Shown here: positions 1 to 64,000 of the stretch, in pieces | How positions within the stretch are numbered: position 1 is the stretch's first letter | How the letters are laid out: each line of letters begins with the position of its first letter | DNA from: Balanoglossus misakiensis | Taxonomy: Eukaryota; Animalia; Hemichordata | DNA length: 64,000 nt | Direction: 5' to 3' | NCBI GenBank assembly: GCA_040954595.2 | Contig: CM082582.2 | Coordinates: forward strand, 4,696,303 to 4,760,302 | Position numbers and translations under genes: made by a program | The notes under the pieces: model-generated | The model's input: only the letters and a program-made list of their open reading frames with translations | Databases searched by the model: none | Told to the model about the DNA's origin: nothing

Positions 1-16
1 CCAACATAATGTCAAT

Positions 17-1318
17 ATGGACGGTAGGGCGGACGGCAAAGCGTTGAATCATGAGGAACTGGAAATGACTAACCAGTTTACAAGTAAGCAAGATGCAGAT
101 CACGATACGCATGACACCCGAAAGGAAGGCGAAACACGACTGATACACATGTTAGGACAAAATAATGAAAAGGCCACTGTCCATGAGAGGACAGACTCGC
201 CACGCACTCCTGCACCTAACACTGAAAATTCGCTGGCTAAGGAGTTGGCGTTAGTCAGCAAATTGGCACAGAATCTTCCCAAAGAGGACGCTGTACAGTT
301 GATGGAACTGTTTGAGAATCGGGACGAGAAAATAAATTCCATGGACAATATGGCGTTGACCATGTCGTTACAAGTTCAGAAAATCTTGCAACTAGTCAGT
401 AACATAATGGACGAACAAAACACACCGGAATCCAGGAAACGCAGGGATGATCTTATGGAACTCCGTCAAAAACTCACCAGAGAGCCCATGGATCAAGGTC
501 ATATAAACGCCTCATTTTCGAAACTTGGTGAATCATACCAAGACATATCGAAGGAAGCAAACAAGGTTCCCAGAGCATCTATGGACGAGGCAGTCAGTAA
601 TAAACTGATCGACTACTATAAACGTGTTACTAACGTGCTCAAGAAGCAATCAAACCCGGATACAATAAGTGAATCCAATATGTCCTCTTTGAGTAAAGAT
701 CAACAGGAACGCATGGCTAGAATTAAACAACATATGTCAGAAAGCCCAGACATATACCAATACATACAGTCACTAGAGGCGGCAGTGGATAGTAGTCTAC
801 TCCAAGGTATACGTGAAAAATCCCCGCGACCACACGGTAGTCTGTCGCGTCATGCTGCGCAACAAAATGCTACCTATAGAGACCGCGACGATGGGTATTC
901 GCCACATTATCACACGCAAAAAATCACGGGACCTAGTCAGGAGCCCTACCAACGGCGTCAACCAACGCATGAGTGTATGTGTGAGGATTGTCAGCCCATA
1001 CGTCACACCAAATCTCCCCACCTGCAGAACCGACGCCAAGGATCTCCGCAAGACCCCATAAAGACCCATCAATCTAAGCACAATTCTGAAGCTATGCAAC
1101 AGCGCAAAGATGCGACCCAGTGTGATCGACAGCAAGACTGTACTGCAAAATCGTGTCGCCAACCGGACTCCGAGGATAAAATCGACGCCAGTTTCAGTGG
1201 TCATTCGGAGCACCAACAGACATTCTGGAAATTGAGGAAGCCAATAGTATACGATAATGATTTTCCGGAAGGATTTTGTGACGACGGACCACCAATAGTC
1301 AAGAGAATCAAACATTAG
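17..1318 (+). CDS. Hypothetical viral protein, coiled-coil plus disordered tail (possibly the scaffold part of a protease-scaffold precursor); may be 5'-truncated
   Basis: 433-aa ORF whose frame is open back to the window start; sits directly upstream of the triplex-like and MCP-like genes; function is inference only. Confidence 0.6.
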   Translation: MDGRADGKALNHEELEMTNQFTSKQDADHDTHDTRKEGETRLIHMLGQNNEKATVHERTDSPRTPAPNTENSLAKELALVSKLAQNLPKEDAVQLMELFENRDEKINSMDNMALTMSLQVQKILQLVSNIMDEQNTPESRKRRDDLMELRQKLTREPMDQGHINASFSKLGESYQDISKEANKVPRASMDEAVSNKLIDYYKRVTNVLKKQSNPDTISESNMSSLSKDQQERMARIKQHMSESPDIYQYIQSLEAAVDSSLLQGIREKSPRPHGSLSRHAAQQNATYRDRDDGYSPHYHTQKITGPSQEPYQRRQPTHECMCEDCQPIRHTKSPHLQNRRQGSPQDPIKTHQSKHNSEAMQQRKDATQCDRQQDCTAKSCRQPDSEDKIDASFSGHSEHQQTFWKLRKPIVYDNDFPEGFCDDGPPIVKRIKH

Positions 1319-1352
1319 CGTGAGAGAATAATTTACAACACAGGAAGAAAGA

Positions 1353-2273
1353 ATGTCCATCAGAAACGCGCAAGTAAAAGCCCCTCCAGTTGAAGGCCCA
1401 GTGATTGCGCTTGAAGTAGACCGCACGTTCGTTTCACAAAACTTGGACGGTGCGAAGTTATCGGTCACTCAGGATGTGCTCTACCCGAGAGACGACAAGG
1501 TCACAATTGTACCGGGACAGGTACTGTTGGGACACAGGGATTTTGCTTCTAGAAAGTGGGGAGTTGTTCCTTCACCAGCTGGGCTCATGGCAAAGTCATT
1601 TGATATACATACTGGAGATATCGAAAAAAGCAGGCAGATGTGGGAGTTAGACCCACAGGCGTATAAGGTACTGGGTATAGCTTCGACCGAATCCACCGAT
1701 TGGGAAAAGGGTCAGCTAATGTCGATTGTGTCAAAGTCACCCAGTACGGGTTTTTTAAACACAGGAGGCAATTGGATAAGAGACGGACAACTTGTCTGTG
1801 TGCGTCTCCCAACCCACGAAGAAGCCAATCAACACTTGCATCGGTATGGTTCGATCAAATTTGCCACCTATCCCCGCGACGATAACGACGTTCATTCAAA
1901 TATATACGAGTTTATGGACTATCTAAGAATGGAAAAGGATATTGCTGTAGCAACAGGTCACCACAACAAAAGAGAATCGCTGAAAGCGCTCACCGAGATA
2001 CTATCGCGTTCTGGGGAATTCATTTCGAGTCATATAGTGCCAGAGCCAAGATCCCGAGCACAATTCGACAACTGGAAGCGTACGGGATATATTTTCAACA
2101 CTCCATTAACCCTATTCACTGATGAAGCGCACAGGATATCTTTGCAACATTTTCTCAACAATGTGGTCAAACTTGCCAACACAATTAGATCAAAGAACGA
2201 CCTGATAATCTTAGGACTCGCCAGGCAAGATATACACCCTTACGAATACGGGAGCATAGAACTCTACGTTTAA
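1353..2273 (+). CDS. Putative capsid triplex protein
   Basis: 306 aa, next to the MCP; C-terminus IILGLARQDIHPYEYGSIELYV resembles the terminal beta-strand pattern I recall for mirusvirus triplexes; AATAAA at 2353-2358. Confidence 0.55.
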   Translation: MSIRNAQVKAPPVEGPVIALEVDRTFVSQNLDGAKLSVTQDVLYPRDDKVTIVPGQVLLGHRDFASRKWGVVPSPAGLMAKSFDIHTGDIEKSRQMWELDPQAYKVLGIASTESTDWEKGQLMSIVSKSPSTGFLNTGGNWIRDGQLVCVRLPTHEEANQHLHRYGSIKFATYPRDDNDVHSNIYEFMDYLRMEKDIAVATGHHNKRESLKALTEILSRSGEFISSHIVPEPRSRAQFDNWKRTGYIFNTPLTLFTDEAHRISLQHFLNNVVKLANTIRSKNDLIILGLARQDIHPYEYGSIELYV

Positions 2274-2945
2274 TATCTGTACGCGGAACACGTGTAATGG
2301 CATAAGACAATTTACCGTGGATTGTAATTTTTATCTTTATATATACATATTAAATAAATGTTACAAACAAAGTAATATAAGTAGTGAAACTTGCATGTCT
2401 ACACACGAATAAATACACATAGACGATCATATGGGTTAAAATGAATTTATTTTTAACATGTTGTAAGAGAGTGTGCTGTATGTGATAAAAAATCACCTAC
2501 ACAGTTCTCATCTACATAACAATAAAACTCCTTCTGTGATTGGTTCACCGCCGACCAGTCTCAAGTCCAGTTGGGGTCGTTAAAATTGCGGCCTTTATGA
2601 CTTCAATGACTAACGAATGAAGTCAATATGACCGCCGTTTCACCCCCCCCCCCCCTCATATGTTACGGGGGAAATCATTACAACTGTACCATGGAATCCT
2701 CCTGTACATTACTTGTACCTTTCACCATGGACTATGCGTTGTGCTTCTTCATCATCTTCGTAGATGTACCGAATATAACAGTCCATGGTGTCAGACTTGT
2801 AGCCACGAATAATGATTACTATCCTTTAGATGGGATTCAGCTATGCGTCTTCTCTGTTACAGCATGTTTCGCCAAAAGTGGTTCGTCAGAGATATTATAT
2901 TAATAATGTGTTAGAATAGCGATACGTGTATAAAGGTATTTCAAA

Positions 2946-5900
2946 ATGCTGAATCCGTTCAGACGGGGTCAACCCAACATGAGCAGGCCTTTGATGACGT
3001 CTGATCTACTAAATTTTGACAATTTTTTTGCAGACGACGGGTCAAACCCGCCCTCTGGTCAGGGTCGATTCGGGGGAACATTCTCATCCAATCCAAACTA
3101 TATCGGACATCGAAACCAGGGTCACACTGCCACAGACACCGATTGGGTTGCCCCGAAAGATGTCTTATTGAGTCAAAGGATATTATACGACTCGATCTCG
3201 CCTGATGAAGGCGTTGTTAAAGTGGGTGGTGATAGGTTGGCTTGGTTTTGTCCCATCGCTATTTTCAATGGAAGACCCAATTTTGCAATACAGGAAATCA
3301 TCGCCCCGGCTTCAGTTGTAGATAAATGTACATCCGCGTCTACTCTGCCAACACTGGGCGTTGAAAAGCAGTCGAGACAGTATACCATGGATATGATGGG
3401 CGTTGCCATCAGTTTAGCTCCAGAGCTTATTCAAAGAGGGACTGTTAACCAGATAAGGAATGCGTACAAACTCAAGGTCAAACAGGTGGTCGACAGTATC
3501 GCAATGACACTACAGGCAGTAGTATACAGTAATGTATTCGGTGGTCCCACACTCGAATACATGGAGTTTCGCAGGATGGGCAACGAAAGAGATGTTTCTA
3601 GAGCTAACCTATTTTATGGTACATATCAGAAAAGAATCGACAATTTTCTACTATGGAACCTGGGGCGAACAAACAAGAAAGCTGTGTTAATTGACTTGGA
3701 TAACTGTTTGAATTACAGTTCGAACAACGACGGTGATGCCGACACAATAATATGTCACCCTGTCGTCGCAGGTGTCTTGAGGGAAACTGTCGCGCCTAAT
3801 CTAGGCACGCAAGAAACTCGAGAAACCTATTTTGTGAATACGTCTGATAATCACATTGTATATAATCACCATCTTCAACCAGACCCAAACCTCTCCCACC
3901 AAGTTCATGCTCCAAATTTAAGAACAATAGTTAATGCAAAAGTTAAGTACATTATTCCCTGTCCGGATGTACGAATAAACAATGTCAAGTCGAATCTCAG
4001 TGAACTCGAGGCCAACTTCAAATCGTTTAACGTTATAGGATATTGTCCATTACTGCAACAAATGGGTAGTCTACTGGACTTCAAACAAACCACATCTGTG
4101 GATTGGAATTCCATATACGTTACCGACTTTGAGAAACGATACGATTCGAGGGTTACCTTGGACGAGGTGATGGAACAGGGTGGTTATTTTGTACCAGAAA
4201 CATACAACGCGAGTTCTTATAACAATCTATTGAGAAGTGCAGACTTTATTGAATTGACGACCATAACACCAGCCGAGTATTATCGATCATGCACAATGCC
4301 TTTCACTGGAAAGGAGAAATCCTGCTTGTTAGATCCTAGTCGAAAAGTGTATTATGACCCGGACAGACAAACATTTCTACCCGCGTTCACTTATGGACAC
4401 AGCAACGTGAGCACCTGTCCCGTCGACAGGGGTGACATTGTCGCCGGTATGACGTTCATGTCCAGGACAATGGTTGGCCTCGGAGAGCATTGCGACGAGG
4501 AATTGTTATGCAACTATGTAAGAGACTGTCTGTCGCTGGAATGGTCTCAGGAGGATTTCGACACCCTTATGCTGTTTGATCGCACACCGTTTCACGAGGC
4601 AATGGGCGATGTGGCAGAAGTTGGCAATACCAGTGATGGGAATGGAAGTGGAGAAGGTTCAGGTAGCCAGGGGACATTGGCCCAAAGGGTTATCAGGGAC
4701 GTCACTTCTCATAGTGGCGCCACACATTTTACCAATTACGATCAATTGCTAATCGTCCGTCATATTTGTCAGCAACGCAGATGCATCGATCGAGAAAGAG
4801 AGGAAGGTGGTCGTGCAGGTGCTACCGCTATGAACGCATTAGACTGCGCAATTGTCAACATTACTATGATTATAGAATGGGTAGACTTACTCTATGACAA
4901 ATATAAAACAGTAACCAAATCCAGGCCAGATACTACACACAGTTGGTTGTTCACGCCATTGGGTCATGAGACTCTACAAAAAGTATTTCACGATGACCGC
5001 CTAGATGAAGCGGATGAGAGAGATTACACGCATATGTTACGCAACAAGGCTGCTCTGTACCACAATGTATTTCTGAGAGCATTTTCGCCGGTTGTATATG
5101 TTGCGGGAAATTCTTCTTTAGACGAAGCTATAGAGGCCGGCATCGTGAACGTTGTGGGGCTGGGTGACATTACACTGAACGAGGAGGTTTATCATTACAA
5201 TTGTAACTTTAGTACATATTCAGCCAGGCGGACATTCAATACTATAGCTGATTCGTCATTCATACGCCCCAAGCAAAGATTTGTTATCTCCGATTTGAGT
5301 CCATTGCACTCATACAACAATGACTCTCCTGTCGATGCGGAACACTTTCTGAACCATAACTATTCCTACAGGTTGTCATGGATCTGCAGTTCGTCATACA
5401 GTCTCATGATCAAGTGTTTTACCATGATTTTCATTAGCATGTTACAAAACCCAACCACTACTAGAGCGTTAGCAAAAGAAGGGATATATTTAAACACGGC
5501 GTTTCTTTTGTTCAGAAATGTGGTACAGCGGACATGTAGCATCGCCATGGCGCGATCTGGTAGAGAGAACAGGTTCTTGTTTTGTGGCAATAGCACTACA
5601 AATAGTTACCATAGTAATGCCACCAGTTATGTGACGAATTGTCGTTTCGAGACAAATATGGTGGACTTCGACCCGATCAATAACACCAGGGTACAGTTGC
5701 ACGTGGGAGGTCTGGGTTATAACAGGGGGATGGGTTCAAAAATTAGGGACCCGTTCACGGAGGGGACGTCCGATGGTAGGGGCGACTTTGTTGTTGTACC
5801 TATGTGTCCGATCGTAGATGTTGGGCTCTGGAATCACATTCAACCTATGAACGGGCGAGTTACGTTCGAAGATGGTAATTCAAACAAAAAGGCCACGAGA

Positions 5901-6413
5901 ATAGACACTGTCCAAGGTATTTACACCAATAATCCGTGGTCAACGGCTGGACTGTCAGAGGCTCAGATTATACATGGTAACATGCGACATCCCTTATGGG
6001 TTCACAATAGTAACAAGCACGGGACGTTCAAGTGTTTCTTACAGGCCAAGACACCGTCACCACAATACCAAGTTGGTATTGATGAATTTTATAGGCCCAT
6101 AGATTCCAATGGTCTACAGAGAGAATCAAACATAGCTGTACAGGGTAGGCAGTACCACAACAACATTGACTGTCCATACGCTTTCAAGACTCTTAACAGA
6201 GGGTTTTATGGAATGGACGAAAATAGTAGCAATCGCTTCCAAGACGCCCTCAACGTCTCCACCGTTCGTGATGACGAAGGTTTACATCTGATGGATCCAA
6301 TCACGATTCAACCGTCTGTCAAGAGAACGGACAAGTACTACGCAGAGACTGGAATCCGTAAGAAATTCAAGCCAGACGACGCGTCGCGTCAACACAGACT
6401 AATACCTATTTAG
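2946..6413 (+). CDS. Putative HK97-fold major capsid protein (mirusvirus/herpesvirus size class)
   Basis: 1155 aa; segment YTMDMMGVAISLAPEL...AYKLKVKQVVDSIAMTLQAVVYSNVF resembles the floor-domain spine helix of mirusvirus MCPs; too long for a double-jelly-roll MCP. Confidence 0.65.
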   Translation: MLNPFRRGQPNMSRPLMTSDLLNFDNFFADDGSNPPSGQGRFGGTFSSNPNYIGHRNQGHTATDTDWVAPKDVLLSQRILYDSISPDEGVVKVGGDRLAWFCPIAIFNGRPNFAIQEIIAPASVVDKCTSASTLPTLGVEKQSRQYTMDMMGVAISLAPELIQRGTVNQIRNAYKLKVKQVVDSIAMTLQAVVYSNVFGGPTLEYMEFRRMGNERDVSRANLFYGTYQKRIDNFLLWNLGRTNKKAVLIDLDNCLNYSSNNDGDADTIICHPVVAGVLRETVAPNLGTQETRETYFVNTSDNHIVYNHHLQPDPNLSHQVHAPNLRTIVNAKVKYIIPCPDVRINNVKSNLSELEANFKSFNVIGYCPLLQQMGSLLDFKQTTSVDWNSIYVTDFEKRYDSRVTLDEVMEQGGYFVPETYNASSYNNLLRSADFIELTTITPAEYYRSCTMPFTGKEKSCLLDPSRKVYYDPDRQTFLPAFTYGHSNVSTCPVDRGDIVAGMTFMSRTMVGLGEHCDEELLCNYVRDCLSLEWSQEDFDTLMLFDRTPFHEAMGDVAEVGNTSDGNGSGEGSGSQGTLAQRVIRDVTSHSGATHFTNYDQLLIVRHICQQRRCIDREREEGGRAGATAMNALDCAIVNITMIIEWVDLLYDKYKTVTKSRPDTTHSWLFTPLGHETLQKVFHDDRLDEADERDYTHMLRNKAALYHNVFLRAFSPVVYVAGNSSLDEAIEAGIVNVVGLGDITLNEEVYHYNCNFSTYSARRTFNTIADSSFIRPKQRFVISDLSPLHSYNNDSPVDAEHFLNHNYSYRLSWICSSSYSLMIKCFTMIFISMLQNPTTTRALAKEGIYLNTAFLLFRNVVQRTCSIAMARSGRENRFLFCGNSTTNSYHSNATSYVTNCRFETNMVDFDPINNTRVQLHVGGLGYNRGMGSKIRDPFTEGTSDGRGDFVVVPMCPIVDVGLWNHIQPMNGRVTFEDGNSNKKATRIDTVQGIYTNNPWSTAGLSEAQIIHGNMRHPLWVHNSNKHGTFKCFLQAKTPSPQYQVGIDEFYRPIDSNGLQRESNIAVQGRQYHNNIDCPYAFKTLNRGFYGMDENSSNRFQDALNVSTVRDDEGLHLMDPITIQPSVKRTDKYYAETGIRKKFKPDDASRQHRLIPI

Positions 6414-6702
6414 ATCGAAGGGATAACTGTCAAATCAGTTTCGTTTAATCCCACCCGCATAGATAGATAAAAGTTTTGTTAAGGCCAGAGAGAAAAAAAA
6501 ATCTTGTTCATCGGATTTTTTGGATGATGGTCCAGGAGCGGCGAGCGAATATTTTTTTTTTTTTTTTTTTTAGGCTCGTGCTCTTTCATTTTGTTACCTG
6601 TATGTGTAGGTCTACCTGTGCTGTACTATATGTAATGTATGACTTATACGGCCGAAATAAAAAGTTGAACCACCAGAAGTGACAACCACAATTTTTTCCG
6701 AG

Positions 6703-6744
6703 CATGGTGTATTATTTGCTGACCTTATATTGGCAAGCTTCACA
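6703..6744 (+). repeat. 42-bp direct repeat, copy 1 (copy 2 at 8043-8084)
   Basis: catggtgtattatttgctgacc(t/c)tatattggcaagcttcaca, 41/42 identical, 1340 bp apart. Confidence 0.95.
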
Positions 6745-6746
6745 AA

Positions 6747-6764
6747 TGGTGACCCCGACGTGAT
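6747..6764 (+). other. tRNA-Trp primer-binding site (18 nt)
   Basis: TGGTGACCCCGACGTGAT is the reverse complement of the 3' 18 nt of mature eukaryotic tRNA-Trp including CCA; it follows ...TTCACA plus AA. Confidence 0.85.
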
Positions 6765-7559
6765 GAATTCTCAAGGCATGAGTGTATTGTATTTACAATC
6801 GTGACGTTACTGGTTACCGACTCACCCTCTCCAGACAAGTGACGCACACGATCACGGCCAGTATGTATGGCAGGAAATCACACGCATTAATTCCCGAATA
6901 AAATTTGGGATAACGATTATTTAAAACGGAATGCTTGTTTTGAGAAAGCTGCCCGTCTCGCGCATAAAAGTTCAACATATTTGAAATATCTTAAATAAAA
7001 GTGAATAAGCTTTCAATATATATATAATGACAACAAAATGGTTTAACACGTAACAAAAATATAAATTCTGTACAAAAATTCATGAATTCTTGTCAATGAA
7101 TCTCAGATATAATAAATAATGTCTATACAGCGTGATTTTGATTGTCTTTTCCATGTAACGTAAATACCACAACGTAGTTCTTCTCCAGGCGATGGGAAAA
7201 TATAGTCTCTTGCCATGGACGAGCGAAATTTAATCTATCAGGGAAATATATCTGCTCACAAATGCGCGCCATATTGGGTGGCAAAGCGCGTCGTCGTCAT
7301 CAAAAGTGGAAATCAACACTAGAACGTGAACATCGCTTTTGATGTCCGTTTCTCGAGTCACAGTTTAAAGTCTGAATACTCCAACACGACATATTAAAGC
7401 TCTGTCTCTTCCACCTCCAGTTTTGATTGTATAAACATCGTCGCGTCCGATGGCGCGATCATTTGGTGCAGCGTTCGGTCGGGTGCGAAATTTTCCCTTC
7501 AAGACGGTGTGATTTTTTTCCTCATACTAATTCTGTGTAACTACGAGTCTTGGCTGTCA

Positions 7560-8045
7560 TTATGAATACGATTTCAGTTCGGCAAAAACTTCTGAAAAAT
7601 ACGTACTCTCCTTGTTTATCCGTAACATGTTGGCACTACAGTCATTTATAATTTTCAGGCTTCTGTCCCCGAATCTGTCTCTGTCGTCTTCAACTAGGAA
7701 CGGTTTTAGCGGATAACTGATCTCGTTGCCCACGTAACTATAGGATAAGTACAGACATGTGAGCACGACGGCTTGTAGCTCAGACTCGGAGGTGATTTTG
7801 TCGTCGACCAAGTCCCGACATAACATGTACACGAAGACAAGGTTTGCCGGGGTGATGAAGGCAATGTCCTGCCACCCTTGCAAGAGCAGGGACCTGTCCA
7901 CTGATCGCAGCCACATTATGGCATCGTTGCCTTCGAAGTCCCGCAAGCAGGAGCATCGCCGACTGAGGAAATTTCCCAGACACTTCAGCAGTTCTCCGGT
8001 GGACGCTTGGATGGTTTTCTTGGTGTTCGGCGTTTTCACCGCCAT
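7560..8045 (-). CDS. CDK5R1: CDK5 activator p35 family protein, activation domain only (p25-like)
   Basis: [43 protein letters not shown] and [21 protein letters not shown] match p35/p39; in-frame TAA three codons upstream of the ATG. Confidence 0.93.
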
Positions 8046-8084
8046 GGTGTATTATTTGCTGACCCTATATTGGCAAGCTTCACA
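8043..8084 (+). repeat. 42-bp direct repeat, copy 2; supplies the leader and ATG of the p25-like ORF
   Basis: Minus strand reads tgtgaagcttgccaatatagggtcagcaaataatacaccATG. Confidence 0.95.
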
Positions 8085-8464
8085 CGATGAACAATTTATT
8101 TTTCTTCCTGGCCTAATTGTCTCTGTACTGTCCGTGTTGCCAGCCAATCCACTCATTTATTCCGCTGCTTTGATATAATTACATGCCTATGCAAATAGGG
8201 AAAGATATACAAATCTACATGCCTTTTTTTTATACACCACATAATACGTAAGTGCATGTATTCCAACTGTAATACATTGGATAGACCGTGTGCGTGCGTG
8301 TCACTATCCTGCGTGTAAAATTGGCGAGTATAATTTTTAGAGACAACTCGGCTTTTGTGGCTCATAATTCTAATTATATCAAAGTACAACGCCAACAGTC
8401 CTATACATCTGGCGTTGACATAACCTATTAGCGTGTGCAGAGAACAGTATTGTTTAGTTGAACC

Positions 8465-8830
8465 ATGAGAATTTTACTCGCTACTTTTATGGGGGTTCTC
8501 TTTATATCATTTATTATCGGTCTTACAAACTTCGTCAAATCTTTACCGTCACATCATAATCCAAAGTCCCCGATAGCGCCACCCTTTTATTTACGGTGGT
8601 GTAAAGATTCCCTCTATACTACGCTGTCAGAGACGACCGAATGGGTACCCGATCAATTAACGAATCTGATGTACAACTCCACCTACACCCCAATGCCATT
8701 GAGGAAAGTGAGCAAAGAAACAGTAGGTTGGATGGCACAGAGGCTTTTAAACATCAAGTCTGCTATTACGCCCAACGCTCCAAAAGCCTTAGTAGGATAC
8801 ACGATAGATATTTCTATACAGGGTCCTTAG
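8465..8830 (+). CDS. Small viral protein with N-terminal signal/membrane anchor
   Basis: Hydrophobic N-terminus MRILLATFMGVLFISFIIGL; good Kozak context. Confidence 0.5.
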   Translation: MRILLATFMGVLFISFIIGLTNFVKSLPSHHNPKSPIAPPFYLRWCKDSLYTTLSETTEWVPDQLTNLMYNSTYTPMPLRKVSKETVGWMAQRLLNIKSAITPNAPKALVGYTIDISIQGP

Positions 8831-9342
8831 TAGTTGTGTTCGGACTAATGCTCGCTTCGCTGACCAACACTCTGTATCTCAACCATCTACATTCCAAGAT
8901 AGCAGACGAACAATGCGAGTTGCCATTCGGGGATGTCATTGATATCAACGAATATGGATACACTGTACACACATTCAATGGTCGTTTGTTGTTAAACAGA
9001 AAAAGTAGCGGGTCACAATTACCAGCAGGCCCTTGTACACACTTCAATTCGTCTGTACAAGAAGCTGTCCAATGTGAATCTGAGATAATGTTATACGATA
9101 TAAAAGGCGAACCATACTATGCTTTGCGCATGTTCAGAGATCAATCAAACCACACATTTTTAGTACAAGGGCCTTATAGTGGCAACGGCGACGAACACCA
9201 AGTCCACATCCGTACCGACCTTCAGTCTGGTAATGTCGTCGTTGGATATGGTCCAGTGCCGCCAAACAAAGTACCAGATGCAGAACTGTATGTAGACGGA
9301 TTTATTTATGCTGCTACCTTGGATAGAAGTAGTTTCAATTAG
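8641..9342 (+). CDS. Putative viral membrane protein (true 5' end uncertain; possible splice acceptor near 8821)
   Basis: 233-aa ORF with TM-like SLVVVFGLMLASL followed by a beta-rich domain; overlaps the previous ORF. Confidence 0.5.
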   Translation: MGTRSINESDVQLHLHPNAIEESEQRNSRLDGTEAFKHQVCYYAQRSKSLSRIHDRYFYTGSLVVVFGLMLASLTNTLYLNHLHSKIADEQCELPFGDVIDINEYGYTVHTFNGRLLLNRKSSGSQLPAGPCTHFNSSVQEAVQCESEIMLYDIKGEPYYALRMFRDQSNHTFLVQGPYSGNGDEHQVHIRTDLQSGNVVVGYGPVPPNKVPDAELYVDGFIYAATLDRSSFN

Positions 9343-9435
9343 AACGAGACTGGGACACTGTTATCGAACATAACGGCGCCCCTATTTAATCCCACCTGTC
9401 AAACTAAGTATACCAGAACGAACGACATACTTGGC

Positions 9436-10014
9436 ATGACAGAACAAACGTCAATGTCGTCTCAATTAGACCCCGAAATGTGTATTTGTCGCATATGCCA
9501 AGAAGGTGAATCGTGTGCTGAAGGCGGCATGCTCTTGATTGCACCTTGTTTATGCAAAGGTAGTCTGAAGTTTGTCCACCGTAGGTGCATCCAAACCTGG
9601 ATAAGAAGCGCTCGTATCAACCGATGTGAAATTTGTAATGCACGCTTCAAAATCATGGTTGAGACTAGACCAATATCAGAATGGACATTGCCGAAGATGA
9701 CCAGAACGATATGGATAAATATTGCACTTGTGTTGTCGTGTACTGTGTGTATATTAGGCATATCATTACACATGCACCTTTTGGTGGAATCCCTATTTCT
9801 AAAGATGGATGCACTGAATACATTTTTCGTGGTGGCTTGCGTGTTGCTGGCACTTATGGCGCTGACTGCATTTGTCCTCCTAGAGACTTTTAGGTGCGTG
9901 GACGTGTATGTGTGGTTAAGAGAGAACAACAGAGAGATAGGTGTTAAGGACTATTGCCCATCTTCTCAACAAATACATGGTGGTGATGAAGACATACGCA
10001 CGAATACGGTGTAG
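9436..10014 (+). CDS. MARCH-type (RING-CH/RINGv) membrane E3 ubiquitin ligase
   Basis: CRIC...LIAPCLCKGSLKFVHRRCIQTWI...CEIC C4HC3 motif followed by two hydrophobic helices. Confidence 0.9.
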   Translation: MTEQTSMSSQLDPEMCICRICQEGESCAEGGMLLIAPCLCKGSLKFVHRRCIQTWIRSARINRCEICNARFKIMVETRPISEWTLPKMTRTIWINIALVLSCTVCILGISLHMHLLVESLFLKMDALNTFFVVACVLLALMALTAFVLLETFRCVDVYVWLRENNREIGVKDYCPSSQQIHGGDEDIRTNTV

Positions 10015-10244
10015 ACACCATGTAATTGTTCCATACTCTATTTTTGTTTTGTTCATTACGATGACGACATTGTTGTCCAATCAGTATCCTCCCTTCTCAC
10101 CCCCCATGATGAGTACGGCGATTTTGACAATGAACGAGTCACATCGTTCGTCCATGTAATGAGCCGTTGGTGACATTCACCATATATAAGCAAGAGCGAT
10201 TTCAGTCACTCTCGCCAATCACAGTTTGCCTATATCAAACAACA

Positions 10245-11513
10245 ATGTCCGAACTTATCGACGTGGTTTATGGAGTTGACGGGAAAAACATCGGAGAGGT
10301 ATTCCACATTCCGTACTTCTGGTTACCCAAGTTTATACCGGCATGGGATCGTTTGCTAGAACGAACAGGAGGTGGTCAAGAGGATGGCGATCGCCGGCGC
10401 CTCATTCTGAGATACCCCTTTCCAGACAAGGTGACGTCGAAAGATGTGGATGAAATTGTCAAGTTTGTCAGCGATTGTGTACATAACTATTCAACATTTT
10501 GTCGACCATCCGATGTTCCTTGGTCGAGGTTGACAGCTGTGCTCAGGCTGGTGGACCATTACAAGGTCACTCCATACCTCGACGCTTTGGTATCTTTTAT
10601 ACATAAAACCTCCATGAATGCGTACACATCCCAAACCACCCTACACATGTTAGAAGCCTATCATGACCTTGTGCATGACTTGACGGAAGATGTACTACCT
10701 GCAGCAATCGTCAGAGTGGAGATCGCCACTCAATGCGTGTTAAATGCCAATTCGTGGAATTACATTTGTTCATGTCAAAAATGTCCCGAACACCCGCGAC
10801 GCGACGAAGTCGCTTTGTTATTTTGTGGACACGAGAAACAGATTCACGCCTACTGGGAAAAGATGATGTCGTGCACTCTGACAAAGAATCTACGAAAGAG
10901 TAAATGGACCCTTGCCACTTTCGCGTGTATGGTCTCTGATGGTTGCCATGGAATAGCTACGCAATTACCGCAAAGTCCATCTTATTCTACTAATTTTCGT
11001 CTGCTCTTGCATTTGTGGTTGGCGAAAGGAGGTGAAGATGTACTTGCTGAACACGTTGCCCTTCTATCGTGCCTGTGTAGACAGGATGATCTTATGAGGC
11101 GTGCAGTCATTTTACAGGGCATGTTCAAGTACTCCGGAATGACCCAGATTGCCATCAGAGATTCTCTGAAACCTATAACATCACGGAGACGTACCATACA
11201 ACAGGTATGGGCGAGCGCCGCCGATGAAACATGCTATAATTGTTTGAATACACCGCAAGCGTCAAAATGGATTCATTGGAAAACATTTCCACGCGTGGCG
11301 TGTGATGTATGCGCAGAAGAGATGTGCCGGAAATGTTACGGTACGTGCGCATTGTGTGAACGAACTTTGTGTTTCGGATGCGCTACGTTTCTTACCAATG
11401 ATAGAAGAATTGAATGGCTGATGACTAATGTGAGTAGGCGAGCAATACACGGTCATGGAGTATGTGTAGATTGTAGAGGCTTTCCGGGGAAGTTGGTACC
11501 CAACAAAAACTAA
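10245..11513 (+). CDS. BTB-like N-terminus plus Cys-rich C-terminus protein, paralogue A
   Basis: Likely ATG 10245 in the 448-aa ORF; VLRLVDHYKVTPYL resembles the BTB C-terminal helix; many CxxC pairs; same layout as 25192-26541. Confidence 0.6.
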   Translation: MSELIDVVYGVDGKNIGEVFHIPYFWLPKFIPAWDRLLERTGGGQEDGDRRRLILRYPFPDKVTSKDVDEIVKFVSDCVHNYSTFCRPSDVPWSRLTAVLRLVDHYKVTPYLDALVSFIHKTSMNAYTSQTTLHMLEAYHDLVHDLTEDVLPAAIVRVEIATQCVLNANSWNYICSCQKCPEHPRRDEVALLFCGHEKQIHAYWEKMMSCTLTKNLRKSKWTLATFACMVSDGCHGIATQLPQSPSYSTNFRLLLHLWLAKGGEDVLAEHVALLSCLCRQDDLMRRAVILQGMFKYSGMTQIAIRDSLKPITSRRRTIQQVWASAADETCYNCLNTPQASKWIHWKTFPRVACDVCAEEMCRKCYGTCALCERTLCFGCATFLTNDRRIEWLMTNVSRRAIHGHGVCVDCRGFPGKLVPNKN

Positions 11514-11881
11514 CAAGACTGTCAGGAATTGTACATGGCACGCAGTAAATGAAATATTCGCGATAGAAAGAACAATAGCAATAAGAAGAAGAATTACAAC
11601 AAAGTGTCGTGTCCCTAAAATAACGGAACTGTTCAACATTGATGAAGATATGAGGTCGTTACCGCAACTTAAAGATGGCAGAACTATAACAATTGCCATA
11701 ATAGTTCTTTTTTTTTATTTCTTGGGTGTGTCATAACATAGGTTCTACAAAATATACGGACTCTCCTTTCAATACATGCATCGTCCAATCAGGTAAATAA
11801 ACAAACAACCCATAAATGTATGGATGTCTGCGATACTGTGTACATAATTTAACATAAATAAATAAATACATATCCGTATAA

Positions 11882-14800
11882 ATGCCCACTTGTCTGTGTC
11901 CATCTTCGTATTTATATTGCAATTTTATCACGGGTCAGAGCCTTATAACGTTAAACCTGGTCATGAATGTAGGAAGGCGGCGTGTTTACCTGTTAAAACT
12001 AGAAGTCAAAGGGAGAGGAGTCAACGCATCCGACCTCTGTACCATCTTCGGCAAACTTCCCAATGGGCGTAGTATCGCGTTGGACATACTCGACCCAGTA
12101 TATAGGATTTATTTGAATCCCATCAACGAGGTTAGGGACGAGGAAGAAGTGTGCGCCCTCATTCATCAGTATACCAGCACGTTTTCCAATAACTTCAGCG
12201 TTGGTAAAACGTCAAAGGTAATCGGCAATGGTTACGCGGGGGATTCTCGACTGCCATTTTGGTACGTCGAGTCGTCGGAAAATGCGGTTGTTAAACAGGT
12301 GCAAAAAAATCTACCACGCTCCATTTTCAATTTTTTTATGGACGGCTGTGGAAAGGCCTATTTGGACGTAGCGGCCAATATGAACATCGGGGGTGTTGGT
12401 TGGCACTGGATTAAGTCGTCAAGATACGTAACGGGATGCAAATGCCATTCGTGGTATGGCAAAGAACATGATCATGCCACTGTGAGTGATACCCACTCCA
12501 TTGAGCCCCAACGAGAAGGCGAAAGTAGTCCACCACCACCCATTAACATTCTTCAACTGAAAGTTCATTGCTATCCAGACGGTGTAATCGCATTTATTAC
12601 CTGTTCGTTGTTACGATGGGCAAAAGATTTGACTTGTCTGTTTAATAATACATTCCGTAATTGTACCGTTGTGAAGTTTAGAACCACGATGTATGGTGGT
12701 GATATCTCAAATGTAGTAAATTGCAGGGATGAAGGTAATGTGTTACGCGCATTCACCAAAATCATCACTACCTGTGACTATGACTTTTTATGTGGATATT
12801 TTTTGGAAAAGGAACAGTTAAGAGTGTTAAAGGAGAGAAGTTGTCTTCACGGGCTCAACTTGATAAACCCTTTATTAATCAGGGATATTCGCCACACGCC
12901 TTTCATCAACAGGTGGGATAATGACCCACGCGGTATTGGCTTGATCGACATATGTACTGACAAACACGCGGATGGTCCGGACGCCTACAAATACATCAAA
13001 GACACTGTATTTAACAAAGGCTTCCTGAACACATACTTATCAACTTGCGAAGCGGCTACTATATTCTGTAGCCGACTAACTCACAAGAAGTCAAATGTAG
13101 ATATTATACAGGTACCATACATGGATTTTTTTGAGTCAGCTATGACTCGTAAGGCTAAACAACTTGGGTACGTCTTTGCATGCAGGGAAATCGGAGGAAG
13201 CAATGCGACGACGAGTCATTCTGAATATGAGATTGAAGCAGATCGAGGTCAAGGTTGTCAAGGCGGTTTGTTTCTCACGCCGGTTCAAGGGTTACACGTG
13301 GGCAATGCAGAATTGAGAGATTTTAAAAGCATGTACGGTTCCATAATAGTTGCATTTAACATCGACATCACCACTAGTTTGCAAGAATCACGCGCGGGTT
13401 TATTAAATGATGTAATTGAGATACCAGGTGGCTACAACTTTGTTAGCCCAAATGTTCGGCAGGGGTTACTACCGTCTATAGTTTCAAATCTTGTCGCGCA
13501 ACGGGAACACTTCCAGAAAATTGCCCAGAGCAACAACGAAAACGGGAGTTGGTACGAAATGCAACAAATGGCACGGAAACAATTGATTGTGGGAGCTTAC
13601 GGAGTCAATTTACGTCAGAGTATATTCACAAGCCCGTGTGTGGCTAAGGCCATTACATCCACTGGTAGATTCCTCTTTGAACGGATGAGAGTAACAGCCG
13701 CGTCATTCACCCACCCACATTTATTGACGACACCCAGTGTCCTATTTGGAAATGCAGATTCTCTGATGACCAGTTTCCTGCCAGCACGTGAATTGTCTAA
13801 CGTCGAATGGACCGAAGTTTTCATGGATATTGGACAGTGTTTCCACGACGACATTCGTAAAGTAGTTCAAACCATGGGCGCGAATATAGATGCGCGTTTA
13901 TTGCGGTTTGAGTCGAAAGGGCATGCAAAAATAGTAATGTGTACGAGTCGCAAACAACAGTATGTGATGTGCATTAGGTCAACTTCCAAAAAAGGATGTT
14001 GTTTAGTTGTCAAAGGGTTTGTATCGAACTCTACAAACTGCCATCCCTTGGTGAGAAACGTGGAAAGATGTATGCTGTCGCTCCTGTTTGAAGGTCATGT
14101 ATTGCTTAGGTCTGTAGAATCTGGGCAACTGTCAACACTTCACCCAAGTGAATTGTCCACACGCTCGCAACTGATATATGAAGCGTACGTAGCATCATCT
14201 GGGGTGTGGGTGAAGGTTGGAGATGCTATAAACCAAGATACTGGTGTTAAGAACTCCTTTCGTTTGCGAGATAATTTAGGCAGAGAATTGTGCGAACGCC
14301 TTTTTGACGAGGACGGCATTCCGATACTCACCACTGACAGACTCAGAGAAATAAGGTCTGAAGTGGAGACGGTTGTGTTGTACACGTTAAACAGAGTCAT
14401 AATGTTGCAAGAAGACACGCACCTGTTGATAAAACATTTGCCACCGAATGCTAACCCTGGTGCAAGGTCGACGTTGGAAAAACAATACATGCAATTTCAC
14501 GGGAGATTGCCTTGTGATATATTATATGTGAATACCAAAGAAGATGGACCAATGCACCCTCTTTTGGCTGTCTTCCAACAGAAAACACTAGAGACAGATG
14601 ACACAATTGCATCGATAAAAAAGACCTTTATTGAGGGGGGTGACGAAGGTGGTCCGTATTCCATTATGAATGTTATGAGGCCCAACGTCAAGACATTACA
14701 CGGAGTATTGTGCATGGAAACAGAATCAACTGTGCAAAATCAGTTAAGAGTACAAAGACAGTTTCGGAAACGATTCGATTCTGTCCTCGCTATGTCCTCT

Positions 14801-15166
14801 AAGAAAGTCGAACACCCCGTGTGCAATAATGAAGAGGAATATGTGATGACAAAATTGTTGAATTTTACCAACTGTCCAGATTGTAAAGTTATCACTGTAG
14901 ATCGAGCTAATCGCGACTACAACTACACCGACATGTTCGGAACTGATGCGATAATCCGGAAGCATAATTTGGTTTTATTCAATGTATGCAAACAAAGTTC
15001 GCGTGTGTATTTCATATCCAATTGTAAGGATGTCCAGTGTGTAGGCGTATACAAATTTGCCACCTTGGTGAATCAATTGAAAATACTAACTGCACTTAAA
15101 AACAAGGAAGCAATGGTAAACAAAGTGTCAACTGTTTTGACTGAACGTCTCACGAAATCACAATGA
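11882..15166 (+). CDS. polB: Family B DNA polymerase, delta-like, with divergent catalytic and exonuclease motifs (alternative ATG 11963)
   Basis: Motif A RDFKSMYGSIIVAFNIDITT, motif B QMARKQLIVGAYG, motif C LFGNADSLM, VKGF, C-terminal Cys cluster CPDC...CKDVQC; AATAAA 15258-15263. Confidence 0.88.
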   Translation: MPTCLCPSSYLYCNFITGQSLITLNLVMNVGRRRVYLLKLEVKGRGVNASDLCTIFGKLPNGRSIALDILDPVYRIYLNPINEVRDEEEVCALIHQYTSTFSNNFSVGKTSKVIGNGYAGDSRLPFWYVESSENAVVKQVQKNLPRSIFNFFMDGCGKAYLDVAANMNIGGVGWHWIKSSRYVTGCKCHSWYGKEHDHATVSDTHSIEPQREGESSPPPPINILQLKVHCYPDGVIAFITCSLLRWAKDLTCLFNNTFRNCTVVKFRTTMYGGDISNVVNCRDEGNVLRAFTKIITTCDYDFLCGYFLEKEQLRVLKERSCLHGLNLINPLLIRDIRHTPFINRWDNDPRGIGLIDICTDKHADGPDAYKYIKDTVFNKGFLNTYLSTCEAATIFCSRLTHKKSNVDIIQVPYMDFFESAMTRKAKQLGYVFACREIGGSNATTSHSEYEIEADRGQGCQGGLFLTPVQGLHVGNAELRDFKSMYGSIIVAFNIDITTSLQESRAGLLNDVIEIPGGYNFVSPNVRQGLLPSIVSNLVAQREHFQKIAQSNNENGSWYEMQQMARKQLIVGAYGVNLRQSIFTSPCVAKAITSTGRFLFERMRVTAASFTHPHLLTTPSVLFGNADSLMTSFLPARELSNVEWTEVFMDIGQCFHDDIRKVVQTMGANIDARLLRFESKGHAKIVMCTSRKQQYVMCIRSTSKKGCCLVVKGFVSNSTNCHPLVRNVERCMLSLLFEGHVLLRSVESGQLSTLHPSELSTRSQLIYEAYVASSGVWVKVGDAINQDTGVKNSFRLRDNLGRELCERLFDEDGIPILTTDRLREIRSEVETVVLYTLNRVIMLQEDTHLLIKHLPPNANPGARSTLEKQYMQFHGRLPCDILYVNTKEDGPMHPLLAVFQQKTLETDDTIASIKKTFIEGGDEGGPYSIMNVMRPNVKTLHGVLCMETESTVQNQLRVQRQFRKRFDSVLAMSSKKVEHPVCNNEEEYVMTKLLNFTNCPDCKVITVDRANRDYNYTDMFGTDAIIRKHNLVLFNVCKQSSRVYFISNCKDVQCVGVYKFATLVNQLKILTALKNKEAMVNKVSTVLTERLTKSQ

Positions 15167-15673
15167 GTGTCATACAATGGATGAGAAGGGTCGTGATAAT
15201 ACTACTAATAATAATATATATATGCAGTCGCTTTAATTGGTATGTTGGTTTTCGTATAATAAAGTGTATTGCAAATAGAACAGTCCAGAATAGTCTTCTG
15301 CGAGTGTAAATTAGCATACACATAATACCATATTAGCTGTCTAATGGCGTGGTTTCATTGTCAGAACAAAGAATATACAATAAACAATATATCCCTAGAA
15401 ACATCGTATTTTTAACTCGCATTTAATATCAAGTAACATTTTCAACAGATAATGTGTACATTGTGTTGTGTATTTCAAATGTTTTGTTTTATTTCGGGAG
15501 GTGTCGATGTTTAGAGTGTTCCTACAGAGAAACACTTGCATATAAAAATAGAGACTCAATATACTACATACAAAACACCACAGCCTATTTGTTATCCTAT
15601 ATCGTCTTCTTCGGTTGACTTTTGACGTAGACAAATCTGCGATATGTTTTTTTTTCCATACTCGCCCCTCTTA

Positions 15674-18600
15674 TCACTTGACTGTTATCTGGTTTAGATT
15701 TTGGTCAAAGTTGTGACTCAACATAGATTTGACATATGGAACGAGAGTGGTCAAATTTCTTTTGCTTTTGGTGACAACGATGTACTTAGCACTCCCTTTA
15801 GTGAAGTCTATCAGATGCTCATTCGTTGACACAAAACAGAGCGGGATCATTGCATCGTGCCGGTCTACAAATTTTACATTTCGAGTTTTACCCAGTAAAA
15901 GTATCAATCTGAACATAGTGGGTGTGGATGTGTTAGGGTCATGCGGAATCACAACTGGATAAAACGTTGCGACTTTAGTAGTCGCATGCCCCCTACACAT
16001 TGCAGCCACTCGACTGAATTTGTTTAGTTCGCTGTCTCGGTGTCCGTTGTCATCGCGGTAGCACATAAACTGCCTCGCCTCTTCTAACATGACCGAGAAT
16101 GATGGTTGTGGGTCGAAAAAGTCTGTCATGATGTTCTTGAATAAACTGTCTGTGTAAGAAGGGAGTCGTCTGTAAGCGGACGACACAAACGAGACGAAAG
16201 GACGTCCGTTTATCGCTAAGTCTACATAGTTATCCCTACATGGCGCGTCGATCGTAACCCCGTTGCTGCGTAGCCGATGCGCTTCTTTCAATGCGTCCCT
16301 TTGTGTCTGTAAATACCGCACTATATCCTGGCTCTCCCTTAACTGGCGAGATAAATCGCGCACTGTAGCCTCGTGTTTATCGCAGCCGTCATGCGCCTTC
16401 TTTAGTCTGTCAATTTCAGCAGCTCTCTCGGCAGACAACTGTCGAATCGCTTTATTTTCCTTTCTCAGTGAGTTTACCAATGATTCCAAATCATGTTCGG
16501 ATGAAACTTCCAAACATACTGTCTGCTCTATATTGGAGGTTTGGGATCCGGAAGGATCAATCCTACTCGCTTGACTGTCAATCGCACGAACACCCAGTAT
16601 TCCTTTGGCATTTTCTAGTTCTCGTAGGCTTTTGTCACGGGTTTCAATAATCTTTTGTTGTTCTCTGATCTCGTTTTCAAAATGTCTCCTTAATTCGGCG
16701 ATCTGAGATGTATGACTTTTTTCCATCACTTTAACTTTATTTTCTAGTAGCCGTTTATCGCTTGCAATTTCCTGCATGCGCCTGTCCCGTGCGATATAAT
16801 ATTCCGGGGACCCTGCCTGAGATTGACTATCCGACAAGTCACTATCTTGACCCTGCCCAATCCGGCTTTCGTCTCTAAAGGCCCGTGTATTTAAACTGTC
16901 CCTTTGTTCAGCTTGGATAAAGGAAGTTTCCAGCGAGTGTAATTTCGTTCGAAATTCACTATTTTCATCATTCAGGTCATTCGCCTTTCGTTTCCAGTCA
17001 TTAAGATCGCCGATCGCATCGTCTAGCCTTAACTGAATTTCATTTAATTTTTGTTCAAATTCCCTTTGCTGCATAATTTTGTCTTCATTATTTCGTGCGA
17101 CTAGTTCGACTTGCTCAAGCAGCTTGTTGCGCAAGGCTTCGTTCTCCGATACGAGGCCAGCGTTCTCTTTTTGTTGTAACTCGTTTGACTTGACCGTGGA
17201 TGTTATTTCAGTATTCTTGTCGCCAAGTTCTCGAGATATTTGTATATTTTCCTGACGGAGATTACGAAATCGACTATTTGTATCATCAAACTGACGTCTT
17301 AGTGACTCCAAGTCCATACGGAGCTGTCGATTGTTTGTCTCCGTCTGTCGATGTTGTTTGCTAAGTGCGTCTACATGTTCGTTTGCTACCACGACTTTGT
17401 CTTCCAGTTGGTCACGATCACGCTGGTACATATCACGCTCGATTCGCAGTTGGGCTATCTGTTTGTACGTGATGTCTGCTGTACTCTCCGCCTTCGCTTT
17501 CATATCCTGATTGTCTGACTTCAAGGTCTCAATTTCCTCCCTCAAATCGTCAACTTCTGCATTTGCTTCATCTAGTTGTTGTTTTAAGGCATTTCTGGTG
17601 TCCACAGACTGCCGAACTTTCATTTCTAAAGTATCAATCTCTCTCCTGGTTTTGGACTCTTTCTCTTTAAACTCTCTCAAACTTTTGTTGTCACTTAATG
17701 ATTGTGAATTCAGTTCCTGTAACTTCTCTCGCTGTCGTTGATTATTCTGTTCTGATACGGCCTTTTCGTGAACGAATCGCTCAATTTTCTTGTTCAAGTA
17801 GTCGTTTTCTTCTCGTATTGCGTTTTCCTGTTCGGTTCTTTTTGAGATTTCAGCGCGCATTTGATTATACTCCATTACCTTTTCATGTAGCTCAGCCTTT
17901 AAACGCTTTGCTTCACCCATGTAACGATTAGTCTCTCCATCAATCGACCCTGACTGTTTCCCTCTACCATTCGATTGCAGTTGTTCATTCTCGACCGATA
18001 GCTGGTAAATTTTCGCCTGAGCGTTTTTGTTACTGACAAAGACCTCTGTCCGTAATTTACTACAGTCGATATTCAACCGGGTAACCTGGGCTTGTAACTT
18101 CTCTTCCGCTTCTTTTTGTTTGGAATTTGTTTCATTAGCATGTTGTAGACTGAGGCGAACATCCTCTAACTCGGTCTCAAATTTACGAATGTCTGACTGT
18201 CGTTCTTCTAATAAATTTTCTCTGATTTCCAATTTATGCTCTAAAGAGTCAACGACCGATCGCGTGTCCGTTAACTCCGTTTGTAACCTCTCATTGTCTT
18301 GTTTGAGGTTGGAACGTGTAGTATCATGTTGGACCTTTTGCGCATTAAGATCCCCTTGTAATTGGTTCTTTTCAGAGACCAATGCGGACAACTTAGTTTC
18401 TAGGCGCCTAATTTGGTGATTCAATTGTTCATTTGCGGCTTGTTCCTTGTGTAGAAGCTCCTTGGTAAATGCATTCTCACTAGACACACGCTTTACGTGT
18501 TGAGAAGTGTCTGTGAGATCACTGTCGATGGTATTCATTTTGGACGTGGCCGTCGCAAGTTGATCCTTCAGCGCATCAATCTCCTTCAACGCATCTGAAA

Positions 18601-21600
18601 GTTTCTGTTGGGTCTCCTCATGTTTATCGTGTCTTGTTGACAGACTGGTGTTTTGCTCAGAAACAAGTCGTTCAAATTCTCTTGTCCGTTCCAACAGTTG
18701 TCCGTTGGTCTCAATCAATTTCCTTCTGTCTTCATTCAGATCCACGATATCGCGCTCGAGGTTTCGAATCAAATTAAAACTTTCATCATTGGAGCGTTCT
18801 ATATCATCTTGCAATTTCTGTTTTATCGCCTCAATGTTGTCTAATGACTTTCTCATACTTTCAAGCTCGCGCTGTTTCGCTCTGTTTTCTTCTTGAGTAC
18901 GTACAATGCGTTTGGTCAACTCGCCATTTTCGTTTTCTGCAATTTCTAATTTTTGTTTGGCCATTTCCATAGCATATAGTGACTGTTTAATAGAGTCAAG
19001 CTCGCGCTGTTTCGCTCTGTTTTCTTCTTGGGTACTTACATTGCGTTTGGTCAACTCGCCATTTTCGTTTTCCGCAATTTCTAATTTTTGTTTGGCAATT
19101 TCCATAGCATATAGTGACTGTTTCATAGAGTCAACTTCTCGCTGTTTCGCCTCAACTAACGAATTTTGTTCTGTTTGTATACGTTCGATGTCCCGACTCA
19201 ACGTGTCTTTTTCGTTCTCTACAACCACCAGTTCCCTTTTTGCCGCCTCTACAGTTTCTAGTGACTGTTTCGCACTTTCGACCGCTCGCTGTTTCGCCAA
19301 AACTAAAGTTTTGTTTTCTGCTTGGATACGTCCAATCTCTTCCACCAATTTGGCTGCCTCATTCTCTGCACATACTAATTTCCCTTTCATATCCTGCATG
19401 TTACGCTTATCCGCTGTGATTAGTGCCTCGTTGTCCGCTTTAAGATGCTCAATGTCATTTTCTAAATTTTCTATACGCGCCAACAATGATTTTATTTTTT
19501 GTTTGGCGTCAGTTTGACTCGTTTGTTCAGTTTGACCGTCGTTGACCCCCTCCGATACACGAAGAGTTCTGCAATTTTCTTCAGATAGTTCCCCATTTAC
19601 AGAAAGCCTACTGCCACTCTCTCGAGGTCGCGGCAATCTTATTGGTTCATAATAATCAGTAAGAGATTTCAAGTCATCCTCCAGTGTATCAGTTTCAGTA
19701 CCGGATACAAGGGGTATGTCAAATATAGGATCCTCACCAACACTGGCGTTGCTGTTCGACGTATAGTGTATCAGTGACGGGGACATTGTTTGTGGTTTTG
19801 GAGTATGTAAGGTGTCGGGTGTATCGAATGGAATCTCAACAAGCGAAGGCCGGGACTGTTTAGGCGACGCATGTCTTGGAGGATGTAAGGTGTCGGGTGT
19901 ATCGACTGGAATCTCAACAAGCGAAGGCCGGGACTGTTTAGGCGACGCATGTCTTGGAGGATGTAAGGTGTCGGGTGTATCGACTGGCCTCTGAACAAGC
20001 GAAGACCGGGACTGTTTAGGCGACGAGTACAAGTCGTCGAGGCCACTCGACGTATCTTGAGGACAGACTGTCTGTAACAGTGAAGTAATGGTATCATCGA
20101 AAGGCGCGGTAGTTGAGGGCGCCGTTCGTGGTTTAGGGACAGGTAATGCCACCAGCGAGTCTGATGCAGGAGACGAAGTAGGCAACGATGATAGGTCTCT
20201 ATGCTTAGTAACCTTCGAATCTTCTCGCGAGTCCAATGGAAGAGTGGTGCGTGTTTCTTCGGGGATGGTAATCTGCAAGGGTGTGGACGCTGATACCGGT
20301 GGGAATACGACGCCGTCAGTTGTGGAGGTGTCGACAAGAGAGGAAAACTGCTCCCAATTGTCAATTTTCTCAAGGGGATGGTCGCCAGGGGTTTGCGCAT
20401 TAGACGAAGATGTCGATTTGCGTGAGAGTGCGTCAGAACCATTTCCGTCCACTCGTGTTGGAACATTTTGTACTAATTCACTAACGTCTTCGCTGTGGAT
20501 CAATTCCTGTAAACCGGAATATCCGCCACTGTCTGCTTGATTTACATCTGATATAGCGGACGCCGTGTCTGAAGTATGTGTCATTTGTTCATCAGTGTCA
20601 ACTACACGTATCGGGTCACTTGACTGGTCGTCGTATTGTTCTGTCAGTTCTGATAGGGATGCCTGGCAAATTTCCCCGGCTGGTTCAACATTTACAATGT
20701 TTTCAGGATGATACTCATATTCGTCTCTGTATCTGTCCAAAGTATTGTCAGTCACTCTGTCGTCGAACCCTCGAGGTGAAGGGTCCGTTTCAAGCACATT
20801 CTCGTATTGACTATTTGAAAAGTCAACGTATCTTTGGTCATTGTCTGACAGAATGCCCGCATTGGCGCGTCCTGTCTTATATCTTCTATCCTCCGTAAAC
20901 CTCGTGTCGCACAAAGCACCATATACAATGGCGACAAGATTACCCTCAGTGTGTCCACATTTTAGAGTCCCCTGTATATTATTACCAAAGAGTGTTGGTA
21001 AGTCATCTGTAGCATTATCTGCCAATAATTCTCTTAGGGCAGTTTGTTCTAAAGTACCACTTAAGACGTTATGTACATCTTTTTCGATTCGTATGAAACG
21101 TGCAAGACTCCTAAATAATTGATTAAAATTTATGTCCATGGACGTTTCTTTGTACTGAGCAAAAGTTGAATTAAGTGCCCGTGCAGCAGAATGCATGGCT
21201 ACTCTCAATTGTTCAAACAATGGAATATTTATTGAGTCTGGTGTACCGAAACACTCTGGAAAGGTCGATAGGAAGTGCGGCTTTGTCTGGTGATCGTCGA
21301 ATAAACCATTTATCAGGTCGAGCAGCTCGTTTCTATTCGTATGACTGTCGCTGGCAAGGTCCAAGATCGTTTCACAATTGGCGCACAAGTGACTCCACAG
21401 ATATGGATATAAAGACAACACGCCCCAGACATTTGGAATTTCAGATAAGATTAATTGGAGTGTATGTTTTGACAGAATTATGTAAAACGTTGGCATTTGA
21501 CTTTTGACATCCTGTTCGATATATTTAAAAAAATGATACATCGTACCCCTCTCATATTTCAAAAGCACACTGCACACATTCTCCAACCTATCCAAATCAA

Positions 21601-22414
21601 CCTTTTCTATGCCTTCCACTACAAAGCTGTCCTCATTTTTAGCTAAATACCGATGTGCACCATAAGCGGTGTACGTGAAATTTTCGGATTTTACTCTGTG
21701 TGTGTGTTTGCTGGGGTTAGCGTCTGTTGATTTGGAATGGTAAGATGTGGTTCCTGGAAAACTCCGCATACAAGAGAAACATACGGCCTTGCGCGTCAAC
21801 ACGCGACATATGGCATTTTTTTTTAAGTCGTACGCCACATACAAATTTTTTGTAGAGTCTTTTTGCAACAAGAAGCCACCTCCTAGGACCAACATGTAGA
21901 CGAGCCTATTGAACGTGGATGGTGGCAGGCTGCACGTCGACTTTGACCTGACATCTTTGTATATTGTTAACAGACTTTTGTACAATCTAAGCAGTTCGAC
22001 GCAACATGGCGTGTCGCCTATTTTACTCTCACGAACGGAGCACAATGTCTCGACGAATGCGTCGGTAAATCCACGTGCTAGAAATCTATTTTGGTCCGCA
22101 GCATGGACTATGAAACCATCGTCAAACCCCGTTGAGATTATTCTATTTAACCTACACACGGGATTGGTGCTTGAAACCAGTTCGTCTTCTATCCTGTTAG
22201 TGGGTGTACACACCCTCTTGCCTATCTGGAGGTGACTTTGCCCATCTTCATCGTCTGAATGTGAACATTCACTCTCATTGGGCCGTTTTCGAGAAATCTC
22301 ATCTGGACATTCCATTAAAGGTTCAAATGTTATTGCCCAAATACAAAACATAATTGCCCAAATACAAAACATTAGTATTAAGGTTTTATTATTATCAAAT
22401 CTAGGTGACCACAT
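15674..22414 (-). CDS. Giant coiled-coil viral protein (likely ATG at 22315), tegument/structural-like
   Basis: 2246-aa uninterrupted ORF: globular N-terminus, S/T/P-rich linker, roughly 1100-aa heptad region, globular C-terminus. Confidence 0.8.
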   Translation of the reverse strand: MWSPRFDNNKTLILMFCIWAIMFCIWAITFEPLMECPDEISRKRPNESECSHSDDEDGQSHLQIGKRVCTPTNRIEDELVSSTNPVCRLNRIISTGFDDGFIVHAADQNRFLARGFTDAFVETLCSVRESKIGDTPCCVELLRLYKSLLTIYKDVRSKSTCSLPPSTFNRLVYMLVLGGGFLLQKDSTKNLYVAYDLKKNAICRVLTRKAVCFSCMRSFPGTTSYHSKSTDANPSKHTHRVKSENFTYTAYGAHRYLAKNEDSFVVEGIEKVDLDRLENVCSVLLKYERGTMYHFFKYIEQDVKSQMPTFYIILSKHTLQLILSEIPNVWGVLSLYPYLWSHLCANCETILDLASDSHTNRNELLDLINGLFDDHQTKPHFLSTFPECFGTPDSINIPLFEQLRVAMHSAARALNSTFAQYKETSMDINFNQLFRSLARFIRIEKDVHNVLSGTLEQTALRELLADNATDDLPTLFGNNIQGTLKCGHTEGNLVAIVYGALCDTRFTEDRRYKTGRANAGILSDNDQRYVDFSNSQYENVLETDPSPRGFDDRVTDNTLDRYRDEYEYHPENIVNVEPAGEICQASLSELTEQYDDQSSDPIRVVDTDEQMTHTSDTASAISDVNQADSGGYSGLQELIHSEDVSELVQNVPTRVDGNGSDALSRKSTSSSNAQTPGDHPLEKIDNWEQFSSLVDTSTTDGVVFPPVSASTPLQITIPEETRTTLPLDSREDSKVTKHRDLSSLPTSSPASDSLVALPVPKPRTAPSTTAPFDDTITSLLQTVCPQDTSSGLDDLYSSPKQSRSSLVQRPVDTPDTLHPPRHASPKQSRPSLVEIPVDTPDTLHPPRHASPKQSRPSLVEIPFDTPDTLHTPKPQTMSPSLIHYTSNSNASVGEDPIFDIPLVSGTETDTLEDDLKSLTDYYEPIRLPRPRESGSRLSVNGELSEENCRTLRVSEGVNDGQTEQTSQTDAKQKIKSLLARIENLENDIEHLKADNEALITADKRNMQDMKGKLVCAENEAAKLVEEIGRIQAENKTLVLAKQRAVESAKQSLETVEAAKRELVVVENEKDTLSRDIERIQTEQNSLVEAKQREVDSMKQSLYAMEIAKQKLEIAENENGELTKRNVSTQEENRAKQRELDSIKQSLYAMEMAKQKLEIAENENGELTKRIVRTQEENRAKQRELESMRKSLDNIEAIKQKLQDDIERSNDESFNLIRNLERDIVDLNEDRRKLIETNGQLLERTREFERLVSEQNTSLSTRHDKHEETQQKLSDALKEIDALKDQLATATSKMNTIDSDLTDTSQHVKRVSSENAFTKELLHKEQAANEQLNHQIRRLETKLSALVSEKNQLQGDLNAQKVQHDTTRSNLKQDNERLQTELTDTRSVVDSLEHKLEIRENLLEERQSDIRKFETELEDVRLSLQHANETNSKQKEAEEKLQAQVTRLNIDCSKLRTEVFVSNKNAQAKIYQLSVENEQLQSNGRGKQSGSIDGETNRYMGEAKRLKAELHEKVMEYNQMRAEISKRTEQENAIREENDYLNKKIERFVHEKAVSEQNNQRQREKLQELNSQSLSDNKSLREFKEKESKTRREIDTLEMKVRQSVDTRNALKQQLDEANAEVDDLREEIETLKSDNQDMKAKAESTADITYKQIAQLRIERDMYQRDRDQLEDKVVVANEHVDALSKQHRQTETNNRQLRMDLESLRRQFDDTNSRFRNLRQENIQISRELGDKNTEITSTVKSNELQQKENAGLVSENEALRNKLLEQVELVARNNEDKIMQQREFEQKLNEIQLRLDDAIGDLNDWKRKANDLNDENSEFRTKLHSLETSFIQAEQRDSLNTRAFRDESRIGQGQDSDLSDSQSQAGSPEYYIARDRRMQEIASDKRLLENKVKVMEKSHTSQIAELRRHFENEIREQQKIIETRDKSLRELENAKGILGVRAIDSQASRIDPSGSQTSNIEQTVCLEVSSEHDLESLVNSLRKENKAIRQLSAERAAEIDRLKKAHDGCDKHEATVRDLSRQLRESQDIVRYLQTQRDALKEAHRLRSNGVTIDAPCRDNYVDLAINGRPFVSFVSSAYRRLPSYTDSLFKNIMTDFFDPQPSFSVMLEEARQFMCYRDDNGHRDSELNKFSRVAAMCRGHATTKVATFYPVVIPHDPNTSTPTMFRLILLLGKTRNVKFVDRHDAMIPLCFVSTNEHLIDFTKGSAKYIVVTKSKRNLTTLVPYVKSMLSHNFDQNLNQITVK
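18861..19160. repeat. 135-bp (45-aa) coding tandem repeat in the giant protein
   Basis: tcaa(g)ctcgcgctgtttcgc recurs at 18861, 18996 and 19131. Confidence 0.85.
19805..20025. repeat. 78-bp (26-aa) coding tandem repeat, about 3 copies
   Basis: atgtaaggtgtcgggtgtatcga at 19805, 19883, 19961; encodes SPKQSRPSLVEIPVDTPDTLHPPRHA. Confidence 0.9.
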
Positions 22415-22415
22415 T

Positions 22416-23687
22416 ATGTGGACGAGGAGGCGGGCGAAATGGCGAGAGTTGATGGAAGAGAAATATCGAGTAAGGTGCGCGCGTCTGACTAGCCGAATCG
22501 GTATTACCTCCAGAACTGCTACGCACTATAACTTTCCCGCGGTAACTCGTCGCACTTCGAGATTAACACCCGTTCAAGATGCATATGTACAGACCAGGGA
22601 TGTAGAAGTGACGCCGGCCTTACCTCCCCTGGGAACAGATGTTGGCGTATCAGCAGGGCACACCATTACGGACGGTTTGATACGAGACTCCACCCCACAA
22701 ACCCATACACAATCGGACAGGCGATTACAACAAGCATCACCTGTTTCTACCACTAGGGTGCAAGACAGGTGTTCGCACTTGACCAGTACACCAACTTCAG
22801 AAACTAATTCGATTACGATACCGGAGAGCAATGATGGGATACATGTCGTTTATTCACAATTTGCCAATGCACAGGTACCCGACCAGGCCGAGAGAATTAA
22901 CAAAACTGCGCTTGGTGTTATGGATAGTTCAATACACACCCCAAATCAACAATCAGTCAGAACATGGACGAGGCATCCGCCAACAAACCAGACAGATCGT
23001 TCCATTGCATCGTCAACGTCACCAGTAGACAATCATACAATAAATGAAGGGAGTCTCCCGCGGACGCCACCCAGACATAAGAATTCGGGTAAATCAAAAC
23101 AAAAGACCAAAATCGGAATTGTTGGTAAAAAAAGAAATAATAAGAAAATAATATATGATAATCACGGCAACCAATATTTGCTATTGCAAGTCAGTGGGGT
23201 TGCCGACGCCTGTTTTTATCGATGCTGCGTTATTGCATCTGATACAACACTCCTACAAAAGTACCTATCCGGTCATATCCAACCTCATCATTTAGAAGAT
23301 ACGGTGGAGACTGGTGTGCCGAACCTAAGAATAAAAATGGCCAATCACATGGACGGTTGGCCCAGCGATCGAATTTTGCCAGAATTCGGAGTCGACATTT
23401 TGCGAGAGGGCGGGTTTCGTTCACTCGCTGACAGGTCCGAAAGTCTCAGAGGGACGTATCCACACTGCGCTTCTACCATCGAGATCATGTGCGCCAGTGA
23501 AGTGTTAAATAGACCTATTCGGTTGTTCCAGAAGTCACTTAACGATGAAGATGCTGTGGTTGAATGTCTGAATACCAGCAGCCGCCTTCCTAATGAGAGT
23601 GGTTGTGCCACTCCAATAAATATCCTGTACCGTTACTTTGGACCTGATGATCCAGGCAATCATTTCGACTTACTAATCAAGCAATAA
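22416..23687 (+). CDS. OTU-family cysteine protease (deubiquitinase) with a long disordered N-terminus
   Basis: VSGVADACFYRC (Cys motif), ASTIEIMCASEVLNRPIRLF and GNHFDLL (His motif); AATAAA overlaps the stop at 23683-23688. Confidence 0.75.
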   Translation: MWTRRRAKWRELMEEKYRVRCARLTSRIGITSRTATHYNFPAVTRRTSRLTPVQDAYVQTRDVEVTPALPPLGTDVGVSAGHTITDGLIRDSTPQTHTQSDRRLQQASPVSTTRVQDRCSHLTSTPTSETNSITIPESNDGIHVVYSQFANAQVPDQAERINKTALGVMDSSIHTPNQQSVRTWTRHPPTNQTDRSIASSTSPVDNHTINEGSLPRTPPRHKNSGKSKQKTKIGIVGKKRNNKKIIYDNHGNQYLLLQVSGVADACFYRCCVIASDTTLLQKYLSGHIQPHHLEDTVETGVPNLRIKMANHMDGWPSDRILPEFGVDILREGGFRSLADRSESLRGTYPHCASTIEIMCASEVLNRPIRLFQKSLNDEDAVVECLNTSSRLPNESGCATPINILYRYFGPDDPGNHFDLLIKQ

Positions 23688-24011
23688 ACCACTTAATACA
23701 GTGTTGTAATTTTATTCTATTTTCATGAGGTATTGATGTATATGGGATTTTATAATTTAATGCACAAGCAGATCCAATAAAGAATTACAGCATAGTTCTA
23801 ACGCTTGTTGTGTATATTGGATTTATACACCTCACCGACTTCATCATATCAACACAACTGTGTTGTAATAAGAACTACACACATATTATAAATCATGACA
23901 CATATAACTCCATTTTATGTGCGTGTGTATGTCCAACGCAGCGAGCCATCGTTTTGAGAAGTACACTTTATTTGTAAACTCAATTCATTGAAACCACAGA
24001 CATTCCAATAA

Positions 24012-24855
24012 CTACAGTGCTGAAGTACAATATGCCCAAAAACTATTGAACATGCCTGAGATGTCACTATTGAAGCATGCCTGGGTATGATATGAGACAT
24101 CATTGAGCTCTTGGACCAAACTCTCCATCATCTCACCCAGGTCCGCGGAAACATACTCCAAATGTTGACGTATGTCCATTTCCGAGCTATGATAATCACT
24201 GCGCACGGGTACGCAATAATTGCGCCTGAGACCATCTAATAACGCAATAACTGCGAAACACATCTTTTTACGGTGTGTGCTCTGGATCGCGTGCTTCCTG
24301 TGATGATCATTGACAACTCTGTACATTTCGATTAAGAGTGGGCGGAACAGGGACTTGTACACCTCTTCCATCTCTCCAGTATCCATATACATGGCACAAT
24401 AATCATCTATTTGTTCTAAAACACCTTGGTTGATAGCACTCTGTTGAATTGCGTCTAGTTGCTCTAAGTCTGGAAGGTTGCAATCTCGCAAAAGTCTGTC
24501 CCATGGTACAAAACTTGACGTACAACCATTGACATCCACGCGCCATATGTCGCCAACTGCAACGAGAGCAAGCGATATACAGTGAAACCGACCACAGGTG
24601 ACAAAATATCACGAACGAGATGAGTTTGTGTCAGCGAGAACATGCATTCAACTACTTACGAAATTGGTAGATTTTTCCATCTGATGCACAGATGCGCGAC
24701 TTTTCTAGTAAATCGTCCAGTGATATACATTCAGCTGTATATACTGTCTTCACACGCATATGTAGCTCCCCTATTCGGGCAAGGGCATCAGTCGTTGTGA
24801 TGTTATCGCTCTGAGTGTACCCGTATTCGCAGACGCCATTCGAGTCGAAGTCCAT
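24012..24855 (-). CDS. Spliced hypothetical viral gene, join(24855-24660, 24556-24012)
   Basis: Donor C|GTAAGT and acceptor ctctcgttgCAG|; the 103-nt intron joins two ORF-track ORFs in frame (...KIYQF-L-GDIWRVDVNG...). Confidence 0.75.
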
Positions 24856-25191
24856 CAGCGTTTCATCTCCATTAGTTTGCCAACTGAAAGCGAGCTTGTA
24901 TCTCCTTGCTATTCAGTGTCTGTCCTGGTGAATACTGCGATGACCACTTGCATTAGTCGTACTGACATAATCTATTTATAAGAACCACATCGCATGCATA
25001 TAAAACATATCACATAGCGCCAAATACTATGCTGTCAGTGTTAGTCGAGTGGACCTCGGATTTAATTGACGTGTCATCTGTGATATCACTATTTCGGGGA
25101 GTGAACATTAATTGTGTCACCGTCTTGTAATCTTGGATGTCACCGTTTCACTTGGTGTATAATTACCTTGTGTCAGTTTATTGTAAATAAG

Positions 25192-26541
25192 ATGAACTGT
25201 CGTAATTCAGGAATCGATGTCCAAGGGCTGATAACTACAGCACCGGCGTTAGTATCCACAATGCTTGACAAACGTATCTCTTTGGAGTACACTACCAGCA
25301 ATGGCTCAAGTAACGTTATTATTGTCGATGAAGCCAGACTGGAAAAAATGTCACCCCCTTTGTTCGCTCAAACTTCATGGCCCCACGGACACTCGTGTAA
25401 AAAGGCCAAAGTCACCACTGCAATTGCCCCAGATGGAGAGAGAGTACGATCGCTTATGTTGGCACCTAGTACTTACATAAGCCAAGATTATGTCGATCAC
25501 TTTGGACATTTAATGGACTTCATCTCTGAATCAAAGGTTGGCCTGCGCTTATCCGACATACATTGGGGTTGCATTCAACTCGCTGACTTTCTGCAGGTCA
25601 CGTATTATTTAGAACATGTCCTAAAAACTATGGATCGCTTGTTGTTTGTATCACCGGGCGAAAAAACAAATTCATTTTATGGAGCCCTTGGAGACATATT
25701 AGTGGCTATCGAAAGATTATCACTGAATGATATTCCCTATTTTGTCGAACTGCGAGATTCGGTGGGTGATGAGCTGTTTGCCGGATGTCGTTGGCGACGC
25801 ATGTGCTCGTGCAATAGCCTGTTGGAGAACACGGGGTTCAACGGGCTCCCCTTTCAGCTTCACGTACACACTCCCTTTAATGAAGAAACATTTTGGCGTC
25901 GCCTTGAAAACTGTAGAGCTATACGGGCAATTGACCATCAGTCTTCAGACTCTCTTGACACGAGGTTGACGCCTGCGTTGCGTTTTCTCTCGTCGCACAA
26001 CGACCGTAGATTGGCATTTGACATGCTCGTCCACTTTGTCTTAGCTAAACAGGCCTCCATGGACGATTATGCGACACTATGTGAAATCATGTGTAATTTG
26101 TGCGCAAAGGAGAGGCGAAAGGATGTCGCATTACGCAGACTTCGTATCATCGAGCGCATGTTTAACTACAAATTTCGATTTTACCAGAAAGAGACAGCAG
26201 CCGTGGTCGACGTTATTTCTACTATGCTCACTGAAGTGTCACGTGCATACGACGCACGAACGGGCGATACTCAAACAAAGTGCCACAACTGCGCTACCTC
26301 TTTCGATAAGGCTGTCGTCACCCCTTCCAAGTGTAAAGTCTGTGACACAATGACATGCGAACTATGTAAAGACCGATGTATGTTGTGTAAGCAAGAAACT
26401 TGTCTCCCTTGTGGCAAGTTTGTTGCCTTCAAGACGGAGAGAGGGGATGCATTCTATTCCGAGTATAACGTGTCACCCGCATTCCGTAGTAGTTATCCAG
26501 CGTTCTGCATTGACTGCGCCTTGAACAAATATGAACAATGA
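25192..26541 (+). CDS. BTB-like plus Cys-rich protein, paralogue B
   Basis: CIQLADFLQVTYYL, RMCSC and a C-terminal CHNC/CKVC/CELC/CMLC/CLPC/CIDC array parallel the 10245-11513 protein. Confidence 0.65.
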   Translation: MNCRNSGIDVQGLITTAPALVSTMLDKRISLEYTTSNGSSNVIIVDEARLEKMSPPLFAQTSWPHGHSCKKAKVTTAIAPDGERVRSLMLAPSTYISQDYVDHFGHLMDFISESKVGLRLSDIHWGCIQLADFLQVTYYLEHVLKTMDRLLFVSPGEKTNSFYGALGDILVAIERLSLNDIPYFVELRDSVGDELFAGCRWRRMCSCNSLLENTGFNGLPFQLHVHTPFNEETFWRRLENCRAIRAIDHQSSDSLDTRLTPALRFLSSHNDRRLAFDMLVHFVLAKQASMDDYATLCEIMCNLCAKERRKDVALRRLRIIERMFNYKFRFYQKETAAVVDVISTMLTEVSRAYDARTGDTQTKCHNCATSFDKAVVTPSKCKVCDTMTCELCKDRCMLCKQETCLPCGKFVAFKTERGDAFYSEYNVSPAFRSSYPAFCIDCALNKYEQ

Positions 26542-26629
26542 AAAGATGACACATGTATCGAGGGTAAACCCACAGACTGGAATGTCTCACCTGCGTCCCA
26601 TACGCATTTTTGTCGTATGTTTTGTAAGA

Positions 26630-27140
26630 AGACAGACAGTGTATATTTTGTACTTGACGTTTATTTATCACCTTTTGTTACATTAAAAAATAACATAATT
26701 GTATCGGCAGTATTAACGTCGTCTTGTTTTTTATTGTATGCGGGGGGGGGGGGGGGGTGGTACAACCAAACCACACAGTTTAAAATCCATATCAATTGTA
26801 AGACAACCAGTGTAAATTTTGTACGCTACATTCATTGATCAATATTTGTTGAACAACAAAAAATAACATAATTGTATTGTCTGTCTTATAGTCGCTTTGT
26901 TTTCTATTGTATGTGAAGGGGGGGGGGTACAACCAGACCACACAGTTTAAAATCCATATCAAGTGTAAGACAACCAGTGTAAATTTTGTACGCTACATTC
27001 ATTGATCAATATTTGTTGCATTAAAAAAAGATAACATAATTGTATTGGCTGTCTTAACGTCGTTTTTTTCTGTATTTTACGCGAAGGGGGGGGGGGGAGG
27101 CACAGCCAAACTCTATAGTTAAAACTCAATATCAGTAGTA
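26630..27140. repeat. About 170-bp tandem repeat (roughly 3 units) with poly-G tracts, overlapping the RNR2 3' end
   Basis: taacataattgta at 26691, 26864 and 27032, each followed by a G-run. Confidence 0.85.
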
Positions 27141-28138
27141 AACTTATGATCTTCTTTGTTTCCAGAGCCAAACTTTCGATATTCGCTGACTCTTCTTTCG
27201 AAAAAGTTTGTTTTTCCATCAAGAGCGATGTTTTCCATAAAGGGAAAGGGATTGTCTACTTTATACAGTTTATCCACGCCCAATTCTCCAAGTAATCTGT
27301 CCGCCACAAATTCCACGTATTGTTTCATTTTGTTGGCATTCATCCCGAGCAAGGGTTCTGGAAGGCTTTCGTCGACAAATACCTTCTCGATCTCAGTACC
27401 TTCTTTTACAATGTCAATAACTGTGTCCTCGGGGGGTTTGTCTCGAAGAGGTAATTTATGGTACATGAGACAAGCAAAATCGCAATGTAATCCCTCGTCA
27501 CGACTGATTAACTCATTAGAATGACACAGACCGGGTAGAAACCCCTTTTGCTTTAACCAAAATATACCGGCGAAAGCCGAAGAAAATAGAACCCCTTCGA
27601 CCACGGCAAACGCCACCAGTCTAGTAGCGAAAGTAGACGCCTCGTCTTCAATCCACTTTGAGATCCATTTTGCCTTTAGATTAATACTCGGTACGGTTAA
27701 TACAGCATTAAAGAGTCTTTGTTGCTCTTGGCTGTTCTCGGCGTAAGTCTCTATTAAGAGTTTGTACATCTCCGAATGAATGTTTTCCATTGCTGTTTGA
27801 AAGTCGTAGAAATATTGGGCTTCCAATATGGTCACTTCACGAGAGAATCTATTGACTAAATTCTCGGAGACTATCATATCGCTACTCGCAAAAAAGGCTA
27901 AGATCATTTTCACGTACATTTGCTGTGTCTCTGTCATGAGTTTCCACGTCATCAAATCTTTACTAGTATCTACTTCACCTGGGACCCAGTAGGAAGACTT
28001 AGCCTTCTCATACATGTCCCACAGGTCATGGTGTTCAATATCTCTGACACAAAACCGACGGAGGTCTATGGTTTTATTCGTTCCCTTAGATACAGCTATT
28101 TTTGACTGTACCTCACGGAGGATATTTGTCGCGTCCAT
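27119..28138 (-). CDS. RRM2: Ribonucleotide reductase small subunit (class Ia R2), intronless
   Basis: ILAFFASSD, ENIHSEMY, VEGVLFSSAF, SRDEGLH, KTNFFERRVSEY, C-terminus FTTDIEF. Confidence 0.97.
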   Translation of the reverse strand: MDATNILREVQSKIAVSKGTNKTIDLRRFCVRDIEHHDLWDMYEKAKSSYWVPGEVDTSKDLMTWKLMTETQQMYVKMILAFFASSDMIVSENLVNRFSREVTILEAQYFYDFQTAMENIHSEMYKLLIETYAENSQEQQRLFNAVLTVPSINLKAKWISKWIEDEASTFATRLVAFAVVEGVLFSSAFAGIFWLKQKGFLPGLCHSNELISRDEGLHCDFACLMYHKLPLRDKPPEDTVIDIVKEGTEIEKVFVDESLPEPLLGMNANKMKQYVEFVADRLLGELGVDKLYKVDNPFPFMENIALDGKTNFFERRVSEYRKFGSGNKEDHKFTTDIEF

Positions 28139-28371
28139 GTAATCGGTTCACAAAAAGACATATGATAAACTGGCCGTTATCTTCAATTATTTATACGTTC
28201 ATGAAAACAGAATCACAACAAACATAATTCACATGTGTTGCGTATGTATAGTAATGTCGTAAATGAAGTGACCGTTTGATATTTTCTTCAGGGACGCGGT
28301 TGAGAACCAATGTACATGGTTTGTGCCCAGACGCAATTGGTTAGTACACCACCCTTTTATTCAATCACTTA

Positions 28372-29185
28372 GGCTGCATTCACAAACACCTCTGGAGGGG
28401 GGGGGGGCGGGAGAATTCAATTTTTTTTACCGCTAATTTTCACATGCCCCCCTTCCGAACTGCCAATATTTTCAAACCCCCCCCCCTTCCGAACTGCCAA
28501 AGTTTTGAAATCCCCCCATTGTCTTTCACAGAGCAAAACACATCACCTATCTATCTTGTAAAAAGAAAAACAGCGCTCCCATGAAAAGAATTTGAAACTG
28601 ATGTTTCCCCTCATCAGTGGGTATTAAAACTGAACATTGTTTTTATTTGTTAAGTACATATATTTGTATTCTGTGTTGGGAGAATTTGTAAACCGAGAAT
28701 TGAAGGGGGTGGGTTTGGGAGGGGGTGTCCCCCTCCCACGTAAGAAAATTTTCTAAAATACAGAGCTCAAAGCTGCATTTTAAGGAACCCGGCAAAAGCA
28801 AATTAACTCAACTACCGGTTTGTTGGGGAGGACAAATTTAACCGTCGCCGAGCAAAGTTATCATGGGGTGGGGGCAAGTCCCCTGACCTGGGTCACTAGA
28901 TAAACCAGTCAATGATTGAAAGGTGTTGATGAATTGAGGGGGTGGGTGTGGCAGGAGGTTTCCCCCTCCCACATTAGAAAATTTTGTAAAATAAAGGGCG
29001 CGAAACTGCATTTTTGTGGACTCAAAATAAATATTTAGTCGTCAAAGTTTTCAAGTCCCCCCCCCCTTTCAGTCCCTAAATTATTTCAAACCCCCCCCCC
29101 TCACATACCCTCAATTTTTTCAAACCCCCCCCCTTAATTCTCCTGCCCCCCCCCCCCCCCTCCAGAGGTGTTTGTGAATGCAGTC
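28372..29185. mobile_element. Non-autonomous PIF/Harbinger-type MITE inserted in the viral region
   Basis: TIRs ggctgcattcacaaacacctctggaggg... / ...ccctccagaggtgtttgtgaatgcagtc, TTA on both sides (28369-28371, 29186-29188). Confidence 0.88.
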
Positions 29186-29412
29186 TTAGAAGGGGTTCAT
29201 TACATCAATTTGTGACAAAGAAGAGAAGATACACAGTTCACATCGTGCGTTTCATGATGTTTATTACTTTCCGTACTCGGACCTTGTAGAACCAGCAACC
29301 GGATACGACACCACCGTCGGCTCGTGGGAGTTCTACCAATTATAATATATAAGTATAAGAACAACAGATAAACGCCTTATCGATATTGAGGCTTTTACAT
29401 CCGCGGAAGACG

Positions 29413-29955
29413 ATGTCTGCGTGCAAACAGCTAACGGGCAACATACACGATCGACGTCCGGAACTATCCAGTCTGTTGCTGCAAGTATTGAAAGGTGCTG
29501 ACAGGGATCATTTGAGTGACATGAATAGCGGTAAACATGTAAAGCTCTATCGCAGACTGGTCTCCATACAACCGAACCATCACGAGGTGTCTCACGGTGT
29601 ATATGTCCTACTCAGTTTAGCATTGAGGCGTGACATGCACCATGAACTAGAATTGATAAGTTACATATGCTCGGAATGGTTACGGTTGTATAAGGTAAAG
29701 GTATCAGCCAACACCCTTCACAACATGTACCATCGTGTTATTGAAACCGTTGCCAAGAGTAATTTGGCGGATGCGACGTTGTGTACCAGTGTAAGACCCA
29801 CAGAATCGTGCGACGGTGAAGCTGTGGCATATTTTATACTTCGGTCATTGTACGCACTTGTGGAAGTACCAGCAGGTATGATGCTTGACTCGCTCAAAAC
29901 TGGTAAGGAGCAACTGTGGCATCGCAAGGCGTGTACGATATGTAGTCAATTGTAG
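29413..29955 (+). CDS. Hypothetical viral protein
   Basis: About 180-aa ORF from ATG 29413, TATA-rich sequence upstream (about 29341-29358). Confidence 0.6.
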   Translation: MSACKQLTGNIHDRRPELSSLLLQVLKGADRDHLSDMNSGKHVKLYRRLVSIQPNHHEVSHGVYVLLSLALRRDMHHELELISYICSEWLRLYKVKVSANTLHNMYHRVIETVAKSNLADATLCTSVRPTESCDGEAVAYFILRSLYALVEVPAGMMLDSLKTGKEQLWHRKACTICSQL

Positions 29956-30090
29956 GTCTTTGTGTTGCGCCATCGACGGAAAGAGCAAACATTATGTGAT
30001 GCGACTATTGGTGATGTCTACACAACCCGTCGATAGCCTGTCCGGCAATATAAAATCAGTAGACGTCCATCACATTTGATCATTCAGCCC

Positions 30091-31305
30091 ATGCAATCGG
30101 ACATGACAACTCTGTCGGAAAACACCAATAAGGTCGTGCCAGTAGTAAATGTTATTCCAATCGAGGCAAGTGCAAGCAAGACAGATTGCTGTCAAATGAC
30201 GAACGAGGGCTTGAACACAAAAGCAGTGTACGATTTGTTTCCAGATTTTTCAGATGAAGACTCATGCATGGAATTCGCTCGATTATCCTGCAGTTTGGAC
30301 GACGACGTATTCACCGAAACACAAATTGGATCAATGTCAGGCGTTTCAGAGAAGCTTAGTGACAAGACACCAGCGGTGATAAAAGACAACGCGTGTACCA
30401 AGACGCAGCAACGTCCATCATCGATTGATCTGCAGTCACCCTTCTCAACTTGGAATATCAGTCCCATGTCTGGTATCGATTCCGCACCGGGTAGATTTTA
30501 CTACATGCGTTTGGGATCCATCTCCGATGCCGAAGAAAGTGATACTGGAGTCATCGACAAGGTATCGGACTGCTCCGAGCCTATGCACAACACACTGCCA
30601 CATTTTCCATCATCTCCTATCGACATCCCATTAACACCGGATGCCGTTAAGGATGACTCTGAGTCGATAGCCTTATCAAACGGCAACACAAGGATGGGGG
30701 CTACAAACAAGTCAATGCTTCTTCCGCGTCATAACGAAGAAGGCGATAATCTTACTGCTTATGACATGATGTCAACGAGGCGTAAAAAGTCCACGAAGAA
30801 TAAACCACGTGATTTGGACAAACATGAAACTCCCCCCCAAATGGAAGACCAACTGCCAGCCAAATTATCTACGCCGCGTTCAAGGTCTAAGAAGACTAAG
30901 CCACCTGGTCGGAAAAAGCGTGAAACTTCCCCCCACACGGAAGACCAACTGCCAGCCAAATTATCTACGCCGCGTTCAAGGTCTAAGAAGACTAAGCCAC
31001 CTGGTCGGAAAAAGTGTGAAACTTCCCCCCACACGGAAGACCAACTGCCAGCCAAATTATCTACGCCGCGTTCAAGGTCTAAGAAGGCTAAGCCACCTGG
31101 TCGGAAAAAGTGTGAAACTTCCCCCCACACGGAAGACCATCTGTCAGCCAAATTATCTACGCCGCGTTCAAGGTCTAAGAAGACTAAGCCACTTGGGCGG
31201 AAAAAGCGTGAAACTTCCCCCTACATGGACGAACAACTGCCAGCCAAAAAATCTAACAAAGCTTCGAAATCGAACAAGACTAAGTCGCACAGGGTGAACA
31301 AATAG
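30091..31305 (+). CDS. Viral protein with an acidic N-terminus and basic 32-aa repeats (possibly DNA-binding)
   Basis: ETSPHTEDQLPAKLSTPRSRSKKTKPPGRKKR repeated; K/R-rich tail. Confidence 0.7.
   Translation: MQSDMTTLSENTNKVVPVVNVIPIEASASKTDCCQMTNEGLNTKAVYDLFPDFSDEDSCMEFARLSCSLDDDVFTETQIGSMSGVSEKLSDKTPAVIKDNACTKTQQRPSSIDLQSPFSTWNISPMSGIDSAPGRFYYMRLGSISDAEESDTGVIDKVSDCSEPMHNTLPHFPSSPIDIPLTPDAVKDDSESIALSNGNTRMGATNKSMLLPRHNEEGDNLTAYDMMSTRRKKSTKNKPRDLDKHETPPQMEDQLPAKLSTPRSRSKKTKPPGRKKRETSPHTEDQLPAKLSTPRSRSKKTKPPGRKKCETSPHTEDQLPAKLSTPRSRSKKAKPPGRKKCETSPHTEDHLSAKLSTPRSRSKKTKPLGRKKRETSPYMDEQLPAKKSNKASKSNKTKSHRVNK
30826..31250. repeat. 96-bp coding tandem repeat, about 4.4 units
   Basis: Units start at 30826, 30922, 31018, 31114 and 31210. 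Confidence 0.92.
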
Positions 31306-31505
31306 GACCATTGAATCGAACGAATTAAATGCATAAAATAACCATTGTTCCGTATAACATACTATTAATTGTACCGATATGTCGTTTCACCGACACTGGT
31401 TATAGTCTAACGTTTTTAGTTTGAATGTATGAACGTTCTACTATACGCATGGGTTGTAGTGCTGTTCGTGAACCTGTCAATTATTGCGAATAAAGTGTTC
31501 TGATA

Positions 31506-32567
31506 TTAAATATACATTGACTCGTAATTCTGTTGCATGTTCAGATCTATCTTTGGTGGTCTTGCTTGTACATCTGTAGAGAATTCATAATTCAAGCAGA
31601 ACGATCCAACTTGTTTTGTAAAACAAGGTGTCTCTAACCCTCTCTTCCCTATTCCAACATAGCCCATACTCTTACACTGACTGAATATATTATCGTCGCT
31701 AGAGTAACTGAGAGCTGGATATGCGTAATTAAACGCAGGGTTGCCTCCATTCGACCTCATTCCTACCACATAATGTAATTTAGATCCCGAATATGTGATT
31801 CCGTCTGTTCCGCCACTCGACCATTTAGCATTTGGTACTGGTGTAATGTCTGTCACGCCAGAATACATACACGTAATTAAAGGAATATGCCATCCGTGAA
31901 AGACTTCTTGACCATTGAATGACTTCATGAAACCAATGGGACTGAAACAATTCGTAAACATTTCAGGTGAATCGATAAGACTCAACACAAGTTCGATTGA
32001 ATCCAGACCATAGTTTTCGTTGGCATACCTAATGTAGTCATCGTAATTAAACACCTCATTAGCTACAGTCTTCCAGTTTGACCGTTCCCTTTCATCTGAT
32101 GCCTTTTTAGTAATAATGTTTTGTAACCATTTCAATGGCATCGCCTTCTTAAATTCACCCCTTGGGCCACGAAATTGGTACTTTGGGAAACCAACCGCTG
32201 ACTGACCATAATTAAGAGTCACTTTCTCTGGGCCAGTATACAATAGCAAGAAATCGCCTCTGTTGAAAAAGTCTCCCAAGTCGTGGTTAAATGGTCTGTT
32301 AGTGCACGTGATATCGTGCGTGTATTCCCTGATTGTCTTATAATCAGGATTTACTTGATCTGCAAATAAGGGAGCTACTAATGGACCGTCGGTTTGCGTG
32401 AATACATTGTGTAAATCCCATGGGTCGTGATAACTGGGCGTGTCGAACGGGGGATATAGCGTCGGATTTGGGACTGGGTTTATTCTCGACCGTGTGACAA
32501 CATCCCTATGGACACCTTGATAAGTAGGTTTCCTGTTAGGATATGGAAATAAATCAGCCAGTTCCAT
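31506..32567 (-). CDS. Viral protein, candidate second triplex subunit
   Basis: 353-aa intact ORF; size and pattern (GDFLLLY, FSPIGFMKS, SGSKLHYVV, KQVG) reminiscent of mirusvirus triplexes; function inferred. Confidence 0.45.
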   Translation of the reverse strand: MELADLFPYPNRKPTYQGVHRDVVTRSRINPVPNPTLYPPFDTPSYHDPWDLHNVFTQTDGPLVAPLFADQVNPDYKTIREYTHDITCTNRPFNHDLGDFFNRGDFLLLYTGPEKVTLNYGQSAVGFPKYQFRGPRGEFKKAMPLKWLQNIITKKASDERERSNWKTVANEVFNYDDYIRYANENYGLDSIELVLSLIDSPEMFTNCFSPIGFMKSFNGQEVFHGWHIPLITCMYSGVTDITPVPNAKWSSGGTDGITYSGSKLHYVVGMRSNGGNPAFNYAYPALSYSSDDNIFSQCKSMGYVGIGKRGLETPCFTKQVGSFCLNYEFSTDVQARPPKIDLNMQQNYESMYI

Positions 32568-32710
32568 TTCGTGTAATAATTGTGCAATGCACCAACTTGT
32601 TTAATATGTATCTTTATGTTTGTTGCACTCGGATGTAAAAAAAAGTCCACTCATTACACTTCTTACATACTGCATTCTAACGCGCACACTGCGTGTGTTT
32701 ATGGTCACGT

Positions 32711-32965
32711 CGCATTTAATTCATCATTATATTAATTGTAGTTGACAAAAGGACTTGAATAAAAAACAAATACGCTCATGACGTATCCTTACATACCAGA
32801 CTCTAATGCATATGCTATGTTTGAGCGCGTACATGACGCATTTAATTCATCATTATATTAATTGTAGTTGTCAAAAGGAATTTAATAAAAAAAACAAATA
32901 CGCTCATGACATTTCCTTACATACCAGACTCTAACGCATATGCTATGTTTGAGCGCGTACATGAC
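32711..32965. repeat. 126-bp AT-rich tandem duplication
   Basis: cgcatttaattcatcattatattaattgtagttg at 32711 and 32837. Confidence 0.9.
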
Positions 32966-33051
32966 ATATTGAAATCCGTCTAATTCAACGCACATCGTAA
33001 CGATATCAGTTCGTATCAAGACGAATAATTGTTCTTTAGTTCCTGTCTCTT

Positions 33052-33444
33052 CTATCTAACCATTTTCATATGGATAGGTTCCACTCCCGATCGCCCTTCA
33101 TATCGAGCACATATAGCACTGTCTTGTAAGAGTCTGATCGTATACATCTCGGCTGCCATCTGAAGACTGTCAAAAGCTTGTCGAGTAAATTTGATCTCTT
33201 TTGAATGATTTCTGCGAACGATCTCTCTAACTATAGATTTGAAAACCGGTTCGTCGATGACGAATGGATGTCCTGTATAAAAATAATAACAGTGAATATT
33301 GAACGAGTATCACGGCCGCTAAAGTTATTGTGAATTAAGCGTCAGTTCATGCCGGAGTTATTGAGTGTACATACCGATGGTCGGTGAACGATTCTCTTTG
33401 ATTGAACATCTTTGCTTGTACGGTGAAAACGCTTTCCCCCGCAT
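33052..33444 (-). CDS. Divergent histone H3-like protein, spliced: join(33444-33375, 33272-33052), about 96 aa
   Basis: Manual translation FVIDEPVFKSIVREIVRRNHSKEIKFTRQAFDSLQMAAEMYTIRLLQDSAICARYEGRSGVEPIHMKMVR aligns with H3 [69 protein letters not shown]; 102-nt GTATGT...tttttataCAG intron; 5' end uncertain. Confidence 0.78.
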
Positions 33445-33598
33445 GATGATACGTCTTTTGAGAAGTCTGAACCCGAACTGTCCTTGATAGACGATACTAA
33501 GAACTATATACAAGAGTTATGTCACGTGGTAATAGACATCGATATGAATGTACTAATTTAACTGCTTCACATGACAAGCTATGCATTGTGTAGACCGA

Positions 33599-33794
33599 CA
33601 TCATGACTACTTACTCCGACCTGTGATGCCAAACTGTAGTTCCCATGTTTTATCACCGCATACTGCACGTCCTGGCGTCCTCACATCAGCATATGTGCGA
33701 CTTTACACTTTGAAATCATGACATCGTGATTACTTACTCCAACATGTGATGCCATACTATATTTCCCATGTTTTATCACCGCATACTGCACGTC
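33599..33794. repeat. 73-bp duplicated unit containing a GTAAGT donor on the minus strand (duplicated mini-exon upstream of the H3-like gene)
   Basis: Copies at about 33599-33671 and 33722-33794. Confidence 0.75.
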
Positions 33795-33923
33795 GTTCTT
33801 AGACTATTTCATGATGCCACCGATGCGACTTCACGCGCTTATATATATGTGTGTACACACACACGACCGCATACCCATCTTGTTCACATCGCCAATAACC
33901 GAGAAGTCCACTCAAGTGTTGAC

Positions 33924-34508
33924 ATGGCCGAACTATTCAGTGTTTCAATAAGGAGGCCGGTCAGTATCATTTTGTAATACCTTTTCCGTATTTTTACATC
34001 TTCGGGTGGCATAACCCCCACCTTTTATTTCTTTACTTAGGTGAGTATGTGGCATTTGAGACACGTAAATAAGGACGCGAAATGTAAAGCTATGGGAATA
34101 GCCAAGAAATTAGAGACAGCGCCCACTAGCGGCCGAAAAACAATGTCGAAAGGTGAGTATCGCGCGTTCGTCAGATATGCGTTATATTTAATGGTTTTGC
34201 GTTTCTGTGCGGTCGTTGATGACCGAGCCAATGATCCGTGTAAAATCAGCACCCATACTTCGAGATATCGGTGGTTTCTTGAACCATTGTATTTTATTCC
34301 GGTTTCAGGCACGAACATCGTTCTACACAATTCAGTACAGTGTTCACAGCCCTTACCCGAAACCTCTCACGTATTGGACGCCTTGACTAGAGTACATTGT
34401 GTGATTGAAGGCTGTTACAACCCAAGTGCCAGAATAGTCAGCACCGATAATGTACACGGTCTAATGCACGCTGTGAAGTTTATCAAAGGTAATGTGAACT
34501 ACATGTAA
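33924..34508 (+). CDS. Spliced hypothetical viral gene, join(33924-33959, 34041-34508); last viral-type gene
   Basis: MAELFSVSIRRP|GTCAGT...tttctttacttAG|VSMWHL in frame (81-nt intron); TATA at about 33840; AATAAA 34529-34534. Confidence 0.65.
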
Positions 34509-34844
34509 TGGATTTCCTATATTACGGAAATAAAGTTGTGACGTCAAAATTTAATGGTTTGAATGTGAGTCAGTGAAGATTAACAGTCATGTGATAGAAT
34601 TTTTACTTTCGGTTCATTGTGTGTGACAAAATCTTAGGTATTTATACAAGACATGCGAATATTACTTGACAGAGTTGTGGGTGGGGGGGGCAATTTGATT
34701 TTCTTTGGTCAAAAATGTATCGTTCAATGCAGCGATGTATCATTAACATCACCAGCGCTCTTAAAATTTAGGTCGCACTCAGTATTACCACAGTATGTGC
34801 AGATATCACATTTACGCATGCGTCGTTGTTGCTATTGAAGGAAC

Positions 34845-34855
34845 GGGGAATCCCC
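34845..34855. promoter_or_regulatory. NF-kappaB-like site upstream of paralogue 1
   Basis: GGGGAATCCCC, conserved at 41801-41811 upstream of paralogue 2. Confidence 0.6.
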
Positions 34856-35107
34856 TCGCATATACAGTGTAATTACCAGGAAGTCGAGGCCTTCGGTGGA
34901 ATCGCGGTACCCAACCGTTTGTGGTGTATAGCGTTCGTGACATTCATAGTCGTGCTCTCTACAGCTTGCAGAGATCAGTCCAGAACCCGGACATTGCTCC
35001 AGGGCGAGAAATCTTGCAGTTCTACATGTACAAGCGTCTCGTCTGCATGGTGGAGACCCTGTAAGTTGTTGGGTCAAGTAAGGTCAGTTGCAGGCATACG
35101 TTTCCTT

Positions 35108-35124
35108 CTTTCGATTTCCCTTTC
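35108..35124 (-). promoter_or_regulatory. ISRE/IRF-like element upstream of paralogue 1
   Basis: Minus strand GAAAGGGAAATCGAAAG (GAAANNGAAA); the orthologous site at 42126-42138 reads GGGAAACCGAAAG. Confidence 0.5.
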
Positions 35125-35444
35125 ATCAACGGCTTACAGGAGTGAAATTATCTCCGCACACATCCTTGTTAACCGATTAATTAGCTTCATTATTTCGTCT
35201 GGGGCTTGGGCTAAACGGGCTGGTTACGTGGAATTTACGTTTTACACCATATACAGTACATGTATATAGCTACAAAGCTTGAAGGTAAATAGGAAATGGT
35301 TTGTGGGGAGTGACCACTACGATTTAGTCTATACCTTTATATTCTTGCAATGTTGGTGTGCTTGGCGGTCTGTCAATGCTGTTAGTAATGCCAGCCTTCA
35401 TTGTAGGGGACTTTAACCTGGGCACGAGTTCACTGAACGCCAAA

Positions 35445-38400
35445 ATGGACGTCGAGCGAATGGTTTGGTTGTATCGTATCAACCAAGAGTTCAACAAAGA
35501 CATACTGGAGCGTTATTTGGATAGTACCGTGATAGGAGGGTACTCTTTACATCGATACGATCCCGCAGATGACAGTGCACTTATCACGTGCAATAACAAG
35601 AGTGGTAAGTATGGTCTTGTTTGAGCAGAGTCGGGTAGACTAGTGTACAGCTCCGCGCCATGGTTACGAACCAAAAGGTCACGAACCTGTGTATACTCGC
35701 AGGGCAAAGGTCTTTCAATTGTACTAAAACACTGGACCACACCACCCGATATTTTCTATATGTTATAAATGTTTTTATACGATAGTCGTATGCAATTCTC
35801 ATGGCGTTATCCTGACTTACTTTCATTTTGATCATAAAACAGAAACTAAAAGCCGCGCTATAGGGATGCTATAATGCCGACATTCGGTCCGATTCTAGGA
35901 AATCAGTTTTGGGAAGTTTGCCTTGTTGACGCAGTCGTTCATATGTCTGTTGTTTATGTTTGTGTGTGTGTGTGTCAGTGTGTGCTTTTATGATTAGTAC
36001 CTGGCAAAATATTTTATTTTATTTCTATACAGGGAAAAGGGCATTTTGGCCCGTTGCAAAAAATATCGTCAACGCACATCCCAATTTTCATTAAAACCCA
36101 CTATATTTTACGTTGAATTTATAAATATGAAAATTGTCCATAAATAAAAGGAACCTACTTTACGTAAAATAGACGACTACAATGTTCAGTTAATCTGTGT
36201 CAAATGCACCAAAGGTCGGGTCCATCCTCCTTACTACCAGTGGGGCATCAAAACACGTATCAAGGCCGTAAAGATTATAGGTCGTCCGATATACAAAGCT
36301 TCATGGAGAAAGAACGTCATATATCAGAAATGATCCCACCATTTTCACACCTGTTTGTGGTTACATAGCTGATTTTCAGGTCCGTCAATGGATTCGAATC
36401 ACGCCCATGTCAAGAATAGCTTTACACTTCTTTTGATTGAATCTTTTACGGTGCCAGGTTAATTAAGGTTACTAAGAATAATTTTCTAATTTTCTTTTTT
36501 CCCTCACTGTGATCTGAAAGACGTCGATAAACTGATTGAAAGGCATGACCAGTTCAGAGCAGAAAAGTGCGACAAGGTAAGACTTATGTATACTTAGTGT
36601 GTCTAATGTGTGTAAAGATATTTCAAACCTTGCCCGAATTTTAACAAATTTTTCGTCTATTGAAATAATTTAGTGTTAGGCACTCTACCTATTATACATG
36701 TATATACGCCCCTTTAAAATGAGAATGTAACATAATGACCAGATCGATCAGGAAAATAATAAAAACCCAATCAGTCTGAATAAAAAAATGCATGTTAACA
36801 TTTAAACATGTCAAATCCTGAAAGTCTTGTTCTGGTAGGACCTTCATCGAACGTACTACAATATCACCATGGTCAGCGCCACCACACACAACAAATTTGG
36901 GAAGGGAAAAAGCGCAGAAATATTCATATGTTGGAGCTAAAACGTTGACTCTGCCAGTCTTTGAGAAACAATTAAAACATCCTACCATTTTGTAATTTGA
37001 TTTTTGTGAATCTAAATTGGGAATTAATAGCATTTAAACATCACCACACTTTAATTTTTTTCTAAATAATCATTATATAAACTCATCCTGTCAATTTAAA
37101 ACTAGTACATAAACGATTTTTTTCCCGCTACACTAAGTGTTGAATTTTCCGAGAAGGATGAATAAACTCGTCAGAACAAGATCGCCGTCGTTGACCGTTC
37201 ATTCGTACAGCACGGCCGGCTATAGGTATTTGTAAATCTATGATGAAATCCATCATTAACCCAAACGTTTCTTTTCCCTTTTAGACGATATGGAAGATAC
37301 GGGCGGACGTTACAGAGAAGTTTTCAGGAATAATCGAACAACTTCCACCCAAGAAAAAACAAGCTCTAAACAACACTGGTGCTGTCCGGAAACGTAAAAT
37401 GCCGGGCGTGTATGTCGAAGGCTCTCTCCGCCAAGTTCGTGACTTCGAAGACACTTTAGCGTGCTGCCACCATGAACGAGAGACAGGATACAGTCACAGC
37501 TCGGTCGATCAATCGAATTTAGTTGGGAGCAAAGTGAAGGCAAGTGCGGAGTTCGAATTATAGTCACGATAATTATATAGTGGCATGTTTCAGAGATGAT
37601 GATGGTTATGATGATTACATAATGAATAAATATTAAAGTGAAGGGGTCGTCGCGCCGCGTTTGTTTGTTTATAAACATTCCAGTTCATCCACAAAACCCT
37701 GAAATTAGATAATTCTTAGAATGAACGAAGCAGCCAACCATAGCATAGACTGGGCATGACAGCAACCTAAGATCCCAGTAGGTTGTGGTGACTGCAGTGC
37801 GGTTTGCGTTGGTATGAGAGGACAATTCTCATCAAGGGGGACACCCACGCGGCGCGACGACCCTTTAAATACTTGTTCCACTATGTAAGCAAAGTTTACA
37901 TGATCTCATTTGCACGTGGGTAATTATACAGGACGAGGCACCAGAGATGTCTTTCCTGTGCATATATGTACGTGTACTATAAATTTAATTTAATTTCGTC
38001 ATTAGGTCTTAGAAAATGTCACTGGAGAGGTGGCACCATGGGTATTCCATTTATGCCCTTCTATTCAAGACCATATGGACTCTATCGAAAAAAAGGCCCA
38101 AGTTACAATTACGAAGGCTTCAAAGATTACCGTGGTGTATGGCACAAATCTTGACCAGTTATTTGGCGCAGATGCTGCTTTAAGGTCGATTGTCTTTGCC
38201 AAGACAAAATATCCCTTAACAAAGCCCGGAAAGGTAGAACAAGAAGATAAGCCAACACATAAGAGAGGAAGGAAAGACGACCCACCATTGAAAATGTCTC
38301 ACCACCGAGCGAGTCGATCCAGCGACAGCAGCCCTCCAAAATCATCACCGAAGTACACAAAAACCAACGCCGGTGCGTCAAATCCACCAAGTGAAAGTAG

Positions 38401-40750
38401 AGGCCCACGAAAACAGGCGGCTGGAACTGTTGTATCCAACATCGACCAAACCGACATTTCAGAATGTCTTGAGAAATTGTCCTATTCAATGAAAACGCCT
38501 GAAGGGGTCAACGTCTCCATAAAATGTAGTGACATCACCAAAGAATCCGTCGTGGTTATTGTCAACTCTGCAAACTCGCATCTCCAGCACAAAGATGGAC
38601 TCGCTAAGACGATATCCGAAAAAGGAGGATATATCATACAGCGGGAATGTACTCTCCATATCAAACGACATGGTCCTCTCCGGCCCGGTAATGTTTTCTT
38701 TACACCAAGCGGAAATCTGCCCTGCAAATATGTAATACACGCCGTTGGACCCATCTGGGTGGAGGGTGAACATCTACAAGTTGTATCACAGGTCCTGTAT
38801 GAGACGATATTGCAGACACTGAACTCTGCATCCGGCAGATTTGAAGCCCGCTCTATTGCTTTGCCCGCTATTAGCACAGGTACGTGCATTTTTCTCAAAA
38901 ATCGCCATAGTTTAGTTTTGTAGTCCTTTCCTTAAAATTCAAATCATTAATTTAAATTACTAACTCGTAAAGAGGCGTCATGATAGATTATCGTAAGTTT
39001 GTATGTGATACAAGCCCTTTCTCCCTTCGTTCCTTGACAGGTTTACATGGAGTTCCCATCGATGTCTGTGCTAGGGTGTACCGTGCTGCGATTATGGAAT
39101 TCTCCGCATGTCACAAGTCGACAAAGCTGAAAGACATCCGAATCGTAATCAATGACGCAGATTCGGTCGGTACCTTTATTTTGGAGTTCGGTGCAGCCGA
39201 AGAGCGAATTCGTTCGGGTGGGCCCTCAAGTGACCTCTCACCAGCCCTGACTCCAAAGGCTGCGGGTGGTTCTGACAGAAGTTGGCGTAAGTCACGCGAC
39301 CGGCGTAGTCCCGCACCCGCTGCCGCTGCTGCTGCCGTCGTTCCGGGTCGTGGAAGCGGGAAAGTTGATTCCAAGAGTGGCTCGTCCGCTACATCAACAG
39401 GTGGCGCTTCCCCGTCCAAAGGTCGTAAACATGGCGGCTCGTTTGCATCAAATATGCCAATTACACCCGTGAGCGACACCAATCGCATCGCATCGCCCCA
39501 CGACAAAAGAGGCTCCTGTCCAATCTGCATCAGCGACCACGTAGCCGTCAAGAAGATGCGCTGCTGCCAGAATATTATCTGCAACATCTGCTTTGACCGA
39601 CATTTCCAAGGGGATGGAAAGTGTCCGTTCTGCTTGATAGTTGTTCTACTCAAACGAGGGGATCAACCAGACGGTGATATGGATCATCATTTGGAAAGAA
39701 ATCAACATCTCCCGGGTTATGAAGGGATGGGCACCATTGTCCTTTCATACTCTTTCAAAGATGGCATACAAAAGGTAAGTGGAAATATACTCATACAGTC
39801 GCTCGTGCAGGGGACTGGCGCAAGAATACACCGCCAGTCACTCGATGCAAATACTCCCGGTACACCGTGCTTCCACGATCGAGCCAAGGGGTTCTGTCAT
39901 AGTATCACATACTTGTTATGGCGTAAATGGTATATGTGGCAATGTGATAATTTTCTACTACTGGGAACAAAACTGTGACTTCAAAATTTGCATAATTGTA
40001 CATTTACAGGCAAACCACCCCAACCCTGGCAAGCCTTATGTTGGTACAAATCGAGTTGCATATTTGCCAGCTAGTAAAGAAGGCCATGACGTTCTGACAT
40101 TGCTGCGGAAAGCATTTGAACAGCGCGTTCTATTCACCATTGGAAAATCTGTTACCACTGGTCAGGATAACTGTGTGGTTTGGAATGATGTACACCATAA
40201 GACGAGCAAGACAGGGGGACCTGCGAGGTAGGAGATATTCGGTGATGTGATCATGTGTTTGGCATATTTGTTAATTGGATGAACAGATTGGTATTTTGTT
40301 TTTTTCTCGATTCGTTCTTTGATAAATTTTCTTGCATTTATTATTGTCGAGTGTTTGTCATAATGGACGGTCTATTGATTATGAAAGAATGAATGGATGA
40401 ATGAATGAATGAATGAATGAATGAATGAATGAATGAATGAATGAATGAAGGGTTGGTTGCTTGGTTGGTTGGTTGATCGATCGATGGAGAGAACGCTTCA
40501 TGTAATGTGCTTGCAATAACAATGGAAAATGGTTATCAAGAACTTCATCTCGGACAAATCCAAACTACACTTCTCTTATTTTCGAAGTTGTCAATAGACA
40601 TGGAGTGATTTCAATGAATTGGTTGTTGTGAAATGCAACTGTGAAGGTGCTGTAATTATATTTCACCCTCCAAATTTCAGGTATGGCTATCCAGACCCAA
40701 CATATTTGCACCGTGTTCGCGCAGAGTTGGCAGCAAAGGGAATTAACTGA
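35445..40750 (+). CDS. Host Macro-RING-Deltex C-terminal (DTX3L/PARP9-like) gene, paralogue 1, intact, 7 coding exons, about 788 aa
   Basis: Exons 35445-35604, 36521-36576, 37285-37539, 38006-38879, 39041-39774, 40010-40227, 40681-40750 splice in frame (2367 nt); macro DITKE..VNSAN..VIHAVGP..ALPAISTG; RING CPIC..CPFC; DTC GDQPDG, HPNPGKPY, VVWNDVHHKT, YGYPDPTYL..ELAAKGI. Confidence 0.9.
37643..37864. mobile_element. Small Kolobok-like MITE in an intron
   Basis: TIRs gggtcgtcgcgccgcgt / acgcggcgcgacgaccct; TTAA on the right, TGAA on the left. Confidence 0.6.
40387..40449. repeat. (GAAT)n microsatellite
   Basis: Direct reading. Confidence 0.95.
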
Positions 40751-41800
40751 GACATTACCTGTTCACATTTTCCAGACTCTGATGGTTTTGCAAATGTTGA
40801 AGACAATGTGTTACTAGTGTTAAGGATTGGAGACTATACAGAGACTCCCTGTGTTTTAACCATCCAGTATCAATTTTACTAATGAATATCAGCAAGTCTG
40901 GTAGATATTAGTTTGACTAGCATTATTTTGCGGGAAGCAAAGTGCATTTTAAATGTGTTATATTTGCAAAAATCATTAAGATTCTTTAGTAAATTGTGGT
41001 TTTCATTACTTGATACACCTTCATCGCGCTTGTAGATAGGCCCAAACGATTCATCTGATTCAACAAGACGGTGACCGATAATATAGGATTTGATTTAGTA
41101 AAGGCCGTAGTAAGTGTTTTGAGATTAATGAAATTTGAGTTAATCTAATATTGTGTAAACTATTTTGTCTTTGAAGTCATGTTTATTCGACTTAATTAAC
41201 ATACATTTTTACATGTTTTCTATAAAAAAAACTTTACAATGCTTATATTCCTCTTATTATACAAGTGAATTCTTCAAATAATTTTACATCTCAAAGGAGA
41301 CTTAAACACTGGTTTTTAATTTTTCTATCTTTTTTATCATTTGTATTAGTTCTTGCCTTGTATACACAGAAAGTTACCCCCACCACCACCACCATAATAA
41401 TTACTTTGTCACATTCTGTCATGCATCCAAATACAATATGCTTCCACACTAACTTTATATTTACATTATACATACTGTTAATTAAATGTTCAAGTTTTTT
41501 TTTCAAAACAGTTTCACGACAGAATAGTCAAAACGAAAGTGTATACAATCATCAGTACGTTTGCATATTTCACAATTAGGATGTTCTGCTTTCTTCCATT
41601 TTTAGAGATTTAATCTGTGTGGAATTTAGGTGTACAATACAAGTAATTAAATAGGACTATTTTTAGCAACCATTTTTGCACTTTAAATTTCATTAGTAAA
41701 GCCCAGTTTTTATGTTCAGTATCACATCGTCTACCAGAGTATGTGGTATGATAACATTTACATGTACGTATGCGTCGTTTTTGGCTATTTAAAGTCGAAT

Positions 41801-41811
41801 GGGGAATCCCC
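41801..41811. promoter_or_regulatory. NF-kappaB-like site upstream of paralogue 2
   Basis: GGGGAATCCCC. Confidence 0.6.
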
Positions 41812-42450
41812 GGACCATCCCCACGCCACCCTCACACGTACACAGCATAACGTTGTCGTTTTAAATACCAGGAAGCAGACGGCACCGGGGCTTTCGATGG
41901 ATTCACGGTAGCCGTCACTAACGTACACTAGTTGTCCCCACCATTTTTGGCGTATAGCGTTCGTGACCATTTGTAGTCGTCTTCGCAGCCTACAGCTTGC
42001 AGAGATCAGTGCAGAACTCGGGCGTTTCTCGGGACAGTCCTCTGTCGAGAGAAATCTTGCAGTACTAGCTCTGACCGTGTTGTTGGGTCAGGTATTAAAG
42101 GTCAGTTGCAGGCATACTTTTCCTTCTTTCGGTTTCCCATTCAAGAGTGGAAAGATCTCAACACGCATCCATGCTCACCGATTATCCAGATTGATTATTC
42201 CGCCACGGACTTAAATTGGCTAATTTTCTGAGATACATGGAATATAAGTTTTACACCATACCGCGGTGGTTGCTAACAAAGCTTGCAGGTAACAGGAAGT
42301 TGTTCGTTGGGAGTGACCACTTCGATTCAGTCTATAACTTTTGTATTCTTGCAATGTTGGTGTGCTTGACGGTCTGTAAATGTTGTTAGTAATGTCAGCC
42401 TTCATTGTAGGGGACTTCAACCTTGACCTGGGCACGAGTTAAAAGATAAG

Positions 42451-45400
42451 ATGGACGTCGACCGAATGGTTTGGTTGTATCGTATCAACCAAGAGTTCAA
42501 CAAACAAATATTGGAGCGTTATTTGGATATTAACGTGATAGGAGGGTACTCTTTGCATCGATACGATCCCGCAGATGACAGTGCACTTATCACGTGCAAT
42601 AACAAGAGTGGTGAGTATTGCCCTGTTTGAGCAGATCGGGTATACTAGTGTACAGCTCTGTGCCATGGCAACGAACTAAAACGTCACTAACATGTGTGTG
42701 ATGGGCAGGGCTATACTCGCAGGGCAAAGGTCTTTTATACTAACACTGGAGCACATCACCTGATATTTTCTATTGTTGTTGGCCTATATGTTGAATGTCT
42801 TTATATATACGATAGTCGGATGTTGGTTTAATATAACAATTATCATGATTTTATTATAATTTCATATTAACCTCAGTCTGCCAATTCCCTCTGTCGTACC
42901 ACGAGTCTGGCTGTACGCATGAGCATGGCGCCAGAGCAAACGAAGTGGATTTTTTTTCAAACCACTGAATGTGATTGAGTATTGATTAAACCTAAATTTG
43001 TTGCGGCCACACTGTAATTTCTCGAGTTGTATACTTATCTTTGAATGGAAATTCAGGAAATAAAACGAAGTAAATAATTGTAATGAGCACGTAAAAAGTA
43101 TTAGTGACATTTAGTATTAGTGATATTTTACGTACTTCCATCGTCGTAAATCACTGTCCTCTTTACGACAACATATTGGGCTCGCGAGAAAGCGCGTACT
43201 ACGCGAACGACTCAAGTTTCCAAATCGATACCTTCGAACATGGTGCTCGATCGCGGCACATTCAAAGTATGTGCAAGTATGGTAACCGCGACGAACAGAA
43301 AAGTCGGTCATCATGCTGACTCATAAAATTTGAAATAAGATTTACTTAATGTTTTTAGTTATAAAACAGAAAGTTACTGAAAAGGCGCTATAGAAATGCT
43401 ATATAATGCCGATTTTTTTGATGATCGGTTCCTTTATAAAAGGCAAAACATTGTATTATATTTCTCTATAGGCAATTTAGCCACATTTTCCCGTTGCTAT
43501 AATGCCGACATTCCGGTCTGATTCTATAGTAAACGTTGTATTTGAAATTTTTCCTTGTTGACTTATGCGTTTTATACTGTCTGTCGTTTATGTTCGTGTG
43601 TGTGTTTTTTTGTTTTTTTTTTCGGGGGGGGGGGGTTGATGATCGGTTCCTATATAAAGGCAAAACATCGTATTAGATTTCCCTAAAGGGAAAATAGGCA
43701 ATTTAGCCTCTTTCCCGTCGCAAAAATATCATATCCACATAATTATCCTTATTTTTAAAAAAATATATTTTAAAGATGAATGTATAAAGATAAAAATTGT
43801 CCATAAAAATGAATGTAGGCCCTATACTTTACGTTAAACGGACGACTGCAACGGAATCCCTAAATGTTCAGATTCTGCCGTGTGTCAAATGCACTAAAAG
43901 GTCACGAATCAATTCGCCTTACTACCAGTGGGACACCAAAATACGTAGCAATGCCGTAAATGTTGTAGTCGTCCAATGAATTTATTCTTTGTTGAATCAC
44001 TAAATCACATTTGGAGCTACAAGAGACTCATGAAAAATTGAAATACAGAAAAGTATCTTGAAATCTTGAAATGAAATGCAGAAAAGAAGTAGCATGAAAA
44101 AATACAAAGAAAATAAAAAAAGGTTAGTGATTTCAAAACATTTGTCGGCGTTAGTTCAAAAAATTATTTCTTTTTCCTACAGCTTCAATTAAAAATTATT
44201 TTAAAATTGTGCCAATTTTGTAGTTAAGCGCTGTATCACCCCAATATGTAATAATTAGCCCAATACGTAATACTAACCCAAAATTTAATAACACCTTAAC
44301 CCAATATGTAAAACTAACCCAATATGTAATAACACCTTAACCCAATATGTAATACTAACCCAATATATAATAACAATTAACCCAATATGTAATACTAACC
44401 AAATATGTAATAACACTTAACCCAATATGTAACAAACTTTAATTCTACATGTAATAAACGTTATCAGCTAACTGCATATGTAATAAACGTTAACCCTATA
44501 TGTTATAAACTTGAATTCTACATGAAATAACATTGAGTTTAGTTTTAAAACATGTTTAGTAAGGATTTCAATTCATATTCAGATATAATTTCATATTGTT
44601 TCATATAATTTCATATTGAGCTTTGTAATTTTCAGTGAAATCACCACGGTAAAAGCAAATCAGCTCTTTTCTTTTGGTGAAGACCTTATCTAAATTTAGT
44701 TCATTAACATTTCAACTTTCACACTTTAACAGAAGTGTTCTAGTGTCTCGCCCTCTTTACCACAACAAGGGCAGGTGTAGTCATTCTCTTCATTTTCCCA
44801 TCTTTTCATTTCGTATTTCAAATCCAGTGTGTTAGACCTTGCTTTAAATTTTAGTTGAGCACATCTTTTAAGGTGCCAAATGAAGGTTACCGAGAATTAG
44901 TTTCTAAATCAATGAATATTGTTTCTTTTCCATCCCTTTCTGAAAGACGTCGATAAACTGATTGAAAGGCATGACCAGTTCAAAGCAGAAAAGTGTGATA
45001 AGGTAAGATTTTTATTTAGCATATACCTCATGTGTTTACAAACCTTGCTTTCGTGTATTGAAATAATTTAGTGTCTGTCCCTCTATGTTGAAAACATGTA
45101 CTAAAATCTGTTTCGTCCAAAAGTCATTTTAAGCATTTACTTCTTGTCTGAAAGGTAAACATCGCCATTATCAAAAACGACCCCACTTTTATTTATTTTT
45201 TCTAAAATAGTCATTCTTACTCATCCTGACAATTTAAAAAGAGCACAACAACGAATATTTCCGCTTTACGAAGTGTTAAATTTTACATGAAGGATAAAAA
45301 ACATAAATCATGGCCGCTATCGTGGCTCAGTAAATCTATGAAATCCATCATTAACCCAAACGTTTCTTTTCCCTTTTAGACGATATGGAAGATACGAGCG

Positions 45401-48400
45401 GATGTTACAGAAAATTTTTCAGGTATAATCGAACAACTTCCACCCAAGAAAAAACAAGCTCTCAATAACACAGGTGCTGTCCGGAAACGGAAAATGCCCA
45501 GCGTGTATGTCGAAGGCTCACTCCTCCAAGTCCGTGACTTCGAAGACACTTTAGCGTGCTACTACTATGAACAGGAACCAATATGCAGTGACAGTTCGGT
45601 CGATCCACCGGATTTAGTTGGGAGCAAAGTGAAGGCAAGTGCGGAGTTCCAATTAGTCACGATAATTATATACATGTAGTGGCATGTTTCAGAGATGATG
45701 ATGGTAATTGGTAATGATAATTACATAAAGAATAATTTCACTCCAGAAGTGTTTTTGGTCGCGAACAAGACTTTTGGGGTCAATTTTACGAATACATATC
45801 AAAGTTTTTATGAATGACTACGAATGAAAATAATTTAAACTAAGTTCGAGTTTTTCAGAGGATCTATATTCGCAGTTTCACCACAAAAATTCATAAGGTA
45901 GCATTAAAGCTAGAGAAACCAATCGATCACTTGTTTACCCATTCCTCGTGACTATACCAACCATTTTTAAAACATCGGATCAATCAGATACTGCTAATAG
46001 CTGTTTGGTGATCGAACGGAGCCAGTAATGTGGTCAATTTTGCCAGGCCAATATGATTTTAACAGTAAATTGGACATCTTCATAAAAGTCTACAAACTTC
46101 TCGATTTCTGGAAATAGAACATTGGGTATGGTTATTACGTAATTTTTGTACATAAAGCTAACAGTTCAAATCACATGATAGCTTTCATTATATATGCATA
46201 GACATTCATATATCGGTTTCAAAATCGAACACAACAAGGAGTCGCAAGATACCACGTCTGTCAACCCGTCTCAGAAAACTATAACATTTCTTGTTTTTCC
46301 GATATCGTAAGTTGTGTCGTTTCGGTACGTGGCCAAATTTGGGTGTACAACCCAGGACAACATTCTGATTAAAATTACTACCGGTTATTCAAACACTAAA
46401 CCTTCCTATATTTTAATATCGATCAAAACTGATAATATGTGCAATATTCTAGTCAAACTGGGGTAAAATTCTTATCCACGAAAACTGAGCAGACATTCAA
46501 AAAGTAGAAGAAGCGAGATCAATAAAGACCCAGGTCGCGGGCATGAGTTGAAATATATAGATGACTGTCTGTTCATTGTGAAATCTCGCAACACTTGGTT
46601 GATTACCGTAGTAACAGGTTGCCAGCCAAGTAGTATAGAATAGGTTCAGAGTTGTAAAAATGTAACTGTTGTGCTTTTCAACACGACGTACAATTGTTTA
46701 TCCTGCTTCAGATGAGAATTTACCAAATGCATCTCATTTCGGAGGATGGCTCCGAACCTTTCCTCTATTTGTTGGAGATGGTACCAGCATAAGGTACCAA
46801 CATGCACAAAGCTATTACCAACAGTAGAATCGGGATTAATATCAGTCTTTTAAATATTACATTATGCATAGGCAAAGTTTACATGATCGCATCTCTCGTA
46901 GGTAATTACAAGACGTGGGGCCAGATGTCTTTCACGTGCATATACATACATGTACTATGAACTTCATTTCATTTCTTCATTAATTAGGTCTTACAGAATG
47001 TCTCTGGAGAGGTGGCACCATGGGTATTCCATTTATGCCCCTCGATTCGAGACCATATGGACTCTATCGAAAGAAAGGCCCAAGTTTCAATTGCGAAGGC
47101 TTCAAAGAAGTCGGTAATTACCGGGGTGTATAGCACAACTATTGAACAGCTATTTGAGGCTGACGATGCTTTAAAGCGGATTGTCTGTGCCCGGACATGC
47201 TATCCTTTAACAAAGTCTGGAAAGGTAGAACGAGACGATAAGCCAACATATAATAGAGGAAGGAAAGACGACCCACCATTCGAAATGTCCTATCACCGAC
47301 CGAGTCGATCCAACGACAGCAGCCCTCCAAAATCATCACCGAAGTACACAAAAACCAGCGCCGGTGCGTCAAATCCACCAAGTGAAAGTAGAGGCCCACG
47401 AAAACAGGCGGCTGGAACTGTTGTATCCGACATCGACCAAACCCACATTTCAGAATGTCTTGAGAAATTGTCCTACTCAATGAAAACGCCTGAAGGGGTC
47501 AACGTCTCCATAAAATGTAGTGACATCACCAAAGAATCCGTCGTGGTTATTGTCAACTCTGCAAACTCGCATCTCCAGCACCAGAATGGACTCGCTAAGA
47601 CGATATCCGAAAAAGGAGGATATATCATACAGCGGGAATGTACTCACCATATCAAACGACATGGTCCTCTCCGGCCCGGTAATGTTTTCTTTACACCAGG
47701 CGGAAATCTGCCCTGCAAATATGTGATACACGCCGTTGGACCCATCTGGGTGGAGGGTGAACATCTACAAGTTGTATCACAGGTCCTGTATGACACGATA
47801 TTGCAGGCGCTGAACTTTGCATACAACTGTTTTGAAGCCTGCTCTATTGCTTTGCCCGCTATTAGCACAGGTACGTGCATTTTTCTCAAAAATCGCCATA
47901 ATTTTGTTTTGTAGTCCTTTCTTTAAAATTCATATCATTAATTTAAAATTACTAACCCATGAAGAGACGACATGATAGATTAATGTAAGTTTGTATATAT
48001 GACACAAGCCTTTTTCTCTACGTTCCTTGACAGGTTTACATGGAGTTCCCATCGATGTCTGTGCTAGGGTGTACCGTGCTGCGATTATGGAATTCTCCAC
48101 AAGTCAAAAGTCAACAATACTGAAAGACATCCGAATCGTAATCAATGACGCAGATTCGGTCGGTACCTTTATTTTGGAGTTCGGTGCAGCCGAAGAGCGA
48201 ATTCGTTTCGGTGGGCCCTCAAGTGACCTCTCGCCAGTCCTGACTCCAAAGGCTGCGGTACGTTCTGACAGAGGTTGGCGTGAGTCACACGACCGGCGTA
48301 GCCCACCCGCTGCCGCTGCTGCGGTCGTTCCTGGTCGCGGAAGCGGGAAAGTTGATTCCAAGAGTGGAGCCTCCGCCACATCGTTTGTATCAATTATGCC

Positions 48401-48890
48401 AATTACACCGGTAAGTGACACCAAACTCATCGCATCGCCTCACGATAAAAGAGACGCATGTCCCATTTGCATCAGCGACCACGTAGCCGTCAAGAAGATG
48501 CGTTGCTGTCAGAATATTATCTGCAACATCTGCTTTGACCGACATTTCCAAGGGGATGGAAAGTGTCCGTTCTGCTTGATAGTTGTTCTACGCAAACGGG
48601 GGAATCAACCAGACGGTGATATTGATCATCGTTTGGAAAGAAATCAACATCTCCCGGGTTATGAAGGGATGGGCACCATTGTTATTTCATACTCATTCAA
48701 AGATGGCAGATTAATAGAGCTAGAATTCAGATACGGTACTTCTTTTGAGAGAATGTGCACACTGATTTTATGTTACAAGAAGTTTTCAATGGTCGTTGCA
48801 GTTTTGCCCCTTGCTATTCATTGCAGTTTGCACCTTGTGTTTCGAATAAAATATTGCATTCCCATATTAGAGAGATTTAGTTACACGTAA
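42451..48890 (+). pseudogene. Paralogue 2: Macro-RING with truncated Deltex domain (3'-truncated gene or pseudogene)
   Basis: Exons 42451-42610, 44947-45002, 45380-45634, 46988-47870, 48034 onward; homology to paralogue 1 stops at about 48708 (SYSFKDG) and the frame runs into unrelated sequence; last two DTC exons absent. Confidence 0.75.
44232..44600. repeat. Partial copy of the TAACCCAATATGTAATA satellite/foldback element
   Basis: Starts tgtatcaccccaatatgtaat, same terminus as the 49763-52606 element. Confidence 0.8.
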
Positions 48891-49013
48891 TTACGCGAAC
48901 GTCTGACGGTAGTCTTGCTCCAAGACTGCGTGATACTGATATGCGAGACATATACATGTAGTACGAGCCGTTAGGCGAGTGCTATATGGAGCGAATTGTA
49001 CCCATGCAAATCT

Positions 49014-49390
49014 CGTGTATACCCGTCTGCGGCGGGGGTTATTGCTTAAATAAATGACTCTGGAACTGTCGTCTGGCAATAATGCACATAATACACATCG
49101 CGCCATTGGCAAAAGAACGATTTGTCAACCAATTAGCGCTTGCGTCATAAGCAGCTTTTGATTCAGTGAGAGTGCGTGATCGATTTTGTTCTCACACAGA
49201 TGACTGTGATCCCACACTCCCAGCGTGCCAGGAGTGTGAGAAAATGGTAGGCGTGGCTTAAAACATAAATGTGTTTATATCAGAACGACTTTTAAAACAC
49301 AGCGTTATCCTATTTCTATTCAGGTGAAGGTTGAAAAAGGGCACACTGGTTCTGTGCGTTGGCTTGATGTTCAAGGTGGACCACATGATG
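49014..49390 (+). repeat. About 375-bp segment duplicated at 60547-60923
   Basis: Near-identical from cgtgtata(c/t)ccgtctgcggcggggg to ggaccacatgatg. Confidence 0.9.
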
Positions 49391-49762
49391 ATATGCAAGT
49401 TCTATTCATTTCCTTCTTTCGACATGTCTTTCATCATTTGGCTTACACGAGTGAAATGCGCGCTCTCCGCACGCATCCATGCTCACCGATTATTCAGATT
49501 GATTACATGTACTAGTATTCCGTCTCAGCCTCAGACCTAAATTGTCTAATTTTCTAAGACACGTGGAATATATCAATCAATCAACAAAGAGTTTATATAG
49601 CGCCAAAATCCAAAACAAGAATTTTGCCCAATGACGCTTATGGTTAAACCACATTGTATGCTCTTTCAAACATATGAGAATGTTATGAATATAAGTTCCA
49701 CACCATACAGTGGTCGTCTGCAAAGTATCAAGGTATACAAGTAACATAGAGTTGTCCGTGGT

Positions 49763-52606
49763 TGTATCACCACCCCAATATGTAATAATTAACCCAATAT
49801 GTAATACTAACCCAATATGTAATAACACCTTAACCCAATATGTAATATTAACCCAATATGTAATAACACTTAACCCAATATGTAATAAACTTTAATTCTA
49901 CATGTAATAAACGTTATCAGCTAGCTGCATATGTAATAAACGTTAACCCTATATGATATAAACTTGAATTTTACATGAAATAAACGTTTTCAGTTAACCC
50001 TATATGTAATAAACTTTTGTTCTACATGAAATAACGTTAATTCTACATGAAAAAATACGTTATTAGTTAACCCTATATGTAATAAACTTTAACCCGATAT
50101 GTAATACTAACCCAATATGTAATACTAGTAACACCTTAACCCAATATGTAATACTAACTCAATATGTAATAACACTTTCACCCAATATGTAATAACACTG
50201 CCCTAATGTGCTTGAATATGTAATATTAACCCATGAATAGAGTTGAAGTAAAACTCAAGTCTTTATAAAAGTAGTGAAATAAAGTTGTGTACGCATGCGT
50301 TACATCAACATATTGTCTCAGATGGAAGCTTCCAGACATATACAGAGAATACCCAGGACACATAATTGACATGGAAAATTTCCAAATTTTAGACAGAGAA
50401 TCTGATGTATTAATGAAGCCATATACATCAGGACACTTCAACCCTCACTTGTAGAGATGGGGGCAGGGGGGGGGGGGGTTACACTTTACCATCCGTGCAC
50501 ACTACTCGCCCGTCAAAAGTATACCTTTCTTAATTTTGAAGTCCAAAAGCGGGGGGGGGCATCTTTTTTTAAATAACGTTTAGGGGGTTCACATACTTTT
50601 GCCACAAAACTTGTGCAGTTTCGCACCCTTTATTTTACAAAATTTTCTAATCCCCAGCGTACCCCCGCGGCCTCCCCACCTCGGGTGATACGGGATAAAT
50701 GTGGCGAATTAGCCCGGTGGTTGCAGTCCCCTAGTGGGTGGATCCGTATACTAACAGCCGATAGTAATTGTTTTGCGAAATATAGCATAAAGCTAGAGGT
50801 TCAAACAACAAAATTTACCTTGATTTCATGTGGATGTAAAGGTTAGATAAATCTATCACTATGTTAACTTTACCAGGACTATCAAATGCTACCGGAACTT
50901 ACAAGTAATTCGTTGGGTTAAAGGCACGTAAGCTGCAACTGGATAAAAATATTAAAGTTTTAAATAATCTCATATATGCTTTTAATTCTGTCTACTAAAT
51001 GCTATTTCATGATAATATATCAAGCTCAACTCTTTTTTATGACAAAATGGCCAAAAATTAAAGAAAAACGAAAATTCCTGCAATTTTTAAAAAAGTGCAA
51101 TATTGCAATGAAAAATGAAAATCTGATGTCTCAGTGGTGTACATTTACTTCCATGAGCTCAAGTGGATAAGATCATGTTTTGTTTATGAAGTTTCACAAC
51201 CGGAAATGCGACATTTTCATTGTTTCTTGCATTTTCCCACGGTGGCGGCCATAATCGCTTGCGGCAAAGCTTTATTATTTATGTGGTTAAAACTTGCATA
51301 TGCACCCATATTTAGGGTTTATAATGCTTGTGTATAGTTCACTACCTTCATCTGCATGGACTAATGGTAGTACAGTTTGAAACAAAAATTATGAAAATTA
51401 TCCCCAAAGTTACAGCTTATGTGCCTTTAAGCGGGAAGTAATAGGGTTTCCCCCTCTATCACCACCTCTATTGAAAATAGATGAAATAATATTATGGTCT
51501 TTTCCCGGAAAAACAAATGTACCCCCCCCCCCCGTAAAAAAAATACAAGCCACCTTTACCATTACATATTGGGTTAAGTGTTATTACATATTGGGTTAAT
51601 GAAAAACATTGAGTTTAGTTTTAAAACATGTTTAGTAAGAATTTTAATTCATATTCAGATATAATTTCATATTGATTTGGTGTATTTCATTTAGCTTAGC
51701 ATTAAAATACATTAGGGCAGTGTTATTACATATTGAGTTAAGGTGTTATTACATATTGGGTTAGTTTTACATATTGGGTTAAGGTGTTATTACATATTGG
51801 GTTAGTGTTACATATTGGGTTAAGTGTTATTACATATTGGGTTAGTGTTACATATCGGGTTAAAGTTTATTACATATAGGGTTAACTAATAACGTATTTT
51901 TCATGTAGAATTAACGTTATTTCATGTAGAACTAAAGTTTATTACATATAGGGTTAACGTTTATTACATATAGGGTTAACTAATAACGTATTTTTTCATG
52001 TAGAATTAACGTTATTTCATGTAGAACTAAAGTTTATTACATATAGGGTTAACGTTTATTACATATAGGGTTAACTAATAACGTAATTTTTCACGTAGAA
52101 TTAACGTTATTTCATGTAGAACTAAAGTTTATTACATATAGGGTTAAAGTTTATTACATATAGGGTTAACTAATAACGTATTTTTTCATGTAGAATTAAC
52201 GTTATTTCATGTAGAACTAAAGTTTATTACATATAGGGTTAACGTTTATTACATATAGGGTTAACTAATAACGTAATTTTTCACGTAGAATTAACGTTAT
52301 TTCATGTAGAACTAAAGTTTATTACATATAGGGTTAACGTTTATTACATATAGGGTTAAGTAATAACGTTTTTTCATGTAGAATTAACGTTATTTCATGT
52401 AGAATTAAAGTTTATTACATATAGGGTTAACGTTTATTACAGATGCAGCTAGCTGATAACGTTTATTACATGTAGAATTAAAGTTTATTCCATATTGGGT
52501 TAAGTGTTATTACATATTGGGTTAGTATTACATATTGGGTTAAGTGTTATTACATATTGGGTTAGTATTACATATTGGGTTAATTATTACATATTGGGGT
52601 GATACA
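49763..52606. mobile_element. Foldback-like element with long, internally repetitive inverted arms, inserted in the promoter of paralogue 3
   Basis: Left arm arrays of taacccaatatgtaata (to about 50230), right arm reverse-complement arrays (about 51560-52606), termini tgtatcac...gtgataca; flanks rejoin into the promoter sequence seen uninterrupted at about 42300-42320. Confidence 0.75.
50922..51426. mobile_element. Kolobok-like MITE nested in the foldback element
   Basis: TTAA|aggcacgtaagctgcaac ... gttacagcttatgtgcct|TTAA. Confidence 0.75.
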
Positions 52607-52745
52607 GCGGTGAGTGACCACTTCGATTCAGTCTATGCCTTTAATTCTTGTAATGTTAATGTGCTGGGCGGTCTGTCAATGTTGTTAGTATAATGTCAGC
52701 CTTCATTGTAGGGGACTTCAACCTTTGCACAAGTTGAAAGTTAAG

Positions 52746-55700
52746 ATGGACGTCGACCGAATGGTTTGGTTGTATCGTATCAACCAAGAGTTCAACAAAG
52801 ACTTACTGGAGCGTTATTTGGATAGTACCGTGAAAGGAGGGTACTCTTTGAATCTATACGATCGCGCAGATGACAGTGCACTTATCACGTGCAATAACAA
52901 GAGTGGTGAGTATTGCCCTGTTTGAGCAGATCGGGTAGACTAGTGTACAGCTCTGTGCCATTGGCTATACAACCACGGGGCAAAGGTCTTTTATGATAAC
53001 ACTGGAGCCCATCACCCGATATTTTATATTGTTTGTTGGCCTATGTGTTGAATGTCTTTATACCATAGTCGGATATTGGTTGAATATAACAATTATTCTC
53101 ATGATGTTATCCCAATTTAAAATTTACCCTCTGTCAATTCCCTCTGTCGCACCAAGAGTCTGGCTGTACGCGTGAGCATGGCGCCAGCAAACGAAGTGTT
53201 GTTGTTTTTTGTCAAAACCACTGAATTTGATTAAATATCGATTAAACCTAAATTTGTTGCGGCCACACCGCAATTTTTCGAATTGTATACTTAACTTTGA
53301 ATGGAAATTCAGGATGCATTTAACGTGAAAACTATTAGTAACATTAAGTATTATTAGGGACATTTTACGTACCACAATCGTTGTAAACCATGGTCCTGGC
53401 GAAGAAACCGCTACTGAAGTATAGTCCTGGCTCGCGTGAATGTATACTGCGCGAACGAATCAAGTTTCCAAATCGATACGGTCGAGAACATAACATGGTG
53501 CTTGCGACGAACAGAAAAGCCGATCGTCATACTGACGCATAAAATATGAAGTTAGACTTACTTAATGTACTTTTTAGTTATAAAACAGATTGAAACTCAA
53601 AGCCACAACATAGAAATGCTATAATGTCGACATTTCGGTCCGATTCTAGTACACGTTGTATTTGAAATTTTTCCTTGTTGTCTTGGGCGTTTATAAGTCT
53701 GCCGCTTATGTTTGTGTATCTCCTTGGTTTTGTGGTGATCGGTTCCTATATAAAAGGCAAAAGATTGCATTATGTTTCTATACATGCCACCTTTGGTATT
53801 GCAAAAAATGTCATGAACCCATATCCTATTTTTAAAAACTAACTATTGTTAACGTTGAATGTATAAATATGAATATTGTCCATAAATAAAATGAGTCTAC
53901 TTTACGTAAAATAAACGACTACAATGTTCAGTTACTGTGTCAAATGCACCAAAGGTGGGGTCCACCCACCAGTGGGGCACCAAAACACGTATCAAGGCCG
54001 TAAAGATTATAGTCGTCCGATGTTACTAAGAATAATTGTCTAAATCAATGAATATTGTTTCTTTTTCCCCTCTCTCTCTAAAAGACGTCGATAAACTGAT
54101 TGAAAGGCGTGACCACTTCAGAGCAGAAAAGTGCGACAAGGTAAGATCAATACGTAGCGTGCCTAATGTGTGTAAAGATACTACATTTTCAATTCTTGCC
54201 AGAATCTCGTCACATTTTTTCTGTATTGATATAATTTATTATTGTCACTCTACCTATTAAAAATGCTTGCCACCCCAACCCCACCGATGATAATATTTAA
54301 CAAAGTAAATACATAAATGAGAATAATCGTTTAAACCATTTCGCATAACTGATTTCGCGCTACATCTTGTATATACTAGATATTTTATAAATGATGTTAG
54401 GACGAAGATTACGCCAAATCTTCTAACTTTGAGTGGAGTGGCAAAAAGTAAAATTGGTCCTCCCTAACATTGAGTTAATTTGCTTTTGAGTTCATTAAAA
54501 TGCAACTTTGAGCACCGTATTTTACAAAATTTTCTTATGTGGGATGGGGACACCCCCTCCACTTTTCTTGTTTTACCAATTCTAGTAACTATTGTAGTGA
54601 CTCGTCATTTTAATTTGGTCGTATATTTCTTTATTGCAACAGTATACTATTATATACTTCAATTACTTTAAGAAATTTATAATTGAGGTGTGAGGAACCC
54701 CATTCCCTTTATTGCATACAGTATACGGTACATAGGATCAGGACGGCGAATGTTTTCGGTAAGTAAAGTAAATCTATGAAATCCATCGTTAAACCGAACG
54801 TTTCTTTTTTCCTTTTAGACGTTATGGAAGATACGGGCGGAAATTACAAAAAAGTTTTCAGGAATAATCGAACATCTTCCCACCAAGAAAAAACAAGCTC
54901 TAAACAACACTGGTGCTGTCCGGAAACGTAAAATGCCCGATGGTATTATATATGTCGAAGGCTCACTCCTCCAAGTCCGTGACTTCGAAGACACTTTAGC
55001 GTGCTACTACTATGAACAGGAACCAATATGCAGTGACAGTTCGGTCGATCCACCGGATTTAGTTGGGAGCAAAGTGAAGGCAAGTGCGGAGTTCCAATTA
55101 GTCACGATAATTATATACATGTAGTGGCATGTTTCAGAGATGATGATGATGGTAATTGGTAATGATAATTACATAAAGAATAATTTCACTCCAGAAGTGT
55201 TTTTTGTCGCGAACAAGACTTTTTGGGTCAATTTTACGAATACATGTCAAAGTTGGTAAAAATATATACGAATGAAAATCATTTAAACTAAGTTCGATAT
55301 TTGAGAGGATCCATTTTCGCAGTTTCACCACAAAAATTCATAAGGTAGCATTTAAGCTAGAGAAACCAATCGATCACTTGTTTACCCGTTCCTCGTGACT
55401 ATACCAACCAGTTTTAAAACATCGGATCAATTAGATACTACTAATAGCTGTTTGGTGATCGAACGGAGCCAGTTATGCAGGACACCCGTACACTGTCACC
55501 ATGTGTTCAATTTTGTCAGGCCAACATGATTTTTAACAGATAATAAAAGTCAACAAACTTCTCAATATCTGAAAATGGAACATTGGGTATGATTATTACG
55601 TAATGTTTGTATGAAGCAAAAAATCCAAGTCACAAGATAGCTTCCGATTATATATGCATAGACGTTCAAAATATTGGTTCCAAAATTGAACACAAAAAGG

Positions 55701-56757
55701 AGCCAAAAGATGCCACGTCTGCTTTGTCAACCCGTTTAGAAAACTATAAAATCCCTGTATGATAACAATACAAAATTCAAAGTACATTTACCTCCTGTCA
55801 AAGTTATCTTGTGTGTTGTGAGTGAATCTTAGTATGCCGGGTGCAGTTCAATATCAATATCCAGATAGATAATGTCCCAATAATACAAAGAGTCTGGTCA
55901 CATGTAGTGTTGTAAATATTGATATCGATCAAAACTGATGATTTGTGGAATATTGTAGTCAAACTGGGGTAAAATTCTTATCCACGAAAACTAAGCAGAC
56001 ATTCAAAAATTGTAGAAGTGACATCAATGAAGATCCAGGTCACAGGTATTACTTGAAATAGATGACGTTCTGTTCATTGTGAGATCTCGCGAGACTTTGT
56101 TGATTACCGGAGCAACGGGTTGCCAGCCAAGTAATACAAGCCAAGCTTTGTACTGTAGAATAGGTAGAGAATTGTGAAAATGTAACCTTTGTTCTTTTTA
56201 ACACGACGGACCAATTGTTTAATTGTCCTGTTTCAGGTGAGAATTTACCAGAGTACATCTCATTTCGAAGGATGGCTCCAAAAATTCCCTCTATTTGTTG
56301 GAGATGGTACCAGCATGGGGTACCAACATGCACAAGGCTATTACCAACAGTAGAATCGTGATTGATATCAGTGTTTTCAACATTACATTATGCATAAGCA
56401 AAGTTTACATGATCGCATTTCTCGATGGTAATTACAGGACGTGGCGCCAGATTTCTTTCATGTGAATATACTATGAACTTCATTTCATTTCTCCATTAGG
56501 TCTTAGGATGTATGGAGGGACAGCTGGCACCATGGGTATTCCATTTATGCCCTTCTATTCGAGACCATATGGACTCTATCGAAAGAAAGGAACTCGTTAT
56601 ATTTGAGGAGAGGTCAAAGAACCCGGATACCATCGCGGTGCATGGCATAACTCTTGACCAGTTATTTAGGGCAGATGACGCTTTAAAGCGGATTGTCCAT
56701 GCCCAGACATGCTATCCCTTGAAGTCTGACAAGGTAGGGACTGAAACAGAAATGTGA
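52746..56757 (+). CDS. Paralogue 3: N-terminal exons only, followed by a LINE; no macro/RING/DTC exons
   Basis: Exons 52746-52905, 54085-54140, 54819-55079, 56500 to about 56733 homologous to paralogues 1/2 and in frame. Confidence 0.65.
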
Positions 56758-59290
56758 CTTTAAAATGGTTTACCAAGTTTCACGTTTTAGGACTATACTA
56801 TGTGAGATCAATTCAAAAACACTTTGATGACATGGTTTCCTTTTCGAGTGTTTTACAGTATAACTTTCCCATTATAGCTTTGACTGAAACTTGGTTACAT
56901 AATGAAATGGATTGTTATCTTTACAAATTACCATATTACTCACTTATCACCTCAAATCGTAAGGTGGTGGAGCTGCTATGTACGTTCATGATTCTGTCTC
57001 ATATACACCTGTCACAGCGCTTGAAATTGCTCACTGTGAGTCGCTATTCATTGAGACGAGCTCGTTGAGAAGGAAACTGATAATTTGTGTTGTCTACAGG
57101 AAGCATAATACCTCAACACATGAATTTCTAGAGAGTTTTGAAAGGTGCCTTGACACCATTTCTTCTATGAACAGGCAGTGTATAGTACTGGGCGATTTTA
57201 ACATCGATTTAGGCTGTACCAACTCTATCAATACTAGCTATCTTTCCCTTCTCAACAGCTATAATTTTGTACAGATGATTGACACGCCATCTCGTAAGAC
57301 TCAAATTTCTAGCACTGTTATTGACCATATCATAACAAACATTAACGATTTCTTCATTGACTGTGGCAGTGTTTTAACTGATATAAGTGATCATTTCCCA
57401 ATATTTGTAACAATCAAGAATTTTGAACATGTTTTGCCAGCAATTCTTCGTACAGATGTGATTTTAGTAATTACAATTGTCAATCTTTCCTTTCTGATCT
57501 GAGGAATGTTTCCTGGCAGCCGGTTAACAACTGAACCGATCCGAATGATGCATATACATGTACTACATTTTATAACATATTTCGTAATATTAGCAAACAG
57601 CGTGTTCCTGTCAAAAAGTATAAATCGAACGGTAATCATTTGCAAACCATGGTTGTCCAGAGGCCTTCTGAGATCAATCAAAACAAAAAATAAGTTATTT
57701 TCTCGAATGAAAAAATCAAATCAGAATGTTTCCTTCAGGAATGAGTACAATCGGTATCGCAACATTCTGACAAGGTGTCTGAGATTAGCCAAAAAACAGT
57801 ACTATGCCATGAAGTTTAAGTCTGTTGCAGGTAATCCTCGTAAAATCTGGTAAACTGTTTTTTTTCCTGATTCCCTTAAATTTACAAAAAATACCCCAGT
57901 TTATAAGAAAGGTTCTTGTTCTGATGTCAGCAATACTAGTATAGGCCCATTTCCATTCTACCAGTCATAAGTAAAATTGTAGAATCTGTTGTCAAAAAAC
58001 TCATCTCATTTCTCGACAAATTTAGCATTCTCTCTGACACACAGTATGGGTTTCGAAAACTGTATAGTACAAAACTTGCATCAGCAGATCAGATATTATA
58101 GACAGCATGGACCATGGTTTTACTTCACTAGGAATTTTTATTTACTTTAAAAAAGCATTTGACACAATAGACCATAGCATTCTTCTGCACAAACTCTCAC
58201 ACTATGGTATCAGAGGCCTTCCATTTAATTGGTTTACAAGTTATCTTCATAATCGTCATCAGGTGGTTGCCGTTGACAAGAGTATTTCAGAACCAAAGAT
58301 TGTAAAATGTGGAATACCACAAGGTTCTATCCTTGGTCCACTTCTGTTCCTCATTTATATTAATGATATTGTTCAATAAACCAGCACATTAGATTTTAAA
58401 CTTTTTGCAGATGATACAAGTTTGTTTAAATGTACAAGCTGCAATGTCAACTTTAATCAAATTAACAGTGATTTTAAGTTGGTCAAAGATTGGTGTGATG
58501 CCCATAAATTGACCATTAACGCTGGTAAAACTAACTATATGTTATTGAATTCCATTCATAAACCAGCTCGTGTTCAAGGTCAACTAGAAATTGACAGTTC
58601 TTTTGTTGAGAATGTCTCTTCCACTACTTACCTTGGTGTCACCATTGACTGCTCTGAGGTGGAAATCGCACATTGAGAAAGTCAGAAGCACTATCAGCCC
58701 AATTGTTGGAGTTATTTCAAAAATACGTCACTTTGTACCTAAGTCCACCTTGCTTTTACTTTACAACTCCTTAATTTTACCACACTTAATGTATTGTATT
58801 GAAATATGGGGACATGCTTATTATACACCCCTGCAATCACTTTTTCGTCTTCAGAAAAAATTGGTTCGTCTGATTACCTTTTCATGCTACAATGCTCAAT
58901 CAGCCCCTCTGTTTTGGCAACTCAGCATATTGAATGTATATAATCTTTGTAAACTTCAGACTTGTATGTTCATTTATGACCTGGACCATCATCACTAGGC
59001 TCGTCACCTTGATCAGTATTTCCAAGGTGTCTCACCACATACATATCCAACATCATTTAGTACGAACAGGAACTTAAAAATCCCAAAGGTTAACTTGACT
59101 ACTTCTCAGCAGAATTTTAAGTATGCATCTGCAACTCCATTCCACACACTTTAAAGAATACACACTGCAGAAACAGATTTTAAAAAGAGCTCAAAAAATA
59201 TCTGCTACATCTTCAGTGACAACTTTTTTCAATATAGTCATCCCATTGTAATGTACTCCTTCGCAACAAATGCCTTCAACTCACCAGTAT

Positions 59291-59383
<93 letters not shown>

Positions 59384-59591
59384 AGATCATTTATTTACAT
59401 GTGCTGTACAACTGTTTGACATCGTTATAATTAATTTACTCAGAAATATGGGCCATGGACTAGACTAGTTTCCACGAAAATTTTTCCATAGTCCACACTG
59501 GAAATATGTAAACATCTTTCTTCTACATTCAGTGTATTATCTATATTGACATATCTCTGGTGAAATAAAGTTCATTCATTCATTCATTCAT
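56758..59591 (+). mobile_element. Decayed non-LTR retrotransposon (CR1/L2-group LINE), APE endonuclease plus RT
   Basis: ALTETWL, GDFNID, DHIITN, SDHFPI; QYGFRK, KAFDTIDH, GIPQGSILGPLLFLIYIND, LFADDT broken by frameshifts/stops; 3' AATAAA plus (CATT)n tail. Confidence 0.92.
59288..59380. repeat. (ATTT)n microsatellite
   Basis: Direct reading. Confidence 0.95.
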
Positions 59592-59908
59592 AATCACTGT
59601 GTGTGCACCGCGTGATGTATGCCGTATGCCGTGAACCACTAGCCGTAGACACACCATTTGTAAACGCTTCTGTAACTTAAGCTGAAATTTGGTAGGATGA
59701 AGACTTTGGTCAATCCCTCCAGAATGCTGTGAGGATTTTTTGATTCAATCGTTGCAAGTGTCATTTTAGGTGTTTTAACTAAAATTAAGTGTCCTCATTT
59801 GCATGTTGCAAAGCGCAATGTACACTGTAACATGAAAACCGCTGAACGAAATGTGATTCTATCTATTATATCACTTCTCCAGGTAAAGATGTAGCGATCA
59901 TAATATTA

Positions 59909-60035
59909 ATAGAATCTCACACTCCCAAGGACCTGGGATCATATTTCTCACACGAGCCTGCGGCTCGTGTGGGACAAAATATCCCCGACGAGTGTGAGAA
60001 ATAGGATCCAAGGTCCTTGGTGTGTGAGATTCTAT
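59909..60035. repeat. Imperfect hairpin (about 45-bp arms with an inner stem-loop)
   Basis: atagaatctcacac...tatttctcacac versus gtgtgagaaata...gtgtgagattctat. Confidence 0.8.
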
Positions 60036-61252
60036 GTCTCACACGGCCACAAATTAGCCAAATTCGTTAAAAAACATTGATTATATTATATCATGATACC
60101 ATCCGCCATTCTAATTGGACGAGAGCTCAATCCAGCGATGCTGAAATACTCAATAAAACGGGCCCCTGAACTAGCATGCGGCAGCAAAAATGTGCGGTTA
60201 AACCACAGTCGCGTGTGTTTAAACCAAAGAAATAAAATAAAAATACTGTTGAATTAACGGACGTTTTATTTTGAAACTGCTCTGTGGGAATATTTGTCAT
60301 TTTGCCATGCGCGATGCCCGTCTTGTCACTTTTTGGTCGTCTGCTTCATGATTAATGCTCGATCCCGGGCGCTCGTGTTTACATTATCGTCGCCATGGTG
60401 GTTCACGATCGTAATTTCTCTTTCTGGCGCTGATTCATGAATGATACTGATATGCTACAAAATCAATTGTTGATATAAAATAATAGCCCCCGCCTCAGCC
60501 GGGTATACACTCGATTTGGGTACAATTCGAGACATATAGTACGAGCCGTGTATATCCGTCTGCGGCGGGGGTTATTGCTTAAATAAATGACTCTGGAACT
60601 GTCGTCTGGCAATAATGCACATAATACACATCGCGCCATTGGCAAAAGAACGATTTGTCAACCAATTAGCGCTCGCGTCATAAGCAGCTTTTGATTCAGT
60701 GAGAGTGTGTGATCGATTTTGTTCTCACACAGATGACTGTGATCCCACACTCCCAGCGTGCCAGGAGTGTGAGAAAATGGTAGGCGTGGCTTAAAACATT
60801 AATGTGTTTCTATCAGAACGACTTTTAAAACACAGCGTCATCCTATTTCTATTCAGGTGAAGGTTGAAAAAGTGCACACTGGTTCTGTGCGTAGGCTTGA
60901 TGTTCAAGGTGGACCACATGATGCTACGGAAGTTCAAGAAACGACAAAACTGTTTTGGTTACAATGTAGGCTTAACATGTGTAAGTCGGCCTGCTTCGAC
61001 ACTTCGGGAGTTGCGTACTGCGTACATGACCTGTGTCTTCGCGGCGTTACACGGCCTCCACCACAGCCCTGGAAGGGTCCGTAGACAAAACCGGTGCGTC
61101 TGCGGTCCGGACCCGGACCACAGCTTTTCGGCCGAAAAATTGATTTTATCGACGCAAACTCCTTTCCCTGTGTCCTTCTACCTCCTAACCGACTCCAAAT
61201 GCGATGAGGCCGTGTAACGCCGCGAACACACAGACCTGAACGCAGGGCTACT

Positions 61253-61418
61253 CCTTGCTGCAGTTTGCAGCCCCTCCATCTCCCCTGGACGATTTTTGGT
61301 TTTGCGGGGAGAGGGCCCTCTCCCCGCAAAACCAAAAATCGTCCAGGGGAGATGCCCTCTCCCCGCAAAAACCAAAAATCGTCCAGGGGAGATGGAGGGG
61401 CTGCAAACTGCAGCAAGG
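61253..61418. repeat. Palindromic mini-element with an internal duplication
   Basis: ccttgctgcagtttgcagcccctccatctcccctggacgatttttgg... is mirrored by ...ccaaaaatcgtccaggggagatggaggggctgcaaactgcagcaagg. Confidence 0.85.
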
Positions 61419-61461
61419 CTACTCCATGCAAGGCCATGGTTAGTCTTGCTCCAAGTCTATG

Positions 61462-62055
61462 GGGTTAGCCTAATTCAAGATTCACGTTTCAAGTTTCACG
61501 TTCCACGGCCCAAGATTCAGCAGTGAATTTGGATTCACGATTCACTTCACTAAACTTATATTCTGATTCAGATTCGAGTCTTGTCACGTCCTTTCGCCGT
61601 CTACATTGCATTCACTTGATTCAGAATATAGGAATTAGTCCTTTTGCTTTAGTTATCGGTTGTAAAATATACCCGGACCCTAAACCTATCAATTATATCA
61701 GAATTACGCTTAAAAGTTTCTGTGAATACCTGCCGGCCATAAAAATTCATGTGTTAGAAAATAATAAATAGGGTGCATCTCTCTTTGAAACTGAACTTGA
61801 AGAGATACCCGACAATGACGTCACGCGATAATCGAACAGAATATTTGGGGAACCTTGCTTGGGCAGGGATCGAGGACAATAAACAATCGTACGCACCCCT
61901 GGTTACGGCAGCATAAACATATTAGACAAGACTCGAATCTGAATCAGAATATAAGTTTAGTGAAGTGAATCGTGAATCCAAATTCACTGCTGAATCTTGG
62001 GCCGTGGAACGTGAAACGTGAAACTTGAAACGTGAATCTTGAATTAGGCTAACCC
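61462..62055. mobile_element. Mutator-like (MULE) MITE
   Basis: About 125-bp TIRs gggttagcctaattcaagattcacg...; 9-bp TSD aagtctatg at 61453-61461 and 62056-62064. Confidence 0.9.
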
Positions 62056-62643
62056 AAGTCTATGGGCTTCATTATGTGTAGGGAACGCGTAGGCCCATAG
62101 CTCAGTCCCAAATCCGTGACTAGTGGGCTAGTCTAGGCCATGGTTGAAACGACCCTCAAGTAAGACGGCCGAGACAAGGTAGTATGTCTGGCGGAAGGAA
62201 GAGTTCAAAAAAGAGGGCGAATTTTAACATGCATATACATGTAATTACTGTGCTATTGTTTATACGTGTTCTGTGCGCAAGGCAGCGCGACTTTGCATTG
62301 CACGTTTAAAGATACAACAAACAAATGATACAAAACCAAAACATCAATTGTAGTGTCAGTGATCAATATTCTAAACTTCCAAAAATGGGGAACTCATTTT
62401 GCAAAAAATGATGAAATGCTGCATAATTTCTGGTTGAAATTCACGCATTACTTTATCCTTCAAACCATGTCCGTGGCTTTTCTTCCGGCCTTCAAATAAA
62501 CTTTTATGACACTATAACGGCTTTTTAATCAAAATTGCATGACCCTTTGGTCTAACATCATTCACAGTGAAACACAAAAGCACATAAAGACAATCCATTG
62601 CAGTGTGATGTCACATCTGAATTAATATTGTATCTATATGCAG

Positions 62644-64000
62644 GTGTTCCTCTGCCCTCAGTCTGGAGAAAAATGGCACCGAATGAACAGGTGGCGAGGG
62701 TTGTCCTTGACGACAAGTCTAACGAATATGACACTGTGGAGAAACATTTCAAACAAACTCTAGCTTCCTACTCGTTGAAGAATATCGTTCAGGTAGGATG
62801 ACTTCGTGGAAGTTTGTGACAGCTATGTGTGTGCGTGAAATGGGTCACCGCTGTTAACATCAATATGGAAATATCAGTATCAGTTGTCTTTTATTGTACC
62901 TGGATTCTGGTAGAAAACGTATTGGGTGTTGCCGTTCATTCGTATTCGTTAATGTTTAGTGGAACTAAATTGTTTGTACAAGTTTGGTACTTTGTTCTGT
63001 TTTTCTATTGAGCTTACTTCAGACATGAACACAATGTGTATAGTTTTAGATATTCAATACCTGTAAATAAATGTTCATCCATATTTAAGGTTAATATTAG
63101 CCTAAAAACGAAGTGATAAAACACAATATGTTTTAACAAAATGACGGTGTCTTAACTTGTTATATATTAACTTACAGATTGTACGCATTCAAAATCCAAG
63201 ATTGTATCGTCAGTATGTGGTTTTGAAGCAAGACATGGATTTAAAAAACCCACCAGGAACACAAAATGAGAAGATATTATACCATGGCACTTGCCCAGAC
63301 TCTGTCTCAAAAATAAATGCTGGTGGATTCAATAGAAGTTTTGCAGGAAAAAATGGTAATCGTTTTTTTTCTTCTTTTTTTACATGATGCGCACAGCCAA
63401 AAATTCGTTTGATCATGTGTACAATATTAGAACTGAATTGTTGGGTTGAACCAATCAATAATGGTGAAGTTAATTTGTGCGCTTTTTACAATAAGTCTTA
63501 CATGACAAAAATGCAAATTGTACTGTAGCAGAACTCGGTGACCCCTTATTATGTCATATACATGCAGAAGTTGTTTTAGCTCACGCGTTTAGTTTTTCTT
63601 AGTATTGATCGTGATGACAAAGGAAATGGAGCTATATATATTTATTATACCCCACGATATAGCACAAATAACTATATATGCACTCTCCTGCGGCTTGTGC
63701 ATATTGATTTTAGCATGTGTTCAACATGGACTGTTTATCTCGTTTGCATGTCACCAGTGAAATTATGCCAGTTTTATTTTTCTGGCAACAACAATATAAT
63801 CATCAATACGTGCAAATATGTGTGTTTCTTCATTTTCAGCAACATCATTTGGAGAAGGAAGCTACTTTGCTGTGAATGCGCGATATTCAGCAAGCGAAAC
63901 ATATTCAAAGCCAGATGAAAATGACAAGAAATACATGTACCAGGCAAAAGTCCTAACAGGAGAGTATACAAAAGGGGCTAAGGGCATGAAGGTACCACCA
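62644..64000 (+). CDS. PARP catalytic domain exons (PARP10/14/15-like mono-ADP-ribosyltransferase), continues past the window
   Basis: Exons 62644-62792, 63178-63355, 63840 onward: LPSVW, RIQNPRLY, NEKILYHGT, GFNRSFAGKNATSFGEGSYFA, KYMYQAKVLTGEY. Confidence 0.9.

Follow-up and report, generated by a model that had tools for sequence, protein, structure and literature searches.

A host p35 fragment between LTR-derived repeats in a virus-like block of the Balanoglossus misakiensis genome: the probable trace of a mis-primed reverse transcription

How did part of a host CDK5 activator gene come to lie, in antisense, between two short direct repeats behind a capsid-like gene, with the complement of a tRNA end at its border, and does it serve there as a viral gene? 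An earlier note, made from the letters of the window (the whole stretch of 64,000 nucleotides analysed here), had proposed a tRNA-primed, LTR-type capture of the host gene into a DNA virus or, alternatively, a micro-LTR cassette. In our analysis, the cassette probably arose when a host LTR retrotransposon's reverse transcriptase was mis-primed on p35 mRNA, and it now lies in a miniature DNA transposon (MITE) within a likely integrated virus. The features on which this reading rests are collected in Table 1.

Table 1. Features of the cassette and its surroundings; positions are those of the window.
Feature	Position	Strand	Remarks
Major capsid protein-like ORF (HK97-like), 1155 aa	2946-6413	+	Cassette starts 70 bp past the stop
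Left TAA target-site duplication	6480-6482		From the sequence; same flank motif at other host copies (listed loose ends)
Putative MITE, 5' part	6483-6591	+	T run follows the left TIR (about 6483-6513); position of the inner edge uncertain
LTR-like repeat, about 153 bp	6592-6744	+	TG...CA ends; AATAAA at 6656; 5' edge between 6584 and 6592
Left 42-bp repeat	6703-6744	+	Apparently the last 42 bp (U5 side) of the LTR of about 153 bp
Spacer, 2 nt, from LTR end to PBS	6745-6746	+
Primer-binding site (PBS), 18 nt	6747-6764	+	Complement of the tRNA-Trp 3' end, including CCA
Microhomology, 8 nt	6757-6764	+	PBS 3' end equal to host p35 3'UTR; putative left template-switch point
Host p35/CDK5R1 fragment	6757-8042	-	On the strand opposite to the LTR: about 800 nt of 3'UTR, 483 nt of CDS; host-type contig match
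p25-like ORF, 161 aa	7560-8045	-	CDK5-binding cyclin-fold core behind an in-frame ATG from the LTR; PF03261
Right 42-bp repeat	8043-8084	+	Apparently a truncated LTR with the same terminal CA; source of the minus-strand ATG
Putative MITE, right TIR	8085-8113	+	Inverted repeat, depth, loose ends behind 8114
Right TAA target-site duplication	8114-8116		From the sequence
Viral-type family B DNA polymerase	11882-15166	+	PF00136, E 3.5e-20

Repeats, primer-binding site and captured host sequence

The two 42-bp direct repeats described in the earlier note (6703-6744 and 8043-8084) were borne out: they were identical at 41 of 42 bases, spaced 1340 bp apart, and paired by blastn with an E value of 3.7e-14. 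Their longest exact repeat was 22 nt (vs. a maximum of 18 nt in 200 shuffles) and the 42-mer occurred only twice in the 64 kb. The exact 18-nt complement of tRNA-Trp also held, being the sole match in the window even when 3 mismatches were allowed (shuffle mean 0.03; exact-match expectation 1.9e-6). A human tRNA-Trp oligonucleotide starts with this 18-mer and parts from the window at base 19 (10.1101/400127), and the 18-mer is described as the primer of chicken endogenous proviruses (avian leukosis/EAV; PMC5029493). All nine viral contigs containing the 18-mer had it as a retroviral PBS (at 102-119 in L012, for example), eight of them in the avian leukosis-type order of CA, two nucleotides and PBS, an arrangement like that of the window. 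A scan of the window and of the nine viral PBS loci with ARAGORN turned up no tRNA gene, and Rfam gave no matches within 6000-9000. The absence of a polypurine tract (PPT) and of a clean target-site duplication (TSD), already noticed earlier, was confirmed: the longest purine run was 7 in the 80 nt upstream of the right repeat, no run of at least 9 was present across 6765-8042, and none of the 3 candidates from a TSD scan had its right end at 8084 or a plausible LTR start.

The locus was compared with contigs from three runs (X1, X2 and X3) of one sample of one study, possibly the source of the window itself, aligned over 6200-8700 (76, 74 and 3 records); the results rest on the 19 of 153 pieces and 17 of 48 loose ends that were listed. 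Among the listed pieces, diverged host copies covered 6593-6744 (X1 record 2) and 6584-6696 (X2 record 11) and then ran into unlike flanks, so that the left 42-mer appears to be the 3' end of an LTR of about 153 bp and not, as had been assumed, a whole repeat unit. A loose end among the contigs listed also left the LTR-like sequence behind 6746, and the sequence that flanks the insert belonged to a multicopy LTR-like family with a PBS. Two contigs (X1 record 3 and X2 record 12) had their first base at 6735; for a k=31 graph, this implies a second path that departs right after base 18 of the PBS; judging from the contig ends, this path is most simply the interior of the donor element itself. 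When the ends of 15 of the 19 listed pieces were read in this way (X2 record 11 and X3 records 17-19 were left out), 14 of 28 internal ends fell where a listed variant or junction would put them (in one case by coincidence); the other ends either had no explanation or were the junctions under discussion. Since this geometry suggests a donor family with an 18-nt PBS of its own, the earlier argument that a match of exactly 18 nt marks the copying of a tRNA is weakened as proof for the capture event itself.

The interval 6757-8042 was matched by a 2725-nt contig (X3 record 19), by its sequence the host p35 gene, with 98.1% identity (25 other letters and 44 gap letters), and the contig departed from the window at both ends of this interval. 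The segment 6765-7559, which the earlier note had proposed to compare with the host p35 3'UTR, matched within this alignment. Past 8042, the host contig read on for ten further in-frame, p35-like codons (the "IKKS" region before the core; a loose end, read by eye), so the ATG of the window ORF comes from the right repeat, as had been claimed, and the window copy appears to begin in the middle of the CDS. At the left junction, the microhomology was exactly the last 8 bases of the PBS (P about 1.3e-5 at the given junction), and there was no poly(A) where the 3'UTR meets the PBS; at the right junction, no clear microhomology was seen, the upstream similarity being at chance level (3131 of 5000 shuffles). 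The layout given earlier (repeat, 2 nt, PBS, about 1.3 kb with the antisense ORF, repeat) was correct in its order, but had missed both the 8-nt microhomology and the enclosing MITE.

No joint between host-type contigs and the insert was among those listed, so there was no lost intron to serve as proof of an RNA template; the host gene may have no intron in this interval. Joints across the cassette were likewise absent from the list, but rare variants are lost from such contigs, and an empty viral allele is therefore possible. At 6611 and 7367, the letter in the window differed from all covering contigs (possible errors or private variants in the window assembly).

The MITE shell and the viral block

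The cassette was enclosed by a pair of terminal inverted repeats (TIRs) with an inverted-repeat score of 43 (vs. a shuffle maximum of 33; 0 of 5000 shuffles), and the TAA duplication around it was likewise significant. Contig depth was high and many unlike flanks were present at 6482-6524 and 8085-8114, with very high depth at 8048-8131; together, these signs identify 6483-8113 as a putative multicopy non-autonomous DNA transposon (MITE) around the whole cassette. We take the TIRs, the TAA duplication and the many copies to fit a PIF/Harbinger-like MITE, a type with a 3-bp TWA duplication and no coding capacity. No other copy was found in the window. Two long contigs (X1 records 1 and 8; 12,197 and 10,806 nt) ran from viral sequence into both TIRs, so the virus/TIR junctions are real in that assembly. 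Depth in X1 was 135-152 for the viral flanks and 59.6 for the host-type p35 piece, depth not being equated with copy number; X3 did not cover the viral flanks, and no weight was given to this gap. Lacking a PPT, the cassette would be a dead end for retrotransposition, though as a MITE it may be able to move.

The first 33,000 or so bases contained dense long ORFs, including those for the family B polymerase (only 3 relatives at E<=1e-30), the small chain of ribonucleotide reductase and a RINGv protein. For the capsid-like ORF, residues 60-420 gave ESM Atlas feature hits of 0.96 to HK97-type capsid clusters, which is a lead; its structure prediction had a pLDDT of 27.7, no PDB sequence was hit, and 57 pattern hits in IMG/VR yielded 0 confirmed relatives. 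Beyond about 35 kb, the DNA was host-like, with segmental duplicates, satellites, and Macro and RING/Deltex ORFs. The viral block is likely to be an undescribed herpes- or mirus-like virus integrated in the animal genome.

A metagenome contig (L021) contained homologues of the ORFs at 17-1318, 1353-2273 and 2946-6413 in conserved order, with a capsid-like protein 51% identical to that of the window and the next ORF 40 bp past the capsid gene. It had no cassette: p25 gave no tblastn hit and there was no credible blastn hit. The earlier proposal to look for an empty site in a related virus thus led to an insert-free copy, in which neither the 42-bp repeat nor p25 was found. Entry of the cassette into an active virus and entry into an already integrated copy have roughly even odds.

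Several other features of the window were observed. Only 2 homologues of the capsid-like ORF were found (51% and 62%), yet the ORFs of the viral block were long and open. The gap before the capsid-like gene was 672 bp in the window (2274-2945) vs. 18 bp in L021 (8211-8228), possibly a second insertion. The RINGv (MARCH-like) membrane E3 ligase ORF at 9436-10014 is probably another host-derived gene, and the overlapping ORFs at 8465-8830 and 8641-9342, in different frames and with no Pfam match, may be one frameshifted gene. Intergenic tandem repeats were present in or at the edge of the viral block: 26629-27111 (167 bp), 28435-29133 (34 bp) and 32662-32965 (128 bp). In the host-like part, 35400-56700 was a segmental triplication of about 9 kb (79-100% identity) beside the viral block, with Macro-domain and RING/Deltex C-terminal ORFs (DTX3L/PARP-like), and short ORFs at 56978-58998 resembled, by eye, fragments of a non-LTR retrotransposon endonuclease/reverse transcriptase.

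Origin of the cassette

In plus-strand strong-stop DNA, the entire LTR is followed by the 2-nt spacer and by 18 nt for which the tRNA primer was the template. In the reading that we prefer, this DNA would have been synthesised normally. When it came to the second strand transfer, however, its 8 terminal bases would have paired not with the minus strand of the element itself but with 8 matching nt of the 3'UTR in a p35 mRNA packaged alongside. The reverse transcriptase would then have copied the mRNA from 3' to 5' over about 1.28 kb, which would account for the antisense insert, and would have returned to the minus-strand DNA 42 nt before the end of U5, running off at the CA of the LTR; this jump back to the U5 region would have placed the LTR-derived ATG in frame with the CDK5-binding core. 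The LTR unit has no TSD, so entry by integrase is unsupported; the product would have entered the PIF/Harbinger-like MITE with no visible TSD, by the patching of a break or with a later deletion. Finally, either the MITE with its cassette or the cDNA, entering a resident MITE, would have landed behind the capsid gene.

A plus-strand jump of this kind predicts a whole left LTR, a right end at the same CA, no PPT and an antisense insert, all four of which were present, and it explains the switch at base 18 of the PBS. Microsimilarity also drives LTR-mediated retroposition elsewhere, at 25 of 29 junctions with a median of 6 bp (PMC5131818). The tRNA-Trp-primed, LTR-type capture of host p35 proposed in the earlier note is thus supported by the 98% match to a host contig, the multicopy LTR-like repeats and the microhomology at the end of the PBS.

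The same structure could have been built at the DNA level, by Pack-TIR-type gap filling: a break in the MITE would be repaired through template switches to the LTR, to the p35 gene and back to the LTR, with no reverse transcription of mRNA. The enclosing TIRs and TAA duplication, the LTR unit without TSD and the lack of visible intron loss would all suit this explanation, and gap filling with microhomology is the main origin of single-copy Pack-TIRs in animals (PMC8277862). It is nevertheless unlikely, because the first switch must hit the last base of the PBS by chance within an element of several kb, and the copy must begin at the first bases of the LTR and end at its terminal CA, which are the natural ends of a reverse-transcription intermediate. 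A rather improbable origin is canonical minus-strand LTR retroposition on an antisense or read-through p35 transcript, with the PPT and most of the 3' LTR lost afterwards: it leaves the switch at PBS base 18 to a chance breakpoint, and requires not only that p35 be transcribed in antisense but also that a second deletion should have removed PPT and U3 so precisely as to spare the in-frame ATG, even though the mechanism is known, with microsimilarity switches and partial mRNAs as the interior (PMC5131818), and would leave LTR-derived ends on both sides of the insert.

A still mobile, non-autonomous element with 42-bp LTRs carrying p25, the micro-LTR cassette of the earlier note, is very improbable. 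The 41/42 direct repeats with internal TGT and terminal ACA and the perfect PBS had spoken for it; this and any TRIM are largely refuted by LTR lengths of about 153 bp on the left (where the host copies lengthen the repeat) vs. 42 bp on the right and by the lack of PPT and TSD, and the similarity ends sharply at 6703/8043 because host p35 sequence starts there. That the 42-mer is a duplicated viral promoter motif beside an incidental tRNA match, named in the earlier note as a refuting case, was itself refuted: an AT-rich box does lie on the minus strand some 25-30 nt before the ATG, but the 42-mer is part of a host repeat, occurs twice only in the window and not in the related virus, and the 18-mer would hardly arise by chance. 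The occurrence of a 17-nt part of the repeat in 11 viral contigs was judged a chance match, since at most 9 of 25 upstream bases were shared.

Known capture routes and the p25-like reading frame

The plus-strand transfer mis-primed on p35 mRNA, which remains the preferred origin, has a forerunner in the work of Dunn, Olsen and Swanstrom, who in 1992 reportedly described cellular inserts beside LTR/PBS sequence in unintegrated avian retroviral DNA, formed by aberrant plus-strand transfer; those were reportedly transient intermediates in cell culture, whereas the window cassette is fixed in a genome and creates an ORF. LINE-1-mediated capture of host genes by poxviruses is said to have been described by Rahman et al. 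in 2022. It was shown experimentally by Fixsen et al. (2022, PMC9578705), and its marks are poly(A) at the end of the copy and TSDs of 8-20 bp that consist of viral sequence. There, as proposed for the window, a retrotransposon reverse transcriptase supplied a large DNA virus with a host gene copy, but the flanks in the window are LTR sequence and a PBS and the 3'UTR junction has no poly(A); a capture of LINE-1 type was rejected on these grounds.

Close to the cassette among described systems is metazoan LTR-mediated retroposition (Tan et al. 2016, PMC5131818), where part of a host mRNA likewise replaces the interior of the element, a short microsimilarity marks the switch (in the window, at the left junction) and an in-frame protein may result. 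The window differs from it in the switch at the last PBS base, the antisense insert, the 42-bp 3' LTR, the lack of PPT and TSD, and the nesting in a MITE inside a DNA virus; the main text of that paper contains neither "PBS" nor "DNA virus". Pack-TIRs (Tan et al. 2021, PMC8277862) are similar in carrying host sequence between TIRs with a TSD, whereas the cargo in the window is an LTR-PBS-mRNA chimera in a viral host element. The cassette has partial host transcript sequence in place of the element interior (98% host match) and lacks the two complete LTRs, PPT and 4-6-bp TSD of the canonical class, its 3' LTR being only 42 bp: it resembles an LTR-mediated retrocopy in its workings, is not a canonical member, and is a new form of LTR-mediated retroposition. 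Among the titles and abstract openings covered by our literature search, with subscription papers outside its scope, none dealt with LTR-mediated capture into a large DNA virus or with a viral CDK5 activator.

The locus appears to preserve the footprint of a capture other than by LINE-1; it has diverged by about 2%, and each of its two junctions can be read by comparison with the host gene. A second strand transfer gone astray would yield antisense, PPT-less captures and can make a start codon from LTR sequence, and its signature (LTR, 2 nt, 18-nt PBS, and antisense mRNA with terminal microhomology) is searchable in any genome.

The ORF at 7560-8045 (minus strand), with its start ATG inside the right repeat, matched the CDK5_activator family (PF03261) with an E value of 3.4e-87 and was about 70% identical to invertebrate p35 proteins. 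It lacked the p35 N-terminus, presumably the part with the myristoylation site and the degron. It spanned residues 1-146 of the 147-aa chain in PDB 1h4l, the whole crystallised CDK5-binding core, and its model had a mean pLDDT of 86.6, though this was alignment-driven. If expressed, it would be a p25-like, N-terminally truncated CDK5 activator. The in-frame fusion to an ATG is suggestive and could be due to chance. An upstream ORF of 34 codons in the same frame stopped just before this ATG, and no canonical AATAAA was present on the sense strand of the captured UTR, where there was only ATTAAA, at 7229 and 6444.

Compared with the host-type contig, the CDS had 8 differences, 4 of them synonymous and 4 nonsynonymous, over about 108 synonymous and 372 nonsynonymous sites; the synonymous excess was not significant (P 0.083) and may reflect host alleles. 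Two of the nonsynonymous changes set the window copy against conserved columns: codon 126, at which 120 of 120 homologues agree, and codon 105, at which 108 of 120 do. They are not assembly errors, since X1 record 5 has the same letters. Viral relatives were not recovered: 2 pattern hits in IMG/VR gave 0 confirmed, the p25 model had 0 matches in BFVD at E<=0.001 (generic cyclin folds at 9-16% identity came closest), and no viral CDK5 activator was named among the best 120 of 454 homologues. It is likelier that the ORF is a passenger in incipient decay than that it is a viral gene under selection.

As to the earlier proposal of capture into a DNA virus, an adaptive gain is unproven: the cassette lies inside a host MITE, its entry may postdate endogenisation, and one of its substitutions changes an invariant residue. 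It is doubtful, if conceivable, that a herpes- or mirus-like virus gained and expressed the first viral p25-like CDK5 activator by LTR mis-priming, MITE packaging and transposition, before or across its endogenisation. If it did, LTR reverse transcriptase and DNA transposons together would, alongside LINE-1, be a second way in which large DNA viruses capture host genes. An active ORF would be a deregulated CDK5 activator borne by a virus; with an inactive one, the locus would still record, as few natural loci do, an error of reverse transcription that became fixed in a genome. Like p25 (PDB 1ung and 1h4l), the ORF holds the entire binding core without the N-terminal part, and it differs from the p25 released by calpain cleavage in having been shortened, as proposed here, by template switching, and in its substitution at an otherwise invariant residue.

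Follow-up and report, generated by a model that had tools for sequence, protein, structure and literature searches.

Gammaherpesviruses express viral cyclins from genes that are old, diverged and conserved. DNA transposons have been named among the means by which large DNA viruses might acquire host genes, LINE-1 being the route that has been shown experimentally (PMC9578709), and host mobile DNA in viral genomes has been proposed as a vehicle of such captures (PMC4735498; PMC9578709). In populations of baculoviruses, host insertions did not persist over 10 cycles (PMC4735498). Pack-TIRs are recognized by 100-5,000 bp of host DNA within one TIR element and by at least 90% parental identity (Tan et al., 2021, PMC8277862), and the amphioxus Zator-1 possesses 33-bp TIRs and TAA/TTA duplications (PMC12905397). 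[quoted passage not shown] Here we describe such a locus in a window (the whole stretch of 64,000 nucleotides that was analysed) of the acorn worm Balanoglossus misakiensis. Its ORF 7560-8045 is a fragment of the host gene for the CDK5 activator p35, carried by a host TIR transposon within a likely herpes-like virus, most likely as a decaying hitch-hiker and not as a selected gene.

The viral part of the window contains long intronless ORFs, including those for a family B polymerase, a RING-variant protein and the small chain of ribonucleotide reductase. Its main features are as follows:

1..34475, no strand: likely herpes-like viral region; its left end lies beyond the window and its right junction with host DNA lies near 34475
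2946..6413, plus strand: major capsid protein (1,155 aa) with a predicted herpesvirus-type fold, left neighbour of the transposon
11882..15166, plus strand: viral DNA polymerase of family B, divergent (Pfam E=3.5e-20)

The capsid protein has 14 sequence relatives, all 10 of those looked up being unnamed, and no sequence match was returned for it by Pfam, PHROGs or PDB; its Atlas matches are phage-capsid clusters (weak, with low recognition), and ORF 1353-2273 gave no Atlas match. When its low-confidence structural model (pLDDT 44) was compared with a viral structure library, the best fold match was the capsid of Lake sturgeon herpesvirus (E=2.5e-13), and the eight matches at E<=0.001 comprised six herpesvirus-named and two unnamed proteins. 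The PDB fold matches listed for this model are all herpesvirus capsids, human and animal. The region thus appears to encode a large major capsid protein with the herpes-type HK97 fold expected of Herpesvirales, as predicted from a model of low confidence, together with a family B DNA polymerase whose PDB matches include pol delta and HSV UL30. The polymerase matched no phage record, and one unnamed relative of it was found. Terminase ATPase, portal and triplex proteins were not named among the 22 of 42 ORFs scanned in Pfam or the 12 searched in PHROGs, the virus exceeding the window. Neither the capsid protein nor the p35 ORF has a relative among IMG/VR contigs. A metagenome scan with a single protein yielded 1 locus from 26 candidates, a related viral contig (L001) with a 51% identical capsid protein and a conserved order of the three genes up to the capsid gene; in the 15.9 kb of this one distant relative, no p35 match was found, and different genes lie behind the capsid gene.

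This divergent virus possibly represents an undescribed lineage of invertebrate herpesviruses, arguably as interesting as the p35 insert itself. A search of the literature on hemichordate viruses, made mostly among papers outside subscription, did not find a herpes-like lineage described, and hemichordate names and CDK5 are absent from the main text of a survey of endogenous viral elements (10.1101/2025.04.19.649669), whose supplements may list this virus. The small chain of ribonucleotide reductase is intact (27119-28138, minus strand; Pfam E=1.6e-97). The RING-variant protein (9436-10014, plus strand), which we take to be MARCH/K3-K5-like, has a hydrophobic C-terminal half and is probably another regulator that the virus derived from a host. 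Two plus-strand viral ORFs (10245-11513 and 25192-26541) are alike in build, with Cys-rich C-termini, and are possible paralogues; the latter has a weak FYVE_2 match (E=0.007). A coiled-coil viral protein of 2,246 aa (15674-22414, minus strand) contains 78-nt repeats at 19795-20028 and is partly conserved in L001, and a basic viral ORF (30091-31305, plus strand) contains 96-nt repeats at 30772-31251. Short, AT-flanked motifs containing CCACC recur in the viral intergenic DNA (6444, 8579, 9385, and 28349), and both MITEs of the region lie at most 40 bp downstream of such a motif. On the host side, the viral insertion is adjoined by tandem repeats of about 9 kb (about 35400-56700; two fuller copies and a partial third) that carry macrodomain, RING and Deltex C-terminal exons and presumably represent DTX3L/PARP9-like genes; fragmented remains of a LINE-like endonuclease/reverse transcriptase follow at 56978-58998 (plus strand).

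Behind the capsid gene lies a host TIR element with cargo, a Pack-TIR-like insertion. This inverted-repeat transposon around ORF 7560-8045, the source of its ATG, had been missed by the first-pass annotation. The element, its cargo, and a second element of the same region are composed as follows:

6480..6482, plus strand: left target-site duplication TAA
6483..8113, no strand: non-autonomous TIR DNA transposon, Pack-TIR-like, 1,631 bp with GGCC...GGCC ends, carrying the p35 piece
6483..6513, plus strand: left terminal inverted repeat, 84% to the right one over 32 columns
6703..6744, minus strand: second copy of the 42-bp repeat, downstream of the captured piece, 41/42 identical to the first
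6745..6756, no strand: filler of 12 nt separating the 42-bp repeat from the host-derived piece
6757..8042, minus strand: captured host p35 DNA (483 nt coding plus 803 nt 3' flank/UTR), delimited with a host contig of run X3
7560..8045, minus strand: ORF of 161 aa in which the p35 activation domain of the host follows, in frame, an ATG from the transposon
8043..8084, minus strand: 42-bp element-internal repeat, copy upstream of the ORF, with an in-frame TAA and ending in ATG
8085..8113, minus strand: right terminal inverted repeat, pairing with the left one
8114..8116, plus strand: right target-site duplication TAA
28372..29185, no strand: second host MITE, cargo-free, 814 bp, TIRs 31/32 identical, TTA duplication

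The 3-bp TAA duplication and the short TIRs of 6483-8113 are those of Zator or PIF/Harbinger elements, the latter also making a TAA/TTA target duplication; no transposase was found among the 22 ORFs of the window scanned in Pfam. The arms of the transposon are high-copy sequences (contig depth 3,900-40,000), and two contigs from run X3 possess the same left transposon end, preceded by TAA, in unrelated flanks. Between both arms of this one element lie 1,286 bp of non-TE DNA, within the range of 100-5,000 bp, and its parental host copy is at least 90% identical (over 6757-8042, the two differ by 25 substitutions plus 44 gap letters). Both copies of the 42-bp repeat bracket the p35 cargo, and the last three bases of the repeat are ATG. 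A DNA-level template switch during gap repair or replication probably put the host p35 DNA into the element, and would at the same time have duplicated the 42 bp and added the 12-nt filler. The element would have entered the virus either before or after the p35 capture, and the virus would then have multiplied to several near-identical copies, with both MITEs carried along.

The region is present in three public runs (X1, X2, and X3), all of them from one sample. Run X3 is small and marked 'DNA?'; it covers the host p35 gene, leaves the virus almost uncovered, and contains host-type letters only, with the caveat that contigs drop rare variants. A host p35 contig of 2,725 nt from this run aligns to 6757-8042 and departs from the window at 8042 (the ATG) and at 6757, continuing on both sides with flanks that are unlike the transposon at either end. 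Inspected by eye, its sequence beyond 8042 corresponds to the host codons that come before the core in Ptychodera flava, and past the 3' end of the captured piece it extends 715 nt further. Since its alignment stops at 8042, the ATG of ORF 7560-8045 is not host-derived. The captured piece carries no poly(A) at its end and is diverged from the host gene by about 2%; the ORF is a very recent host capture and no old viral gene.

The encoded protein is most similar to the p35 proteins of other acorn worms, with identities of 97% for P. flava, 92% for Glandiceps talaboti and 86% for Saccoglossus kowalevskii, the remaining 117 proteins among the matches listed being at most 75% identical. It is the equivalent of residues 142-301 of P. 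flava p35, with coinciding C-terminal ends and identical residues at 155 of 160 positions (five differences) in a gap-free alignment. In a tree of 19 rows, hand-picked from named matches to span phyla, it is the sister of P. flava p35 (support 96/89); the phylogenetic comparison with host p35 that the first-pass annotation had proposed thus places it beside an acorn-worm protein. Its match to the Pfam family CDK5_activator (E=3.4e-87) covers profile positions 181-333 of 336, and in its match to human p25 chains in PDB (E=2e-62), residues 9-160 correspond to 42-193 of 1UNG_D, while the first position of the crystallised core (1H4L_D) corresponds to residue 15. The ORF hence contains the complete CDK5 activation core without p10, just as had been annotated. 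The label "p25-like" given to it holds with respect to the absent p10 and the core that is present, but the protein is shorter, its start lying some 33 residues into the p25 chain of 208 aa.

Other statements of the first-pass annotation on the architecture of the gene are borne out. The ORF is located in viral DNA, between the herpes-like capsid gene and other viral ORFs; the frame upstream of its ATG reads ...K-stop-Y-T-M, the stop being a TAA three codons before the start; and no p10 exon precedes it, as the first 141 residues of P. flava p35 found no match in the 64-kb window (best tblastn E=3.3). The ATG sits exactly where the alignment to the host gene breaks off and is in frame; its context has A at -3 and G at +4, and the host stop codon is kept. 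A TATAAA motif is present upstream on the coding strand at 8234; from the nearest TATA-like box to the ORF there are three upstream ATGs, and one of them opens an in-frame uORF of 34 codons. A plus-strand ORF that overlaps the p35 ORF (7825-8178) spans host, transposon, and viral DNA and was taken as a chance ORF.

The capture step could also have been mediated by RNA: a LINE would have inserted a 5'-truncated p35 cDNA into the MITE, the 42-bp repeat would then represent the target-site duplication, and the outcome, a passenger, would be unchanged. We regard this as rather improbable. The direct repeat flanks the insert exactly, and the insert is 5'-truncated and free of an intron relative to the host contig, but the absence of an intron carries no weight either way. 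Target-site duplications of LINEs are typically shorter than 42 bp, which makes the repeat long for such an origin, and the 3' end of the insert is devoid of poly(A) while the host contig extends 715 nt beyond it. These features count against the cDNA route, although LINE-1 capture is a shown route into poxviruses (PMC9578709).

To assess whether all viral copies carry the insert, we compared contig depths, which are a rough guide only and give no copy number, within the one sample. Long viral contigs have depths of 130-190 (X1) and 370-445 (X2), and the p35 insert has depths of 164-187 (X1) and 411 (X2), which is the viral level; no contig joints that skip the p35-bearing element were seen. 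Between the window and long viral contigs, 3 letters of 6,511 and 9 of 10,806 differ, and the data suggest that the virus is present as several near-identical copies. Because of its viral depth and the lack of joints skipping it, the insert is apparently shared by every copy of the virus in this sample, a point in favour of the first-pass annotation. Near 34475, long contigs of X1 pass from depths of 111-153 on the viral side to 24-27 on the host side, and one contig at the viral level continues there for 2.9 kb in sequence that is absent from the window. The depth drop and the continuing contig indicate that the copy in the window joins host DNA near 34475, inside ORF 34047-34508, while other copies continue; beyond this point, other copies or a circular form may go on.

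That host p35 and repeats were mis-joined into a viral contig during assembly is highly improbable. Short-read contigs do break at both arms, and no listed piece bridges the whole element. However, the target-site duplications match, joints skipping the element were not observed, and three contig records of X1 connect its parts: record 1 links the capsid gene to the left TIR, record 3 the 42-bp repeat to the insert, and record 6 the right TIR to the next viral genes. Moreover, letters of the copy type run at a depth of about 142 in X1, beside a depth of 59.6 for those of the host type.

Presence in all copies does not in itself argue for a function. The cargo-free MITE (28372-29185) has a contig depth of more than 100,000 in X1, and no empty-site joint was seen for it; since it is equally fixed, fixation of the p35 insert needs no benefit. 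The fixation is noteworthy beside the transient insertions described for baculoviruses (PMC4735498), yet an integrated virus that derives from one founder needs no selection to show it.

We then compared the captured piece with its parent. Of the 25 differences to the host contig, 23 are listed; 8 of these fall in the coding part (483 nt) and 15 in the non-coding part (803 nt), so that both have a similar substitution density. Four of the coding differences are silent and four change a residue. At three of these four residues, the host contig agrees with all three acorn-worm proteins, and these three amino-acid changes therefore arose on the branch of the copy. They are a conservative Arg/Lys change at residue 122, Val at residue 105, where 228 of 240 homologues possess Met, and Gly at residue 126, where all 240 possess Trp (the 240 being the best matches listed from 453 and 1,197). 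The copy thus does not keep the invariant core residues of a p25-type activator (Gly126, Val105). Around residue 126 in X1, letters of the host type account for only 59.6 of a depth of 201.9, so that those of the copy type run at viral depth. Literature on the structural role of the invariant Trp was searched for and none was found; its role accordingly rests on conservation. As judged from the sequence, loss of this Trp may weaken or abolish CDK5 activation, and the protein, if made, would probably be impaired.

The composition of the ORF (GC3 of 0.63) deviates from that of 17 other ORFs of the viral region (0.40-0.54), and the ORF is shared neither with L001 (15.9 kb) nor with IMG/VR contigs, so that neither the viral composition nor the presence in related viruses of an established viral gene was found. 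An open frame is expected to persist after 5-10 random substitutions with a probability of 0.62-0.79; it survives, in our reading, because too few mutations have occurred so far to close it. The coding part is free of indels relative to P. flava (160 vs 160 residues), the listed indels being in the non-coding part; the chance of such an indel-free coding part is 0.06-0.24 for 3-6 events. The dN/dS comparison with the host gene that had been proposed for this ORF gave an ambiguous result: the pairwise pN/pS of 0.29-0.44 is below 1, as selection on the copy would have it, but the host branch contributes synonymous changes, and a neutral copy compared with a conserved parent can also give such values. 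The claim of a constitutive activator evolved by the virus, analogous to gammaherpesvirus cyclins, is not upheld by a gene that is about 2% from its host parent, has a host-like GC3 of 0.63, lies in a host transposon that supplied its start, carries substitutions of a Trp that is invariant and of a Met that is nearly so, and is not matched in the 15.9 kb of L001.

Several observations stand against a mere passenger: the neat junction, the in-frame ATG in a strong context just before the core, the kept stop codon, the lack of coding indels, the pN/pS below 1, the insert seemingly in all copies, and the TATAAA at 8234. It is possible, though doubtful, that a working, nascent viral CDK5 regulator is present. 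Somewhat more doubtful still is the fuller scenario of a viral gene caught at birth, in which the transposon removed the p10 half, gave the start codon, and delivered the core to an active herpes-like virus of acorn worms, the gene now being expressed and spread to all copies; if true, this would be the first CDK5 regulator of a virus, acting either as activator or as decoy.

In its specific form as an activator, such a gene would be driven by a viral or transposon promoter, and its stable, soluble, p10-less product would activate CDK5, favour the virus, and so be kept. This is unlikely. The in-frame ATG in strong context lies at the domain boundary, stops and indels are lacking, pN/pS is below 1, the insert is at virus depth, and loss of p10 from the mammalian protein leads to a more stable, cytoplasmic activator (PMC5170856). 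Against this stand the changes of the invariant Trp and the near-invariant Met, the equal fixation of a cargo-free MITE, the lack of a match in the 15.9 kb of L001 and of a relative in IMG/VR, and the three upstream ATGs that follow the TATA-like box, one with its in-frame uORF of 34 codons.

By analogy with the inhibitory fragments CIP and P5, the protein might instead be made, dock onto CDK5 and fail to activate it, thereby acting as a dominant-negative binder. We consider this quite improbable. According to the alignment and to what we take to be the limits of P5 on p35, the changed Trp (residue 126) is located in the part equivalent to P5. A replacement of Trp by Gly in a conserved helix may, however, equally unfold the domain. 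In favour of such a binder, the truncated p35 fragments CIP and P5 inhibit CDK5/p25, and the region of P5 reportedly includes residues binding to the activation loop (PMC5170856).

Even as a decaying passenger, the p35 insert offers a clean snapshot of the DNA-transposon route into a herpes-like lineage, as the locus keeps every scar of delivery by a DNA transposon: the TIRs, the target duplication, the parent at about 98%, and the junction-made start codon. It likely shows one route by which such viruses pick up host genes. If the ORF proves to be expressed and active, it would represent a viral CDK5 regulator, of which the literature search and the IMG/VR scan found none; viral homologues of a CDK5 activator or regulator were absent from the literature as judged largely by titles and the starts of abstracts.

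The encoded protein resembles p25 and the activation domain of p35 (PDB 1UNG and 1H4L) in its cyclin-like core and in the absence of p10. It differs in that the truncation is at the level of the gene and about 33 residues further in, and in that the invariant Trp is replaced; the likeness is drawn from sequence. With the viral cyclins of gammaherpesviruses, it shares the presence of a host CDK activator in herpes-type DNA, but the p35 ORF is only about 2% from the host gene, sits in a transposon, and has no viral orthologue that we found.

The carrier virus is comparable to Teratorn and integrated alloherpesviruses (PMC10175614) in its herpes-type capsid, its integration, and its apparently several near-identical copies. 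It differs in its hemichordate host, in the unnamed relatives of its capsid protein and polymerase, and in that no transposase was found in the 22 Pfam-scanned ORFs. As with host transposons in baculovirus (PMC4735498) and the LINE-1 captures of poxvirus (PMC9578709), host mobile DNA has entered a viral genome. In contrast to the transient insertions into baculovirus (PMC4735498), a DNA transposon with coding cargo seems to be fixed in the copies of one sample, and whereas the poxvirus captures are RNA-mediated (PMC9578709), a DNA transposon was involved here. The copy of tesDw flanked by Zator-1 in Branchiostoma belcheri (PMC12905397) is likewise a recent gene copy in an invertebrate deuterostome, with 33-bp TIRs, TAA/TTA duplications, and missense changes at conserved residues. 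In that case, however, a whole gene lies between two full Zator-1 elements on host chromosomes (PMC12905397), whereas half a gene is carried by one small element in a virus here. Animal Pack-TIRs (PMC8277862) are alike in that host DNA lies between the arms, and blunt or filler junctions as well as chimeric ORFs occur among them; unlike these, the element 6483-8113 sits in viral DNA, with which it seems to have been multiplied, and its cargo is flanked by a 42-bp internal duplication that supplies the start codon.

Follow-up and report, generated by a model that had tools for sequence, protein, structure and literature searches.

A probably active family-B DNA polymerase with a rebuilt active site and no apparent proofreading in a likely herpes-like element of Balanoglossus misakiensis

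A gene for a DNA polymerase of family B (PolB) was analysed in a 64,000-nucleotide stretch of the Balanoglossus misakiensis genome (assembly GCA_040954595.2, contig CM082582.2), referred to as a whole as the window. Judged from its residues, the encoded protein is on balance probably an active, non-proofreading enzyme that likely copies the genome of a likely herpes-like, apparently integrated virus. A broader reading is proposed tentatively, namely that a herpes-like integrating lineage has long used a sole polymerase without proofreading, one branch of which underwent a concerted charge swap of primer-gripping and metal-adjacent residues. If true, large DNA genomes would be kept without built-in proofreading, via base selection alone or via proofreading borrowed from the host.

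The PolB gene is delimited by the following features.
11882..15166, + strand: family-B DNA polymerase ORF, 1094 aa from the first ATG, recognized by Pfam, homologues and the structure model
11877..11882, + strand: TATAAA box, about 85 nt upstream of Met28, with an inferred function
11963, + strand: probable PolB start (Met28), where the homologue P0002 begins, with TATAAA at 11877
15258..15263, + strand: AATAAA, probable polyadenylation signal of the PolB gene

The ORF contains 1094 codons without a stop or frameshift (chance about 4e-29 at this GC), which bears out the initial annotation of an unbroken frame of more than 1000 codons. Met28, rather than the first ATG, is probably the true start, as judged from the homologue and the upstream box. 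The palm/fingers/thumb domain was detected by Pfam (PF00136, 72.7 bits against a cut-off of 23, E 3.5e-20). The domain order is N-terminal domain, exonuclease fold without catalytic carboxylates, palm/fingers/thumb and C-terminal four-Cys domain, and the thumb carries an insert of about 85 aa. Short-read contigs from two runs of the same sample show two listed differences from the ORF, both synonymous and outside the motifs. This agreement rules out assembly error, although the shared sample means that it is not independent biology; the motif strings and coordinates given earlier were confirmed, and the contigs agree with the motifs.

The PolB structure model (pLDDT 74.5, pTM 0.71) aligns with Pol delta 3iay over 759 residues (Z 24.8, rmsd 4.5, about 17% structural identity), and the proposed comparison with Pol delta thus confirmed a whole-length family-B fold. 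Structure 3iay tops a near-tied structural list and is also the best sequence match among solved structures (E 3.6e-14). HSV-1 UL30 matches the model with a Z of about 23.

Two positions of the exonuclease domain bear on proofreading.
12548..12571, + strand: ExoI position, ILQLKVHC, both carboxylates replaced
12794..12817, + strand: ExoII position, GYFLEKEQ, Asn and Asp replaced

A profile alignment to 24 Pol-delta-type proteins places ILQLKVHC opposite ILSFDIEC and GYFLEKEQ opposite GYNIINFD, from which it follows that the ExoI Asp/Glu and the ExoII Asp are replaced. D374 is a possible ExoIII (YxxxD) Asp in a shortened region where the alignment is gappy. The wider family comprises 13 proteins, including ten sister PolBs. 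The ExoI DxE is present in none of the 13, as against 89/108 other PolBs, and the Pfam exonuclease domain scores above its cut-off in 0/13 members versus 5/5 controls. The earlier suggestion that proofreading is dead is thus upheld as a prediction from these residues. All ten sister PolBs retain the DTDS of motif C and lack the ExoI DxE, which indicates that proofreading loss predates the change of the polymerase active site.

The polymerase active site contains the following elements.
13319..13342, + strand: motif A, DFKSMYGS; D480 and Y485 retained, Gly in place of Pro; same sequence in 3/3 subfamily members
13502..13504, + strand: finger Arg541, retained at the triphosphate-binding position (RB69 R482); four residues on, a Lys is lost
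13577..13603, + strand: motif B, KQLIVGAYG; K566, Y573 and G574 kept, Asn replaced by Val
13745..13762, + strand: motif C, FGNADS; Asn in place of the first Asp (both homologues have His), catalytic D626 retained
13910..13918, + strand: E677-S-K679; the Pol delta E800 position is kept and the E802 position is Lys in 3/3 subfamily members
13952..13963, + strand: KKRY motif as KQQY; first Lys and Tyr kept, second Lys replaced by Gln in 3/3 subfamily members

Both principal catalytic aspartates, D480 of motif A and D626 (the second Asp of motif C), are retained, as first noted. Conservation at each site was tabulated over 119 aligned PolB domains, composed of three subfamily members and 116 others. 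The motif-A Asp and Tyr, motif-B Lys and Gly, KKRY Tyr and KG Gly are invariant in 119/119 domains and are kept here, as is the second motif-C Asp, which is found in 118/119. The conserved positions that differ in this PolB are the motif-A Pro, the finger Lys, the motif-B Asn, the motif-C Tyr, Asp and Thr, the E802 position and the KKRY Lys; with these alterations, polymerase activity could be low. At the first motif-C Asp position, all 116 PolBs outside the subfamily have D, and the subfamily has N or H (3/3). Outside the subfamily, the second KKRY Lys is K in 115/116, and the E802 position is acidic in 114/116 and never Lys. These three positions are changed together in 3/3 subfamily members and in 0/116 other PolBs. 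All three changes map to a single branch (SH-aLRT 99) and thus represent one event, not independent covariation. The first motif-C Asp and the second KKRY Lys form what we take to be a pair in RB69 polymerase, for which a literature search gave no confirmation. The motif-B Asn to Val change also occurs in six sister PolBs with DTDS. The motif-A Met was considered as a mutator sign and rejected, as 11/106 ordinary PolBs carry Met too.

Three distinct full-length members of the subfamily were found, and the motif set is shared by two homologues that are 47% (P0002) and 33-34% (P0003) identical to this PolB. DFKSMYGS, KxLIVGA[YF]G and G[NH][AT]DS are common to all three proteins, in which motif C reads FGNADS, FGHADS or CGHTDS, with His two residues before the Asp in the homologues. 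Identity to P0002 is 54-58% in the palm/fingers, 41% in the exonuclease domain, 36% in the thumb insert and 40% in the tail. P0003 is without more than half of the exonuclease domain (83/185 residues aligned) but retains the polymerase core. The proteins P0003, P0022 and P0027 lie on long contigs of 60, 67 and 85 kb, respectively. Constraint on the subfamily, as read from these identities, is centred on the polymerase core. The initial annotation had named as a refuting outcome that related viral PolBs share the variants and proofread normally; the variants are indeed shared, but the relatives do not resemble proofreading enzymes either. Two proteins, P0005 and P0006, are fragments of a further subfamily member, and motif C lies outside their span. 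In trees with long branches and a midpoint root, the 13-protein family falls outside the Pol-delta-type rows. Scans of viral contigs with P0001, the subfamily alignment, the sister alignment A7 and P0014 gave no relative, a search of a phage collection gave no match, and short polymerase-domain fragments were found among 0/1044 candidates. The 19 loci obtained in a scan with A6 share only 22-27% identity and were set aside as ordinary distant PolBs.

The C-terminal tail contains a cysteine cluster.
14873..15040, + strand: four-cysteine site, CxxC ... Cx4C, likely one metal site

The four residues (C998, C1001, C1048 and C1053) are retained in 7/13 family members. The zf-C4pol domain (PF14260) was detected in the tail of 0/13 members versus 2/2 Pol delta controls, and a tail-versus-tail profile comparison with Pol delta was non-significant (probability 0.3%, E 0.18). 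Whole-model alignments to 6p1h and 9ekb reach into the Cys-tail region. The cluster described earlier as Pol-delta-like is therefore real as a set of four Cys, but its likeness to Pol delta is not borne out.

The surrounding element contains several further genes.
17..1318, + strand: likely the scaffold portion of a gene for a capsid maturation protease and scaffold, running off the window start (C-terminal part only)
1353..2273, + strand: conserved 306-aa gene between the protease-scaffold and capsid genes, 54% to locus L001 and 38% to locus L002
2946..6413, + strand: likely HK97-type major capsid protein, 1155 aa, with phage capsid clusters as language-model neighbours
27119..28138, - strand: ribonucleotide reductase (RNR) small subunit (dNTP supply)
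34460..35123, no strand: approximate right edge of the viral element, with a drop in contig depth and animal-like gene pieces beyond

The genes syntenic to 17..1318 in the relative loci match Pfam Herpes_ORF28 with E 0.015 (L001) and 4.2e-6 (L002), both below the curated cut-off. The 306-aa product may, as a guess, be a triplex protein; an atlas search with it gave no usable match, and it has no similarity to ORF 31506-32567. The phage capsid neighbours of the capsid candidate were obtained at 0.91 with low recognition and serve as a lead only. Its model has a pLDDT of 29.5, it has no match among PDB sequences, and a scan of viral contigs with the capsid alignment gave no relative. The RNR small subunit is consistent with the element's own DNA synthesis. 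The element continues past the left edge of the window, which holds about 34 kb of it; no terminase, portal, helicase-primase or RNA polymerase gene was seen in the window. PolB is absent from L001 and L002, so that the link of the homologous PolBs to this virus family is an assumption. The element is likely a herpes-like (HK97-type) virus and is apparently inserted in an animal genome. Beyond the right edge lie tandem pieces of macro/RING/Deltex genes, together with LINE-like pieces; across this edge, contig depth falls from about 135 to about 27-54 in X1 and from about 330-550 to about 45-110 in X2. The element thus has about 5- to 8-fold the depth of the flank, which is a hint only, as contig depth is not copy number. 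None of the contigs listed spans the junction near 34.5 kb, and run X3 has zero depth on the viral genes, which is no evidence either way. The window differs from the short-read contigs at 9 sites in a 10,806-nt contig (about 0.08%), which marks the element as young; it is also probably multi-copy.

In the proposed mechanism, proofreading would have been lost early in the wider 13-protein family, and the palm would later have been remodelled on its primer-binding side, in a concerted way, in one subfamily. There, neutral polar residues would have replaced both the first Asp of motif C and the second Lys of KKRY, and the Lys at the E802 position could compensate for the missing finger Lys by holding the dNTP phosphates. 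Catalysis with two metals would depend on D480 and D626. Any error correction would have to rely on base selection, or be supplied in trans by the host. Likely ligands of the four-Cys tail are one metal and a partner subunit.

An unlikely alternative is a specialised second-line polymerase in the style of Pol zeta or archaeal PolB2, which would extend mismatched or damaged primer ends in recombination-dependent replication or integration, while the host or a second viral PolB does the bulk copying. The changed residues do sit at the primer-end checking site, given the role of KKRY and the Asp-Lys pair that we presume, and the homologues carry His at the first motif-C Asp position. PolB2 shows exactly this combination of a missing exonuclease and one motif-C Asp, and Dpo2 is described as an extender in the consulted part of PMC8764526. 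Some mirusvirus orders are without any DNA polymerase and are predicted to use that of the host (PMC12768974, in part). However, no second PolB was found in the window and its roughly 34 kb of the element, and RNR is present. Moreover, the exonuclease loss is common to all 13 family members, ten of them with DTDS, which suggests a property of the main polymerase in this family.

The other function named at the outset, a catalytically dead scaffold or decoy, would resemble the C-terminal half of Pol epsilon, its fold being kept to bind DNA or host replisome subunits. Many conserved positions are altered at once, a single change at some of these is enough to disable model enzymes, and the conserved Cys tail could mediate binding. 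This reading is disfavoured, and we consider it improbable, because every residue invariant in the 119 aligned PolBs is kept in 3/3 subfamily members despite 33-47% identity; the palm and fingers are the conservation peak, and both metal-binding aspartates are held over such distance, which is unexpected for a dead protein. Post-integration decay of an ordinary proofreading viral PolB is very improbable: the element is joined to animal-like DNA and contains high-copy host repeats, but independent homologues carry the same variants, the ORF is open throughout, and both listed PolB differences at this low divergence are synonymous. That the gene is selected and not decayed is supported by the homologues at 47% and 33-34%, but not by the ORF length that had been offered as the argument, since an intact ORF by itself says little in so young an element.

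One motif-C Asp suffices in archaeal PolB2 and in primer-independent PolBs (piPolB). According to the consulted parts of the sources, Sulfolobus Dpo2, which has neither the exonuclease nor the first motif-C Asp, is as active as the replicase and shows high fidelity on undamaged DNA (PMC8764526), and piPolBs, which are without the first motif-C Asp as well, are efficient (PMC7544198). Given the fidelity of Dpo2, the error-prone character suggested at the outset need not follow from the loss of the exonuclease. PolB2/G2 enzymes have degenerate exonuclease motifs and the second Asp alone in motif C, and PolB2, long thought inactive, was shown to be active (PMC8764526 and PMC7544198, in part). They are, however, short cellular accessory polymerases with HxxxD, whereas the present PolB is a viral protein of about 1070 aa with G[NH][AT]DS, full N-terminal and exonuclease-fold domains and a Cys tail, and the resemblance is read as convergent. 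Pol delta (Pol3/POLD1) has collinear domains and Cys residues near the C-terminus; the present PolB differs in lacking the ExoI/ExoII carboxylates and zf-C4pol and in having four conserved Cys, not eight. Pol zeta and Pol alpha, also of family B, are active although their exonuclease domain is inactivated (PMC7544198, in part), but they are cellular, with DTDS and KKRY-type motifs of the canonical form, and the signature domains of REV3 and Pol alpha were not found in this PolB.

The Herpesvirales (HSV-1 UL30, alloherpes and malacoherpes) are similar in that PolB lies in an element with a protease-scaffold and a large capsid gene. Orthoherpes polymerases differ in having ExoI-III (PMC3564110), and an alloherpes polymerase model has a proofreading domain (PMC13030845, in part). 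In invertebrates, divergent insertions related to the Herpesvirales have been reported to carry DNA polymerases, with deep-branching examples in starfish and ribbon worm genomes (bioRxiv 10.1101/2025.04.19.649669, which in the part consulted is silent on altered motifs). The Mirusviricota likewise combine an HK97-type capsid module with PolB and RNR and integrate in eukaryote genomes, but are described mainly from unicellular hosts, and no RNA polymerase gene was seen in this window.

Large DNA viruses are generally assumed to replicate with proofreading polymerases, and a non-proofreading working polymerase would be unusual for such a virus. The family of 13 PolBs without ExoI carboxylates, one branch of which is also without the first motif-C Asp, offers a direct test of the extent to which the active site of a family-B enzyme tolerates rebuilding, and of whether large DNA genomes can endure if they encode no proofreading themselves. 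It also marks what is apparently a group of herpes-like elements, not described before, in animal genomes. The consulted parts of PMC9324378, PMC10827195, PMC11565193 and 10.64898/2026.08.29.747986 contain nothing on these motifs. No description of the PolB family or its motif set was found in the literature, although the supplementary herpes polymerase tree of bioRxiv 10.1101/2025.04.19.649669 may contain these proteins.

The family-B DNA polymerase (PolB) is encoded on the + strand by an ORF of 1094 open codons (11882-15166), which bears out the unbroken frame of more than 1000 codons reported in the initial annotation; the motif strings and coordinates reported there were also all correct on re-checking. 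Translation probably begins at Met28 (11963): the homologue P0002 starts at the equivalent position, and a TATAAA box lies 85 nt upstream of this codon. The sole Pfam family of the product is DNA_pol_B (residues 450-747, E = 3.5e-20), and the Pfam search returned no exonuclease family in the ORF. Contigs from two same-sample runs cover the gene with two listed differences from the window, both synonymous, and the odd motifs are therefore not assembly errors.

A homologue search of 1.84 billion cluster representatives identified two full-length close relatives, P0002 (47% identity) and P0003 (33-37%, depending on method), together with two fragments of one further subfamily member that do not span motif C. 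Both P0002 and P0003 carry DFKSMYGS, KxLIVGA[YF]G and G-H-[AT]-DS. Such sharing would have spoken against the initial annotation had the relatives been normal proofreading enzymes; the exo carboxylates, however, are missing in both of them, and over half of the exo domain is gone in P0003. Ten sister PolBs keep DTDS, have an altered motif B and lack the ExoI DxE. The 13 family members fall on one side of a branch with a FastTree support of 0.97 (68 rows) and an SH-aLRT of 92 (41 rows, every second non-family row omitted), although attraction is possible because the branches are long. The subfamily of three (PolB, P0002 and P0003) has a support of 99. Six of the sisters (P0007, P0009, P0014, P0022, P0027 and P0035) share a motif B of the form KxxxVSxIGQ, with neither Asn nor Tyr, and an intact DTDS; they have no ExoI DxE, their C-terminal Cys pairs are absent in the alignment, and their longest contigs measure 12-85 kb.

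Residues 24-969 of a structure model built from a 17-row alignment (mean pLDDT 74.5, pTM 0.71) superpose on yeast Pol delta with Z 24.8 and an rmsd of 4.5 over 759 residues; E. coli Pol II and HSV-1 polymerase score almost equally well. The named top matches in a viral structure library are all DNA polymerases. The family profile is collinear with 24 Pol-delta-type proteins (probability 100%, E = 6e-88) and puts ILQLKVHC at the ExoI position and GYFLEKEQ at that of ExoII, so that the claimed loss of the ExoI and ExoII carboxylates stands; the ExoI DxE is found in 0/13 family members versus 89/108 other PolBs. A large deletion lies between ExoII and ExoIII, and D374 is one possible remaining ExoIII Asp in a gappy part of the alignment.

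The table of active-site residues covers 119 of 152 proteins, those whose length satisfied the filters, in an alignment of the polymerase domain. Six residues are invariant (119/119) and all kept in PolB: the Asp and Tyr of motif A, the Lys and Gly of motif B, the Tyr of KKRY and the Gly of KG. PolB also retains the second motif-C Asp and the finger Arg. In the subfamily only, three positions change jointly: the first motif-C Asp to N/H (D in 116/116 others), the second KKRY Lys to Q (K in 115/116) and the position of Pol delta E802 to K (acidic in 114/116, Lys in none). In RB69 polymerase, the Asp and Lys of the first two positions probably pair as a salt bridge at the primer end. The joint change looks like a concerted charge swap in the palm; it represents one evolutionary event and is therefore not statistical covariation. 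Identity between PolB and P0002 is 54-58% in the palm/fingers, 41% in the exo domain, 36% in the thumb insert and 40% in the tail.

PolB is probably a viral replicase that is active but does not proofread and whose palm has been rebuilt; two-metal catalysis would run on D480 and D626. Primer-independent PolBs are likewise without the first motif-C Asp and are yet efficient, according to the cited part of PMC7544198. An active but specialised extender, working alongside a host or second viral polymerase, is unlikely; no second PolB was found in the window or in two public loci with the same capsid gene order (L001 and L002). The non-catalytic scaffold or decoy proposed in the initial annotation is less likely again, since every invariant catalytic residue is retained. 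Against activity stand published findings on positions that differ in PolB: RB69 E686A causes severe loss (PMC3792054), the Pol delta E800/E802 double mutant has reduced efficiency (PMC4142720), and N564 and K486 have reported roles (PMC3564110). A decayed gene is nearly excluded. The most far-reaching interpretation, that a lineage of large DNA viruses would rely on a sole replicase without proofreading, is tentative and rather doubtful. No description of the altered motif set was found in literature searches.

The C-terminal CxxC (998-1001) and Cx4C (1048-1053) are retained in 7/13 family members and, in a global alignment, fall on the second pairs of CysA and CysB of Pol delta, respectively. 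The cluster described earlier as Pol-delta-like is thus present, but the likeness is not significant in a tail-only comparison of the family (E = 0.18), and zf-C4pol gave no match in the PolB tail. The four cysteines likely bind one metal, at a site whose origin is uncertain.

The left ~34 kb of the window contains many genes and long unbroken ORFs, including the following.

Gene order in the left part of the window (capsid module first)
protease-scaffold gene (likely)
306-aa gene
1155-aa capsid protein (likely, from language-model neighbours)
9436-10014, + strand: RINGv (MARCH-type) protein, membrane segments predicted
11882-15166, + strand: PolB
15674-22414, - strand: 2246-aa ORF; long coiled coil, repeats of 135 and 78 bp
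RNR small subunit gene

The order protease-scaffold/~306-aa/capsid is matched in L001 (5821-11618) and L002 (7669-13255) at 36-54% identity and defines the capsid module of this virus family; its first gene in these loci matches the herpesvirus ORF28 family below the cut-off. Contig depth falls near 34.5 kb (about 5-fold in short-read run X1, about 8-fold in X2), with no bridging contig among those listed; past this point come tandem pieces of macro/Deltex genes and pieces resembling LINEs, and two high-copy host-type repeats lie inside the viral part. Together these features are consistent with a herpes-like element that is integrated in an animal genome, young and probably multi-copy, depth being a hint only. 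Divergent herpes-like insertions with DNA polymerases are described for starfish and ribbon-worm genomes in the cited part of a preprint (bioRxiv 10.1101/2025.04.19.649669), and the virus group may therefore already have been glimpsed.

Several other features were observed. RINGv ubiquitin ligases are often carried by large DNA viruses. The N- and C-terminal parts of the 2246-aa ORF have L001 homologues (32-33%), and it is therefore a conserved gene of the virus family; 5/10 tested differences from contigs are non-synonymous. Two + strand ORFs (10245-11513 and 25192-26541), possibly paralogues, resemble each other in layout as judged by eye; both have a Cys-rich C-terminus, and neither falls clearly into a Pfam family. 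A 423-aa ORF (22416-23687, +) without a Pfam match has a C-terminal Cys...His arrangement reminiscent of an OTU-type protease. An element at 6483-8113, presumably Harbinger-like by signature, has inverted repeats at its termini and flanks of the TAA/TTA type, and carries part of a CDK5-activator coding sequence (7560-8045, Pfam E = 3.4e-87). The ends of this element occur in high copy number in the sample, a diverged copy of it occurs in run X3, and it looks like a transposon carrying a host gene inside the virus. A second inverted-repeat-bounded insertion (~28394-29155), which adjoins the RNR gene and in one bin exceeds a contig depth of 100,000, likely represents a miniature transposon of the host lying within the viral element. 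The stretch at ~36500-61000, read as flanking host DNA, comprises about three ~9-kb copies in tandem of a macro/RING/Deltex-type gene that apparently bears introns, together with LINE-like pieces.

Follow-up and report, generated by a model that had tools for sequence, protein, structure and literature searches.

A duplodnavirus-like element in animal-type DNA

The window analyzed here, a stretch of 64,000 nucleotides, holds a gene-dense, duplodnavirus-like block on its left and host-type DNA on its right, and a predicted spliced gene for an H3-like protein lies in the 2.3-kb gene-poor margin between them. The coding share is 77% at positions 1–32,600, 20% at 32,600–34,900 and 16% in the rest of the window, and the first dispersed host repeat is at 34,910. 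The main features are as follows.

1–32600: duplodnavirus-like gene-dense block, with capsid-like gene, PolB and RNR
17–1318: scaffold-like ORF
1353–2273: ORF of the 306-aa gene type
2946–6413: capsid-like ORF, 1,155 aa
9436–10014: RINGv
11882–15166, plus strand: PolB
15674–22414: coiled-coil ORF
27119–28138: RNR small subunit
31506–32567, minus strand: 353-aa orphan ORF beside the H3-like gene
34910–64000: host-type DNA, 16% coding, with dispersed and tandem repeats, Macro/Deltex genes and a piece of a LINE endonuclease

The capsid-like protein has four relatives at 36–62% and no match in PDB or PHROG. Its neighbors in the Atlas are SU10-type phage capsid clusters (0.91), with low recognition (1895), and two AlphaFold models reach a pLDDT of 29–30, at which a fold search on them is meaningless. 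Since structure prediction for the capsid is uninformative, also as to an HK97 fold with a tower domain, the element can be placed, as far as the data go, as herpes- or mirusvirus-like and no finer. PolB is divergent, with Pol delta as its best PDB matches and one relative cluster at 46%; its motif C reads GNADS (GHADS in the relative P0001), which departs from the usual GDTDS by replacement of the leading aspartate. The sole related contig found, metagenome contig L002, carries the scaffold-like, 306-aa and capsid-like genes in the same order as the element, and covers another part of it than the H3-like gene. On a maturation protease beside the capsid genes, a mark of Mirusviricota and Herpesvirales, the L002 homologue of ORF 17–1318 offers a weak Herpes_ORF28 match (E 0.015, below cut-off). 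ORFs 1353–2273 and 31506–32567 have what we take to be a triplex-like look; they do not match each other significantly, and ORF 31506–32567 failed three tests as a second triplex protein. Terminase, portal and RNA polymerase were not seen in this window.

Several insertions bear on where the element resides. A MITE with 44-nt terminal inverted repeats (93%) occupies 28,368–29,189, inside the viral block, and the host side holds a further copy of its inner part near 54.5 kb. On the minus strand, 6703–8084 encodes the C-terminal part of a CDK5 activator (p35/p25) that matches human p25 with an E value of 1.8e-62. This piece is flanked by 42-nt direct repeats that include its ATG (6703–6744 and 8043–8084), has a GC3 of 0.63 compared with 0.40–0.49 in the viral ORFs and looks like a host-like insert within the viral block; p35 is, to our knowledge, animal-specific. 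Together, the host repeats and genes, the MITE and the CDK5 activator fragment indicate that the element is likely integrated in an animal genome.

A hidden gene with a predicted intron

The H3-like gene is hidden from the ORF track, where no ATG ORF of at least 80 aa is listed. The earlier note had nevertheless proposed it as a spliced gene, and its coordinates are correct. If spliced as predicted, the gene reads from an ATG at 33444 on the minus strand through 96 codons.

33505–33510, minus strand: TATA box TATATA, 66 nt upstream of the ATG
33476–33480, minus strand: CAGTT, initiator-like by what we take to be the consensus, 30 nt downstream of the TATA box
33444–33375, minus strand: predicted exon 1, 70 nt, 23 codons, basic
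33374–33273, minus strand: predicted intron, 102 nt, GT-AG, phase 1, G|GTATGT ... ACAG|G
33272–33052, minus strand: exon 2, 221 nt, H3-type histone fold (H3 positions 60–128), ending in the stop codon TAG
32841–32886, minus strand: two ATTAAA poly(A)-type signals (at 32886 and 32846)
32662–32976: tandem duplication of 128 bp, in about 2.4 copies, that overlaps the predicted 3′ UTR

Read without splicing, the exon-2 frame offers none of the starts ATG, GTG, TTG and CTG before it enters the fold, the single near-cognate start there being one ATT; therefore, a first exon is very likely needed. The ATG of exon 1 has an A at −3, and the intron contains stop codons in all three frames and a T-rich tract with a branch-like TTCAC 24 nt upstream of the acceptor. 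The spacing of the TATA box and of the initiator-like, branch-like and poly(A) signals is normal. With a generic, unfitted splice matrix, the acceptor scores above 99.5% of the 6,430 AGs in the window and the donor above 97.4% of its 8,252 GTs. A window-wide filter for short introns returned nine candidates, this one among them. The donor at 33374 ranks fifth among the ten best of the upstream kilobase, and the only better-scoring donor with an in-frame ATG is that at 34021 (ATG at 34055, intron of about 750 nt), which makes a possible alternative first exon. Judged from these signals, a spliced structure is likely. A histone stem-loop has no match anywhere in the window, and a replication-type histone gene was rejected on this ground. 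Upstream of the promoter, at 33597–33794, lie two 75-nt direct repeats (91%, spacing 123).

Exon 2 encodes a divergent H3-type histone fold

The histone fold of exon 2 is real. The frame at 33270–33055 (minus strand) matches Pfam Histone (PF00125) with an E value of 8.1e-10 and 39.5 bits, above the cut-off of 26.4, as the alignment in the earlier note had led one to expect. A PDB search with exon 2 gave 177 matches, of which the best 60 are all H3 (best E 2.8e-5), the top ones at about 30% identity, and the ESM Atlas leads to histone clusters at 0.90–0.91 with a recognition of 2612. Against 21 complete reference H3s taken from viral contigs, 21–22 of 69 positions are identical. A chance match was rejected as an explanation of the fold, and the gene is, on these alignments, a real, hidden and very divergent derivative of H3.

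Two further features that had been read off the sequence were borne out. Loop 1 has one residue more than that of any of the 12 reference H3s aligned, and the tail is short and non-canonical, as the 23 codons of exon 1 do not align with the H3 tail around K4, K9, K27 and K36. By itself, exon 1 finds nothing relevant in Pfam or PDB. Its last 12 residues fit the H3 αN helix weakly in an ungapped register, a fit that 7–24% of shuffles (7% of 5,000) match. Nor does exon 1 raise the HMM score, which shuffled versions equal in 229 of 500 cases; as shuffling does not lower the score, we do not claim αN homology.

No other histone was found among the 27 other ORFs or in 150 of 170 intergenic frames (2.3–36.1 kb), the 20 frames left out all lying to the right of about 36.0 kb, and for the ORFs and frames scanned a full viral histone set was rejected.

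The buried core is conserved beyond neutral expectation

At the buried positions of H3, taken from a list in the consulted part of PMC3017104, 11 of 19 residues are identical in exon 2. Of the buried positions tested, 16 of 17 have a BLOSUM score of at least 0, compared with 30 of 52 elsewhere (Fisher p 0.004). When two reference H3 genes were decayed neutrally to the identity level of the query, the buried score was attained by 64 and 13 of 4,000 runs; 5 and 0 did so with a frame that was also free of stops. The substitutions are also milder overall than expected under neutrality (31 of 3,000 runs as mild), and retention of large hydrophobic residues, taken alone, is borderline (146–262 of 3,000 runs). 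An open frame alone arises in 9–16% of indel-free neutral runs and by itself is weak evidence of selection; conservation at the H4 contact positions defined by the complex model is not significantly above that of the rest (p 0.16–0.22). Since the buried core is conserved beyond neutral expectation, the sequence indicates that the histone fold was upheld by selection over a long time, from which present activity does not follow.

Positions used to build nucleosomes have changed

Among 15 H3 positions taken to contact DNA, only 4 are identical. The changes include R63D, K64E, R69S, K115G and T118G, the first two amounting to a charge reversal. The total charge is nevertheless about that of H3 over the same span (K+R 18 versus 19, D+E 10 versus 10; pI 10.0). 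With this overall charge, the H3-like protein may still bind DNA.

At the H3-H3′ interface (positions 110, 113, 114, 123, 126 and 127), C110 is the only residue kept. The other five carry H113Y, A114E, D123H, L126M and A127V, positions 113 and 123 thus having changed together, and interface residues 130–131 lie past the stop, the protein ending at position 128. According to the parts of PMC6795475 and PMC3017104 consulted, one substitution at 113, 114, 126 or 130 is enough to block this interface and to kill yeast. H3-H113D of fission yeast binds CAF-1, probably in the form of an H3-H4 dimer.

The multimer check with H4 that had been proposed took the form of a model with a stand-in partner, an H4 from a viral contig (L030, residues 24–107). 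The complex scores 0.81, compared with 0.01 for the best of three controls; at least 95% of contacts are shared between runs and the pLDDT of the partner is at least 85. This mark is reached by 51 of 78 solved pairs and 2 of 108 mismatched pairs, and among eukaryotes by 39 of 65 and 2 of 126, respectively. As a textbook solved pair, however, H3-H4 is a case in which such a score speaks for likeness, not binding, and the model may draw on its memory of the solved structure.

Relatives and the question of a CenH3 origin

A search of 1.84 billion representatives gave 29 proteins at E ≤ 0.001, headed by tandem H3 repeats. Matches with a single domain are divergent H3s at 30–40% identity. Of ten looked up, one bears a name ('histone H3/H4'). 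A word-indexed protein search with the exon-2 frame gave no candidate among proteins of 46–149 aa. Scans of viral contigs with exon 2, PolB, the capsid alignment, ORF 31506, P0005, ORF 1353 and the exon 2/P0026 alignment gave no relative, one contig (L001) being a chance match in phage-like DNA, and scans of GTDB and a phage collection were empty. The searches run found no related virus carrying an H3-like gene.

A tree was built from 27 rows: the query, 11 references and 15 of the 29 matches. In it the query has a branch of 1.56 and pairs with the tailless P0026 at 89/82, unstarred. P0026, from a Logan contig of 1,487 bp, is a tailless H3-like protein of 111 aa that shares R63D, L65P, Q68K and D123H with the query. 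It shares nine derived states in all, D123H included. P0035 shares ten and the matches were preselected for similarity, so that kinship with P0026 is not claimed; membership of the same family is possible.

The CENP-A-type features suggested by the earlier note stood in part. Of four CenH3 marks drawn from the accessible text of PMC4359364 (longer loop 1; Gln68, Phe84 and Thr118 absent), three are present (one extra residue in loop 1, Q68K and T118G) and T107 is also replaced, but F84 is kept. Two relatives labeled CenH3-like from their marks, with no name at the source (P0022 and P0027), share an 'AEMY' motif with the query. A clade of the query with them was not found in the tree, which holds no named CenH3, and was not rejected (AU p 0.38).

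Discussion

We tentatively favor the reading that the locus is a spliced gene of the virus whose 96-residue, H3-derived product acts as an H4-binding decoy unfit for (H3-H4)2 tetramers. The gene would belong to the virus and, given its TATA box, intron and poly(A) signals, would be transcribed early by host Pol II. The protein is predicted to pair with host H4 and would likely be incapable of forming normal (H3-H4)2 tetramers; it would tie up H4 and the H3-H4 chaperones, and its dimers with H4 may enter the CAF-1/HIRA route without deposition. Incoming viral DNA would then be loaded with fewer nucleosomes and less silenced, or else host chromatin would be disturbed. Of the two roles considered in the earlier note, ordinary packaging of the viral genome is unsupported, because the scan of the left-hand frames showed no H4, H2A or H2B and because both the tail and the H3-H3′ surface are lost, and interference with chromatin is more likely. 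A wider claim, which we regard as doubtful, would be that an undescribed animal-infecting lineage, herpes- or mirus-like, carries a spliced, tailless and possibly CenH3-derived H3 as a sponge for H4 and its chaperones that makes no tetramers.

Does the gene belong to the virus, and is it intact? We consider it quite probably viral. It lies to the left of the first dispersed host repeat, in single-copy DNA up to that point, and its TATA box at −66 resembles those at −62, −57, −67 and −42 of neighboring viral ORFs; among the 17 ORFs that lie left of the gene, 5 have a TATAWA 17–67 nt upstream of the ATG, the background being 0.89 per kb and strand. Neither codon use nor tetranucleotides tell a viral from a host origin. 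If the virus instead ended near 32.6–33.0 kb, the gene could be a fast-evolving animal H3 or CenH3 paralogue beside the insertion, a reading we judge decidedly unlikely. The intron fits such a host gene, since the viral core ORFs look intronless (of the nine short-intron candidates, one falls to the left of 32.5 kb, and the ORF around it is uninterrupted), as do the gene-poor margin, with a coding share like that of the host side, the tandem duplication at 32662–32976 and the left neighbor ORF 31506–32567, which has no assigned family. The divergently oriented neighbor at 33768–34508 on the plus strand, which has no Pfam match, carries short-intron candidates at 33960–34040 and 34153–34308, as the host Macro/Deltex genes have introns, and a TATA-like run near 33840. 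However, dispersed host repeats do not begin before 34,910, the TATA spacing is that of viral ORFs, and a maintained animal gene would be odd in having no relative above 40% identity among the 1.84 billion representatives, among which animal proteins may be thin. A different possibility, which strikes us as quite improbable, is that a once-selected viral gene has become a functionless remnant through a premature stop in the integrated copy. The TAG falls at H3 residue 129, and beyond it the frame stays open for 11 codons, of which the initial four resemble the H3 end more closely than do 97% of 20,000 random frames; reading through with X at the TAG raises the HMM score from 37.4 to 40.3 (+2.9 bits). 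The nearest look-alike, P0026, extends nine residues beyond the same point, and a host MITE has entered the element. The resemblance past the TAG is a weak sign of a recent or premature stop, with a 3% chance of arising at random, and was noticed after the fact. Moreover, comparison with their relatives shows no break in the capsid-like or PolB ORF, each of which is a single frame, and the changes at 113, 114, 123 and 63–64 hold whichever end is original.

If the gene is viral and intact, its product might still build chromatin. A variant histone with a remodeled self-interface could form loose, tailless particles with host H4, H2A and H2B on viral DNA, particles that would carry no silencing marks. 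The core and its predicted pairing with H4, a net charge as in H3, the retention of C110, R72, R116 and R128 and the joint change at 113 and 123 are all in keeping with this, and very divergent marseillevirus histones are described, in the sections consulted, as still making nucleosome-like particles (PMC9145170). We think it unlikely, given the stop before I130 and R131, an αN that is weak at best, the charge reversal at 63–64, A114E and the failure to find partner histones in the frames scanned. The remaining alternative, which we hold to be highly improbable, takes the protein for a captured CenH3 (CENP-A) that serves as a centromere-directed decoy or tether, binding H4 and the CenH3 chaperone and sending viral DNA or damage to centromeres. 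Its longer loop 1, the replacement of Q68 and T118, the 'AEMY' motif common to the query, P0022 and P0027 and a clade with these two that the AU test does not reject (p 0.38) agree with such an origin. Against it, F84 is kept, most single-site marks are lost by default at 30% identity, and the tree pairs the query with P0026 (89/82), away from P0022 and P0027. CENP-A is also absent from the best 60 of the 177 PDB matches, but since this holds for P0027 too, its absence there does not discriminate.

How would the preferred reading, an H4-binding decoy, compare with known systems? That H3-like genes are reported for mirusviruses, as the earlier note states, agrees with Gaia et al. (2023; PMC10132985), the part consulted describing H3 as a core, highly expressed mirusvirus gene. 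Passages of Medvedeva et al. (2025; PMC12768974) portray mirusvirus genes as intron-rich, often with GT-AG introns of about 80 bp, and portions of PMC10827195 give the described hosts as unicellular protists, one host survey having excluded Metazoa. As here, a single H3-type gene sits in a duplodnavirus-like genome whose PolB has Pol delta as its best PDB matches; mirusviruses occur in protists, however, whereas this element lies in animal-type DNA, and no sequences labeled as mirusvirus H3 were among those compared. Six lone viral H3s, including those of Manila clam xenomavirus, DSLPV1 and sylvanvirus, share 73–87% identity with host H3, and their tails are normal or extended, according to the text consulted of Talbert et al. 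(2022; PMC9145170). Their partner histones are likewise absent and they are expected to use host histones. In contrast, our protein is about 30% identical (40% to its best single-domain match) and tailless, with a changed tetramer surface. Bracovirus CvBV-H4 is also a single histone from a virus-derived element of an animal genome that is used against chromatin, but it is an H4, about 87% identical, that enters nucleosomes and acts through an extended tail, the reverse design.

Loop 1, the replaced Q68 and T118 and the divergent N terminus recall CenH3/CENP-A, from which the protein differs in keeping F84, in its changed H3-H3′ surface and in having no support from the tree. A closer guide to a possible mode of action may be the tetramer-defective mutants H113D, H113A, A114Y and L126A, which alter the same surface and, in the portions of their description consulted, may bind CAF-1, likely as a dimer with H4; these are laboratory-made versions of canonical H3, whereas ours is a natural gene. 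Deep-branching herpes-like elements of starfish and ribbon worms (bioRxiv 10.1101/2025.04.19.649669) are also large, PolB-bearing, duplodnavirus-like regions in invertebrate genomes, and the available passages of that preprint mention no histone.

Viral histones are known in Megaviricetes, Caudoviricetes, Naldaviricetes and Pokkesviricetes, and herpesviruses are described as hijacking host histones, in the part of PMC13681535 consulted. In titles and abstracts, we found no H3 of herpesviruses or Malacoherpesviridae, no viral CENP-A mimic and no virus-encoded CenH3, and no comparable case in the literature on herpesvirus histone homologs and metazoan Mirusviricota; supplementary tables of mirusvirus papers may list similar genes. 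A lone H3 in an animal-associated relative would bridge herpesviruses, which borrow host histones, and mirusviruses, which encode H3. A core kept while tail and tetramer surface are lost would point to a different anti-chromatin strategy, one easily tested in vitro. If the wider claim holds, an animal duplodnavirus would encode a histone decoy that spans the whole fold, and a chromatin gene would connect mirusviruses with herpesviruses.

Finally, we note that the element itself, apparently an unnamed duplodnavirus-like lineage in animal-type DNA, is possibly more interesting than the histone. Beside the insertion, at 37864–39766 and 46849–48708, lies a duplicated (88%), intron-bearing gene with a Macro domain and RING/Deltex; these copies are PARP/DTX3L-like and so possibly antiviral.
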